Assembly (NCBI GenBank): GCA_030704615.1
Contig: CM060733.1
Span: 63,116,001-63,180,000, forward strand
Length of the DNA: 64,000 bases
Direction of reading: 5' to 3'
Source of the DNA: Takakia lepidozioides
Taxonomy: Eukaryota > Plantae > Bryophyta
The position numbers were made by a program, and so were the translations under genes. Positions within the stretch are counted from its first letter, which is position 1; every line of letters begins with the position of its first letter. This document shows, piece after piece, positions 1 through 64,000 of this stretch. The notes under the pieces were generated by a model. That model was not told the origin of the DNA, made no database searches, and saw only the letters and a program-made list of their open reading frames with translations.

Positions 1-650
1 GAAATTCATTGCTCGCGAAAAAAAAAAAAATTCGGGAGGATTCGGATGAATTTCGGCGCCGAAACGCGAAGAAAAAAAAAAAATCGGGAGGACTTCGGAT
101 GAATTTCGGCGCCGAAATTCATTGCTCGCGAAGAAAAAAAAAATTCGGGAGGACTTCAGATGAATTTCGGCGCCGAAATTCATTGCTGGCGAAGAAAAAA
201 AAAATTCGGAGGACTTCGGATGAATTTCGGCGCCGAAATTCATTGCTCGCGAAGAAAAAAGAAAATTAGAAGGGAGGACTTGGATGAGATTCGGCGCCGA
301 AGTTCATCTGTCGCAAAGAAAAGAAAAAAAAAAAAAAAACTTCAGATGAATTTCGGCACCGAAATCCATCCGCAGGGCAGCAGAATTAGGGTCGGAAAAG
401 GAGATGAAGAATGAATTTCGGCGCCGAAATACGTCCATTCTGCCGATTCAGGATTACTGTCATTCGGATGTCGGCACCGATATCCGGACACGTGGTGAAT
501 CACGACTGTAATCAGGAACACATTCATCTGTATTTTGGCATCCAAATTTCATGTGCAAAATTTCATGCACCGAAATCCATCCATGGATGCTTGGTCAGTT
601 TCATGAGGTGAACAAATTACTATTTCTGTCGCCGGAATTTCCCCTGGCTT
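1..650. repeat. Tandem array (~60-bp period) of the 20-bp palindrome GAATTTCGGCGCCGAAATTC separated by A-tracts; probably a transposon subterminal array
   Basis: Perfect palindrome at 101-120, 162-181 and 222-241; degenerate copies near 48, 288, 348 and 413, decaying to ~650; spacers are near-identical poly-A-containing units. Confidence 0.9.
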
Positions 651-1077
651 CCAAAGTTGTTACATGACAGAGATGTTCATCCAGATTTCGGTGCCTGATT
701 ATTGTAGCCCAAGTGGTTGTACATTACAATTCAGGCACCAAATATCCGATGTGAACTTGCTGTTGTCGTCCGTTTTTGTAACGTACGTTACATACCTTCA
801 TCTTTACGTGCACTGATCACCCATCCTGTTGGATACGGAATCCTCCAGAAAATCATTTGTGTTATTAGGTAGGACACACTCTTCTCACTGCAGGACTTCG
901 CTGCGGAGCGTACCGAGAGGTCCCGTCTTCAACATGGACTCCCGTGTTTGGGTAAACGTGTACTTCCATCCTGATTCTCTGAAAGCTAAAATACGTTCCA
1001 CGAAATCCAATTCCCAGTCGTCATCCTCCTCCCATGAGAAGCTCTTCGCCCCGCATACCGGTGGGTAACCCCGCAGC

Positions 1078-1478
1078 TTGGCCCACCCATCGGTGGGGGA
1101 AACTGAAAAGACGGCGGCCACAACAAAGGCGAACGACACCAGGATGGCCAACGCTCTTGCAATGCCCTGCATAGTGCAAGGTTGCAGGGATGTTCCTCAC
1201 CCCGGGATGGGGCGCATATTTCAGTTGTCAACAGCCGGGTCTGCTGCGCGCAGTGTCGTGTATACAATCACGGTTTCACAAAACCCAGCTTGCAACTGTG
1301 AGGACTTCCTTGTTATGGAATCTAAGAATGCAGCATACGTCCCCTGCAAACACCTTTATTACATTTTTCTGAACGCATGAGTTGCATATCCGCAGTGGAC
1401 GTCTTCATCCATGCTCCAACACTGAGTTTCAACGAGCTGCACAAGGCCCTACGGCAGGACACTGGTCGGACTGCTTGA
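1078..1478 (+). pseudogene. SWIM zinc-finger fragment (MULE-associated C-terminal domain)
   Basis: VYTITVSQNPACNCEDF...YVPCKHLYYIF matches the SWIM CxC...CxH pattern; continues after a frameshift as DVFIHAPTLSFNELHKAL. Confidence 0.7.
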
Positions 1479-1920
1479 CATTCCACATTCGGGAAGGAGA
1501 AAGTGGCAATTATATTACATTCATCTTCTTGCACCCTATTTTTTTTTGAGGAATTATACACTTGGTGGTGCCGCATCGCCATGGCTACATGTGAATTTTG
1601 GTGCCGCAATACATGAGTGGTTTTGGCCATGAATGGCATGCGCATGCTTTTTTTATTTTGGTTGTCTACAAATGGATCCGAGTAAAGCATACATTGTGTG
1701 GAGATTAACGGGCATTGAGGCCTATTTCAGCGCCGTTTATGGTCTATGTACTGCATAGTGCTTCCTTGTTACTGCTCTTCATTCAATTTGTAGTGATTTC
1801 GCAGCCCATCCTGGCGTTTTCGTCCACCTCTATGAGAAGACTTCAATTTGCTACAAATACATTGTTACTGTTCTGCAAATGTGATGTCTTTACAAGATTG
1901 CTAGTTCTGTGTCCCAGTGG

Positions 1921-2032
1921 GAAAGTGCGCTGCTGTCACCCCTAAGGTTCCTGTTGGTCTCAGTCTGCGCAAAAATTAAGGGTACCCCACAGAACCCGTA
2001 AAAGCGTCTAAGTCCCAAGCAGCCCTCTAACA
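1921..2032 (-). mobile_element. Outer ~110 bp of an LTR (TGTTAGAGGG... start), same family as the LTRs at 50685-51737 and 57438-58440
   Basis: Closely matches 51622-51737, ends ...ccctctaaca and is followed by AATGT. Confidence 0.85.
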
Positions 2033-2115
2033 AATGTCTTGGTAATTGTCGTGGTAATTGTCATGATAATGGTGATAGTCGTGGAGTAAAGTCATGGAGT
2101 AGATCATGGAGTAAA
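2033..2115. repeat. Short degenerate 12-bp tandem repeat (ggtaattgtcat-like), continuous in pattern with 50663-50684
   Basis: aatgtcttggtaattgtcgtggtaattgtcatgataat... Confidence 0.7.
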
Positions 2116-2589
2116 AGTATTTGTGTAAAATTGTTCGAGGAGAGTAGCGCATGCTTGAAATTGATAGCACGAGAGATGGCCACTTTGTCCACATTGCTTG
2201 TGTCATTCTACCAAGGGGGCGCTATCGATAAACACGACATCCTCGTTAGTTTCAACCGGGCGACAGAAACCACTGACATTTTGTTCAAATATAGGCACCC
2301 GGTCACTCAGGAGGTCCTTGAGAGGCCAGTTAGAGTTCCTTCTTCTTGGGCGAGGGGACCATAGGTCTTGCATGCTAGAGTAGACATGTTTCGACTCGCC
2401 GACACTCATGGCACATACATTTTCATTCAGAAATCAAGCAGCTTCCCTGTGCCATATGGGGAATATACATGCTTGGATAATCTTCTGTTAAGGTTTTTTG
2501 CAATTCACTGCCAGTATGCTGGGACGTGTCCTTTGTCGTATGGATTGCTGTTTGCACAAAGTGCAGTATGCAAATGCTGGAATGTGCAG

Positions 2590-5040
2590 TAGGCGTCTAA
2601 CCCCTCCAGCATCTCGAGTCGTTCTTTCAGGGACTCGGATGTCGCCAATCTCTCGGTGATGGCTAGTCGCAATGAGGGAATCTCTGTTTCGATGGGCATA
2701 ATGGACTCCACCCCGTAAACCAATGAAAAGGGGGTGTGTCGAGTGGTTACCTTATGTGTACTGCCAACTTGGTGTCCCAGTCTCGCTTGTGCTCCCTAAT
2801 TGTTTGGGAGAGGATGTTGCACAAGGTTTGATTGGTGCGCTCTACTTGACCACTTGTCTGAGGGTGATAGGGGGTAGCCTTGTGATGCTTGATGGAGAAT
2901 GCTGCCATCATTTCTTCGATGACGTCGTTAATAAAGTGAGAGCCCCTGTCACTCACTATCTCCTTGGGGCATCCGAATTGGGAAATAATATTTTCATAAA
3001 TGAAAGAAGCGGTTACCTGCGCGTTGGCCTTCTTGACTGCCTTGTCCTCTGCCCACTTGGTCAGATACTCGGTGGCTACGATGATGTAGCGATTTTGTCG
3101 ACTTGAAGCGAGGTGCACTTCCCCTACATAGTCGATTCCCCACTTCTCAAACGGAGCAAGGGGGAGAGTAGGAACTAACGGCATTCCAAGCCTGTTATCC
3201 CTTTAGGCGTACCTCTGGCAAGAGTCGCATTTTCGCACATGTATGTGCGCATCTTTGAACATGGAGGGCCAGTAATATCCTGCCCTCAAAGCCTTTTGGA
3301 CCGTGAGTCGCCCTGCAAAGTGTCCTCCGCACATGCTGTCATGAGCTGACTCTAAAATCTGGGGAACCTCCTCTGGAGTGATGCATCGCCTCAAGAGTCC
3401 ATCCAATCCCCTCCTGTAAAGTTGCCCTCCCACAAGGGCAAACTTCATATTGCGCAATCGAAGTCGTCTTCGTGCGTGTCGATCCATTCCTGGTGGAAAT
3501 TCCAGGGTGCTAAGTAACTGAGCAATGTACTCGTACCAAGGAGGAACCGTCTCAATCGAGAATAAGAAGGCATAAATCATCGTCAATAGGCTCGTCCCCC
3601 ATCTTCTCTGACAATCGCGAGAGATGGTCGGCCTGGGCGTTAAGCCCCTGGTTTGTAAACTACCTTGTAGTCGAATTCCTGAAGTAAAATGACCCATCTT
3701 GCTATTCTCCCTGTCAGGTCAGGTTTGTTGATCAAGTATCGCAATGCCATGTGATCAACAAAAAATGTAAATGGGGTCTCCAATAAATAATGCCGATACT
3801 TTTTTACGGCAAAAATCATTCCCAGAGCCTCTCGCTCCATGGTATTGTACCTAGTCTCAGCGAATGTCAGCAGTCGACTGGCGAAAGATATCGGATGATC
3901 ATGGCCATCAGCGTCTGGTTGGCAAAGGGCACATCCTACTGCCACTGCTGAAGCATCAACACAAACATGAAAAGACGTGTTCCAATCCGGAGCTGCCAAG
4001 ACTGGTGCAGACACCAACCGTTCCTTGAGCATTTCAAAAGACTCCTGACACCCTGCATCCCAGGAGAATACCTGGTTCTTTTTCAATAGTCGAGTCAGAG
4101 GTAATGCATCTGCTGCATACTTGTCCATAAATTTCCTATACCACCCTGTGTGGCCAAGGAATCCCTTCACTTTGGACGACGTCTCTAGTGCGGGAAGTTC
4201 GACGATGGTGCTTACTTTTGCTGGGTCTGTCGCCACACCGTCTTTGGATACTATGTGTCCCAGTAGCAGTCCATGTGTGACTGTGAATACGCACTTCATT
4301 GGATTGAGAGATATCCCATTTTCTCTGCACCGGATGAAGCATTCTTGTAGTGCCACAACGTGATCCTTCGCATCCCCGTTGCAACAAAAGTCATCTAAGA
4401 AAATGACTAGATTCTTTCTCACAATGTCCGAGAAAACATACATCATGACCCTCTGAAAGGTCAGGGGTGCGTTGCACAAGCCAAAGGGCATCCTTGTGTA
4501 GGCAAATGTTCCCCAGGGTGAGGTGAATGTGGTCTTCAACACATCTTTCGGGTCGATCAACACTTGATTGTAGCCCGAGAATCCATCCATGAAAGAGTAG
4601 AGTTCCTTCCCTGCTACTTCTTCCACTAATGTGTCTATAAACGGCAAGGGAAAATGATCCTTGTGCGTTACCTTGTTAAGGGGGCGGAAGTCCACACATA
4701 CCCTTAATCCTCCGTTCTTTTTTCCGAACGATCACCATGAGGGACACCCAGGCTGATGTCTCCACTGGAAAGATAAACTCAGCGGCTAGCAGTTTTTTGA
4801 TTTCTGCTTTGATGAGAAGAGCCAGATTGGGATTCACCCTCCTTTCTCGCTGCCGTCGGGTGTAGCTCCCGGAATCAGGGGAATAGAGTGCATGGCCACA
4901 TAAGAGGGCACCCCTTTCAACTCGGTGTAGGACCATGCGAAGATGTCTCTAAATTCTTTGAACAAGGCCTGATACTCTGCTGCCTATTCTACTGTCAAAT
5001 GGGATCCAATCTTCACCATCTTGGGTGATTCTTCTCCCAC
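2590..5040 (-). mobile_element. Decayed non-chromoviral Ty3/gypsy pol (RT-RNaseH-integrase)
   Basis: DFRPLNK...FPLP, MDGFSGYNQ, MPFGLCNAP, FLDD, DAS, GGHFAG...AGYYWP, WGIDYVG, SDRGSHF, YHPQTSGQVER; several frameshifts. Confidence 0.95.
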
Positions 5041-8000
5041 CGCCATATCGACCAATTGCGTTGTTGGCTCGGCTGTGAAGGTTGTTGTTCAAACCTTGAT
5101 CCGTTTGACCCTTGTTGTAAATATGGAATGTAGGGGGCACTATGTTTCATCACATCCCTTTCTAGGTCGGCCTCCTCTACAATTCTCATTTCAATGACGC
5201 TGCCCCAATCATTCACATTGGCGGTAACAATGTCGACACCATCCATGGCACCTAGTTCTCGCCCGCCTGTTACCGAGGCGGAGGTTACTGTGCCATTGGG
5301 GAGAGCCACACGGGCAACACCATTACCTGCTGCCAAGGCTACGACAACTAGTGTGCTGCTGGGGGCGGCCACATCTGTGTGCCAGGCTCCATTATTCTCA
5401 GCTACCATGATTGCGACACCGGAGGTGCGACCTGCTGCAGTGTTCAGACCCAGTGGCTAAGGGCACCTGCACTTGCATCCACTGCAAGAACTCCTATGGT
5501 TGGCTGGTCATCACCTAGCCTCACCATAGAAGAAACACTGGTGGTCTTGATGGTCATCACTCCAGCCTCACCACCGACAGCATACTCTATGATTGACCGG
5601 TGATCAAATCCGGCCTAATCCCTATGAAAGCAAGCGCCCACACAAAACCAACATTGCGCACAGTCAAGCATGCAGGTGTGTGGGGGGGGGGGGTCCAAAC
5701 ACAAGAAATCAAAACATCAACACCCCCACACCAAAATCCCTCCGCACTGCTGCTCCTGCAGAATACCCCAGCCCAAAAACCCGGATTGATTATGTAGCCT
5801 CCGCCTATGTAGGCCTTAGCAACTATAACTACAAAGTAATGAAAATAGTAAAGAGACGGAGGGGAAGAAAAGAGGCCCGACCAAGCAAGATCTAATCCTG
5901 TCAACTGCCAGACTTCTCTCAAAGTGCCTCGCTCTGCAAGATGGTAAGGTGTAGGAGGTATATCTATGTCTAGAAACCTACCACTAACCTTATCCCAAGC
6001 TACAGTAGCCCTCTCTAACCAGCCCTCCTCTTCTCTCTGCCAGATAGAGACAAAGTAATATTTCCCTATCTCCCGCTCACTGACTAAAGAAAATAAAGGT
6101 AGGGTCTGACAGTCTCTCAACTCGAAAGCTTTGAGACGGTTGCGGGTGTCCTCGTTGCGAAGGACTGCATCTCCTTCAAGTAGAACAAACTGTTCGTTGC
6201 TAATGAACCCCCGCTCGTGGTTGCCTCGTGCAGAGCGTGTCCGACTGCAACCACGTCTGATTGCAAAAATTTGTGTAGCTCCTCCTCCTCTGCTCCAGTA
6301 CACGACGGCCTTGTAGCTGAACACCTTGGTCCCCGGGACTGTCTTTGGCTGTGTCCCCAACCTAGCCTTCACCCACTCTGGTGTGTCGCCTACAGCTGCA
6401 GAGCTGCTCTCTCTAGCAGCACTCTGCCCATTGTCTGACTCACAGTATGCCATTAGAGCCTCCAATTGGCTCCCACTTAGTCAGTTTGTGTGCCTTGGGA
6501 AACATAAATATTTTCCCCAACCACTTGAAGACTCAGTGAAGATATCAACCCCGCAATGACATCCTCATCTCCTCCAGCCATGCATCATTGGCATACAAAA
6601 TTTTCCAGTACCATACAGGCCAATTCTCCGTAGCAGTGTACTAGGATTGCATTTGGCCAATTTCAGCACCGACACCATTTTATTTTTCAAAAAAAATCCA
6701 TAGATTTTTGGTTGGGTCTAGGTAGGTAGATCTCCCTTTTCTGCAACTCCCTGCCCATTTTTTGGGTCAAATGGCCTTGGTATGCCAAAGTTATGGCCAA
6801 ACAAGCAATGTATAATTTAAATTAGATCAAAACAAGGTTCCAAATGTATTTCTTTTTTTCCAAATGGATGAATAATTTTGGGCGTACCCTACATATTCCC
6901 CAACAAATAAACACCGTTCCTAGCTGGTTCCTTGTTCCTGTATATGTGCCCAAAGTTCTAAATTGGTACCAGAGGCTCTTACATATGGTTCAACATATTC
7001 AAGCATATCCGACTGGCATCACTCGTCTCTGTGGCAAACGCAACCCGCCAGTCCCCCGCATACAATCTCGTCAGCTCAACTTGAGCAACAGACCGTTCTC
7101 GCAATGCGTGGACGTCAACCATGTGCAGGCACCATGGCAGCTCCAAAACCATGGGCGGCCCAGGAAGACGACGTCTCCTCACCTAATGAGAACGTTGACA
7201 GTACCCGGGGATTCCAGCAGGACGGACATGGCTATACCTTGGGAATTACAATGAATGGCAGGTTGAAGCCCTTTGGCAGCGGCTAGAGAGTGTTTCTGTG
7301 GTAAAGAACTTGGCAAATTGGCAGTTTGAGCCGACCAACCTTCATCTTTCTCTCAGGCCCGTACCTTTCAATCCCACTGCTGCAAATCCGAAGGAGGTAC
7401 CCCAACAACCCGCCCGGTGAGTGTCTAATCTTTTCAACACCACCGCCACCAACACAGCTCACAGTGCAGCTACGGCAGATGTGAGCCATCGAGTGGGCCT
7501 TGCTGCAAATGGCTTGCCTGTAAGCTAGGTACTACTCCGCCCTGTCCTCCCTGTCCCAGCTGGCAGCACTCTTGAGTTCAACTTAGGCAGACACACTGAA
7601 TTTGGCTCCCCGTACAGACTGAATGCAACTCGGATCTTCAACACATGGGTAGGTTACAACTTCCACTCAACAGTAGGCTGTGACCCGACCCAATTTTCGA
7701 TCACCAATTCCGTGACCTAGCATTCTTGTTCTGTTTGAATCATCGCACACTATAGATGAAGCAATGATTGTGGCTCTGTAATACGCACTCATCTAGATAA
7801 CCAGTCAGAGATGGAAATATGGGTCAGAACGATTAACAAACGCAACAATTTGTTCATCAAGTAACCCAGTCTGCAGCTCTCCAGCACTGCGCATTCTTCC
7901 TTCTCCCATCCACAAACAATGTTGTGGGTCCCTGGCTAGCGGCACACGATCTACTCCGCTCATTGATCCAAAATAATGACGAGCCTTTGGTGTTGCGTGA

Positions 8001-9417
8001 ACCCGCTACCACCCCGGGCATGCCACTCCTCGACCCCTGCTATTGCACTTTTACACATGTTGTGCACTTGCGAAGTAGAAAGTAGACCTATCAGCTTAAA
8101 AAGCACTTGCTGATCACGCTTATGTCAACTTCCTGGCCTGTCACGAGGAATGGGAGTCCATTTCAGACTTGCAGACTATCCTTAGCATCCCTCATCATAG
8201 TCTACACTTGTACACCAACCTGCAACTGCCATGACTTCCAGTTCACAATTTGTTATCTTGCTCAACCGAAATCTTCACGGTCTAGGAAGCTGACTCTCCT
8301 CACTGTAGCAGCACATTGCATCACCAAATCCTGTTGCCGTGTCGTTGGTTGTGTTGATCAGCTCTACATCAAGAGACACCTTGTTCGGAGCGTTCACTAT
8401 CGCACAGATGGAAGGTCGCACTACCGAGAGAGCCCAACCTCAAGAAACCCTCTTCCAGGTCCTTCATTCTTCGAAACCCAATTGCAAAATCCAAAATGAA
8501 GATGGATCAGATTTATGAAACATACAGTGAAGCTGACCAGTTTCTTTTCCCGATCTCCATCTTCACACTTTCTACCTAGACATTACCCTTAGACAGGTTA
8601 TCCATTAAAGTCAGCCGCGATGTGGCCCTTTTGTGATACCTCTTTTTACCGTGGCTCCCTTGCCATCCTCATGCTTGTGCTGCCACTTCTCAAGCGTCTA
8701 GAAAGAAAGTGAAGTCTCCACAAGCTGACTCTCAAACCTCATCAACGGGTCGTTTCTTGGTAGCAGCCAGTGCCAGTGCTCGAGTTTCCCCACGTCCACT
8801 CTTAAACAACCGCTCCAGCTGCTATTGCCTATCGCCATGCCATGTGAATCTACAGACTTGTAGAATATGGATCTATATAATAATATTGCTCCGTATAACT
8901 CAGCATGTGTAGACGATGGCCTATATCTGTAGATACCATTGCAAAACTAATAGTAACTATCTCATCACCAGAAGACATTCTGGCTGTCAGTCATGCTTCA
9001 AACCTTATTTCAAGACATAGTACTAAAACAAAGAATTTATCTAGCATAGCACTACAAAGCTAGATAGACATCTCTCTCGAGTGATTGAAAACCAAACTTA
9101 TAATGTCATGACAGACAAACACAAAATACAATCACTCATTAAAATAGGTCGAGCCAGGGGCACCCCAAGCTATGGGGACTCCACCCCACAACATCCTACT
9201 CTCATCGGTGCACTCACACACTCGCACAAAGAGCTCGTGGTCGTGCAGGCTCGAGAGAGATGAGACGCACGACCGACGAGAGAGAAGATAAGATCTTCAA
9301 GATGTCAAGTTTAGATCTTGACATCTGGTTTAGCACTTGAACTAATTCCAAGTATTAAATACAAATAACTATATTTATTCTAGTTAGTTTCACACTGTGC
9401 TTAATTTAACTTGACAG

Positions 9418-9745
9418 ATTACATCAAACAACTCCCACAAAGGCAACGACGTGCAACTGGAGCAAGTGATGCAAATTGACACCAAGACTCTGCGCTATGT
9501 AAACCACATGGAGGTGGAAATGTTAATGGGATATCCAGAAAATTACACCCATCATGTGCAAGTAAAGGGAGCGGACAATTACTTAAATGATCTCATTACA
9601 AACAGGTACGTAAATATTTTTAGCTTATGACCAGCATAGTGTATCTGCGTGGTTTTGTGGAAGGAAAGAATGTGAATTATTTATGATGCAGGAGAGGCCA
9701 ATTTACAATTGCTCCATTGGAACATCACTAATGACTTCGGTCGTT
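9418..9745 (+). pseudogene. Two exons of a DNMT3-like C5-cytosine methyltransferase (motif IX-X region)
   Basis: The ag|...|gt exon 9418-9605 is open: ITSNNSHKGNDVQLEQVMQIDTKTLRYVNHMEVEMLMGYPENYT (cf. DNMT3 TITTRSNS...EMERVFGFPVHYT). The next exon from 9692 reads ..LEHH**LRSL, where both stops are explicable as C>T changes of CAA/CGA. Confidence 0.65.
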
Positions 9746-9895
9746 AATGTCATCCATTGATTGTACCACATTGATAAAAAGTGGCTGGAGTTTGCAGCCG
9801 ACCCCATAAACCTTTGGTTGGGTCTCAGCCTTGATGGTGTCAATCCTTCCAGTGATAAATCAAACAAGTGGTCAACATGGCTTGTATATATGGGC
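9746..9895 (+). mobile_element. CACTA/EnSpm transposase fragment (Transposase_21 core)
   Basis: HIDKKWLEFAADPINLWLGLSLDGVNP...WSTW, homologous to HIDATWLDFAEDPRNVRLGVSTDGVNP at ~28800-28890. Confidence 0.8.
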
Positions 9896-10170
9896 ATAGC
9901 GCTGGGCACTTACATGGGATGGTGAGGTAGCAACATGGTAGTAGCCATGATAGTAGAGTGGTGTGGTCGGGCGGTCTCCCTTGGTAAGTTCCGCCATTGA
10001 TGAGAAAAAACCACTGCATCTGGGCGTATGTCATGAGAGTTGGTGGACTTGCAATAATATATTGCATGGTTGTATCAGGTAATCCGCAGCCCATGTGTTA
10101 TATGATATAGGCATTGGCCAGGTGTTCCAAGCTTGTGGGGATTGGGTGCATAGTGGGGATGGGTTTGTTA
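9896..10170 (-). mobile_element. Degenerate fragment of the RLE-type LINE family found at 43147-44445
   Basis: WFFLINGGTYQGRPPDHTT..SWLLPC matches WFTIINVGTFQGRPLDHTVPPWLLPC. Confidence 0.7.
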
Positions 10171-10227
10171 CAACTACTGGAGGGTTAGAACTCGTTTTTC
10201 ACATCGTGAGTGCAATTTCTTAACGAC

Positions 10228-10375
10228 TCTCATATCAGGGACAAATTTGACACACTCCTCATTTTCATTTTCGGGTAGCTCATATCAGGGACAAATTTGC
10301 CACACTCTTCATTTTCATTTTCGGGGAGCTCATATCAGGGACAAATTTGCCACACTCTTCATTTTCATTTTCAGG
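10228..10375. repeat. Three ~50-bp tandem repeats
   Basis: ctcatatcagggacaaatttgccacactcttcattttcattttc at ~10229, ~10279 and ~10328. Confidence 0.85.
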
Positions 10376-11770
10376 GAGAAGCGCCAAAGATGGTGCGAGG
10401 GACATGACACTTTGAGTAGCGTCGCGTTCAAAAGGAATACACTGAGATACAGATATAAACCTCAATTTCTTAGTTCTCTCCATCTATCAACTCCCTAGTT
10501 CTCTCTAACAAGGTTGAAGAGGTAGGTAGGTAGAGTGACCATTTTAGCCTGTCAAGTTAATAAGGGCTCAATTGATTTGACGATGTAGGCCTATTTTAGG
10601 CAATGGACGACATAAATAGACAATTGACAACCTAAATAGAAACAATCTATGGGCTCGATTCATCCTAAAACCGAGGATGTCAGGTGGCTGGTGTAATTAG
10701 GGACAACCGGTAACTTGGCTCCTCGCACCTGCTACCTAATACACTGTGGACTGGATTGTACCATTGTAAAGTATGATTTTCTTGGGCTGATTTTCTTGAT
10801 GTACAAGCAGTGTCCAGTACAGTGTGAAGGAAGGTCTATACATGGGATGAAGCAGTTTTGTTGGTCCTCTACGTAATCGGTACAAGCAAGACATTGATCT
10901 TTAGAACTACATCCCCCCCCCCCAAAAAAAAAGTATCATCTTTCCCTGAAGAAAGTAGAATCAGGAGTCGGCTGAAAAATTGTCATCACGAACCTCTGCA
11001 TCACTTACATAGGAGCGCTGCACAGATGCTTGCTGAGAATGCCAATTTTTTTTGAGAAGCCATCCATCAACTGGCACAATGGAAAACCATCCAGGTCATG
11101 GCACCAAAGCTTCAGATTTCAAAACCATATTGGACATTTCACATCACAGCCAAAGGTAATCACAAAAAGTTCCCCTACAAGTGTCTGAGCATTCTCTATC
11201 ATTCCTGGTGGAAGCTTTTCACAAAACCTTAAAGTGGAACTCCTTCTATGATACAACGAAGGCAACCAAATCTGCCCCATCATTTCCAATGATCATGTTC
11301 CCAGTCTGGCAATCAAAGTCGAAAAGAGACAAGCCACCTTGCCGTCCAACACCAATCTAACAGTACTTCTATGAGACTCCAACCAGAGTATCAGACTGCA
11401 GCCAGCTTACAAAAGAACTATTCCACCTCTGCACAGCAGCCATAGAACCCATTGAGTATGACAGTTAGGAACAGGTAAGAGTGATATACATCATGCTATG
11501 TCTGATAACTTCCCGACACTCTTCCTAGTTCAAACTGAAGTTGTGAGGGCTCTCCTTTCAGAAAGACAGACTTTGACTGAAAGCGTCCCAATGCTGTCAA
11601 CTGAGAGTGACATGACAGTTGCCATGAGGTACCTTTGTCATTTTTGTACTCAATTGTGGATTGTAGGGCCCAGGGGGGCAGTGAAGATGTAAAGGAAGAA
11701 TGGCATTTACCTGCTGGAGCCTGCTCCTTCAGCAGTTAGATAGGCAGAGGTGAATGGAGAAAGAGGTAAG

Positions 11771-14700
11771 TCACATGGGACGACCTGTGCCAATGCCCGA
11801 TTGTGCAAGTCCCCGCAGCAACGTTTGCACCTCAGACGAAAGAGCCAGGCTCCCTCCCCCATTCACTGATGCTCCTCTACTCTGAACAGTCTTCTCTCTT
11901 TCCCTCTCTAATGCAGATAGCGAACCCTCACTTGCTGAGTTCGGTACACTTGCTGTGGGTCGGGGTGAGTACGTCGTGGACCATGACCTTCCATTTGACC
12001 CGGCCAAGGCCATGATAGCATCCGCCTGCACAGATAGAATTGCAATCTCAACCGTGAGAATCAATTCCTCTTATGCCACACTTCTGACTGCATTACTTTC
12101 CGATAAACAGAGCAAAAACGTTGGTGACTGTTGGCTGGGCAACAGGTAAAGTGGTTTTTACTTGAGACCTCAACTTCACATAATAAGACCATTGTACATC
12201 TCCCCCCTAGACTATTATGATCAACACCAATGTACTCACCTCAGTAAATGAAATGGCTTGAGTTACAATTGATCACTGCAATTCTGTCTAAACTTAAACA
12301 GCTGTAATACAACAATAGACACTTCTTTAACCGTGCGCTCAATTCAGACACTAGAAAGCCGCACATGTAACTTTCCTCTCAATCTCTTCCTCCTGCCAAA
12401 ATCCACGGGGCATCCAATACCAACCAGAAGGGGCTGCCCCCTTAGCTTCACAAACTAGCTGCCAGGAACAAAGTGACTTACCAACTTCATCGTCACCTAG
12501 TGTCCAAAATTCTATGCAATAGTATCCCTTCAGAATTCTGAATACTGAAGGAATACTTCAGATTGCTTAGGGTAAGCAAATCTCTGAGTGCTGTAGTGGA
12601 AGGACCACAAATAGGCTTGTCTCCTCAAACCCATCAAATAAGCCTCTCACAAAGTGGTGGTCCTAAAGGCAATGCAGTACCAGTGTCACCTTGTGCAGCT
12701 CTATTCACCAGGAGAAGAAGCACAGAGCCCTGTTCTATGCCTTGACTTTGCCCCAACCAAACCACAGCCAACTCATAATCTGCATAGTTGCATCTTTCTC
12801 ACTTTGCTCCTCTCACAAAGTGCCAATCCTTAAGGCAATGCCGTTAAGGTTTCACCTTCTGCAGCACTACTGGCAAATATGAACAAAAGGAGAAAGCACA
12901 GGGTCCTGTTCCTTGCCTTCACTTTGCCCCAGCTCACTCATAATCGGTTTGTATTGTATCTTTCTTTCTCAAATCTCCAGTATCAATGGATGGATATGAG
13001 CAGTCTCTTCAAAGAAATTCAGGACAGCCAGACACAACGTCACATTTTTTGTAAGGGAGCCCTTACTCAGCTTTTTTCTCCCTTGTCATTCCTCCGGTCT
13101 TTGTCTTTGGGTTATACACTGTCCTTGGGGACTAGCGTCAGGACAAATTACTCTGCACCTCTGCTTCTCCATCTCTCTCACACAGCCACATTTCCACTAA
13201 TGGATTGGATGCTTCACCTTGTCAGGAGGTACATCGTCCAATACATGCGCCTGCCCTCCATAAAAAATGGTAAGCTGTCGGCTGGCTGGTGCAGTACCCT
13301 GGCGACTGCAGAAATAAGTGCATAAGAAAAGTGTTACACTGCAAAACTTCTAGATACCTTCCCAGCAATAAGTGAGGTGTTACAAGAACAGAAACTCGCC
13401 ATCTTCATATACCGGAGCGTAAACCATCGCTCTTGCCACTGCGGATCTCTGCCGAGGCCTAGTGATTGCACAACTTCAAGTTCCGACTTGTACAAAACCC
13501 CAAACATCTATGACACATGATGAAGTTACTGCCTCATAAAAAACTAAACCACGCCCTTCTTTCCACTAACTATCTAGGTCACAGTTAATGCTGAACATGT
13601 CGCACTTGAGAAAGAATTGCCTTCCCGCTCGGAGACCTCTGGCTGAGGTCGATTATTTGCTGTTCACACAGCCTTGAAGACCACAACAACGATGTCTAAC
13701 AACCACAACATCAATCCAGCATATTCAACCTAGTATGGAGTGCATGCCCGGCTATGACCTGAGACCCTGCCAAAGCTACAAGACTCTATGTGGCAAGGAG
13801 CCTCACATGTAAGGGGAAATTTGTCGTGGAAATTTGAGGATAGTCGACCACAGCATCCAACAATTCAAAGGATGGAAATGAGTGACCTTACCAAGAGGGC
13901 AACATTGAATCAGAACCAGCACTATGAGCAGAAATCTTTGGTCGCCGAGGTGTAAGGGGTGGACAACTTGATCCACCAGGAGTTGGGGCAGCCGTGCTGT
14001 TGAGAAGAGCTACTAAGGGTGACCCTGTCAATCCAGTGCGAGAACCTTCATCCGCGGCGGGCCGAGCAATGAGAGGTGGTGTGGCCATAGTGTTCTCCCT
14101 TGAAGCTACGACAGATAGCCTTTCTGTCCTTTCTGCACAAGCACCAAGGTGGCTGAGGCGGGGCATTGCTAGCCCTGTATTACAGTGCAAAGGCATATGA
14201 CCCTCCACTTTCTTGGGGGTTCGATTGGACAGTTCTGGCTTGCAAGTTTGCTGCAGCCATGGCAGACCATTTGATGAAGGTCGCGGAGGTTGCATGGACA
14301 GGCGTAGATCATCCAGAGATGGTGCAGCGTCTCCAGAATCCACTCGTCTATGAAATCTCTGCTGTTCAAACCGAGTAACCTGGAAAGCAGTTGTTCTAGA
14401 ATGAGAATTGCACAACCACCCAGTAGGAAGTCTGTCATCAACAAGACCATGTGTAGTCCACCACCAGCTGTAGTGAATAAATTCTTGGCACTCAATCCAG
14501 GCTTGTGGGAGCGAACCTGCAAAGTCTAATGCAACATTGAGTCTATACCAATCAATTAGGCTGAACATCCATAACTTGCACTGAACTAGGTAAGCCTAAG
14601 GAGATTTGGTACAGAAATCTTTTCTCGATACCTTCAGGGGCCGGGAGTTCTCAATGGCCTCCACACTCATTTGAAGGCGCTCCTGTAAAGACTCCCTGCC

Positions 14701-15662
14701 GCCAGGAGAGTCCCTCTTTTTTGCAACTCTAACATTATCTAAGTCTGGCTTGTAAAAAGCACTCCTGATGCCATGATGCTGGAGTGCTCCTGCCTTACCC
14801 AGTTGCCAACCAACTGCAAGAGAAATCACACAAAGCCAAGGGTATGCCTTACAATTGTACTAAACCATCACAAAATCACTGCTCAAGGAGTGGCCACCTC
14901 TTTCAATGGAAGAACAGGAGAAAAATCCGTAACCAGAAGACCATTCCCAATGATGAACACCCATCTTATCATCCACATGGGAAAACTCGAGCAGACGAGA
15001 CGCTTCAACATCGAAGACATACCTTGCAACTTCACAAAGCAGGAAAAGATCTCTTGGGACGTCAGAAAACAGTAGCTCAAATTGAACTGATGAACCCAAC
15101 TCCAACTCGATTAAGACAAGTGGATGAGTAGATTCATCAACATCTGAAACGCAACCTACCCGCAGCTGGAGGACAAGAGAGAAAAGAAGACACAAACACA
15201 AAAAACGGATTCCTGCAGCTCACTTGAAACCAGCCGACACATGAAGAAGCAGCATAAAACAGCACGGAGGAGGGGAAGACCCTATGTTGGTCCATGTTAA
15301 TGGAAACTCCTGAAAGCTTAGGAGTGAAGGGCTGAACGGACCAGAAAAGATAGAGAAAACGAGTTCAAACCTGAGCCAGGATCTGAAGAGCTTGGAAGCG
15401 CGATACCAAATGGCGCGGAGAGAAATCCAGGAGCAGAGCAGGTTTCAAATCGACCACTAGTCCCTGACGAGGCACGGGTGGCGCTGGTTTCTAAGTCAGC
15501 CTCAGAATCGAAGCGAGCGCTGCTGCGTGAAGGTCGAGCTACATCTGAGGACTTGTGCTCAGGCTGTATGGCCTCATCTCTGTGGGCAAGGCCGAGAAAA
15601 TCGCGGAACACGGGCTCATCTTTTTCGGCCATTACTAGAGTCATTGTTGTTGCGTGTACCAT
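11771..15662 (-). CDS. TIFY8: TIFY8-like transcriptional regulator (TIFY/ZIM domain, no Jas motif); coding exons 15662-15371, 14813-14632, 14379-13892, 13305-13218, 12025-11771; 434 aa
   Basis: All introns are GT-AG and phases are consistent (1,0,2,0; total 1305 nt). N-terminal VFRDFLG, central MQPPRP, and QLTIFYGGQAHVLDDVPPDK|ADAIMALAGSNGRSWST, which is typical of TIFY8. Confidence 0.9.
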
Positions 15663-16626
15663 GAGACCGCCAAGCTCATGGCATGTGACTCACTGCTCAG
15701 TCACCTGATGAGACATCATCGTGTCAAGCAAGGCCAGTCGTGTGTTAGCAAGTAGATAAACAGCGCACCACAAGTTCCTGACTAGAGGATGCGAAAATGC
15801 TAACGGAGAGATTAAGCCCTCGTTACAACACTGTGACAAAATAGTCCCTTCCCGGAGCAGATCAGATCTGCCTATCGCAAAAACAACCATAGAACTGACT
15901 TTCGGTCACAAAACCTGTTCAACCTTATAATTCTTCGTGAAGACTTCAAACACAAGTTGGCAAGTCAAGTCTTCGGCAGCCAGTTTCACAATCCTCCTAC
16001 ACGGAGAGAGCCGCTCTCTGGTCTTATCTTACCACACATACTTCAGACTAGACGCTCTCCAATCACCATTTCTGCATACTTCTATCCACTGCATCCTGCG
16101 TCTCTGTACAGCCGAAGCCAAAAAGAGAGAGACGAGGGTGCAAATAGAAATCAACTCTGCTTTCATTACCGCCACTTCCCAGCAGAAACTCAGCAATCAT
16201 TCCAATCAACCCCCGTCACAAAGACCAGTTCAGGGAAACTCCACTCCTTCTCTCGAGTCCTATGCCAATCGACACCTTTACAAACACCTTTTCGGCCCAA
16301 ACTCCTATCCCCTCTTCCGTCCTCCAACTTCGCAACCACATTCGAGCGCAAGCTCCTCCCTCTTCCCACGAGGAATATCAAGCTGCCACGAGCAACAATG
16401 TACACGAGAAAGGTCGTGAGGCGGGGGGATCGTAGCTCTCCGCTGCCTGCAAGATGAAGGCATCCGTGGCTAAAGCAACACATCCATTAGGGCGCCCGCG
16501 GAGACGTGACCCGGCGAAAGAGCGGTCCGGATTGGCACTCTTGGAAATTTAAGGCACGCTCTGACTAAGTATAGCCAAGTCAGCAAGAATCTACAACTTG
16601 ACTTTCACACTACAGCGTTGTCATGC

Positions 16627-16632
16627 CACGTG
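16627..16632. promoter_or_regulatory. G-box (CACGTG) upstream of the TIFY8-like gene
   Basis: gcCACGTGg about 1 kb upstream of the ATG; function is inferred only. Confidence 0.35.
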
Positions 16633-16964
16633 GATGGATGGCAGTGGTATGGTTGTATATTGGAGGTAGTTAGGTGGGGTGAAAGGTGAGCGAGGGCGGT
16701 GGCCACATGGGGCTGGGTGCGGGCGGGGGTGAAGGGAAGCTGCCGGGTTGACCCGCGTAGAGCGTTTAATGCGCGGGTTGACTATTCATGGCGCCATCTG
16801 TACGCGCACTAGTCAACCTGCCCTATTATTGATTCGTGAAGACCCGGCCGGGATTTCTTAGTTATACCTAGAGATGTTACTCCTAAGGTTTATGCTCTTG
16901 TGAGCCGTCTGATCGAGGGAATCCCAGCCATCAAAATCCAAAATCCTTGCTGTTTCTTTATGCA

Positions 16965-18292
16965 GGTGAGGCCCTCGTAATCAGGGTTTTTTTTGAAGGA
17001 TTTTGAAAAGGGGTATGAGCGGCTATATATATTGGGTGTAGGGTAGTGCAAGTGGCCCCGCCCACTCTAGGCAATTTTCCTCCAATTCGTAGGCTACATG
17101 TATTTCCACTCTTGCCATACAATGGATTAGGTATTTTTGCGTCTAAATCCAAAATCAATCAATCAGAAAATTAGGCAATTAAAAAAACAGGTTCTCAAAT
17201 TAGGCATTGCATGCTACAATATTTTAGAATTAGGCACATGAGAAGAGAAAACATCTATTTTATTAAGAATAAAATTACAAAAATAGACACCCAATGCCCG
17301 TGGCCCTTCCAAGCTCCAGCTACCTTTCATTTCCTTTGAAACCCTAAAAATGCCCTTCTTTGTTGTACGCGGTGCTCCAAGGCTCAAGCTGGTACAAGCA
17401 AGCTCTCCCTTCGCTCTTACACTTTAGGTGAGTTCAATATTGATACTCCACACTAGTGTAGGCACGTTGGTACAAGGCTTTGGTACATTGGTCATTGGGT
17501 ACACTGGTTGTCATATTGGTATGCTGGTGTATGGTGAAACCTCTTATATAATGGTACTCTTGAATGCAATTTATATGAAGTTATTTCCGCACGCATATAT
17601 TTGTATTGATTTTTGTTTAATGAAATTTTGATCTTATTACAAACAACATGAGAAGAGGCTTGCAAGTTTTTTGGTGGAATTTTTGGGCATTAGGCACTTT
17701 GGTCCCATGATTTCCCGAAATTAGGCTTAAATCTGAAAAATTCACAGAATTTGTTAGGCACTTTTATTTTGAATTAATTATCGCCTAATCCGTTGTCCAG
17801 GGACGGTATTTGGCGAATCAAATGGATGTTGATGAGCAATAGAAGGCGAAGTACAGAAATAGTTGAAAGCCATAATAGACCAATGGAACTCTTTCTATGT
17901 GAAAACCATAGGCTAATTGGTAGAAATGAGGTGTATAGTTTTGGCAAGACAGGGGACGAGCATCTCCATGGAAACGGAGGAGGCTCCACAATCCTAAACC
18001 CACTCCTCATCTGGCCCGTCAGATCATCCTGCATGGGGCCCGCCATGGCTACATCTGTGCTCTCCCCGTGGGTCGACGGGCGAGGACCTTTTTTAGACCC
18101 CCCAATTTTTGGTGAAAACTGCCTTATTTGGACGTCTTTTTCCCTCTGTTTCATTCGCCAAGGGGATTTTCAGGCGGCCAAATGGCGAAAAATCGCCAAG
18201 AAAAAAACGCTGCTCGTAATAAGGGGGCTTCCTAAAACTTGGCACTCGGCCATCCGAGTTTAAGGAAGGCCCCCCTCCGAGGGCCTCACCGT
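16965..18292. mobile_element. Non-autonomous TIR element(s)/MITE-like; an inner element spans about 17114-17807
   Basis: 13-bp inverted repeat ggtgaggccctcg (16965-16977) / cgagggcctcacc (18278-18290); inner inverted repeat acaaYggattagg (17119-17131 / 17784-17796) with repeated attaggca motifs; AT-rich interior. Confidence 0.55.
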
Positions 18293-18459
18293 ACACTTTA
18301 CTATATTTATGATACACAACCAGCAGCTTAGTTGGATAGTGCACTTCATATTGCCATAGTGGTTTGAGGTTTGAGGCTCCAATCTTGTTACCTTGTGCTC
18401 CGTCATATTTGTTGCAAATTCTCATTTCAGTATCGTTTAATGGAAATGTGGCATTGCAG

Positions 18460-19565
18460 GGTGACTGAGAATGCCTTCATTGCCACCAACTTGTCGAGAC
18501 CACATGCTCTTCCGAGTGAAGAATGTCGGGAAGCAGGGGGTGCAAGAGTTTGCCAAATTCGCTCAGTGCCGACCTACTGCGCAAGTCGGAGGCAAAGGTA
18601 GACAGAACCTGGTATAGGCTGAGCATGGACGCCATGGTGGACTACATATTTCGGGTGCAGCGCTCTCTTCTTTTGTTGACGTAATCAGTATTTGCTCCCC
18701 CAATCGAAGAAAAAGTGTGGACCAGGATTTCTAATCTTATGTGCGCATTGTTGACAGACGAAAATTGAGCAGGATTTGGCACATGCGAGGAGGTTCTACA
18801 TGGACTCAAAGGAGAAGAAACTAACCCTTCTGACACTGGAATCATATCTTAAAGCTGCAGAGGCGAAGGCTCGCGTCAAGTACAAGTCGCGGATGGTGAG
18901 TACGTGGCCATTGCTGATCCCGCCCTCAGTGTCGACTTTCTGGTGGAGGTGGAGAAGCGCTACTCCCGCGCTCTTAAGCCCGCGATGACACTGGAGAAGC
19001 TGCATTGTCTAGCCACAGCTTGTGTGGTTGCAACAGAGAAGGTTATACATTCTTAACCAAATTTTCTTGTGGCAACAATTCGTTTTCGTGATGTCTTGCG
19101 CTTACTAATATGCACGCTGGTTGGACAGACCCGATGGCTCCAAATCTGAAATGGGTCCCAGAGTACACTGGACATGTGGAGCTTCCCAAAACCCGACAAA
19201 CTGTCCGACCCCACATTCAACATGTGGATGAATCGCATGACATGGTGGTTTCAGGTACTTTCCCACGCTTCATTTGGCGCTTCTACTCTTGTATCGGGTG
19301 GATTTCCTGTAATTCTTGAGGAATGATGTCTGATGGAGAATCTCTGCAAGTGACGACGAATGTGCAAGAGCAGCTTGACACCCAAGCACATCAGTTCAAG
19401 CTGGAGATTGCAGGAGAAGCAGAGAGCCTCCGCGACTATGTGACGAGGTACTTTCTGCTATACAAAACCGACCTGTTCTTTCGAGAGATACCGCATGCCC
19501 GGAGGAGCCATGAGTTCACCGACCAGCCGAACGCGGACAAAGAGGCAATGCGCCTTCTGTACATG
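18460..19565 (+). pseudogene. Middle exons of a putative ParB-like/amino-methyltransferase gene (frameshifted)
   Basis: Series of ag|exon|gt blocks: VTENAFIATNL..HMLFRVKNVGK..WYRLSMDAMVDYIFR; ..YVAIADPALSVDFLVEVEKRY..TLEKLHCLATA; ..RYFLLYKTDLFFREIP..RLLYM. Confidence 0.55.
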
Positions 19566-19689
19566 TAAATATGCGGTGCTCCTCTTTGATCCGTGACCAT
19601 TGTAGTCCCTGGAGTTTGTGGATGTAAAACACCTTATGTGGGGCATGACAATTGGTTGTGAAGAAATGTCTAAGTCCCTGGGGTGCCTG

Positions 19690-20370
19690 CCCCCGAGACA
19701 GAGAAAATGGCGCCGAATTTCCAGTCTTGGTGAAAGCCACCCCAGGGACTAGCCATTTGGAAGCCCCGAATCTGGAAATTCGGCGCCATTTTCCCAGCTT
19801 GGGGCCCAAAATGGCTATGTCCAATGAGGGGCTGGCCACGATACGGGAAAAATGGCGCCGAATTTGCAGTCTAGGTACTATCCACCCTCGGGACTTAAGC
19901 CATTTCTTGGCCTTGGAACTAGAAATTCGGAGCCATTTTTCCAAGTTGGGCCCCAAAATGGCTAAAGTCCCAGAAGGGGCTGGCCCCCAACCTGGAAAAA
20001 TGGCGCCGAATTTCCAGTATCAGTGCCAGCCACCCCAGGGACTTAGCCATTTCCAAGGCCCGGAACTGGAAATTCGGCGCCATTTTTCCAGGTTGGGTCC
20101 GAAAGTGGCCAAGTCCTAGAAGAGGCTGGCCCCCAACCTGGAAAAATGGCGCTGAATTTCCAGTTTCGCTGCCAGCCACCCCAGGGACTTAGCCATTTAT
20201 GGGGCCCGAAAGTGGAAATTCGACGCCATTTTTCCAGCTTGGCCCCAAAACGGCTAAGTCCCAGAAGGGGCTGCCTCGCCCACGGGAAAAATGGCGCCGA
20301 ATTACCACTTTCGTTGCCCGGCACCCTGGGGAGCCGGGAGCAGCGCCCCCCCCCCCCCCCCCCCCCCCCC
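19690..20370. repeat. Array of alternating inverted AAAATGGCGCCGAATTTCCAG units (~73-bp spacing, ~146-bp period) ending in a poly-C run; probable transposon end inserted into the MTase gene
   Basis: About 9 units, near 19705, 19775, 19850, 19922, 19997, 20070, 20143, 20215 and 20288; C-run at 20346-20369. Confidence 0.85.
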
Positions 20371-20372
20371 GC

Positions 20373-21522
20373 ATGTACACTGACGTTATGGTGAAGGAGT
20401 GGCATCTGGAGCATTTGCGCGACTGCCCTTGGTATGTGGACCTTCCGCTCGGAGGGATCGACGCCTCCGAGTTTCAATTGAAGCTGGATGCTGAGGCCCG
20501 CCAAAACTGAACTCCACTGCCTCCGCTGGATCCAAAGGAGGCGAAAGCACTTGCCAAGTCCAGGAAAGCGGCAGAGCTTGCTCAGGCAAGTATTCAGGAG
20601 AAGTTGAATGAGAAGAAAAAAGGGTTGAAGAAAAGGACACGGAAACAGGGGACTGCAATAACCCCAAAAAAACAGAAAATTAGCGGGGCGCGAGAAGAGG
20701 CGCAGGAGGGGCCCGAAGGGAGTGACTCGGACGACGACTTTGTGCAAGGTCTTGCCCCTGCTGCTGCTGCTACCAAATCACCGATAGTCCGGGTTCCCAA
20801 GTCAGTTTGGACCCGGACTGGCTCTGCCAAGAAGTTGGCATTTGAGGGCGAGCATACACGACGGTATTCGGCGGTGACGTTTCCCCATAGGCCAAAGTTA
20901 GAACCCCCAACAATCATTCAATGCGTCAATGAGAACTTCCTTGACGCTCTGGCTGCCAGAGCGAAGAAGGTGGCACACAACAAGTCTCTGGAGGAGCTGA
21001 AGGGGAAAGCAAAGAAGAGGGCTGCCGCTACAGAGCCTAAAGACACCCCTGGTTTGGAAGCCATCATGGAATTCTTCACGGCTATGAGCAGGGATTGTAA
21101 GAGCACTCCGGGGGGGGGTGTGGTGGAGAGAGCTTGCGATATGATTCTCCTCGATATTCCAGATGGAGAGCTGCTGGAGGGCCTGGATGGTGTGCCCACC
21201 TGGAACAAGTTTACTAAGGACTACTGGAGAGCCGGGTTTGGGCTGGCGGGGATGCCCTTGGATGACGGTGGATGTATGGTGGTCCTTGCCACAAGAGGGA
21301 AGACGACAGAGAATGTTGTGGCAAGGTGGACACCGAAAAGTGCCACCCCGGTCCTCCTCAAAAACTGGTTCTGCAGAAATAGGCAGGGGTTGCGAACAGA
21401 GGGCCAGAGTGTAAGTTATCAATCTATTGCCTTCACTCCATATCATGGTGTATCTAAACTAGACTTTGGAGTTGATCCCTCTTTTGTTGGATGTGCAGAC
21501 ATTGGTGTTTGAGGCTTTGTGA
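20373..21522 (+). pseudogene. Beta-class amino (N4C/N6A) DNA methyltransferase-like exon, copy 1; 3' end truncated
   Basis: CDMILLDIPDG...PTWNKFTKDYWRAGF...LDDGGCMVV...KNWFCRN gives the motif IV region plus the LxxGG strand typical of N6_N4 MTases; intron 21411-21498; interrupted at ~21530 by a repeat. Confidence 0.7.
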
Positions 21523-21529
21523 AGAGAGG

Positions 21530-22359
21530 GTCTACGTCATTTCATCCATCCACCTCCTTAGGGCGAATTTAGGATTTTTTATCCGTCTATGAAGCAAAAA
21601 ACACAATTAATCGGGTCTCGTGAGTGTCGTTGACTTGATAATTTGGTGCTGTTACTAATCTCCTCCATAAATCACCAAACTTGGTGAAAAATCATAATTT
21701 AACACCTTGTAGATGCCTGAAAAGTTTCAGGGTGATTGGGGATGACCAGATTTTTCTATCGCCGGTTTTCGCCGTCTCGTCATCTCGGAAGTTGTTCCTT
21801 CTTAGGAAATATATAACTACTGGTGGCCCTGAAGGTCTCTGGCCCTGCCACTGGGTCCTAACCTTCCCGGAGCCTTCTCCTACATGCTCCGCACCGTTGG
21901 GGAGTCACATCTTCACCGTGAAGCTTACTACTCCGCCGTTTGCTTCGATGCAGCATCTTGCTTTGTCGCGATATTTCATCACTGCACAGATGGTTTCTTC
22001 CAATTGCCAAACTCCTCACCGTGTGTTCATACTGGACTTGAAAGACGGGAGAACAGAGAGATGCAATACGGGACGCGAACACTCGTCATGTATTGTTTGA
22101 ACAGGTGCGCGTTGTCGTTACTGGTACCGAATTGGCAGCCTAATCCGCTGTCGATGCAGCTTCCTACGGTCATCTTGATGCCAGAGCTTCTCTCCATGGT
22201 CGTCGCAAACATATTCTATGTTCCTATGTGCTTTACCAACGATTCCCAAATAACTAACAAACTACCCTGTTTTGGCAGTACAATTCCGAAACTGTTTGTC
22301 TGGAGATCAAAAATAATTTGAATAGAAAAATGTACCATTATATGCATCTACAGTGGACA
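21530..22359 (-). mobile_element. Partial LTR-like repeat, inverted homolog of 41625-42370
   Basis: Shared blocks, e.g. cccagtggcagggcca, caccaagtttggtgattt, tgtaRatgcatata. Confidence 0.7.
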
Positions 22360-22689
22360 TGAGTTAATGTCAAGAAACAACAAGGCAAATGGAAAAAACG
22401 GTTAAGGATGAATTCATGGGAAATCCGTCAGGGCCAGAAAGAGACGGAAGGGTGTTTGAAATCAAACACGTGGCCGAAGGAGAGGGGCTCCCTCCATTGC
22501 ATGTACTGCAAGGGAGAGTGACATCATGCGACACGACAAAATAAGCAGCCGAAGTACCCACCCGGTACATCCGCCGCAACTAATCCAGGGAATTTAAGTG
22601 CGCAGGAAGGACAGGACAATAAATGTCTTACCCGACCACCTAAGGGGAAATGCCAAATTTGTGAACATGTTGGCTATTCGAAAGAAATG

Positions 22690-24400
22690 TGTGAACTAGG
22701 TAAAAAGGTAATTTGGCAAAATTACCTAGCAACCATGGATTCGGTAAACAGTGGCCAAGCTGGAAATAAATCGGCGCTCAAAGAACAAGATCAAGAATTG
22801 AGAGTAGTTATGAGCGGCAGAGTAGGAGTTATCCCCGATAACCACTGCGTAGGAGGCGCTAGCACTAAGGTCTATAGCCTGCTTTGTTGGATTACCGATG
22901 GATTCACCCTAAAAACAGTTGGTTCAGCTCTCTGGTCTAATATTTGGCTGGCATGGGTAAGCTTCGCAAACATCTCACCAAAGCCCAACCTAGCAACTAC
23001 TATGAAATCCTCAGACAACACCTTTTTCTGAATACCAACTCCCCAAATCCTTCCGAAAGAAATCAGGCAAAACGGTGTCCAACCGGGACAGCAAAGGTAT
23101 CAGTTAGGTCAATAACATTTGGGTGAACAACTCACTCAAGTCCTTTGAATCAATAGCAATGTCAGTTGGAAAGGGCAGAGCGGCTATCATGACCTGATTC
23201 AATCCATCCCTCCCCAATGGCTGGCAACCCTTGCCTCTGGTCCCGCAGAGCCTACAAACAACACTTGGGCCCTGGTTATTCTTCAAGGTCAGCTTTCCAT
23301 CCTGTTCGTTAAAAGATATCACCCCGCATCAACTCACTGTTTTTTCCTTCAATATTAACACTACCTCTCTGGTTCTTTCACTTTCCTCTACCCTCCCTCT
23401 GCACATCAAGCCTATCCCCCTTACCCCGGTGCGGATTTGCTGCTGGACTTCCCCAGATAGGTCACTGAACCCCCTGATTGGCAATGAAATGAGTGTTTCA
23501 AATTCAAAGTTTCAGCGCAAGAGGCATTGTAACTTACGAGTTGATGTCTGCCATAGCAGCTTTGAGAAGACTGCGATCCTTTGGCCCCGCAACCTTCAAC
23601 ACAACACACTCCACGGCGTAATGCCAATCCAGGTCATTGGGGTGGGCTTGGGCTATGTGCTCCATCCATGTCAGGAGGCGATGGTTGCCATCCCACACGT
23701 AAAACATCTTCCCGGACAAGTGGTGGAAAAGAGGATCAGTAGCAATCAATCTCTCGAACTCCTCATTTCGCCTTTGCCAATGGGGAACCCATTTGTCCAC
23801 TCCTCGGAAGTGTGGGCATGAGAAGCTCCGTGGTCGTTCTCAATCGAGACATAAAACGCGGCAGACCCCATTCGATATCCATCCCGGAAAGAGAATTTCA
23901 GCTTGTCGATATCGCCTGGGAGGGCAGGTCTGACCACCTGCAATGATACCAAGCGGCAGAGAGGAATCCGCAGCTTTGCTGGGTAGACCATGCCTCCCAA
24001 GACCTTGCCAATGTTGCTGTGGGTTGCGGCCTGAATGGGGCTAGGCCTTCTCTTAGTAATACTTCCAAGAATCCGGCATAGACATGTCCTCTACCTCACA
24101 AACACGAATTGTACAAGTATCTCCGGCTACGAATCCATGCTAATGCCCTGACTGGCTTTCTCACCTTAAAATCGAGTCAAATTATAAGCCTCCCAATGGC
24201 CTCGGCCTTCCTCGCTCGTATATGTCTCTGGTCGAACCCCACTAAACTATTCAACCCCACAGTCCCGATTGCTTCACCCCTTCTTCCCTGGCTGAAACAG
24301 TACAGTTAATTCACCCTCATTGGGCTCACTGCAACTCGACCCGACATAATGGAAATGAGCATTTGGTAACAACCTCCACCCCTTCTTCCACTAGAAGCAT
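22690..24400 (+). mobile_element. Degenerate L1-like LINE ORF2 3' region (22690-23430 and 24090-24400), interrupted by the ParB exon
   Basis: GSALWSNIWLAW, ILRQHLFLN, YHDLIQSIPPQW and DPT*WK*AFG resemble post-RT L1 motifs. Confidence 0.45.
23538..24060 (-). pseudogene. ParB/sulfiredoxin-like domain exon (one frameshift near 23800)
   Basis: LRIPLCRLV..VRP...DIDKLKFSF.DGY...FYVS...FYVWDGNHRLLTW; ends AAC TC|gtaagt. Confidence 0.75.
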
Positions 24401-25829
24401 TCGTGTCTTTTTCGAATCGACTGCATGTCCGCGACCACTCCGGGAACCACTTGGTAGTAAACGGGACTACTGGAGAGTCGAAACAGACAGTGAATATGTA
24501 GTCGACTCAACGACTCCATGAACCACTGCGCATTCATTGCACCCATGACTCGGCAGCACATTTGCTGACGTGGCTTTCACAAAAAGAGGTAAACAAAATG
24601 TGGCCTTGGGGGAATAGATATTTTAATACATGTTGCCTCCACCTAGCCTGTCTGGCAAGGATGCAAGTGCTGCGTCGGACATGGCGGGACGTGGGAATGC
24701 AAATCCTGACACGGCAAGGCCTTCGTATACTGTGAGCGCGCGTAGTGGCTTCTCAGAACGGTGTGACATCGGGTTCTTGGTCATTCAACATTTACAGAAT
24801 GTGCTGGATGGAGGCACGATGGAGCGCACGGAGAGGTAAAGGCTGAAAGCGTTCATTAAGGTTGTGAACTACAATTATATCATGCCAAACCAATTTTTCA
24901 GTACGCAGATGGTGTCATGAGAGATTCTGCGATTTGCGCATAGGTGGACTTAATTTTGATGTTGACTTGAAGGCAAATGTGACACCAGTGAAACTGGAAA
25001 CTACAGGTAAGATGATGGCGTGCTACATCGCGACATAAACCTGCATTTGACATTCAGGCTTAGGATTCATGCAATTTGGTGCTACTCAGGCCTGCACAGT
25101 TCCAGAGCAGAAGTGGGAGCCCATCCCAGGGATGGGGACCTCGTAAGTGCTTCTTCATTTTGTACTCACCTTGTTTTTGCATCGCACTTGTGCTACAAGG
25201 GGCAGAGCCATTCATTTGGCTGGAGGTTCAATTCCTCTACAAGTGAGCTATTCCTGTGTCACTACAATCAGTTAGATGTGTTTGTGGTGGTTGCTGGATT
25301 TGAGGCTCTGGGGTGTCTTGCCAAGTGCTTGCAGGGATCAACGTTAATGTGGACGGGGCAGTACATGTAGCATAAAAGCTCATTCACTGGTGAAGAAGAC
25401 CATGTGCGAACATATGTCATGCTATTGCTTCGAGAGTGCTGTTGTTGGGCAGGTGGGAGAATGGAACAACGGTGAGAAGGAAAGCAAGGGAAGCACAAAA
25501 AGGTGTCGTTCGGTCCTGCTCCTTTGGAGACACCCCCCATTCCACTGGTCTTTGTTTCTGGAAAGCATGCAGATGGGCCAGAAAATGCATGCACACATTC
25601 ACGTCTACTTCCCGTACATGAAGACGATCCTCTCCTCACATGTCAGAAACAATATGGGCAGAACAAAAAAAGGTTTGTTCACAAGACAGTCAGTGACCAC
25701 ATACCCATACATTATCGATACTATTAACTGTCTCGCCCTTGCTTATAAGCAGGACTGTACAAAATGGGTTCTAAGGACAGTAAGAGTCCTTAGCATAGCT
25801 CTCGTCTATGAGCTGCTGGCTTAATGGAC

Positions 25830-28800
25830 ACTGAGATTCAGCTGGGCTCACTATCCATATCCAAATAATCTTCCCCTTCACTACCCACGTCTGCAATTTG
25901 GCGGTAATTACCAACCCTGGAATGTCTTCCTCATTAAAGGTAACTGCTCCTTCCAAAGAGACTGGTTCAGCCGTATCTGGTAGATTTTGTGGTTCCCTCA
26001 GACCCTCGTGGTCGGCATTCTCCCCTAGGTCCAGATCATGGACGTCGGCAATGACTCGTTTGGCCCGGGGGTCCTTGTGAAGAACCACCTTCCATCCCGG
26101 CGCATGGATGTCATCTGAAAAGAAAACTTGCTCAACTTGCGATGGGAAGATGAATGGCTCTTCATCTTGTGGTAGCATTTTTCTGAAATCAGCAAGGAGG
26201 AACCCGTACTCATCCCGTTTCATGGTGGCATTCTCTCCTACCATATTGGCTTTTACCCAAGAACAACGGAATAGAATTGGCTTCACAAGACCATAGTCTA
26301 GTTTAAGGATCTCTTTGATTACTCCTACATATTGCACATGGCATGAAATTGGATTCCGATCTCGTGCACAGCTCCTACTCTCTTGTTCAAAAAATGATGC
26401 CACTCCGCTGTCATAAGTCACCAGGAGGCTGGTGTTGGCATCGTCCACTCTATAGTGATTGCCATATGCTTTCATTGACCGGTACGAAGTGGCAATCAGC
26501 CCTGGGGGGAATGACAGACTCACCATGCCCTCATCTGGGTCCTCGTTCTCTGATGCGTACACTGCAATTGCAGATCTGACCCACACTGTAAAGGGCTGCA
26601 GCTCCTCCATTGTTGTCGGGTACTCCACCGGGGATCTGCGCCTACGACCGCCCCTCCGCCATGCTTTTGCAAAAGCTCTCCGTTCCGTTTTCAGGCGGAC
26701 CTTCTCCGCTGCGTATTTTCTGGCAAAAACCAAATAGAAGCTGCAACTCAGTCCCCCTGACCAACACCGTACTGTACATGCATGCCACATGTAGAGTGTG
26801 TCCTTTCAAGCACATTGTAGTGATGCAGCCTACTTCATGATCACTTGCAAGCAACAACACCAACTACAAAACACCCTCTGTTGTCGTCTGAAGCACCCTG
26901 TTAGTACACGATCCCACTCCCATAGTGGCCGGAATGACTTGTGACAATATATATGTAATTCATGCATACAAAGACCATTAAGAATAGCACAGGAGGGATG
27001 TAAAGTTTACACCCACTGTCTCCATGGTGTCATGGTTGTTGTGTTGTTCAGCACATAATCATGTGCCACATCCCGAAGGCGCGGGCTCATGGCACGCTTT
27101 GTTCCACCACCTTCTAGGACCTCGCCTACAACTCCTTCTTCCTCGTTCTCGTCCCACACCCGTCGTTGTATTGCATCAAATGAAGACATATACTCTGTCA
27201 TGAAGCCCAGGGCTTCGTCGCGGATGTAGCCCTCCGCCATACTCCCCTCTGGCCGTGCCATGTTGCGTACATACCCCTTCAGATCCTTCATGTACCTCTC
27301 CATGGGGTACATCCAACGGCTGGCTACGGGCCCACACACATGCAGCTCCTCTACAAGTTGCACTAGCAAGTGCGTCATGACATCAAAGAATGATGAAGGG
27401 AATTCTTTTTCCAGCAAACATAGGGTCACAGCCACATCCTCATGCAGCGATGTAATGTCCCTCGGATCCCACACCTACGCACAAATCTTCCTAAACACTC
27501 GACTTACACGCATTATGGCTGTTCGAGGACCCGACGCCATCGTACCCCGAATGCACACTGGCAAAATCTGCTGCATCATCACGTGTAGATCATGTGACTT
27601 CATCCCCAACCATTTCTTGTTTATGGCATGCTTTTGGAAAGCACCCGAGAATCCGGTTGGCACTTTCATGGCTCCCAATGTCTTCAAAAATTCCTCTTGC
27701 TCTGATTTGGTCAGGACGTATGATGCTGCTGGCATGAGCACTTTGCTTGGTCTATTTGGATCAGGCCTTAGCCACAGATGTGACCGTATCCCTTCAATCT
27801 CCATGTCCTTTCGTACGTTTATCGTATCCTTCTCCCCAAAGATAGTCTTCAGAATGTTCTCGCAGAAGTTCTTCTCACAATGCATGGGGTCCAGGAGGTA
27901 CCGCTGCAAGAGGTTCTGAAATGCCAAATGTCCTCCCATGAGACCAAGTTCTATGGGCAAAAATAGTAGAATATGGGGCAGAAGTTGTCCATGTTACTAC
28001 ATTCTGCTTTCAACAACTGCACGATCCTCTACACAGTGAGGTGTACGACTTCAACATCTACTGCATAGTAGTTACATTGACTTAGGAGTTGGTGGAAGGA
28101 CTCCTGACAGTAAAGGTAATTCCAGGAAGCACAATGTGAAAGAAAGTGAGTGAATGGGGGGGGGGGGGATTCATGCACCTTCCAGTATGGCAAATCCCAA
28201 AGGATTGTCCGGCGCTTCACCCCGTGCGACATGGCTGGATCCGCACTACTTCCTTCTCTCCCTCCAATCTCCATGAACGCCTCTTTCTCCTTTGCAAATT
28301 GCAATGTCTCCTCCGGTGTCACAGCATTTGGTGTCATTCTCTTTTCAACACATCCATTGAAGTGTCGGCCTGCTCGTCGGTAGGGGTGGTTTCTTGCAAG
28401 GTAACGTCGATGCCCCATGTATATTGTCTTCCCTAATGGCTTTGAGTGCCGTGAATCCACATAGGGCCCACAAATGGGGCACCCTTTGTAGCCCTTCGTC
28501 TTGCAACCCGCAACAAGGCCATATGCGGGGAAATCGTGGATTGACCACATGAGTATGGCACGGAGGGTGAAACTCCGTTGCCCTACTGGTTTCAAAATGT
28601 CGTAAGCTTCAACTCCAATCCATAGGTCCTGTAGCTCTTCAATCAATGGTTGCAAATACACATCTATGTTTGCATTTGTCACGGACTCCTTGCCTGGAAT
28701 CAAGAGAGACAACATGACAAAGAATTTCTTTGTTGTCAACCATGGTGGCAGGTTGTATGCCACCAACTGCACGGGCCATGTGGACCATGTGCAACTCTTT

Positions 28801-29927
28801 GATCCGTATGGATTTACTCCATCTGTAGATACACCCAATCGCACATTGCGTGGGTCCTCGGCGAAATCGAGCCAAGTTGCATCTATATGCTTCCATGCAA
28901 GGGAATCTGGGACATGCCTTACCAAACCATCGTTTGAGGCATTCCTGGAATGCCAAGTCATGAGCTCACTAATGGTCTTGCATTTGTACATTCGTAATAG
29001 ACGGGGGATAAGGGGAAAGTGCCTCAACACCTTGGCTGGCTGTTGTAACCTGCCCACATCATGGTATCGGGCTGCACCGCATTTGGGGCACTCCATAGCG
29101 TCCTTGTACTCTCTTCTGAAAAGTACATGTCCTTTTGGACATGCATGTATTTTCACGTAGTTGAGGCCGAGCTTCCCAATCATTTTGTTGGCCATGTGAC
29201 AGCTTTTTGGCATTTCATTTGGTTGTGGAAGCAAGTTCAGCCGAAGCAAAGAGAACAACTCGTCCACAAAATGGTCTGACACACCGTGGGTTGTGCACAG
29301 GTTCATCAACAGCATGCTGGCAGCAAGCTTTGTGGATTTGCATCCCTCGTACAGTGGCACACATACTTCTTATAGTGTCATGTGTGCAGAATTCTCATTT
29401 CCATCTCCACCTCCTTCCACGCCTTCCCCCACGTGAATGCCTTCATTTCCTGCGTCATCACCATCCCCAGTTGTCGTAGCGCCGTCCCCCTCTTCAGCAT
29501 CGTCCATGATGTGGAATGCTTCCTACAACATTCGAGTAATCTCCACCCCTCCGTCCATGCCTGGTTCCTGTCCTGCGCCCATGACATAGTCCTCGTCTGG
29601 CCTGTCTGTATGGCTCCCTCGGGGGTGTGCATTGTCCAATTGTGCCCACTCCTCATCGTCTTCGTCTGCAGGTCCATCTCCAATCCACACCCGAAATGCT
29701 TCATGTCTTTTGTGGTGAAGGAGATGTGTGCGCACACCGTCCTCAGATCTACTTGTAGTGCCCAAACAACGTTCACATGGGCATGGCATCCTTGAAAGCC
29801 CAAGGGCTCGGGCACGTGCCACTTCTCTTTCCCACAACCTGTCATCCCGGTTGTTCTGTCTACAGGGGTGATTAATTGGAAGTCCTCCGCATGGGCGAGG
29901 GGAACTCATTTTTGTTGGGGAACTCAA
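25830..29927 (-). mobile_element. CACTA/EnSpm transposase pseudogene (Transpos_assoc, Transposase_21, DUF4218, DUF4216)
   Basis: MPCPCERC..VRTHL; IHACPKG; PRNVRLGVSTDGVNP; HDFPAYG; LDPMHCEKN; MKSHDLH; FFDVMTHL..WMYPMERYM..PEGSMAEGY; EPFIFPSQVEQVFF. Confidence 0.95.
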
Positions 29928-29995
29928 GACAGACAGGAGAGAGAAGTGGGTCTATGGGCATATCAGAATTACAAGAGCACACCAAAAGACTGGAG

Positions 29996-32900
29996 TCTTC
30001 CTAGTCAAAGGGGGTTCGAGGTGAACCCTTGCGCAAGGAGATGCCAAAGGCGGCATCATGAGCGATCGCAAGCAATGTTGTGCAGTAAGGCGATTCGATC
30101 CTCGGGGAGGATCATTCCTTGGCCTTGAAGTAGGCCAAGAAGAGTGCACTGGGAGGAGCTTGAGAGGCTCCACCCCTGGCCTGGACTTAGAGGAAGTCGG
30201 CCGAACTAGCTAGTGGAGAGTATAGTCAAGTGTGGAGTTTGGTTCTTCGCCATGAGATGCCATGGTACGGAAACAAACTCCTTGATGTGGGACGCCACAA
30301 CTTGGATGTTCGTTTCTACAAAATGGACAAGTCGATGAGGGACATCGACTCCCTGTTGGTAGGGGTGTGTGTCGCAGCCCTTTGCCTTGAGGGCAGGGGG
30401 GTCGGGACACATGAGGGGCTGCCCCTGTGGTGGGGGCAGTGGCAGCGATAGGTACGGGGGGCTGAAGCACCCTTGGGTGCCCAAAGCACTCAAGGAGGCG
30501 GAGGTGCTCACTAGGTGGAGCCCCGCACACCGGGATGCGGTGGGGGTGGCTTCATAAAGGGGTGGTGGTAGCTTAGTGGGACTTAGTGGGGGTGGCATAG
30601 GACTCACCATGGGGGCGGAGACCTCGTGATGGGAGTCGTGGGAGTCTTGGGACTCAACATGGTCCATAGGGGCCGTGGTGAGTGGGCCAAGACTCACCGC
30701 GACTCATCACCGAGAGTCGAGGGTTTTCGTGGTGGTTCGCCATAAAATGGCATGGCTGGTTGTGAAACCCCCGTGGACAGCTACAGAAGTATATATAGGG
30801 AGTAGTAACCCCGAGAATGGTGCAAGCCCGTTGGTGACCAAAAACTAGTGAGTAAGCGAGCGAGCCGGAAAGCGACCAAAGAGTGCGGAGCTGTTCCGGA
30901 CTGCCAACTACCAAAGGGAATTCCCGCTGGGCCCAAATCGGTGGAGGGTTCTTTGAGAGATCAAATGGGGACCGTTATGCCCCGGTGAGCAGCCGAAGAT
31001 CCAAGTTGGTCGGGCGGCCAGGTTGGGAGTTAGGCGCGCGCATCAAAACGAGTAACTATGACTTGAAGGGGAGCTTACCGAAGTGAGGTGTGCGACAATG
31101 ACGAGTCTGAAATGACGAGCACCAGAATGTAACCTCTGAAGACATCCCTCCGGCAAATGGCAAAAGTGGATGGCAGTTAGGTTTTCATCCCTCCCTCTCA
31201 ACGAATGACAAATCAACCAAAAACGTAGGCAACTACTCTTGTGAGTTGTATCAGGAAACTGGCCCCCTACGTAAAGGGAGTCAGTATTGTTCGTGAGTGG
31301 GAAAATTTCCGGAACTAACGTGTCGTTGTTGGTGGACACAGGAGCGTCGCACTCCTTCATGACACCGGCAACGGCACAAAAGTTGGGACTCCCGACAAGT
31401 GATGTGGGGGCCTCTATTGAGGTGCGTTCTGCCAAAGGAGAACCACAATTGGCGACGAGGTTGGCGTTCGATGTTCCTCTTCAGCTCGGGAGTTGGGAGG
31501 GACATAAGAACTTCACCATTTGCAAGATCGATGGAGTGGATCTCATTTTGGGAATGACATTTTTGAGCAAATCTGGAGCGGTCATAGATGGCCGCAAGAA
31601 AATAGTCACGCTACCGTGTGGGAATGGTGGCGAAGTTTTAAGAGTGTCGGAAACGCCCAACCCAGTGGGAGGGTGAATAAACCTGTTGTCAGCAAAGGAG
31701 TGGGCCGTGGAGGAGCCACACGAGCCCCAATTTTTGCTTTACGTAAGACAAGTGAAGGGAAAAGGCGATAGGGAGCCGAGCCCAGATGGGATCAAGGGGA
31801 TTTTGGAGAAATACCAGGATGTGATGCCGGAGGATTTACCAAGCGGCTTGCCACCGCGAAGAGGAGTTGACCACAAGATTGAGGTGATACCGGGATCGGA
31901 GCCACCTGCCAAGGCACCCTACCGGTTGAGCCACAGAGAGTTGGTCAAGCTGAAGAGTCAGCTCAAGGATCTAATGTCAAAGGGGTACATCTGGCCGAGT
32001 AAGTCACCTTACGGAGGCCCGGTGCTATTCGCAGACAAGAAGGATAGGACGCTGCGGATGTGTGTCGATTACAGGGCTCTAAATAAGGTGACTATAAAAA
32101 ACCGGTACCCATTGCCAAGGATCGACGACCTCTTTGATCGGTTGGCAGGAGCGAAGTATTTCAGCTAGATCGATTTGCGCTCCGGCTACCATCAAATTTG
32201 AGTGGCAGAAGGAGACGAGGAGAAGACCGCGTGCAGGACAAGGTATGGTTCATATGAGTTCTTGGTGATGCCTTTTGGGCTCACCAACGCACCCACGACC
32301 TTTAGCACGCTAATGAACAGCCTTTTCCAGGAGTGGTTGGATGACTTTGTGATCGTGTACATCGACGACATCTTGGTGTACTCGAAAACAAAGGAAGAGC
32401 ACCCGGGCACCTCCAAAGGGTGTTCCAAAAATTGCGGGAAGGGAAGCTGTATGCCAAAGCTTCAAAGTGCGAATTCAGGGTCACAAAAGTGGAGTTCCTG
32501 GGGCATGTGATTACACAGGATGGGATCAAAATGGATGACAGAAAGGTGAGGGCGATCTTGGACTGGGAGCCTCTGACTTTGGTCCCGGGAGTGCGATCTT
32601 TCCTAGGACTCGCCTCCTATTACCGGAAGTATGTGAGAAATTTCGCCAAGATCGCGGGGCCGCTGTTAGACCTCTTGTGTAAATCCAAGGTCTGGGTATG
32701 GAACACCTTTTGTGGCCAAGTTTTTGCCGAGTTGAAGCAGCGGATGGCGGAAGCTCCAGTCCTCAAAATTCCGGAGTTCGACCGTCCATTTGAGATCCAT
32801 ACAGATGCGTCGGACTTCGCAATTGGGGGTGTACTCATGCAGGATGGACGTCCAGTGGCTTACGAAAGCAAGAAACTGAATGAAGTGGAGCGATGGTGGC

Positions 32901-35900
32901 CTACGCACGAGAAAGAAATGAAGGCGGTGGTGCATTGCCTTGAGCTTTGGCGCCACTATATTGGTTCCAACCCGGTGAAGGTGTTCACGAACAATGTCAC
33001 GGCGAAGTATTTTGCCACACAACCTAAGTTGTCCCCAAAACAACTTAGGTGGCAAGACACTTTGGCAGTGTTCGACGTGGATATCCAGTATAAACCGGGA
33101 CGGGACAATGTGGTGGCCGATGCTTTAAATAGAAAGCAGCAGCTCATGATGGTGTACAGGGGCGAGACGGCGTTCCAAAGGAAGATCCGGAAGGCTTACC
33201 GAAAGGATGAGATGACGAAGTCCGTGATGCGGGACTTGAGGATGGGGGTTAAATCACAGTTGCACTTGCAAAATGGACTGCTCCGGTACAAGCAAAAGCG
33301 TCTCTACGTGCCGAAGGGAGGGATCAGAGATAGTCTCTTAAGAGAATGTCATGATGGTCCGCTTGCGGGCCATGGTGGAGCCAAGCGCACCGCGACACTC
33401 TTAAAGAAAGAGTATTTCTGGCCCAAACTGAGGGAGGAGGCCAAGGAGTATGTCAAGACATGCACCACATGCCAACAAAACTGGAGCGAGTACAAAAAGC
33501 AAGCGGGGCTGTTACAACCCTTGCCGATTCCAGAGGGGTCTTTGGGAAAGTGTCTCGATGGATTTCATGACTGTTATGTCGTTGTGAAAAAGATTCGATG
33601 CAATCATGGTGGTGGTGGATAGGTTCAGTAAAATGGGCCATTTCATCCCCACCAAGGAGAGGCAACGGCGCAGGTTTTACTTCGCCCACGTCTTCAAGCA
33701 TCATGGACTCCCGAAGGATATTGTCTCGGACCGCGGTCCAAAGTTTACAAGTAAGTTTTGGAGGGCACTTTGGAAGAAAATAGGGACGAGGCTCAAAATG
33801 AGCACCGCCTTCCGACCTACGACGGACGGCCAAACGGAAAGGGTGAATTCCGTGGTGAAGCAGATCTTGCGGAATTACGTGTCGGCAGACCAATCGGACT
33901 GGGTGGAGCACTTGGATGTGGCAGAGTTCTGTTATAATAACACAAAACATTCCGCAATGGGAGTTTCCCCCTTCGTATTGGTTTATGGAAAAGCACCTCT
34001 GGTGCCGACAAGTTGGGCCGCCCAAGACGTTGAGGAACCGGCAGCAGCGGCAGTGCTGGAAGAACGCGAGCGTTTGTTGAAGCTCGTAAAGTACAACATT
34101 GCCAAAGCTAGGAAACAGTATGAACGAGAGGCAAATCGGAAGCGGAGGGAGGTTAAGTTTGAGGCAAGCACGGAGGTCTGGTTGAACATCAAGAATTTTT
34201 GACTACCTCCGGAAGTGAGTCCAAAGTTCGTACCTCCGTATGCGGGACCCTTTCGCATCCGGAAGGTTATGAATGAGGATGTGTATGAATTGGAGCTGCC
34301 GACAAACAGCAAGGTGCATCCGGTATTCCACATCTCCCTTTTGAAGCCTTACTTCAAAGATGAAGCGCGTCCGAATCGGCATCAAGTGTTGCGTCCACCA
34401 CCTATGCTGTTAGATCATGAAAATGAACCTAAGTACGAGGGCAGTGTTTAGGTCGAGGCGGTTCAAGAATTGAGAAATGGAGTATCTCGTGAAATGGAAG
34501 GGCTATCATCATGTGGAGGCATCTTGGGTGCGTGCCTCAGAAATGGAAAACGCATCCGAGGTGATTGCAGCTTTCGAAGGGCGACCTCAAAAGCGGAAGA
34601 AGCGTTGATGGGGACATCAACCTTGGAGCGTGGGGGAGGAAATGCATGCTTAGTCCGGCTTAGCTAGCTTAGGAATCCGATTGCAAAAACTTGTATTGTA
34701 CAAATTTTGTTATAAATGAAATGGTTTCCAAATGTTGTGCTTCCTATTTTGTTTGAAATGGTGATGCATGGTATGGTTGGCTAGTGTGTAGAATGCATGC
34801 TAGCTTACAAAAGTGGGAGAGGTAAATTAGGTTAATCATGTGTTTGTGTAGTGCCGAAATCGAGTGACTCCCACCCAAGGGGCAAGGAAACTTGCGCCTT
34901 CTTTGGGAGTTCACGTGCTAGTGCAAACCTGACGCGTGCGCGTACTATAACTGCGCTACCGAGGGGGTTGTGTTGTAGTGCGGGCTAACGCGGATGCTAC
35001 GTGCTTCCGTTCACGTACTATAATCGTGTAGCCTCGGGACGAGGTCGTAGTGCGGCTTCGGCGTGTTCTCATACCTCAGGCCAGCATTCCAAGGCAGACC
35101 CAACTGTAGTGATTGGGGCGCACGGTTGGTTCAAGGTTATCTTCCTAGTCAAAAAGGGTTCAAGGTGAACCCTTGCTCAAGGTGATGCCAAAAAGTGGCA
35201 TCACGAGCGGTCCCAAGCAAATGTTGTTGCAGTAAGGCGATTCGATCCTCGGGGAGGATCGTTCCTTGGCCTTGAAGTGGGCCAAGAAGAGTGCACTGGG
35301 AGGAGCTTGAGAGGCTCCACCCTTGGCCAGGACTTGGAGGAAGTCGGCCGAACTAGCTAGTGGAGAGTAGAGTCAAGTGGGGGTTTGGTTCTTTGCCATG
35401 GGACGCCATGGTACGGAAACAAACTCCTTGATGTGGGACGCATCAACTTGGATGTTCGTTTCTACAAAATGGACAAGTTGATGAGGACATCGACTCCCTG
35501 TTGGTAGGGGTGTGTGTCGCGGCTCTTTGCCTTGAGGGCAGGGGGTCGGGACACGAGAGGGGCTGCCCTTGTGGTGGGGGCGGTGGCAACAATAGATGCG
35601 GGGGCTGAAGCACCCTTGAAGTGCCCAAGGCACTCAAAGAGGCGGAGGCGCTCACTAGGTGGAGCCCCACACACCGGGTTGCGGTGGGGGTGGTTCCACG
35701 AGGGGTGGTGGTAGCTTTAGTGGGACTTAGTGGGGGTGGCATAGGACTCACCATGGGAGACCTTGTGGTGGAAGTCGTGGGGAGTCTTGGGACTCATCAC
35801 GGTCCAATGGGGCCGTGGTGGGTAGGCCAAGACTCACCACGACTCATCACCGGGAATTAGGGAGTAGTAACCCCGAGAACGGTGCAAGCCCGTTGGTGAC

Positions 35901-36288
35901 CAAAAACTAGTGAGTAAGCGAGCGAGCCGGAAAGCGACCAAGGAGTGGGGAGCTATTCCGGATTGCCATCTACCAAGGGGAATTTCCACTAGGCCCAAAT
36001 TGGTGGAGGGTTTCTTGGAAGAGTGAAGGGGGACCGTTATGTCCCGGTGAGCAGCCAAAGCTCCGAGTTGGCCCGGCGGCCAGGTTGGGAGTTAGGAGCA
36101 CGCATCAAAGCGAGTATCTATGACTTGAAGGGGAGCTTACCGAAGTGAGGTGTGCGACAATGACGAGTCTGAAATGACGAGCACCAGAATGTAACCTCTG
36201 AAGACATCCCTCCGGCAAATGGCAAAAGTGGATGGCAGTTAGGTTTTCATCCCTCCCTCTCAACGAATGACAAATCAACCAAAAACGT
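29996..36288 (+). mobile_element. Chromoviral Ty3/gypsy retrotransposon, decayed, with no recognisable gag
   Basis: LVDTGASHSF (protease), YIDDILVYS (RT), TDAS (RNaseH), integrase, chromodomain EYLVKWKGY..SW at ~34480-34570, PPT at ~34622-34640; direct repeats 29996-31228 / 35141-36288. Confidence 0.93.
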
Positions 36289-36628
36289 AATAGCCCATAA
36301 TTGGGGTTCTCGTTTTTTGGCGGGGTGCTTGCGGGCTGTCTCGCAGAGAACTCGACACCTGTTTGCCCATGCAAGACACTTAAATACAGGTATGCCACGC
36401 ATCCATATTTGACATAAGGGGTTCGACCCACAGCGTAGTTACTGAGGATGTGGCATCTGCAAAGTCGGCCGCAATTCTTGCCTGTCAGAATCTTGTGTCC
36501 GTCGGTCTGTGATCTGACATCAATGGGATAAAATTCTCCAGCATCTGTCAGAGTCAAAGCTGGCTACTAAACAACATGCAAAGTAATAATTTGCCTCAGC
36601 ACCTTCAGTCGGTGGATCCACTGAGACA

Positions 36629-39135
36629 TTGTCAGGAAGTGGTTCGCATAATTCGGCCTTCCTGGTGTTCTCTTATCACCTACTCTCCACTGCCCACACT
36701 CCCGTGCTCGTGCATGCAATGTCTCTCAACTCCGACATCGCTGTTTTCTACTCCAACGCGCAAGCGGAGTATCTGAGTGCCGTAGCCGACGGGAATGGGC
36801 TCGCCGTTGTTCAAGAAGACTTGCTTTACGTAACCTTCCGCTTTGAGGCAGGGACTGTACATGTGGTGAGAGAGGCGTATGACAAAGTGGGGAAGGTCGA
36901 GGGCACATGCGTTCAGAAACCACATTTGTCTGGCAGTCGGCGAGAGTGGAGAGTTCCACCAGCAAAGTATCACGTTCATGGGGATCAAAGACGTCTGTCG
37001 GGAGGTTCCATAGTCACACCCGGAATAGCAGCTTTGGTGGCTCAGGTGCCAAAAACTCTGCCCATCAAAAGAGAAGAAACAACCTCCACCACATTTGTTG
37101 ATATCTCCGATAGTTCAGAAGAGGACGTGTCGGAGCTCCCCCCTCCTCCAAATCAACGTCTGCTGGAGGACCCCGATGTGCAAGAGATCGCAAGTGTCAT
37201 TCCAAAGTTGCAGTCCTTGAGGGGGTTGCCAGGATGCAAGAGTGATGTGAGAGACATTGACTGGGATACACAGCGAATCATTAGAGCAAAATACCTACCC
37301 ACTGAATTTAATGGTGATATCATTTTTGAGCTGCCACCAGCGACATCCTCTGGGGGATTGGCAGGACGAATGGCGGGCATGGACAAAAAGCGCGATGGAC
37401 ATCCATGGTGCCGGACGAAAACTTCCAATATATGCAATCCGCATGGCTTGAAGTTCCGTAGATCGATTTGCGTTGGACACCTCCATTGTCCAAATGCTTC
37501 TTGCCAGCACTTCCAAATGGACGGTTCGGCAAACGAGACGGAATGGGAAGGTGTCTGTGACAACCCTTTCAAAGTAGGTTGTGCTCTTGCAAGCAACAGT
37601 ACTCTCGTTTGCAAGTTCTGTAAATTGGTCCCACAGTGCATCGCAGATTGCAATGCACGTATGTACTACGTGCTTCACATTGCAGTTACCTCACAAGGGC
37701 ATGTATCCATTTCGGCATTCATGCACATCCAGTGTCCTAAGGACAGTGCAGAGAGACTATTGATACAGTCCGTTCACTACTTGAACACGAAATTCATAGT
37801 GCTCCTGGTGCATCGCCATCAGCCATTGCTCTAGCAGCAAGCAAAGGATTCCTACAAAAGTATTTGTTTGGGGAATCACGAAATCAAATCAACGTCCTAA
37901 GGGGGGGTGCTGCCAACACATGCTTTATGGATAGCATCCTGGAGTTGAAGCGTATAAGCCGATATGACTTCATTCAGGACAGTGTTTTCCCAAGGCAAGG
38001 TGCCAGGATCTTCATAAATCCTGGATTATGTTTGATCATGTGAAATGTGTGAAGGAATGGACGACCATGGCCTGTCATGTATACGATCCTACATACCAGA
38101 GAGTGATGACTATTGTTGTTTGTGACATGGAGTCGGAGGACACAGAGTCACAAATTCTTATGTGGAAGTCCCTTGTGAACGTCATGACAGCTCATGGTGT
38201 CCCAGATCCAAACTTCACTGGGTTCATGGCTGACAGCGTTCAAGCAAATTGGAATGCTGTCCGCACTGTTTTTGGTTCAGGCAACCCCAAACTACCAACG
38301 CACTTGCCTCTTTCATTGGAGCCAGTCCCTACAACGCCACACAAAGAGTTCCATAAAACTGGAGTTGCGGAAGGAGCATATGAGACTATGCCGTCTGTAT
38401 AAAGATGCCACCTCTGAGCAGGAAGCCAACTCTATGTTCCAGACTATTCAAGCATGGTGGTACTCATCTGAGGCAGTGAGTTTGGATGGAATCAAAGAAC
38501 TAGAAGACTGGTTGGGGTTCTGGCACTTCAGATATAGACAGTGGGGTGCCTTCATGACAACTGTAAGTTAGTAGCGTAATAGCATGATTTTGTTTTATTC
38601 CTTCTCGTCGGGAGATATGTCATAGAACGAACAGGCCGTCCAATCCAATTCTTATGCTGGTGTACGTAATCATGCTTGTGTTGAATTGCATGTAGAACAT
38701 GTCACTGGAGGACATTGCCGATATGCCCTCTTGCAGTCTAGCGGAGACTGTGCATAGTAAGTAGATGTCGCAATCCGGAAAAAACGGGTGGAACCTGTAC
38801 GTTGCAACTGCAGATGACATGGTCCGGGCAGTTTTGCAACAAACAAGGTACCGGGACTTCTTGAGGGGACGGGGTGCTGGCAAAGGTCCAGACAGAGAAG
38901 AGTTGCTACTCAGGGCTGCAAATAGAGCGAAGCGTGCTGTAAATGAGTTCACAAATGGAACACCTTTGCAGTCTAGGCTCCCACATCTGGAAGGGGAGGA
39001 AAGATTTGGTTCATGCAAGCGCAAACTTGACACCCCTCCAGGATCCGCTGGTGACTCCCATCGGCATGACAGGGATAAATACTCAATTCCTCGTGTGCCT
39101 GTGCCTCCGACATTCAAATCTGGCAGTCCTGTAGT
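36629..39135 (+). mobile_element. MULE-type transposase pseudogene with an N-terminal GCM-like DNA-binding domain
   Basis: HPWCRTKTSN...FRRSICVGHLHCPN...CKFC..C (GCM/WRKY-like); MFDHVK...CDMESED...FMADSVQANWNAVRTVFG; CLFHW (CxxH); frameshifts and introns. Confidence 0.75.
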
Positions 39136-39355
39136 GGGGGGTTGCTATTCCATGAGCTCATGAGCGGGCATGGCTCACCCATGAGCCGCAAAGTAACACA
39201 CTTCGAATTTCGGCAGATTTTTTTTGGGCCCAAAACTATAAAATAATCAAAAATCGAAGATTTCCGCGCTCATGCTGGAAGCACTCCGCTCATGAGTACC
39301 AGTGTACGCTCATGACTTGGAGCCCAGGCTCATGGACCGCTAGGCCAGGTCATAG
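39136..39355 (+). mobile_element. Transposon end of the GGGGG-N-TGCTATTCC family, with catgagc subterminal repeats
   Basis: GGGGGGTTGCTATTCC; the same terminus occurs at 45816 (minus) and 47832 (plus). Confidence 0.6.
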
Positions 39356-39369
39356 AAAAACTGAATTCT

Positions 39370-39874
39370 GGGCAATAACGGCACCAAAATTATCCCAGAG
39401 GCAGAGACGCAAGCGGAATTAGGATCCGGGTTTGCAGACTCCGAAAACGCAATGGCGACCTATAACCGTGGATAGTACTGTTGCAGAAGTGCATGATGGT
39501 TGGGTATAACGGCGCCGTAATTGGGCACAGGAAAAGAAATAGCCGGCTGAAGGCTCGGGAGTGAAGCCAACAACGGTGAAAGTAATTGGGCTCCGCCAAC
39601 CAAATACCCGGCTGCATCCTCCGGAGTGCAGGCGATAACGGCGCCGAAATGGGCCCCGAAAATCAAATACTCGGTTGAAGCCACCGGAGTGCAGCCGATA
39701 ACGGCGCCGAAATTGGGTCCGGAAACCAAATACCCGGCTGAAGGCTAGGGATTGCAACCAATAACGGCGCCAAAATTGACGTGCGGAAACAAAATTCTTG
39801 GCTGAAGCTTCCGCACTCCATCCAATAACGGCGCCAAAATTGGGCTCCGGAGAGCAAATACCCGCCTTACGGTA
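39370..39874. repeat. Array of ataacGGCGCCgaaattggg units (~63-bp period) ending in a TA-flanked CCGTAAGGCGGG TIR-like end
   Basis: Units near 39376, 39507, 39636, 39699, 39761 and 39826; cccgccttacgg-ta at 39861-39874. Confidence 0.75.
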
Positions 39875-39914
39875 AGGGAGGCCTTGCTCTCATTTTGCTC
39901 TTCACTCTTCTCTG

Positions 39915-40397
39915 TTGTGCCCATCTCCTCCCTGCTTTGAGTTCGTGCTATGTCGTGAGGCCATGTCGTGCCCGAATCACATCTATCGACGCCAGACGGG
40001 AGTCATTTTCCCGAAAGCAGACGACATCATTGTTTTCCTGGATGTTTATAGGGACGATCCTCGACTTGTCCAGCTGAGAGCAATGGAGTTTCTTCCAGGA
40101 TTGCACGATTCTCCTGGACCCCGGCTGGGGAGCAGGTGGTTCCTACGCATCATGGACCTGGACTTTCCGCATGAGTGGGAGCCGAACAGATCACGCACAG
40201 CGTTGCTGTATCGCTGGAATTGTTGCGAGTGGACGTATGATGAGTGCACAGGTGAAAACTTTACGCGTGGACGGACTGGCTCGGAAAGTGGGGACATTCT
40301 CTTCAGTTATGAGGATGAGGAGGAGGGGAACACATGGCCCACTGTGACGGAGATGTTTGATAGTCCATGTTTGGGAGAGAGCCTCACGCATATATAG
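39915..40397 (+). other. Orphan ORF of unknown function
   Basis: About 150 aa open frame with protein-like composition; no motif recognised. Confidence 0.25.
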
Positions 40398-41624
40398 ATT
40401 GAGAGGTCTTGTACCTGGAGAAGTAAATTGTGTTACCATGGGTGGCGGTTGACATGGGGAAGTCTGTTGAGATTGCTGGTCTTGAGCAACAAAGGGCCTT
40501 TGGAGTTTGTGTGGCTGATCCTGCTAGACAGTGGGTTGCCACTTGAAGTTGGGAGGCCATCTGGGACATAACAGCTGTACATCAGAGAGTGATAACAATA
40601 CATTGTATGCAATGCGAAGTACTTTTATCAAGGAGGAGGGGAGTAGCCAAGACTGGGGAGAGGGGTGAGTGTGCTTCCTGAGAATAAATGGACATTGAGA
40701 TGATTGGGGACGAAGGTGGAGCCGCCACTGCTGCCACTGCTAGGGCTCCGGAGTATTCCTACTGGCAGCTGCCTTCCTGATGCTGTTGTGCTGGTGCTGA
40801 TGATGCATTGAGGCACGGGCAGGGACGGAAATTCAGCGGGAAGACATGTGAGTGGAGGGAGTGGTGGGCGAGCTGGGAAGGTTGAGAGGCCAACAGTTAG
40901 GGGTGGCGCCGTCCTCAGGGCAATGCTGCCTGGAAGAGAGAGTCGCTCGAGCATGAGAGTAGCTTTTGAAGTCCCAAACATAAGACAAAGTGTTGTTTGC
41001 TGCGACACTATGGCTCTTCATAAAGCAAAAATACTCGGACTGTTGTCTCGCATGAGCTGTGTTATGGAGCCTTTGCAGCAGGAAGTTACTAATGGCTGCA
41101 ATCCTATCATGTTTCCTAAAGCACTTGACATGCTTCTCTGATGGGGTATGCCGAAGGTTGAGATCAAGGTGGAGAGGGTTGACGTCAAAAATGGGAGGAG
41201 GCAAAAAGGTTTGCATTGTGCTTGGAATGAATACAGCCACTTACAGCAGCATTGCAGCTGGGGGAGCGGGGGTGGAGTCTCCTCAGCTGTCTATGCTGGA
41301 GCACCGGGATGATAGTGTTGGCAGCTGCAGCTTGACGTGAAACGTTCATGCTCTTCCATCACAGTCTCTACTTCATTATCACGATAGTTCTTTTGTTGAT
41401 CCCTCTCCTTCATGCTGGCTGCGGGCGCCCTTTTGTACTCCCTCTTTTATCAACACAACACTTACAAGCTGTTGATGATGCCCAGTGTCTCCCCTACCTA
41501 ACTTATGCCCTCTCATACTACTACACACCAAGATTTTGCGCTCAGATCTCTCTGTTGACCCCCCCGCTCCCCTCCTGACAATAAATCTCTCTCCACACCT
41601 ACACTACCATCACACACCCCACCA

Positions 41625-43040
41625 CGTCCGCTGTAAATGCATATATTGGTACAAATTTCTTTTCAGATCATTTTTTTATCTTAAGGCAGACAGTTTAGGC
41701 ATTGTATTGCCAAAGCAGGGCAGTTTGCGAGTTATCTGGGAATCGCTGGTAAATCACGTAGGAACTTGGATCATGTCTGAGATGACCATGGAGAAGCTCT
41801 GGCGTCAAAATTTGAAACAATATATGACGACTGTTCCAGTCCCGGATTGCGATCTCTCTATTATCCTGCCTTTCAAGTCCAGTAGGAGCACACGGTGAGG
41901 AGTCTTGGCAATTGGAGGAAACAATCTGTATAGCGATGAACTATCGCGACAAAGCAAGTGCTGCATCAGAGCAAACGACGGATGAATGAGCTTCTCGACG
42001 AAGTTTTGAACTCCTCAGTGATGCAAAGTGTGTAGGAGGGAACTCCAGAAGATCTGTGACCCAGTGGCAGGGCCAAAGACCCCCTGGGGCACCACCAGTA
42101 TTTTTACTGCCACGAAGCGACAGACTGCCTATATGGCGAAACCATGGAAACCAGCAAAAGGTATGGTTTTTCTTCCCCTCCCCTGAGAATTTATAAGCAG
42201 CTACAATGCATCTAATTATAATTGGTCACCAAGTTTGGTGATTTTGGAGGTGATGAAAGACAACATCAAATTATCAAGCTAGAGGCAGTTGCGAAGGGCG
42301 ATTAAATGGAATTCTAGCTCATCCAATGGATGAAAAATGGAAATTCGACCTGCAAGCTGGATGGATGAAAAAACAACCTAGCGCCAACTGGTCATCCATT
42401 GGATGGATGAAGAAACCACATTTATCATTATCTCCAAGGTTTTCCATCCATGGTTATTATTTTATGGTGTTCTATCGTTTTTAAATTATAGACTCATGTA
42501 GAAAATAATAGTTTAAGACTATCCTTCACTAGTTTAAGAGCCCCAAAAACACAATAAAAGAAGAGCAAGCTCTTCTTGTTCTTCATCTAGACTCATTTCT
42601 TTGCTTTGGTCTCTTGCTTGTGTAGTTAGTTTTGAGCTTGAGAGAGCTAGATCCTAGAGGGTTGAGCTTGTGGCTTTCTAATAGTAGAAGTAGAAGCAAG
42701 CATGGTGAGAGCGGGATAGTCCTAGCTCAAGGCCTTGTGGCTATGTGAGGCAAGAAGTAGAGGAAACGCTCCATGAGGTGGGAGACTTGAGGACGAGTAG
42801 GAGGCCGGAGGAGGACCAGATTTGAGTACCATTCTACCGAGCGATTTAGTGCATCCTGAGCACCACTTGTTTCAGAGGGTGACTTACCATATTATCTTGA
42901 CCTTTGAATTCAATTATTCCATTTGTTGTTTAAGCTTGTCCCAAGAAGGGACCTTATAGCTTTGCTTGCTAGAAATTTATAAAAACTAACCCTCTTTCAA
43001 AGAGGATATGTGTGAATCTTGATGTGCATGTGTGAAGAGC
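41625..43040 (+). mobile_element. LTR-like repeat (second family); further pieces at 21530-22359 and 47412-47560
   Basis: Repeated elsewhere in the window, non-coding, with LTR-like composition; no TSD found. Confidence 0.55.
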
Positions 43041-43146
43041 ACAGGTATGAAGCCCCAAGAGACAGGGCCTTAGGAATCTAACCCAATTACGTCATGGAAG
43101 TGAGGGTAGATGTCCATTATTCAGTTTAAGGAGAGGGCGAGGTTGC

Positions 43147-44445
43147 AGAGAGAGAGAGAGAGAAGACTCCGGCCGTAGCCGGCGTAACTAAGAGCCACTT
43201 CGCCTTACGGCTACTGCCCCCTTTCGGAGGTGGGCCCTATAAAAGGAAGGGCGTCCTGTGGGACACCAGGTAACCAAGGAGAGAGAGAGGGGGGAGGGTT
43301 GCTATGAAACCCTAAGTTCCCAGGGTGCACTAGGAGGGCTAGCTTCAAGTTGGCGTTTGTTGGTGATGATGGCTGTAAGGGAACGAAGTGCTGTAAGATG
43401 GATTGCTTTGAAACATTGATGAATTGGGAGAATGGGTATTTTGAAGTTATCATGTAAATCATTGATACTGGCGTTGTGTATGCCGCTTCGGGTTCCGGCA
43501 GTAATGACTGTGAGTGGGCCAGTCTTCCATCCCTGCCGACGAATTACAAGAATGAGTGGGGCGTATTATTGTCGCTTTTCCAGGATTGAATCGTGGGGGT
43601 ATCGATCATGGCAGAATGTAAACTCGATAAAGAGGATGATGAGCTGTGGGGATGGTGAGGTAGGTGGCGAGGCTGTAACGGGTAGCCCCTGGATAATGAG
43701 TATGTCCGGGCAGAGCCGGGCGGGGCATGAGCAGGGTATTCGGGTACAGGTACATGGTAAAAGCCATGGAGGCACAGTGTGGTCTAGTGGTCTCCCTTGG
43801 AAGGTACCGACGTTAATGATTGTGAACCATCGGGTTTCGGCGCGTTGTGTGAATAGTTTGTGGAGATGCCAGACTGCTTGGTTGTGGCGGGTGATATGAA
43901 TACCATGGATGACCGGATGCGTGCATTGGCTCAGGAGGTGCGGCCAGGTATCACGTGCATTGTGGGTTGTGGAGCACAATGGGCAGTAAGGTGATGGAAA
44001 GAGATGTGGCCAGAAAATATGTTTGCGTTGGTGACCCATGTATTGGGCGTATCTGAATTTAAGTGTCTGGCGTATTTGTGCATCAGTGGTAGCTTTGGTT
44101 TGCCAGAAGTGGTTCGAGAGTTTGTGGTGTAATACCTCGGATTGAGTCCATTTTTGAATATGCACTTTGGTATGACTAATAGAGGCTGCGGCCTGTTCGT
44201 TTGCTTCACGGGTGAGGGTGGCCAAGAGATTGGGTGTGGGTCGTGGTGCGATAGGGTTCGGAACTGGGTGTAAAAACCAAAAGGGGTAGGAGTGGGCGAT
44301 GTGGATAGGGTCGTTTGTGGGGTTGACTTTGAGTTTGGTGGCACCGAGCTGAGCGAGGAGGTCGGCCTCCTCATTCCCTTGAATGCCAGTGTGCGAGCGT
44401 CTTTGAGTAGGTGTACTGGATGCTTTATAGAAACGGCAGCGTTGA
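43147..44445 (-). mobile_element. 3' part of a Dualen/RandI-like non-LTR retrotransposon (RNase H - CCHC - restriction-like endonuclease) with a (CT)n tail
   Basis: SHTGIQGNEEADLLA (RNase H); CPLC..DTWPHLLSQC..RHNQAV; PDILII..IEFTFC (RLE); (GA)n on + at 43147-43166. Confidence 0.8.
43169..43238 (-). ncRNA. Structured RNA element in the LINE 3' UTR
   Basis: CUCC-GAAA-GGGG, GC-AGUA-GCC-GUAA-GGC-GAA-GU and CCGGC-UACG-GCCGG stem-loops. Confidence 0.55.
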
Positions 44446-45816
44446 CACCGGTGTTATTGATACAGGGGAGACGTCCGACAAAGAGCTGGACTCCGACTTT
44501 GCCTGTGAGTAAATTCAACCTGTGGATGCTTGCATTATTGTTTCAATACCCATAATCACTGTTCTTAAGGCAAAGTGCACATGGGAGACATCATCTTTGT
44601 TGTTTCCGGCTCAGCCGTCTTTTGCACTGGATGCAGGCAGGCACATAACTGCTTCACACCTGTTTTAACAACTGTTCTTCAAGGACTCTTTAACTGTCTG
44701 TCAGGTATTTGATAAACGAAATCCACGGAAGTCGTGGGCCTCTCCACTTTTGAGCTCCGTCTAGCTCGGAATTATTGTGCATTGCATCATTGTATTCAAA
44801 ATGGGTTTTTCTCGACTTGTGCAGGAGTCCATGTGCTTCCACTGACCCTCCAGGACTATGACACCTTTTTGGACTTCTTTCAAGTCCTCCTCAGTCTTAT
44901 ATGCTGCCCGTCTATGCGGAGGCACTCGTAGCAAGCATGTCCGTTCATGGCACTCGCAGTCCAACCATCGACGGCCGTGGTAGAAGACGTGGTGTTGGGG
45001 CCAGAATCTTTGTGGATGACATAACACAGGAGGTCGATTGTGACCCTGTAAGCATCGTTCAGCCACACTGTTGCAAACTCCCTTCACATCCTCGATGCAC
45101 CCACATTTCGCATACATGTCCACGAGGGTGATATTGCAAATTGCAAAAACAAACAAACGTGATGGGTTGGGCAGTACATTCTCGCATCATTTGCTCGTAG
45201 GTCTCCAAACCTTTCCTGCCAGAACAATGCTTGGTAAATTCTGCCAGCATTAAAGTCCACATGATCAAAGATCGTTCAGGCATCTTTTTGAACACATGAT
45301 GAGCATCCATGATGCTCCCACACTTACCATACATGTTCGCAAGGGCGGTGAGTAAGAAAATATTTCGCAGGGATCCGCTTTGGATGATGTGAGTGTGTAC
45401 CTGCTTTTCGGGCCTTTTATCCTGATGAACTAAAGCAAAAGACAAACATACGTATGTGGATATGCTGCAATGCCTCCTTGGTTCAAAATTAGAAGAGCCT
45501 CTTCTAGTCTGTCTGCCTCACGAAGCATCTTCACATGCCAAGAATGGGTGCCGACAAGCTGTGTTCACGACGTAGCCACATCCCTATGCAAGGGCTTGGT
45601 ATGTTAATAACGTCTAAATGGATGCAATGGATAGAAATGATGGATACAATGGATGTAACACATCCAGTCTGCATTGCCTGGAAAGGGCGGATCAACCCGC
45701 GGTAATAAACCCTGCATGTTTGCTCCGGCATGCTGACGTGGCGTGAGCCTGTGCTGGGCTCATGGGCTCCTGGGCTCACAGGCTCATGCCTCCAGGCTCA
45801 AGGAATAGCAGCCCCC
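44446..45816 (+). mobile_element. Right end of an MTase-carrying DNA transposon: MTase C-terminal tip, antisense PLS-PPR fragments, gagccc repeats, GGAATAGCAGCCCCC terminus
   Basis: Inverted homolog of 47832-48835; ..ETSDKELDSDFACE* at 44447-44512; PPR text LTALANMYGKCGSIMDAHHVFKKMPER..W on the minus strand at 45059-45400. Confidence 0.75.
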
Positions 45817-45879
45817 ACATAGAGAAGTGTAACTAGGTGAATCATGTTTTCAAAGAGGTAAGGTGATGGTGGTAATTGG

Positions 45880-46400
45880 TATTTGGAATGGTGATAGTTG
45901 GGGGTTGGGAAGCAGGCCATCCAACACCACATTTTGTAGAGTAAGTACCATGGGGTAGGCCAGATGTTTTGACAGGGTGGGAAGCATGAGATAAAGAGCC
46001 CATGGGGTGGGAAGAGTTTGCATTTTTGAACATGTACGTATACTGATCTAGGTAGGGAGTGGCAGCTGGATTGGTGGTGGATGGGGGCTGGAGAGCAGGT
46101 CAACCTGCACCCTGTTTTGTTATGTAAGTACCACGGAGTAGACCAGCAGTTATGAGAAGATAGAGAACATGAGATAGAAGTCCAACAGGGTGGGAAGAAT
46201 CTGCATTTGTTGACATGTTTGCGTTTTGAACAAAGCAAGAGGGGCAACTGAATTGGAGATGGTTGGGGGCTGGAGAGCAGGCCACCCAACACCCCATTTG
46301 GTTATGTAAGTAACATGGAGTAGACTAGATGTTTTGACAAGACAGAGAGCGTGAGATAGAGATCCCACGGAGTGGGAAGAATCTGCAATTTTTGATATGA
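45880..46400. repeat. Three degenerate 180-bp tandem repeats
   Basis: ggggctggagagcagg...gtaagtaccaYgg...gggtgggaaga blocks near 45900, 46080 and 46260. Confidence 0.75.
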
Positions 46401-46465
46401 TTGTATACTGAACAAGGTAAGGAGTGACTGCACCATTGGCATGACCATGGGGGTCCTCCACATCT

Positions 46466-47411
46466 TGTTATTGCCTGGGCCATGGGTGATTTTTGGTGAC
46501 AGTAGATGGAGGTTAATTTTGCGCAGACTTACGGATAGTAGACTCAGACCAACAAAGGCCTTAGGGGTGACAGACATAAGCCTTAGGGGTGACAGGCACA
46601 GACCTTAGGGGTGGTAGGCAGGCTCACACAGTCAGTCACGGGTTTACACAGCTTATCACAGTCAGTCACAGCCTGACACAACCTTACATAGCTTGTCACA
46701 GCCCGACACAGCCAGCCACAGTCCGACACAGCCTGTCACAGCTCGGCACAGTCACAGCCCGACACAGCTTGGCACAGCCCGTCACAGCGTATACAGCGTT
46801 ATCATTGGCAGGGAACGACTATGTGGAACGAGATCTGCAGAGGGAACGTGCATTCTGTCTTGGATGACAGTTAGTTAGTTAGGCAGTTAGAACAACTTGC
46901 AGGTAGAATAGGCAGAGTAGCGACATGGAGGGGGACACTTCTGGGGGGAGATCACTTCTTGGACGTCACTTCTTAGAGAGCACGATCGTGGAGCATAGGG
47001 ATGGAGATTACGACGAGATGATGTTTGATTCATGCAAGCTGTAGAGATGCACTGTAGAGCAGGTTAGAGACACCATGGCTTCGGCCTGATACATGATAGA
47101 TATTAATATGATTCCTATTTCATATTCACACCGTGTAGAGAGACATATGAGTGAAGCTGTGGAATGAATGCTTGAGTAGTTGGAACATGGTAGATTGCAA
47201 AAGCAATCTGATACTTAATCATAGACAATAAGGTAAATTGCTAACATGAATGCGAGAAGGTATACAAATAGGAAGCACCCCCATGATACACTAGTTGTAG
47301 GTCATGACTAATTGTTCTGAACGGGCTGAGTGCTTAGAGATTTCCAACTCTTTTATCTTGGAGTTTCCACCTCGGATAGCTAAGGGATGGGTGAGTAAGA
47401 GCCGCTCGACA
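46466..47411 (+). mobile_element. Isolated LTR of the CACAGC-repeat family
   Basis: TG...gccgctcgaCA with an internal cacagc array; no matching TSD (CATCT vs GCAAG). Confidence 0.8.
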
Positions 47412-47831
47412 GCAAGATGAAGAACTAGATGAAGAGCAAGAGAAGCCTTGCTCCTCTTTTATACTGTTTTTGAGCCAAATAAACTAATAAAAAATATTCA
47501 TTAAATTATTGTTTCCTTGGGGGATCTATAATATAATATTCAACATGGATGAAAAGTCTTAGAGGCTCTTTGGCTTGGAGGGGTGCAGTGAGGATGTTTT
47601 GTGATAAGAATGGAAATTTGTTAGTGATAGCGTCAAGTTCTTGTATGTTTGTAGATGCGTCGGCTAAATGCTCACTTAATATTTTGTGGATTGTGCCGGG
47701 TTTGGTTTGTAGTAAATGTAGAGATTTGTGAAGGTTATGCAGGACATGTGGGGGTGCTAGGTAGTTGTGGGGGTGTGTGGGTAGGTTGCGTAATTTTTGT
47801 AGAAGTGAGCGTATTTGTGTGTCTAGTGCCA

Positions 47832-48770
47832 GGGGGGGGTGCTATTCCGTGAGCCCGGAGGCACGAGCCTGTGAGCCCAGCACAGGCTCACGCCACGTCA
47901 GCATGCATGCAGGGCCTATTTCCGCGGGTGTCACCGCGGGTTGATCAGCCCTTTCCAGGGAATGCAGACTGGATGTGTTACATCCATTGTATCCATCCTT
48001 TCTATCCATTGCATCCAATTAGATGTTATTAACATACCAAGCCCTTGCATGGGAATGTGGCTACGTCGTGAGCAGGTGCACACTCACATCATCCAAAGCG
48101 GATCTCTGCGAAATGTTTTCTTACTCACCACCCTTGCGAACCTGTATGGTATGTGCGGGAGCATCATGGATGCTCACCAGAAGAATGCCTGAACAATCTT
48201 TGATCACGTGGACTTTAATGTGATGGATTTACCAAGCATTCTTCTGGCAGGAATGGTTTGGAGACCAACGAGCAAGTGATGCGAGAATGCACTGCCCAAA
48301 CCAAAGACGTTTGTTTGTTTTTGCAATGCACACAAGCCTGTGAGCTCCGGAAAACACTAAAGAGATTGAATGAACAATCCGGGCAGTCCATGCAACCCCC
48401 ATCTCCAACGATAGTTTGTTCCCAGGAATTTGCATCCCACGCACACATTGCAAACAGGACACCACGTCTTCTACCACGGCCGTCGATGGTTGGACTGCGA
48501 GTGCCATGTACGGACATGCTTGCTGCGAGTGCCTCCGCATAGACGGGTAGCATGTAACTGAGGAGGACTTGAAAGAAGTCCAAAAATGTGTGATAGCCCT
48601 GGAGGGTCAGTGGAAGCACACGGACTCCTGCACAAGTCGACAAAAATCCATTTTGAATACAATGATGCAATGCACAAGTCCAACGAAGAGGATGTCTCCC
48701 ATGTGCACTTTGCCTTAAGAACAATGATTCTGGGTATTGAAACAACAATGCAAGCATCCACAGGTTGAAC
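47832..48770 (-). mobile_element. Second copy of the MTase-carrying transposon end with PPR fragments
   Basis: GGGGGGGGTGCTATTCC at 47832; PPR fragment on + at ~48070-48330. Confidence 0.75.
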
Positions 48771-50130
48771 TTACTCACAGGCAAAGTCGGAGTCCAGTTC
48801 CTTGTTGGACGTCTCCCTTGTATCAATATCACCGGGAAGGGGCATCGGAAGGACTTGAGAAGTTTGTCCACCCAAACCCATCAGGAGGTTCTTGTAAATT
48901 TCGGCATCCCCTTCAATCCCGAAGAGATGTCGCGCACTGGCCTTGATGTCGCGCACTAGCCTTGCAAGCGTGGTATGAAGCACCTGCAATGGAATAGAAG
49001 GAAGGAAACAGACATTGAAGACTCATTTGGAACGGTGGGAAGTGCTGAAAGTGCAAGCTCAAACAAACCCGATCAAATGTGAATGTTGAAGAGACGAACC
49101 TGTGCCCATTGACAAATCCAGAACTCTGGCGTCGGTGTAGGTGCAGCACTCCACAATCGTTTGAATGAAAACCGGGCTCCTCTCCCTGGCCCCTCTCCAA
49201 GGAATTACCCCATTCGCCGTTCGCCTCTCCCTGGCCCCTCTCCAAGGAATTACCCCATTCGCCGTTCGCAAACACACGTTGTTGTCCACGTAGTTGTGGT
49301 GCATGTCATCCATGGGAGGATCTGTCCTCTCGTCTATGAACTTGCCCCCATGAGTGATGACAAACTCCCTAATGATGGCTGGAGTCGTAGGTGGATGCAC
49401 TCGGACGAGACAAACAGCTTCAAACAGACGAGTCTGCGAACAGGACATCCACAAAGAACTAAGAAGTTGAAAACCAGGCCCCTCCATATTCATTTGAGCG
49501 ACTTATGCAACTCCATCCGAGAACCACCAAGAAGAGGAATAAGAAGCAGATTTACCATCTCTCCCGGACGATCCCCCTTCGTCAGGTACATGCTGTTCAC
49601 ACAATTCCATGTCTTCACGACCCTCATATCGGAGGCTTTCAAATAGCTGGCAAGTGCATTGCGACAGCGAAGGTCGATGGACTGGATGAGCACCAAAACA
49701 CCTGCATCGGACAGAAAGAAATTGCAAAAGGAGAAAACCCACTGCCAGTAGCGCTCATCAAAAGCATTCCAACCTGGACAAGCACCCGTGGAGGGACATC
49801 CGGGACTGGCAACCCATCAGGGATGTCCAAGATGATGAATATGACTTCTCTTCCCGTTCACCCAGGATCTGGTCATTTTAGCCTGCAAACAAGCATGCAA
49901 TGGAATGCTCAAGAGGATTGAAACGAGCCATGCCCACAACACACAAGAAGCAAAAGACAACACGCACCGTGCTGAGGAACTCCACAATCCTCTCCCACAC
50001 TGGTGATGGATCGCCTTTGTAATCAGATTTCTTGGACTCCATCATGGCAAGGAACCCGACATTGGCCATCTCCAACCTGATAGGGCGAATGACCCTCGTG
50101 GGATGCTCCACTGCATGGTACGGGTCCTTA
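48771..50130 (-). pseudogene. Beta-class amino DNA methyltransferase-like gene, copy 2 (exons ~50130-49970, 49882-49556, 49433-49100, 48983-48771)
   Basis: VIFIILDIPDG..PGWNAFDERYW..FLSDAGVLV..TWNCVN | ..PWRGARERSPVFIQTIVECCT..RVLDLSMGT|GASYHACKASARHLFGIEGDAEIY; motif IV precedes motif I; frameshifts plus 45-bp and 19-bp duplications. Confidence 0.8.
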
Positions 50131-50684
50131 GGATCAACCACCCCTTATCCTACCCCCTTCCTTTCCCACACCCCACAATAGTAACATCTTTTCTGTTTCC
50201 CATTGCCTTTCGACTATACCTTTACCCCCGGGTATCCTGACGGAGGCTCTTCTCTGCCAGTTTCCTCAAATTTCTATCATGAACTTGAGGTTGGAGCTGC
50301 GGTGGTGGCTGCTACACTCTCATTCTCCTCTCCTCAAAGACCTCCTGCACTGGATCTCAGAAACAAGGCAATCCAAATACCAACCACAGGCAGAAAGATG
50401 GTCTGGGGCCCCAGTCCTGCAAGATCCCCGTAGTAAACATGGTCTGGTTGCGCAGCAGGAACAATCCACAGGTCCACGAAATGAGGATGTTTTGTCCAAG
50501 CAATTCTCTGCCATGAGAACATACTTATGTACCTACAGGCACAGAGGCAGCCTCATTAGTGTTATTTTCTTGACCCATAGTCTGTGATATGATGATTGTG
50601 TGAGATGACGTGAGTAGAAAATGGGAGATAAGTATATACGATGTGGTAAGTAACAACGTATAAGGTAATTGTCATGGTAAATGT

Positions 50685-51737
50685 TGTTCGAGCGGCTTTT
50701 TACCCACCTCCCTTCGCTATCCGAGGTGGAAACTCCAAGATAGAAAAGTTGGATATCTCTAAGCACTCAGCCCGCTCAGTACAATCATCATGACCTGCAG
50801 CTGTGAATCATGGTTGTGTTCCCCTTTGTATTCCTTCTTGCCTCATGTTAACAATTTTACCTTATCTGATACGAGCTAGCATCAGTTTGCTTCAGTATCT
50901 TCTTAGTTCCAGTTAATCATGCATTCCTTTCACAGCTTCACTCATGTCTCTCTACACAGTGTGCTTGTATCGAATATTTTCCGATTACATTTAGCTCAGT
51001 CTAGGCCAATGTCAAGTGGACTCTAATCAATCCACCTATAGTATCACTCTACAGTTCTGCATGAAGTAAACATCTACTGTTCATCTCTCCCTCCGACTCC
51101 TCTCCGTGCTCTCGGTCTTCGTGCTCTCTCCCGCCTATCTATCTCCTCTCCTCCATGACCATCCACACGCTCCCCACCCCGTGACGTGTCCTTCTTCCGT
51201 TGCCCCCGCTCTCCTTATCTGCCCCCCCAGCTGTTCTAACCACCTAACTAATTAACCGTTATCCCCGAAGTATCACGTTCCTTCGGCAGATGTCGTTCCT
51301 TCACAGTCGTTCCCTACCATTGATAACTGTTCCCCATGTACTGTGACAGGCTGTGTCAAGCTGTGCCGAGCTGTGACTGGCTGTGTCGGCTGTGTTGGCT
51401 GTGACCAGGCTGTGGCGGCCGTGCAAAGCTGTGTCAGCTGTGTCGGCTTGTGATTGGCTGTGACGGGCTGTGACAGGCTTTGTGGCGGCCGTGCGAAGCT
51501 GTGTCAGGCTGTGTCGGCTGTGATTGCTGTGACGGACTGTGTCGGCTGTGCAAAGTTGTGTCAGGCTGTGTCGGCTGTGATTGGCTGTGACGGACTGTGT
51601 CGGGCTGTGTAACCCCCCCCTAAAGTGCGCTGCTGTCACCCCTAAGGCGCTCCGGTTTGGTCTCAGTCTGCGCAAAAATTAAGGGAACCCCCACCAGAAC
51701 CCGTAAAAGCGTCTAATTCCCAAGCAACCCTCTAACA
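50685..51737 (-). mobile_element. 3' LTR of a Tat/Ogre-like Ty3/gypsy element
   Basis: TGTTAG...CA ends; polypurine tract (gagaggggggatgggtaaa) at 51738-51757; flank AATGT at 50680-50684. Confidence 0.9.
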
Positions 51738-52153
51738 TTTACCCATCCCCCCTCTCAAAAAGCCGTGTCCTCACGGTTCTATTTGGGATTAGCAAACCTT
51801 TGTGAGCGAGCACCCTTTTGACGTTGAGAGTCTCGTGAAGGACTCCGTGTGCGAGCCCGAGTCCTGTCACTGGTTGACGGAGATGATTGAGCACTACCTG
51901 AAATGTCAGTCCCCTCCTTTGGCTGATATCGTGGTAACCTCTCAGGCTAGGAGATCCCCGTCGTTTCTTTCTGCCATCTGAATTGCGTAGTCCCTGCGCC
52001 ATGTCAAAAAAAGTCCGCTGAAGAAACATAGTATCAGAGTCTTCGTCGCCCCTCAGGTGTTTTAACGGTCGAACTCTAACTGGAATCCGTTGGGGCATAC
52101 AATTGGTCCCCACCATGTCTGGAAGTTTACACTGTACAACCTGCTATAAGCTC

Positions 52154-55100
52154 TTAATGGCCAAATTGGGTGACACCCTGAACTCCTTGTCCATATAGGT
52201 GAGTGGGTGCCAATGACTTGGGACAGTGCAAGTATTTCCATGCCTCATGGCCCTTAAAGAAAATATTGTCAGGGCCAAATTTATGTGTTGTCAAATTGTT
52301 CCAAGCCGAATGAAACCATGAACGAAGTTGGGAATCCTTCTGCATCATAACCTTTTGCATCATATAGGTACATTTGAGGTGGCACTGAAGGTAAGACCCA
52401 ATGATCCCCACTGGAATAACTCAGAAATCGCGATTGCATCTTCTGCGGCTCAATGTTATAACGTGCTAGAAAACAAGCAGCATAGTATAACCCACAGCCC
52501 ATACAATACTTGCTACCACCTCTTTGGTCTTTGTATAAATGTACCCATTGTACAACCTGGAAGGCAATTAATTCCTTCAACATGGTACTTGCTTCATGCC
52601 AGTACCTCGCAAAGTGATGATCCTCTGTTTGGAAGAACCTTAGTCCCGTTGGCCACTGGCAGCCAAATGCGCATGATCTGGTAGTAATGTTGCCAACGAC
52701 TGCGGAGGACTAAATTCCTTCCAAGCAAATCCAACACAATGGGAATTTGGTTGAAGGGCTAATCATCAGCCCAACTGTACTCTCCGTGCAGTAGGAGTCC
52801 TAGGTGGGTTAAAAGCAGCATCCCCCATACCTCAGGCTGTGGTCGCTGTGGTGTGGCTGTAGTAATAACAGGGTCAGCTACCGGCACAGTCACTTGTTGT
52901 GGTATTGGTAATACTGGCCCTTCCACCACTGGCATCTCATGCACCCCTTGCAAAGAAGACTGAAAAATTAGAGTTCTGGCTTGTAAATAAGTAGCCATCA
53001 GCTGCTCCTCAGGTACAAAGACTCTCTTATCAATAGTTGAAGTCAGGTTCTTCACCTGAGTCTGCAGGCCGTCTAACACTCCCTCCTGTAGCTCCGCTAT
53101 CCTACTATAGACATTGTCTATAGTAGTTGTGGCAATTGTTCTGCACCTGCAGTCTGAGCACATTCATCTCGCCTTGGGTGAGCTTCCGTGGTGCTTTGCC
53201 TTCAGCCAGCCCTTGTGCTAACCAGACCTGCATAAGGTGGTTATCCACCAAGTTGTGTGTGGCACCCCTAAGAGTCGGCTCCTCTGTGAGCCTGTACACA
53301 TCTAATTGCTACTATAAAGTCTCTATGCGCTTCGCATGAGGTTCAATCAAACTCGCATAGGCAGCAGCCTGATTATTGGCTTCCTTCCAAGCCTTGTTAG
53401 CCACAGAGAGTTCATTTCTATTCACCCTGACTGTTTTGTTGCAATTCCAGGATGTACCTCTCTTGGTTAGCTTCAAACCTATCTGTATTGCTTGAAGTGT
53501 TCTCATTGCGACAGATTGTATTCTTCATCAACAATGAGTTTTGTCTGCTCGACGGTCTCTGCCTCAGCCTTCATACATCTCTCCGCTTGTCTGTTAACTT
53601 CTAATGCAGTTTGCTCAAGAGTAGTTGTGGGTATCACATTGTATGTTCATCCTCTCATGTACTGCCTCAACACTGTATGTAGTGCATTCACTTCTTGCAA
53701 CTTCCCCTCATGCTTCACCTGCATTTGGTATAACTGTTGTTTATGTGCTTCGTGCAACAGGTCTTGCGCGAGGCCTGCTTCAGCAAATGTTCCTTGGCCA
53801 ACTGCAAATCAGCTTTGTGTATCCCTATACTCCTCTTGCTGTACTTGAGAGTGACCTCCTCATCACCTTGTTTGCACACTCAGTGGCAAGTCGAGGCTCA
53901 ACTCCTTCCGGAGTTCCTCCCTCAAAGCTGCAATTGGGTAGATGGAACATGGGATTTCACATAAGTGCCCAACAATTATGTCCTGCTTATGGAACTCATA
54001 AGCATTGGCCTGCTGAGGGTCATCATGTTGAGGTTGCTACTGTTCTCTCTCCTGATCCTCATCAGTGTGATGCCTCACTAACCAATTCAGGGCACCCGCC
54101 CCCCCTATTGCCCCACATATTTTCTCCTGAATCACCTCATCCGCTACAAGTGCTGCAGTGTCTGATATTCTATATATCTACCCCTGGTACCTTTCCTCAC
54201 AGGTGTGGGTATTACATGCATAGCAGGGTTTCCCCTCGACAACCGCTGTACCTTTGGAATCACTGGTTCCCTTACCAAGCCAAATTTTCATACGAAGGTC
54301 CCCTTCTCAATTTTCGGCTACGACCTGCTCTGTATGGGGAATGTCCAACCTTTCTCTTTCCAGAGCAATTGGGGGTGATGCCACAACATATACTAACTGT
54401 GGAACCTCTAAAACAACAGAGTCATTTGGTTGTTGTGGCTGTGGTATCGAAGTGACTTCCTCTTCCCTCTCTGAAGGCCCTGCTTCCAATAATAGCATCT
54501 CTCTGTGCTGTTGTGCCCCTTCCTGCACAAGAGCTTGGGAAACATTATCGTGCGGTTTCCGTGAAGCCAGTGGATCCGCCACTATAGTCTTACCCCCCCT
54601 CTGTCTCTTAGATTGGTGTTGCGCTGTCAGTCCACCCTCACTGTGTGAAGAGCCTTGCTCTTCAATTGATTTTTTTTCCTCTGCCTCAAACACTCCCTCT
54701 CCCTACGTTCCCGAGTATCAAGTATGCAAGAATCAAGAATTATTTGGGCAATGACTGGTCCGGACACAATGATTGGAGACTTAGCAATAGTGCCCTGTAA
54801 CCTCTTCATTTCGTCCACCAATCCGTTGTACATTAACTCCGCCCAAGCGACATCCTCTCCCCTCAAAGCTTTCAGGATCTCCTCTGTGAAGGACCTGCTC
54901 AAATACTGTTGGTTCTGTTTCATGGCAAACAGAACGTTCAAGATTTGGCCAACTTCCCTAAGCCCTGGGTACTCGCTTTGGTACAAGCAAAACCTTGAGT
55001 TTTAAAAGAAACTCCCTTCTTGGAACAGATTCCCTATCTGCAATCTTGCCCTGTGCTCATCTACATCCACATGTCCTGATGGCAAATCAAACAATTGCTG

Positions 55101-55330
55101 CACGTACTAGGGAGTAATTTCTATATCTACTCCCTTCACCTGAGTAAGTCCTGTCCGAGGCTCAAAGTTCTGAAGAAATTGTATCATGAACTGCCGATGA
55201 TGCAAGGACCAGTCCTTGCGTAGCAATCCTTCCAATCGCAGCTCCTTCAGTAGCTGCACCACCTATGGTGCAGCAATCGTTTGATTCTGTAAGATTGTGG
55301 TGCTCTTCACCCTGATATCCTCCATTCCTC
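52154..55330 (-). pseudogene. Accessory ORF(s) 3' of pol (plant-transposon-protein-like N-terminus, then coiled coil)
   Basis: FMIQFLQNF...VKGVDIEITP..VQQLFDLP...EDVAWAELMY...GPVIAQII, followed by long Q/E/K-rich helical text; stops and frameshifts. Confidence 0.55.
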
Positions 55331-56064
55331 TCACTCTCTTCATTCTAGACAAACAGAAAGGTTTTGGTTGCAACAACTGAAGAAACGCCTGCAGGGCACA
55401 AAGCATAAAAGTATGGTTGGCGCAGAATGAAATGGGTAAGTGCGTGTAAGCCTGTGGGGCTTGCAAGTGTCGATTTAGAGAAAATGTACTCTCCGCTCGT
55501 CCGTCCTTGTGCCCTTGCCACTGCTAGTATAATGCGAGTGTGTAGTCTGTTATTTCCGCCATAGCGTCAAAGCTATAGCTTTGATTGTCTCTCCCGTCGA
55601 GACGCCCGTTACTTGGAACGACGCCGACTCTTGCGCTCAGAATCCCTCTAAATTCTTGATTTTGCTTCTTGGAAAATACCTTGTGCAGGTAATTCTGGCT
55701 CATGATTGGCTGTTGACTTCTGTGATTGGTTTTGTAATTTAATTCCCTTCCGTGGATTTTCCCCCCTGGACTGTCCACTATGATAGCACATGTGGCATTG
55801 GTTTCCCTTTTCTGAACTCAAAAATGGTTCCGTTACCCTAGCACTGAATGCATTAATGGGCCCACAATTAGTTGTTGTACCAGGTAGGTACTTTGACGGC
55901 CAATTTTGTCTTCTTTCTTAATGACACCCGTTCTTGCAATTCATGTCCGGCTGTATGTCTCGCCCTGGCGTCCACGTGTCCATTTCTAAACCCGCCTCCG
56001 TCCACTTTTCCGCCGGTCACTCTCCGGATGTTAATCCACGTCCACCTGTCACTGATCCTATGGA

Positions 56065-56260
56065 CTGTGTAACCCCGGTAGGCTGTGTTGAGCTGTGATA
56101 GGCTGTGTGGCACTGTGATGGGCTGTGATAGGCTGTGCCACACTGTGATGGCCTGTGATAGGCTGTGTCGCGCCGTGATGGGTTGTGATAGGCTGTTTGA
56201 CACTGTGATGGGTTGTGATAAGCTGTATCACGCTGTGTTGGGCTGTGATAGGCTGTGTCG
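56065..56260. repeat. 30-bp tandem array downstream of integrase
   Basis: ggctgtgataggctgtgtNNcactgtgatg, about 6 copies. Confidence 0.85.
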
Positions 56261-56451
56261 TGCTTGTACTGCCCGCCCTGGTCATATACGCTCGGCTTAG
56301 CGACAAGTGCTCCATACTCCGTTGGTATCACTGGCGCAGCCCGTGACTGCTTTTGCGTTTCAACATGCAAATCGTGCTGCAATGGTTTGTCATGGATACC
56401 ACTGTACCCCTTTCAACTTATTGGCATTGACTCTTCTCCAGCATCTCTTTG

Positions 56452-59400
56452 TTAATGGTTTGTAACATGGCTTGTGTTGTTATCATACATCTTTTGTATG
56501 ACATAAGGTCCTTTCCATGGTGATTTAAGCTTAGAAGCTTTAATCTTCCCCTTCTTCTGCAACCAGAGAACCAAATCTCCCGTCTTAAAAGTCTTTAATT
56601 TGCCTTCATCAAACTGTTCCTTCCTCTTCATCTGAATTCTGGTCATGTTATCAGCTGCATCAGCTTGTACTTCTTCCACATGGTATAATTCATGTTTCCT
56701 GACCTTAATTGAATCTTCCAATTCTATTCTCTTTCCCCATTCCGTTCTCATGGTAGGTAACAAGAATTCCACTGGAAGTAAAACTTCCATGTCATACACT
56801 AATTGGAATGGTGTATACTTAGTGGTGACTTTATATGAAGTCCTGTATGACCACAAAGCTGTCAGCAACTTTGTATCCCATCCGTTCTGTTTGCATTGAC
56901 TATCTTAGCCAAGATAGTACATAGTATTTTGTTGTAGCCTCTGCTTGCCCATTACCTTGTGGGTAATACGTTGTACTCTTCCTATGCACAATCATGAATT
57001 CTTTAGTCAATAGTTCAATGGTCTCATTAATGAAGTGACTTCCCTGGTCACTGATAAATTCCAAGGGACAGCCAAATCGTGTAAGTATGTTCTCATACAG
57101 GAACCTTGCTGTGGACCTGGCTGTGTTGTCCCTCAAAGCTTTAGCTTCCACCCACTTCGTAGTATAATCAGTGGCTGTAATTATATACTTGTTCTGTGTA
57201 TTCTTGGCCGGTGGGTTAATTGGTCCAACAAAGTCTAGTCCCCATTTCTGAAATGGTTCAGTAGGCATCGTAGGATGCAAAGCTATCTTCCCAGATCTCT
57301 GCAAAGGTCCTAGCCTCTGACATTCATCACAACTCTGACAATACTTGTGTACATCCTTGAACAAAGTAGGCCACCAGTAACCTGCAAGTAGTATCTTCCT
57401 ACTGGTAGTCTCTTCTCCAAAATGTCCTCCAACCACTTGTCGCACGACTTTTACTCACCCATCCCTTCGCTATTCGAGGCGGAAACCCCAAGATAGAAGA
57501 GTTGGAAATCTCTAAGTACTCAGCCCGCGCAGAACAATCAGTCATGACCTACAGCTAGTGTATCATGGGGGTGTTTCCTATTTGTTTCCCTTTTGGCATT
57601 CATGTTAACTACCTTACCATTGATAATTAAGTATCAGTTTGCTTTATCAATCTATTGGATTCCGTCAACTCATCCATTCATTCCACAGCTTCACTCAGAT
57701 CTCTCTACACAGTGTGATTGTATCGTAAAAGTATCCGATTATGATTTATTAGGTATCAGGCCGAAGCCATTGTGTCTCTAATCTGCTCTACAATATCATT
57801 ACAGCCTTGCATATAACAAGCATCTACTCATCATCTCTCTATCTTCACTTCCGTTCTTCATCTCTGCCCCATCCCCTCTCCTCCATCACCAAGAAGTCCT
57901 CCTCCCAATCATATATATATCCCCCAAATTCCCCGTTTCTCCCTTTATCTTCTTATCCGTGGTTCTAACCGTTTCCCTCACTAACCGTCGTCTGTGAACT
58001 AACATGTTCCCTTCGCAGGTGTTGTTCCCCACAGTCGTTCCCTGTCCTACTCTTCGTTCCCTATGATCGTGACAGCTGTGTCAAGCTGTGACTGGCTGTG
58101 TGAAACTGTGATGGGCTGTGACTGGCTGTGCGACTGTGTTTGGCTGTGTCGGGCTGTGCCGGGCTGTGTCGGCTGTGACGACTGTGACGGGCTTTGTTTG
58201 GCTGTGTCAGCTGTGTCTGCTGTGACGACTGTGACGGGCTGTGTTGGCTGTATCGGCTGTGTCTGCTGTGACGGGCTGTGTTGGCTGTGTCTGCTGTGAC
58301 GACTGTGACGGGCTGTGTAACCCCCCTCTACAGTGCGCTGCTGTCACCCCTAAGGCTCCTGTTGGTCTCAGTCTGTGCAAAAATTAAGGGTACCCTACAG
58401 ATCCCGTATAAGTGTCTAAGTCCCCGACAGTCCTCTAACACCACTCCTTTATGAACTTCCTCCAAAACTTTATTTACTTCATGGTGGTACAAGCATCGTT
58501 TAAGTACTCCATCAGGTCCTAGCTTATACATTCTGCCCCCTACCATAGTATAAGGTAAAGCCTTGATAACGATTCTCTTCCTCTGCTCCTTACCATAACT
58601 AGGTGGGCACTGACCATGAGTAAGGTAGTAACTGATTGGCCACTGCCAATCTAACCATTCATCTGCACTTCCTTGCACCTCCATTGCAAATAAACTCGCA
58701 TCAGGTAATTGGTCGTCTACTCATGTGGCGGCCTCTCCTGTTGTTAGGCGTGACAAATGATCTGCCACAAGATGCAAACGGCCAGGCTTATAAACAACTT
58801 CGAACTCAAACTCGTGCAAAATTATTAACCACCTCGCTATCCTTCCACTTATCAAAGGTTTGTTCACCAGATATATCAGAGCCTGGTGATCCACATAAAA
58901 CATAAACTTTCTTCCCAATAGGTAATGTCTGAATTTCTGACTGCATAAATCATTGCCAGTGCTTCTCTTTCAGTTGTGCTATAGTTCCTTTCAGCACTGT
59001 TCATCAACCTGCTAGCATAGTACACAGGTGAATCTATATTTCCTGTAACATTTTGGGCTAACACCGCTCCCAACGCTTCTCCTGAGGCATCACAGTGAAC
59101 ATGAAATACTACATGCCAGTGAGGGTTAATCAGCATAGGTGTAGTTGTTACTGACAATGTAAGTTCCTCAAAAGCCTGTTGACATTCAGCTGTCCATGCA
59201 AACACTGCATCTTTCTTCAGAAGCTTGCTCAATGGTGCTGCTATCTGTGCATACCTTTTGACAAATCTTCTGTAATAACTGGTTTGTCCAAGGAATCACC
59301 TTAGACTCTTAACATTTACTGGTGGTGGTGAGGCTTTAATGGCCTCTGTCTTCCTGGGATCCACAAGAAGTCCCCTCTTACACACAATGTGTCCCAGAAG

Positions 59401-59830
59401 CACCCCTGAATTCACATAGAAAGTACACTTATCTAGATTCAGGCCCAGACCTCTCATTCTGCATCTGACCAAACATAACTCCAATTTATGCAAGTGCTCA
59501 TTCTTAGAGCTGTACACACTGAAATCATCCAAGAACACCTGCATGAAATCATCCAGATACTCATGAAAAGATTCATTTATCACTCTCTGAAAGGTTGCTG
59601 GTGCATTACAAAGTCCAAAAGGCATGACTTTGTATGCATAAGCACCCCAGTCTGTGATGAAAGCCGTCTTTCCCTGGTCTTCTTCTGCCACTTGCACTTG
59701 ATTATAACCACTGAAGCCATCCATGAATGAGTACATCTCATGGCCTGCCACAGTGTCCAATACCGCTTCTGTGAATGACAAAGGAAAAGGATCTTTCTTC
59801 GTGCAAGCATTCAACTTCTTATAGTTCACA
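56452..59830 (-). mobile_element. Tat/Ogre-like pol (RT-RNaseH-integrase), interrupted by a solo LTR
   Basis: MDGFSGYNQ, MPFGLCNAP, FLDD, HCDAS, GGHFG..AGYWWP, WGLDFVGP, SDQGSHF, WKGPY. Confidence 0.95.
57438..58440 (-). mobile_element. Solo LTR with a 5-bp TSD (CCACT)
   Basis: CCACT at 57433-57437 and 58441-58445; TG..CA ends; splits the integrase zinc finger (EVHKGV|VGGHFG). Confidence 0.95.
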
Positions 59831-61447
59831 TGAGAAAGAGCTCCTGTGAATGAGGGCCCAGTGGTGGCAGCTCACATGGTTAGGCCATGTGTTGTACCAG
59901 AAGTAAGTACAATGATAGTAACGAGAAGCAAAGCCAAACTAATACCTCCAGTAGTTGAGGAAGATGATGAAAATGAAGATGGCAGTGATGTGCCTGAAGA
60001 TGATGAGGCTTGGAGAGATGAGAATGAACTGCACAAGGAAGTGGCAGATACCATAAGGGAAATGCAGAAGAGTACTCATATTCCTATGACAGATTCCTCT
60101 GATTCTGATGGAGAAGAAGAAGTGAGTGAGAATGAAAGGAAGAAAGAAGCTGCAGACATGCAGAGTAATGAAGGGACTTTGGCTGAAGTAATATGCCAGA
60201 CCAAAGCAGAGATTACCATTGGACAGCTATTGGCTGTGGCACCTTATTGTAGACACAGGCTGTATCAAGCAATCAATCGAATTGCCCATGTGACAGAAAA
60301 CACAGACCTGAACAGCAAGGTGACCAGTTATAATGTGAAGCCGGAAGGGCGAGAAGCAGTCATGGACTTTGATGATTCTATGCCAGTAATCCAATTGAGA
60401 ATTGGAAGCACAGAACTAACTGATGTACTGATAGATGGAGGCTCTGGAGTGAATATCATGGCAGACCTATTAAGGCAGAAGCTTGGTCTAAATAACATGA
60501 AACCAGCCCCATTTACAGTAACAATGGCAGATCAAAGAAGTGTACAGCCATTGGGATTGATAAGAGGAGTTAAGATACAGATACAAAAGATGATCTTTAT
60601 GATCACAGTAATTGTGTTGAAGATGGATGAAGTCATGGAGGCTTACTCCTTATTATTGGGACGTCCGTGGCTGAAACAAGCCAGGGTATTCCATGACTGG
60701 AATTCTCAGTTACTAACTGTGCATAATGGGATGCACAAGATACAAATTACCACTAAGAAATCTAGTAGATTACCTGCTACAAGAAGACCTCGAGGGGTCA
60801 GGGAGTATGACTGGAGGGGAGGACTGGATGAGGAACATGAAGCTACTCTATTCGCTGCACACCCAGAGTGGGAGCAGGTTGCAGAGATGCAGCAGGAAGG
60901 CCTAAGTTGTTTAAAAGGTATCTGTTGTGGTGTAGTGACAGCAACACCAATTGAAGGTGAAATAAGCAGTTACCCACCACATTTTTATGAAGAAAGAGAA
61001 GGAGAAATGGAAATCCTAGAGGAACCAGCCACTGTGAGTTTACAGGATGAAGTGGTGACTGGTTGGACAATCACAGCTGATGAGCAGGTGAGAGAAGTGA
61101 ATGTGGGAACTGAAGAGGAACCGAGGATGGTGAAGGTAGGGGCTGATTTGGAGCCAGAATTCTTTGAAGAAGCTAAGAGTTTGTTCATCAAATACAGAGA
61201 TGTATTTGCTTGGAGCTACGAGGATCTAAAAGGGATACCACTTGAGATCTGTCAGCATAAGATTGAACTGGAACCAGGGTCAGTACCAATCAAACAGGCA
61301 AGGTACAGAATGAATCCCAACTATGCACAGAAGGTTGGAGAAGAGATCAAGAAGTTGGCTGAGGCTAAGTTTATATACCCAATAGAGTATACAACTTGGT
61401 TGTCACCCATTGAGATAGTTCCCAAGAAGAATGGTAAATTGAGAGTC
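59831..61447 (+). mobile_element. Inverted internal segment of the same element (gag end - protease - RT start)
   Basis: VLIDGGSGVNI, LLGRPWL, ...WLSPIEIVPKKNGKLRV, which joins VNYKKLN on the minus strand at 59829. Confidence 0.9.
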
Positions 61448-61870
61448 TAATCCAGAATGAACAGGCTGCCTTGTGATGTCCTGACTGATTACAATAGTAA
61501 CACAGTTCTTCACCATTGGGTCCTCGCCCTTGGTCTGCTCTAGGATTATTTCTGTGATTCCCTGGCTGGTAATTCCCCCTTGGATTATCCTGATAGTTGG
61601 CCCTGGAATTTCCTTGGTAATTCCCTCTTGGATTACCTCTCCCTTCCATACCATTGTTATAACCACCAGGCCTACCATAGTGGTCCTGATCACTGTTTCT
61701 TCTTGGCTGGGGCTGCACTTGATGCACCCTTACTTGCCTAGGTTCTCTAGCTGCTGTCCTTCTGTTGTAGTAACAATTCTCAGTAGAATGGTTATCCATT
61801 TTACAGATAGTACAATGTTTCTCCTTCATGTGGCATTCAGTGGTGGTATGGCCTTCATTCTGGCACTTTG
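61448..61870 (-). mobile_element. gag nucleocapsid fragment with two CCHC knuckles
   Basis: CTICKMDNHSTENC and CYYCNQSGHHKAAC. Confidence 0.85.
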
Positions 61871-63590
61871 TACATGGGGAACAATTATCAATGGTAGGGA
61901 ACGACTGTGAGGGAACGACATCTGCAGAAGGAACGTGATACTTTGGGGATAACGGTTAATTAGTTAGGTGGTTAGAACAGCTTGGGAGGCAGTTAAGGAG
62001 AGCGGCAACGGAAAGAATGACACTTCACGGAGGAGCGCTGGATGGTCATGGAGGAGAGGAGATCAGGTGGAGAGCAAGAACGAGAGCACGGAGTAGGAGG
62101 AGAGATGAACAGTAGATGCTTTACTTCATGCAAAACTGTAGTGATACTATAGGGTGGATTAGAGTCACTTGACATTGGCCTAGTACCTGATAAATCGTAA
62201 TCTGAAACTTATTCGATACAAGCACACTATGTAGAGAGACATGAGTGAAGCTGTGAAATGAATGCATGATTAACTGGAACTAAGAAGATACTGAAGCAAA
62301 CTGATGCTTCAGTATCAGATAAGGTAAATTGTTAACATGAAGGCAAGAAGGAATACAAAGGGGAACCACAACCATGATTCACTAGCTGCAGGTCATGACT
62401 GATTGTACTGAGCGGGCTGAGTGCTTAGAGATATCCAACTCTTCTATCTTGGAGTTTTCACCTCGGATAGCGAAGGGATGGGTGAGTAAAAGCCGCTCGA
62501 CATTTGGCGACCATACTGGGGAACTAAGTCTTGAACAACCAGATGTGACAGGCATCTGGTGGGATCATGGTGGTTGGAGAATTAAAAAATTTGATGTGAA
62601 TCAAATTCCCTGTGAAACTGAGAAGGAAAGATTGTCCAAACAATTCTTTCAGAGGTTCTTGGAATTGCCAGACGGTTGTAAAGAAAACATTCTTAAAAGA
62701 GTGCATGATGCTGACCCTGAGTGGGGTCTGGAGAAGGGAATGATAAAAATTTATCAGGTGGCCTGTAGAGGAAGAGCACGTTGGTTACCAACATTGGTTT
62801 ATGTGATAGCATTGCTATCCATTAAGCGAGTAGAGTTTGAAGGCTGGGAGGAAAGGAAGGTGAATGTTTATACTCATATGCATGAAGGGCTTATACTGGT
62901 AAAGAATTGGATTCCAAAGGATATTCTGTGGATCAAACTCACACCAAGAACAGCTTTCCAGACTTGTTTGCCATATGGTTATATGGTAACGGAGACTTCT
63001 AATATAGCCAAGGGTGCATTGAAGCTTGAAAGAAACCCAGGCATATACGAGAGATACTACAGAAGAGAGTTTTGGTTACTGCCACATTAAAGAAATGAAA
63101 GACATGGGACATGAGTGATGAAGGAGAAGCTAGACTCACAGCAAAAAGAGAAAGTTATCTGAAAGCTAATTATCCATATCTTTGGGAGAGAGGAATAGAC
63201 ATAGGGGAATCATCTGAACCTCTCACACCATTAAGATCAGAGAGTACATCACCCATACCGGAAGAACTAGAGTTGGATGCCACTCCTCCTTTTTCTTTGC
63301 AAGAAAGATTAAGGGAATTGGTACGGGAAGAAGATCAATCACGAGGTGAAAGATCTGAGGTACATCCCTGGATAAAAGATTTGACAGAAATCTTTGATAA
63401 GAGTTGGCATGGAACACCAAAAGCAGGAATTCCAGTTTCTGAAACGGAAGGTGAAGAAGGAGGAGAGGATGTGGCAGAGCCAACGGAGAGTTCAGACTCT
63501 CCAACACCATTGCAGTTGAGTTACATGAGTGAAGAAGAAAGTTGCATGGCTGATATCAGTTGTATCTGGGACGAAGCTCACTGGTAGGGG
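61871..63590 (+). mobile_element. Truncated 5' LTR (61871-62502), PBS (62505-62522) and upstream ORF region, inverted relative to the rest of the element
   Basis: Highly similar to the reverse complement of 50685-51340; CA-tt-TGGCGACCATACTGGGGA resembles a tRNA-Arg-type PBS; ORFs 62395-63090 and 63111-63587. Confidence 0.85.
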
Positions 63591-63756
63591 GGAAGAATCG
63601 CCCTGAGGGAGTCACTGCAGAACAAGTGGAGTGTGTTAGGTCAGAAGTAAGCCAAGGGGGATGACTAACATAAAGGAGAGATAACCTTGGGGGTTGTAGA
63701 CATAAAATGACACAGGGCCATATGAACGAGAGGGCAGTGGGAGGGGGGGGGGGGTT

Positions 63757-64000
63757 GGTTGAGCGGCTTTTACTCACCCATCCCTTAGCTATCCGAGGTG
63801 GAAACTCCAAGATAGAGTTGGAAATCTCTAAGCACTCAGCCCACTCAGAACAATTAGTCATGACCTACAACTAGTGTATCATGGGGGTGCTTTCTTATAT
63901 CTAATCCTTCTTACATTCATGTTTAGTAAGTTACCTTACTGCCTAGGTTTAAGTATCAGATTGCATCTGCAATCTACCATGTTCCATCTACTTGAGCATT
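63757..64000 (-). mobile_element. End of another LTR of the same family (runs off the window)
   Basis: gagcggcttttactcacccatcccttagctatccgagg... matches the reverse complement of 47150-47410. Confidence 0.85.

Follow-up and report, generated by a model that had tools for sequence, protein, structure and literature searches.

The question raised by this locus is whether a diverged methyltransferase (MTase)-like gene on the minus strand of the window (the whole stretch of 64,000 nucleotides that was analysed) is carried by a DNA transposon, and if so, by which kind of element and in what state. In a reading that we favour with considerable confidence, 47829-50687 is the last 2.9 kb of a DNA transposon of the cut-and-paste type, which has decayed, was probably Mutator-like and carried an MTase-like accessory gene. 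On this reading, intact relatives measure at least 16 kb and carry a long, spliced accessory gene head-to-head with a transposase gene; the accessory gene has a ParB-like part at the N-terminus, then a long and variable middle, then an amino-methyltransferase-like domain (beta class) at the C-terminus, and its 3' end faces one end of the transposon at a distance of about 1 kb. At this locus (gene copy 2, in element copy B) that end alone survives, with a conserved terminal cis-region of about 100 bp, a PPR fragment captured by the subfamily and the gene's MTase-like half; an LTR has removed the ParB half. A second fragment (copy A, 44448-45821) is an inverted sister of the same subfamily, and position 39132 is the end of a more distant relative.

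Transposase and carrier element

The proposed carrier is represented in the window by one further feature:

36854..39097, plus strand: co-occurring transposase fragment, probably Mutator-like

The N-terminal domain of this fragment is rich in Cys and His, and a CLFHW (CxxH) motif is present; the C-terminal approx. 350 residues, including the SWIM-like part, are missing, and the fragment ends about 35 bp before the third terminus described below. Members of the same transposase family accompany the accessory gene in public contigs. Contig L020 contains a complete ParB-like/MTase-like gene (8025 down to 1821, minus strand) head-to-head with a transposase gene (14063 onward, plus strand); in L016 and L018 the ParB part lies head-to-head with the same transposase family, and in L019, which extends L018, the ParB part is followed by another transposase copy instead of MTase exons. 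A location inside the transposon and on the strand opposite the transposase was found for the whole gene in L020 and for the ParB part in L016 and L018; for copy 2 in the window, the transposon end alone is preserved. The sequence-only reading had taken the MTase for a passenger of a DNA transposon, and both the conserved end in copies A, B and contig L005 and the transposase linkage in L020 bear this out.

Of the two superfamilies named in that reading, CACTA or GCM-MULE, the former found no support: the co-occurring transposase is probably Mutator-like, not CACTA. Its feature neighbours in the ESM-Atlas are MULE/SWIM clusters (0.86-0.92), and CxxH, C.C..C.H and SWIM-like motifs were read by eye in L006. 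Pfam searches with the window ORFs, with P0021-23 and with the ORFs of L006, L017 and L020 gave no transposase match, the MULE-type DDE profile PF10551 included; the Mutator assignment is based on feature-space neighbours and on motifs read by eye because Pfam fails to recognise this transposase. Public data contain at least 150 clusters (90% identity) of this very abundant transposase family, which is invisible to Pfam and will be missed by annotation pipelines.

We consider it unlikely that the element, though real, belongs to another superfamily (hAT-like or CACTA/Plavaka-like) and that the Mutator-like transposase is merely a neighbour in a nest of transposons. The ends start with TAGTG/TATGTG, which is compatible with the YARNG tip of hAT elements, and the similarity between the two kinds of end is limited to about 20-60 bp, with no long TIRs of the MULE type; however, no hAT or CACTA transposase was seen beside any copy, and the feature-space neighbours of the transposase are the MULE/SWIM families given above. 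The transposase of the window lies outside the element that starts at 39132, whereas the same transposase is found head-to-head with the accessory gene in L020, L016 and L018 (single contigs, two samples). Homologous accessory genes of red algae ride on Plavaka, Zisupton and Mutator elements alike (bioRxiv 10.1101/2025.02.11.637652), which also favours another superfamily.

The transposon end, its copies and a captured gene fragment

The following features define the end of the element and its recurrence in the window:

47829..47940, plus strand: left terminal region of element copy B (TAGTGCCA, a run of eight G, TGCTATTCC)
47941..48770, plus strand: captured PLS-class PPR gene fragment, then 3' untranslated tail of the accessory gene
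44448..45821, minus strand: copy A, inverted second stop-to-terminus block
44450-44512, plus strand: last 21 codons and stop of the MTase-like gene in copy A
45802-45816: terminus of copy A (..GGAATAGCAGCCCCC)
39132..39879, plus strand: third, more distant end of the same kind (TAGTG, a run of six G, TTGCTATTCC)

The boundary marked by the G-run and TGCTATTCC is a real transposon end. In copy B, it contains three subterminal RTGAGC/GCTCAY repeats, an imperfect hairpin (GTGAGCC..GGCTCAC) and the 19-mer TGCTGACGTGGCGTGAGCC (minus strand, 47885-47903). The end motif occurs three times in the window (within three mismatches) versus 0.01 expected occurrences, and RTGAGC density reaches its three highest values in the window at the three ends; furthermore, the homology of copies A and B begins sharply at the end, and their flanks are unrelated. 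Contig L005, an unrelated public contig with a gene of the same subfamily, keeps the end of about 100 bp at 1760-1840, 0.85 kb past the stop codon. The conserved features common to A, B and L005 are the G-run, the RTGAGC repeats, the GTGAGCC..GGCTCAC hairpin and the exact 19-mer; the distance from stop codon to end is 0.85-1.3 kb in all three, and the DNA in between is unrelated in L005 to that of copies A and B. The position of the MTase gene about 1 kb inside a transposon end, as proposed from the letters alone, is upheld by the frequency of the motif and by the same arrangement in L005.

Sequence 47834-48835 has a second occurrence at 44448-45816, which BLAST aligns in four pieces of 83-95% identity (about 89%), interrupted by three large indels, and the inner side of copy A stops abruptly at 44447. 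The recurrence of this block (given before as 44446-45816) therefore stands; its orientation is inverted and not direct, and most of the block is a captured PPR gene fragment that had been overlooked. Copies A and B are 2 kb apart and inverted, and could have arisen by one local duplication and not by two insertions.

The PPR fragment is degraded and lies on the plus strand, converging on the MTase-like gene. In copy B it is 86-95% identical to copy A, where ORF 45059-45445 matches Pfam PPR (E 7.5e-6); the ORFs of the PPR region of copy B itself gave no Pfam match, being too degraded. In both A and B, a host gene fragment is placed between the terminal region and the element interior, i.e. gene-fragment capture has taken place, and the PPR block is missing at the corresponding position in L005. 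Pack-MULEs are plant Mutator-like elements that capture host gene fragments (review PMC6431247), and the placement of the PPR fragment in copies A and B is like that in Pack-MULEs; unlike in classic Pack-MULEs, which are short and non-autonomous and have long TIRs, the fragment resides in a large element with its own accessory gene.

The third end, at 39132, is followed by nine RTGAGC repeats in 200 bp and, farther on, by a tandem array (39506-39879) whose units contain ACGGCGCCG-type palindromes; 17 of the 22 GGCGCC sites in the window fall within three arrays that adjoin family members. Inverted end motifs with common RTGAGC repeats are found at 39132 and 45821. Searches around 39132/45821 and 47829 revealed no target-site duplication (8-11 bp in MULEs), and within the window no matching opposite end for copy B was found; the candidate element 39132-45821 was likewise unmatched. 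The start of the ends, TAGTG, is also compatible with a hAT-type tip. Given three ends in 64 kb, a high copy number of the family is plausible.

It is highly improbable that the boundary at 47834/45816 is the breakpoint of a local inverted duplication of a host region that consisted of a PPR pseudogene and the tail of an MTase-like gene. The proximity of A and B, their inversion, their common boundaries facing each other and the missing target-site duplications would fit such an event, but not the third end motif at 39132, which has its own subterminal repeats within otherwise unrelated DNA, nor L005, which has the same end at the same distance from the gene, no PPR block and different flanks.

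Eight matches of the conserved 19-mer in metagenome contigs were rejected as due to chance in high-GC bacterial sequence and yielded no relatives, and matches to TGCTATTCC in L006 were due to chance, without a G-run.

The MTase-like accessory gene

A spliced gene resembling beta-class amino-methyltransferases (copy 2) occupies the minus strand of 48771-50485 with its 3' two-thirds and is bordered upstream by an LTR:

50685..51737, plus strand: LTR of repeat family R, cutting off the 5' part of copy 2
49964..50485, minus strand: remnant of the long middle exon (HLxxCxWYLD at 50371-50400)
49556..49860, minus strand: motif IV exon, through WNCVN (start approximate)
49813-49827, minus strand: DIPDG (motif IV)
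49100..49433, minus strand: exon carrying motif X and the first part of motif I (PWRGARERSPVFIQTIVECC..VLDLSMGTG)
48985..49099, minus strand: intron (GT..AG, phase 1), splitting the last Gly codon of motif I
48771..48984, minus strand: last exon, end of motif I and motifs II-III (GASYHACKASARH / RHLFGIEGDAEIY)
48771-48773, minus strand: stop codon

The pieces ..ILDIPDG, WNAFDERYWQW..LSDAGVLVL..WNCVN, ..PWRGARERSP..VLDLSMGTG and GASYHAC../..RHLFGIEGD are all present, and the sequence-only reading was right in describing a second, diverged MTase copy that matches copy 1. The HLxxCxWYLD of the middle exon is a conserved motif. The intron after W.C.N, described before as equivalent in copies 1 and 2, occupies one and the same position in copy 1 (donor GTAAGT at 21411), in copy 2 (GTAAAT at 49555) and also in L005, and the position of the intron that splits motif I is common to all relatives, every ORF-called relative ending in ..TG. 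The accessory gene is a real gene family with fixed introns.

Copy 2 is a dead, 5'-truncated pseudogene, and is called dead because two or more frameshifts and an in-frame stop interrupt it, two stretches are tandemly duplicated, and its 5' (ParB) part is cut off. A 1-nt frameshift is located between DIPDG..PDVP and GWNAF, near 49785-49795; a perfect 45-bp tandem duplication (49179-49269) is in frame, and a 19-bp tandem duplication (48926-48964) shifts the frame, which is why the 'GAS..AC' and 'RHLFGIEGD' of the earlier reading lie in two frames; the reading frame of the middle exon is broken by a stop at 50145-50147 and shifts near 50400. The ParB-like exons and everything else upstream of the middle exon remnant are absent, and no upstream exon, ParB or middle, turned up when the sequence to the right of the LTR was searched. 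Family R has five copies with one common sharp end, and its sister copy, a solo LTR (TG..CA, 5-bp duplication CCACT), sits at 57438-58440 within a gypsy integrase gene; the candidate role of R as a TIR of the element was rejected, R being an LTR. The value of copy 2 is that of an anatomical specimen only, which defines the transposon end and displays the capture of a PPR gene fragment.

For the assignment of the gene, all searches were performed exon by exon. Three independent matches to E. coli YhdJ were obtained with hhalign, in order and exactly at motifs IV, X-I and I-II: the exon 2 alignment (A6; motif IV exon) corresponds to YhdJ 33-102, with DIPEG over DPPY, the exon 3 alignment (A7) to YhdJ 197-224, and the exon 4 alignment (A5) to YhdJ 230-256 (P 1.3e-4). 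The full beta-class motif order claimed by the sequence-only reading is confirmed by this mapping, in its permuted form, i.e. IV-VIII first, then X, I and II-III. Successive exons of relatives match positions 148-188, 160-200 (E 9e-5) and 189-212 of the Pfam profile N6_N4_Mtase (PF01555). The best match, of L020 exon 3 (the homologue of 49100..49433; E 9e-5), scored 23.0 bits versus a gathering cut-off of 26.7, and no single exon reached the gathering score in these exon-by-exon searches. Exons of L001 and L002 match PF01555 weakly and in order (L002 exon 4 at positions 189-212), and L002 exon 4 also has weak matches to four PHROG DNA methyltransferase families. Pfam returned nothing for the 302-aa ORF of copy 1, a word search with copy 1 gave no match, and nothing usable came from the ESM-Atlas for exon 3. 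Three of the nine matches of a full-library search with exon 3 (P0001, P0008, P0009) were discarded as artefacts involving repeat proteins, for which the tandem duplication in the query is the probable cause.

The notion that the motifs are chance look-alikes in ORF pieces of non-methyltransferase origin is dismissed as having next to no probability: single exons of copy 2 give no Pfam match even at E 10, the exon 3 alignment, searched against PDB profiles, gave one irrelevant match only, and the catalytic DPPY is missing, but the three in-order YhdJ matches, the PF01555 match of the L020 exon and the repeated weak matches only to DNA methyltransferase families speak against it.

The gene is like bacterial PF01555 members such as YhdJ in having motif IV first and X-I-II at the C-terminus, and it aligns with their region ..P..F.Q..IE.C..PG..V.D....G.G....A....GR...G.E.D...; unlike these, it is spliced, eukaryotic and has DIP[D/E]G for DPPY. 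The glycine-rich SAM-binding motif I reads VLDLSMGTG-GAS in copy 2, VDLTVGTG-GST in L002 and LDCTAATG-GSS in L020, split in each by the conserved intron (hyphen). The catalytic motif IV, (D/N/S)PP(Y/F/W), was not found in any of the five lineages seen; DIPDG (copy 1, copy 2, L005) or DIPEG (L002/L003, L020) is aligned exactly over the DPPY of YhdJ.

Upstream exons with ..F.V.DGNHR.. were found on the strand of the gene in L001, L002 and L020. The DGNHR motif and a weak PHROG ParB match (E 0.2) suggest a ParB-like part; Pfam and PDB profile searches with the upstream exons returned no ParB, and a low-confidence fold model of these exons (mean pLDDT 54.7) gave nothing below E 0.9 in Foldseek.

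Copy 2 is far closer to L005 (48-59% identity) than to copy 1 (20604-21512, plus strand; 25-29% in the matching pieces, and only 28% over the region compared with L005), in agreement with the predicted diversification into subfamilies. The dN/dS comparison proposed along with that prediction gave about 0.16 for copy 2 versus L005 (pN 0.34, pS 0.73), a non-neutral value that indicates purifying selection and not neutral decay of a single host gene.

Related systems and a proposed role

ParB and MTase accessory genes have already been published for algal transposons (PMC12477816; bioRxiv 10.1101/2025.02.11.637652), and the land-plant gene is a new example of this published kind of helper gene, not a new kind. 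Like the Ectocarpus Sola1 gene, it would combine, in one gene, a ParB-like part and an N4C/N6A methyltransferase domain of prokaryotic type; it also lies inside a large DNA transposon and is transcribed from the strand opposite the transposase, and its proposed role is to bind the DNA of its own element and modify it; unlike the Ectocarpus gene, whose protein was compared by description, it has a land-plant host and a probably Mutator-like carrier, its motif IV is DIP[D/E]G in every lineage seen, and copy 2 is a truncated pseudogene. In red-algal Plavaka elements, PAG2 combines an N6-adenine methylase with SET, and PAG3 a ParB with a 2OG oxygenase (bioRxiv 10.1101/2025.02.11.637652). As with PAG2 and PAG3, domains of ParB type and adenine-methylase type are conserved cargo of giant DNA transposons, tandem inverted-repeat arrays lie beside the ParB gene, and the cassette moves between transposon superfamilies; unlike PAG2 and PAG3, which are separate genes with other enzyme fusions, ParB and MTase would be fused together here, and the carrier superfamily differs. 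As a working analogy, VANDAL elements with their anti-silencing protein VANC (as cited in bioRxiv 10.1101/2025.02.11.637652) may likewise be seen as Mutator-type elements with an accessory protein that recognises the element's own sequence and changes its epigenetic state; the proteins are unrelated, and the function in the present family is a predicted one.

We infer that the intact accessory protein binds DNA. Its ParB-like part may recognise the element's own tandem arrays of GGCGCC-centred palindromes, and its MTase-like domain, with the SAM-binding loop of motif I kept and DIP[D/E]G in place of DPPY, may mark that DNA by methyl transfer or simply occupy it; either could help the element against host silencing or in transposition. 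Rather doubtful, and put forward tentatively, is the wider proposal that land plants harbour widespread, unannotated, large Mutator-like transposons in which the ParB-like/MTase-like fusion, with DIP[D/E]G for DPPY, would allow the element to recognise itself by its GGCGCC-palindrome arrays. If true, the fusion would serve in anti-silencing or in a partition-like manner, and its chemistry, or a role that is structural only, would be one so far undescribed for any transposon.

To our knowledge, the ParB and methyltransferase cargo genes of algal transposons have never been tested. The present family allows the question to be put in concrete terms whether such proteins methylate the element that carries them or only bind it, and the land-plant gene adds fixed introns, a conserved distance to a conserved end, purifying selection and a uniformly altered catalytic loop.

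A broken gene of methyltransferase descent

Copy 2, a methyltransferase (MTase)-like gene copy, was modelled from the minus-strand translation of 48700-50700 and by comparison with its relatives.

Gene model of copy 2
49964 to about 50485, minus: long middle exon, remnant; conserved HLxxCxWYLD at 50371-50400
about 49860 to 49556, minus: exon 2; ..IILDIPDGLPVPDVP, 1-nt frameshift, GWNAFDERYWQW..LSDAGVLVL..WNCVN..GEM
49434-49555, minus: intron, exon 2/exon 3
49433-49100, minus: exon 3; ..PWRGARERSPVFIQTIVECC..VLDLSMGTG; perfect 45-bp tandem duplication at 49179-49269
48985-49099, minus: intron, exon 3/exon 4; phase 1, splits the last motif I glycine codon
48984-48771, minus: exon 4; GASYHACKASARH, then RHLFGIEGDAEIY.., then stop

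A 19-bp tandem duplication (48926-48964) puts the two parts of exon 4 in different frames; in the middle exon, a stop interrupts the frame at 50145-50147, and the frame shifts near 50400. Homology to relatives ends at ~50485, the LTR of repeat family R starts at ~50685, and no ParB-like or other upstream exons were found in the window to the right of this LTR. Given the frameshifts, stop, duplications and absent upstream exons, copy 2 is therefore a 5'-truncated pseudogene with several breaks.

All searches were run exon by exon, unspliced, and the scores are thus per exon. Pfam searches with single exons of copy 2 gave no match, and the ORF of copy 1, a diverged plus-strand relative, had none in Pfam or in a word search. 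A full-library search with exon 3 yielded six real relatives (P0002-P0007), each an ORF-called piece of a eukaryotic contig with its end at one shared ..TG exon border; the whole ParB-like/MTase-like accessory gene (ParB assignment putative) was present in contigs L001 and L002, with parts in L003, L004 and L005, and L020 was found later via its transposase. When aligned with E. coli YhdJ, a bona fide beta-class enzyme, exons 2, 3 and 4 map in order to residues 33-102 (SVDLVIADIPEG over SVDLIFADPPYN; P 0.0019), 197-224 (P 0.0042) and 230-256 (P 1.3e-4). Pfam N6_N4_Mtase is matched by exon 3 of L020 (profile positions 160-200, E 9e-5) and weakly by exon 3 of L001 (148-188) and exon 4 of L002 (189-212), the latter also being a weak match to four DNA methyltransferase families of PHROG. 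What the sequence-only reading noted for copy 2, the beta-class order (IV ... X-I-II), is therefore real. Motif I is intact; in each of the five lineages seen (copy 1, copy 2, L005, L002/L003, L020), motif IV reads DIPDG or DIPEG. Since this conserved motif differs from the catalytic DPPY, ordinary amino-methyl transfer is not to be assumed.

The intron at the equivalent place in copies 1 and 2 was confirmed (splice donors GTAAGT at 21411 and GTAAAT at 49555, respectively), the copy 1 exon (21132-21410, plus) being 28% identical to copy 2. Far closer than copy 1 is L005, from another data set (59% identity in exon 2, 48% in exon 3); between copy 2 and L005, an exon-wise count across 207 codons gave pN 0.34 and pS 0.73. 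The dN/dS comparison proposed for the copies thus came to about 0.16, with dS saturated; the lineages therefore were under purifying selection for most of their history, and both copies are broken today. Between L002 and L003, differing sites are too few for any selection reading. Copy 1 is rearranged, with its middle exons and DIPDG exon on the plus strand (18455-21410) and its ParB-like exons (DGNHR) downstream on the opposite strand (23540-23979, minus), and has no motif X-I exons.

The transposon end and its captured PPR fragment

The block from the stop of copy 2 to the terminus (copy B, from 47829) has a sister block, copy A, at 44448-45821: 47834-48835 matches 45816-44448 with an overall identity of ~89%, interrupted by three indels of ~95-170 bp. 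The recurrence of the block at 44448-45816 thus stands, in inverted orientation. The homology begins sharply at a G-run followed by TGCTATTCC, and the outer flanks are unrelated. In a pattern search of the 64-kb window the tip matched three times (0.01 expected by chance), the third at 39136, behind which the DNA differs from copies A and B. RTGAGC/GCTCAY clusters at all three ends (9, 4 and 4 per 200 bp; window mean, 0.24), which are the top three densities of the 64 kb.

In L005, the MTase-like gene stops at ~985 and the same terminal region recurs at 1760-1840, with an exact copy of the 19-mer TGCTGACGTGGCGTGAGCC, GTGAGCCTGG and CCAGGCTCAC forming a perfect palindrome, and then ..GCATTCCCCC. 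The DNA outside it is unrelated and includes a reverse-transcriptase gene, and the ~770 bp from stop to end show no relation to the block of the window. A conserved gene and a conserved end with variable filling are predicted by a transposon with functional terminal cis-sequences, not by local duplication. Judged from these alignments, L005 is decisive against local duplication, and the G-run/TGCTATTCC boundary can be taken as a transposon end. The proposal that the gene is a DNA-transposon passenger is borne out by L005, which keeps the same end past the same gene, with other DNA between.

The filling of the window's block, overlooked when the block was first described, is a captured PPR fragment: what copy A encodes is PPR sequence of typical PLS type (Pfam PPR E 7.5e-6), and in copy B the same sequence recurs in a more degraded state. 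The fragment lies inside the conserved terminal region of both blocks and is absent from L005, and was therefore acquired by this subfamily; such capture of host-gene fragments resembles that of Pack-MULEs.

No target-site duplication was found around 39132/45821 and 47829, and no partner end for copy B in the window. The tips read TAGTG.. and TATGTG.., with the first base of the element placed approximately. A stretch partly like the terminal motif (GGGGGTGCTAGG.., 47745-47785), ~85 bp outside the copy B terminus, may be chance or a remnant of another end. Directly outside the copy A terminus lies a 182-bp tandem repeat (2.9 copies, 45889-46415). Copy A is cut off at 44447, where a retroelement-like ORF abuts (43566-44225, minus, 219 aa); its Cys/His pattern recalls the zinc-binding C-terminal portion of proteins from non-LTR retrotransposons, and a Pfam search did not recognise the ORF.

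Transposase and palindrome arrays

Transposase, accessory gene and GGCGCC arrays
Window 36854-39097, plus: transposase fragment; matches L006 (P0021 and a second ORF)
L020 8025-7516, minus: ParB-like part
L020 7414-4121, minus: middle exons
L020 2881-2555, minus: DIPEG exon
L020 2404-2123, minus: exon 3
L020 2030-1821, minus: exon 4, to stop
L020 14063 onward, plus: transposase
Window 55-420: GGCGCC array; 20-bp perfect palindrome, six repeats
Window 19709-20293: GGCGCC array inside copy 1
Window 39511-39830: GGCGCC array just inside the third terminus

In the L006 transposase, a CLFHW (CxxH) motif is accompanied by a SWIM-like C.C..C.H at the C-terminus. Pfam recognised none of the family members searched, and their language-model neighbours are MULE/SWIM clusters; the family is probably a divergent Mutator-like one. 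Close relatives (50-70% identity) form at least 150 clusters in public assemblies (P0021-P0141; L006, L016-L020), some on contigs over 1 Mb, and none of these clusters has a Pfam domain or name; the family escapes annotation pipelines. L016, L017 and L018, picked solely for their transposase, have ParB-like exons upstream of it on the opposite strand, and L020, which extends L017, carries the whole accessory gene opposite the transposase. The choice posed between a CACTA and a GCM-MULE transposase therefore narrows to the co-occurring, probably Mutator-like one.

The window transposase stops ~35 bp before the 39132 terminus without its last ~350 residues, as though the element starting there had landed inside it; these residues are not picked up again beyond 45821. 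At the window start (1141-1457, plus), another family copy is represented by its SWIM-like C-terminal part. Past the accessory gene stop, L020 (1-1800) has ~300-bp tandem units that contain long inverted repeats (GTTGTATGTAGGCATGCC..GCTTAGCTACATACAAC), and the contig runs out before any terminus.

The three tandem arrays of palindromic units hold 17 GGCGCC sites out of 22 in the window, and each array adjoins a transposon family member; comparable palindromes occur in L001 (89 and 579), in repeats upstream of the gene. These arrays agree with the inverted-repeat arrays beside ParB-type accessory genes in transposons of red algae, which have the related genes PAG2/PAG3 (bioRxiv 10.1101/2025.02.11.637652), and ParB+MTase proteins have been proposed to bind their own element and to modify it (PMC12477816). 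By analogy, the accessory protein of intact relatives, putatively ParB-like and MTase-like, might bind or modify its own element's palindrome arrays; copy 2 itself has no putative ParB-like exons. The copy 2 stretch is a new, dead member of this accessory-gene type. It shows how the gene-proximal end is built, that this end is conserved in another data set and that a PPR fragment was captured, and it independently confirms the transposase linkage and the DIP[D/E]G loop.

Setting of the window

The window is eukaryotic, TE-rich land-plant DNA with PPR fragments of PLS type, LTR elements (gypsy and others) and GT..AG introns, and copy 2 and its terminus sit within a nest of transposon fragments. 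Repeat R, present in five copies, is an LTR.

Copies of LTR R
50685-51737: copy cutting copy 2
46580-47411, 61870-62502, 63758-64000: other copies
57438-58440: solo LTR; TG..CA, 5-bp duplication CCACT on both sides

The solo LTR interrupts the integrase gene of a gypsy element that is rearranged (56452-61829), and R carries a microsatellite array of CTGTGACAGG type. An LTR retrotransposon at 29996-36289, with 1.2-kb direct repeats (29996-31227 and 35140-36289, 90-93% identical), falls between the ParB-like exons of copy 1 and the transposase fragment. An unclassified inverted repeat (74-81% identity) links 21540-22361, just past the copy 1 DIPDG exon, with 41623-42370, which sits within the candidate element 39132-45821.
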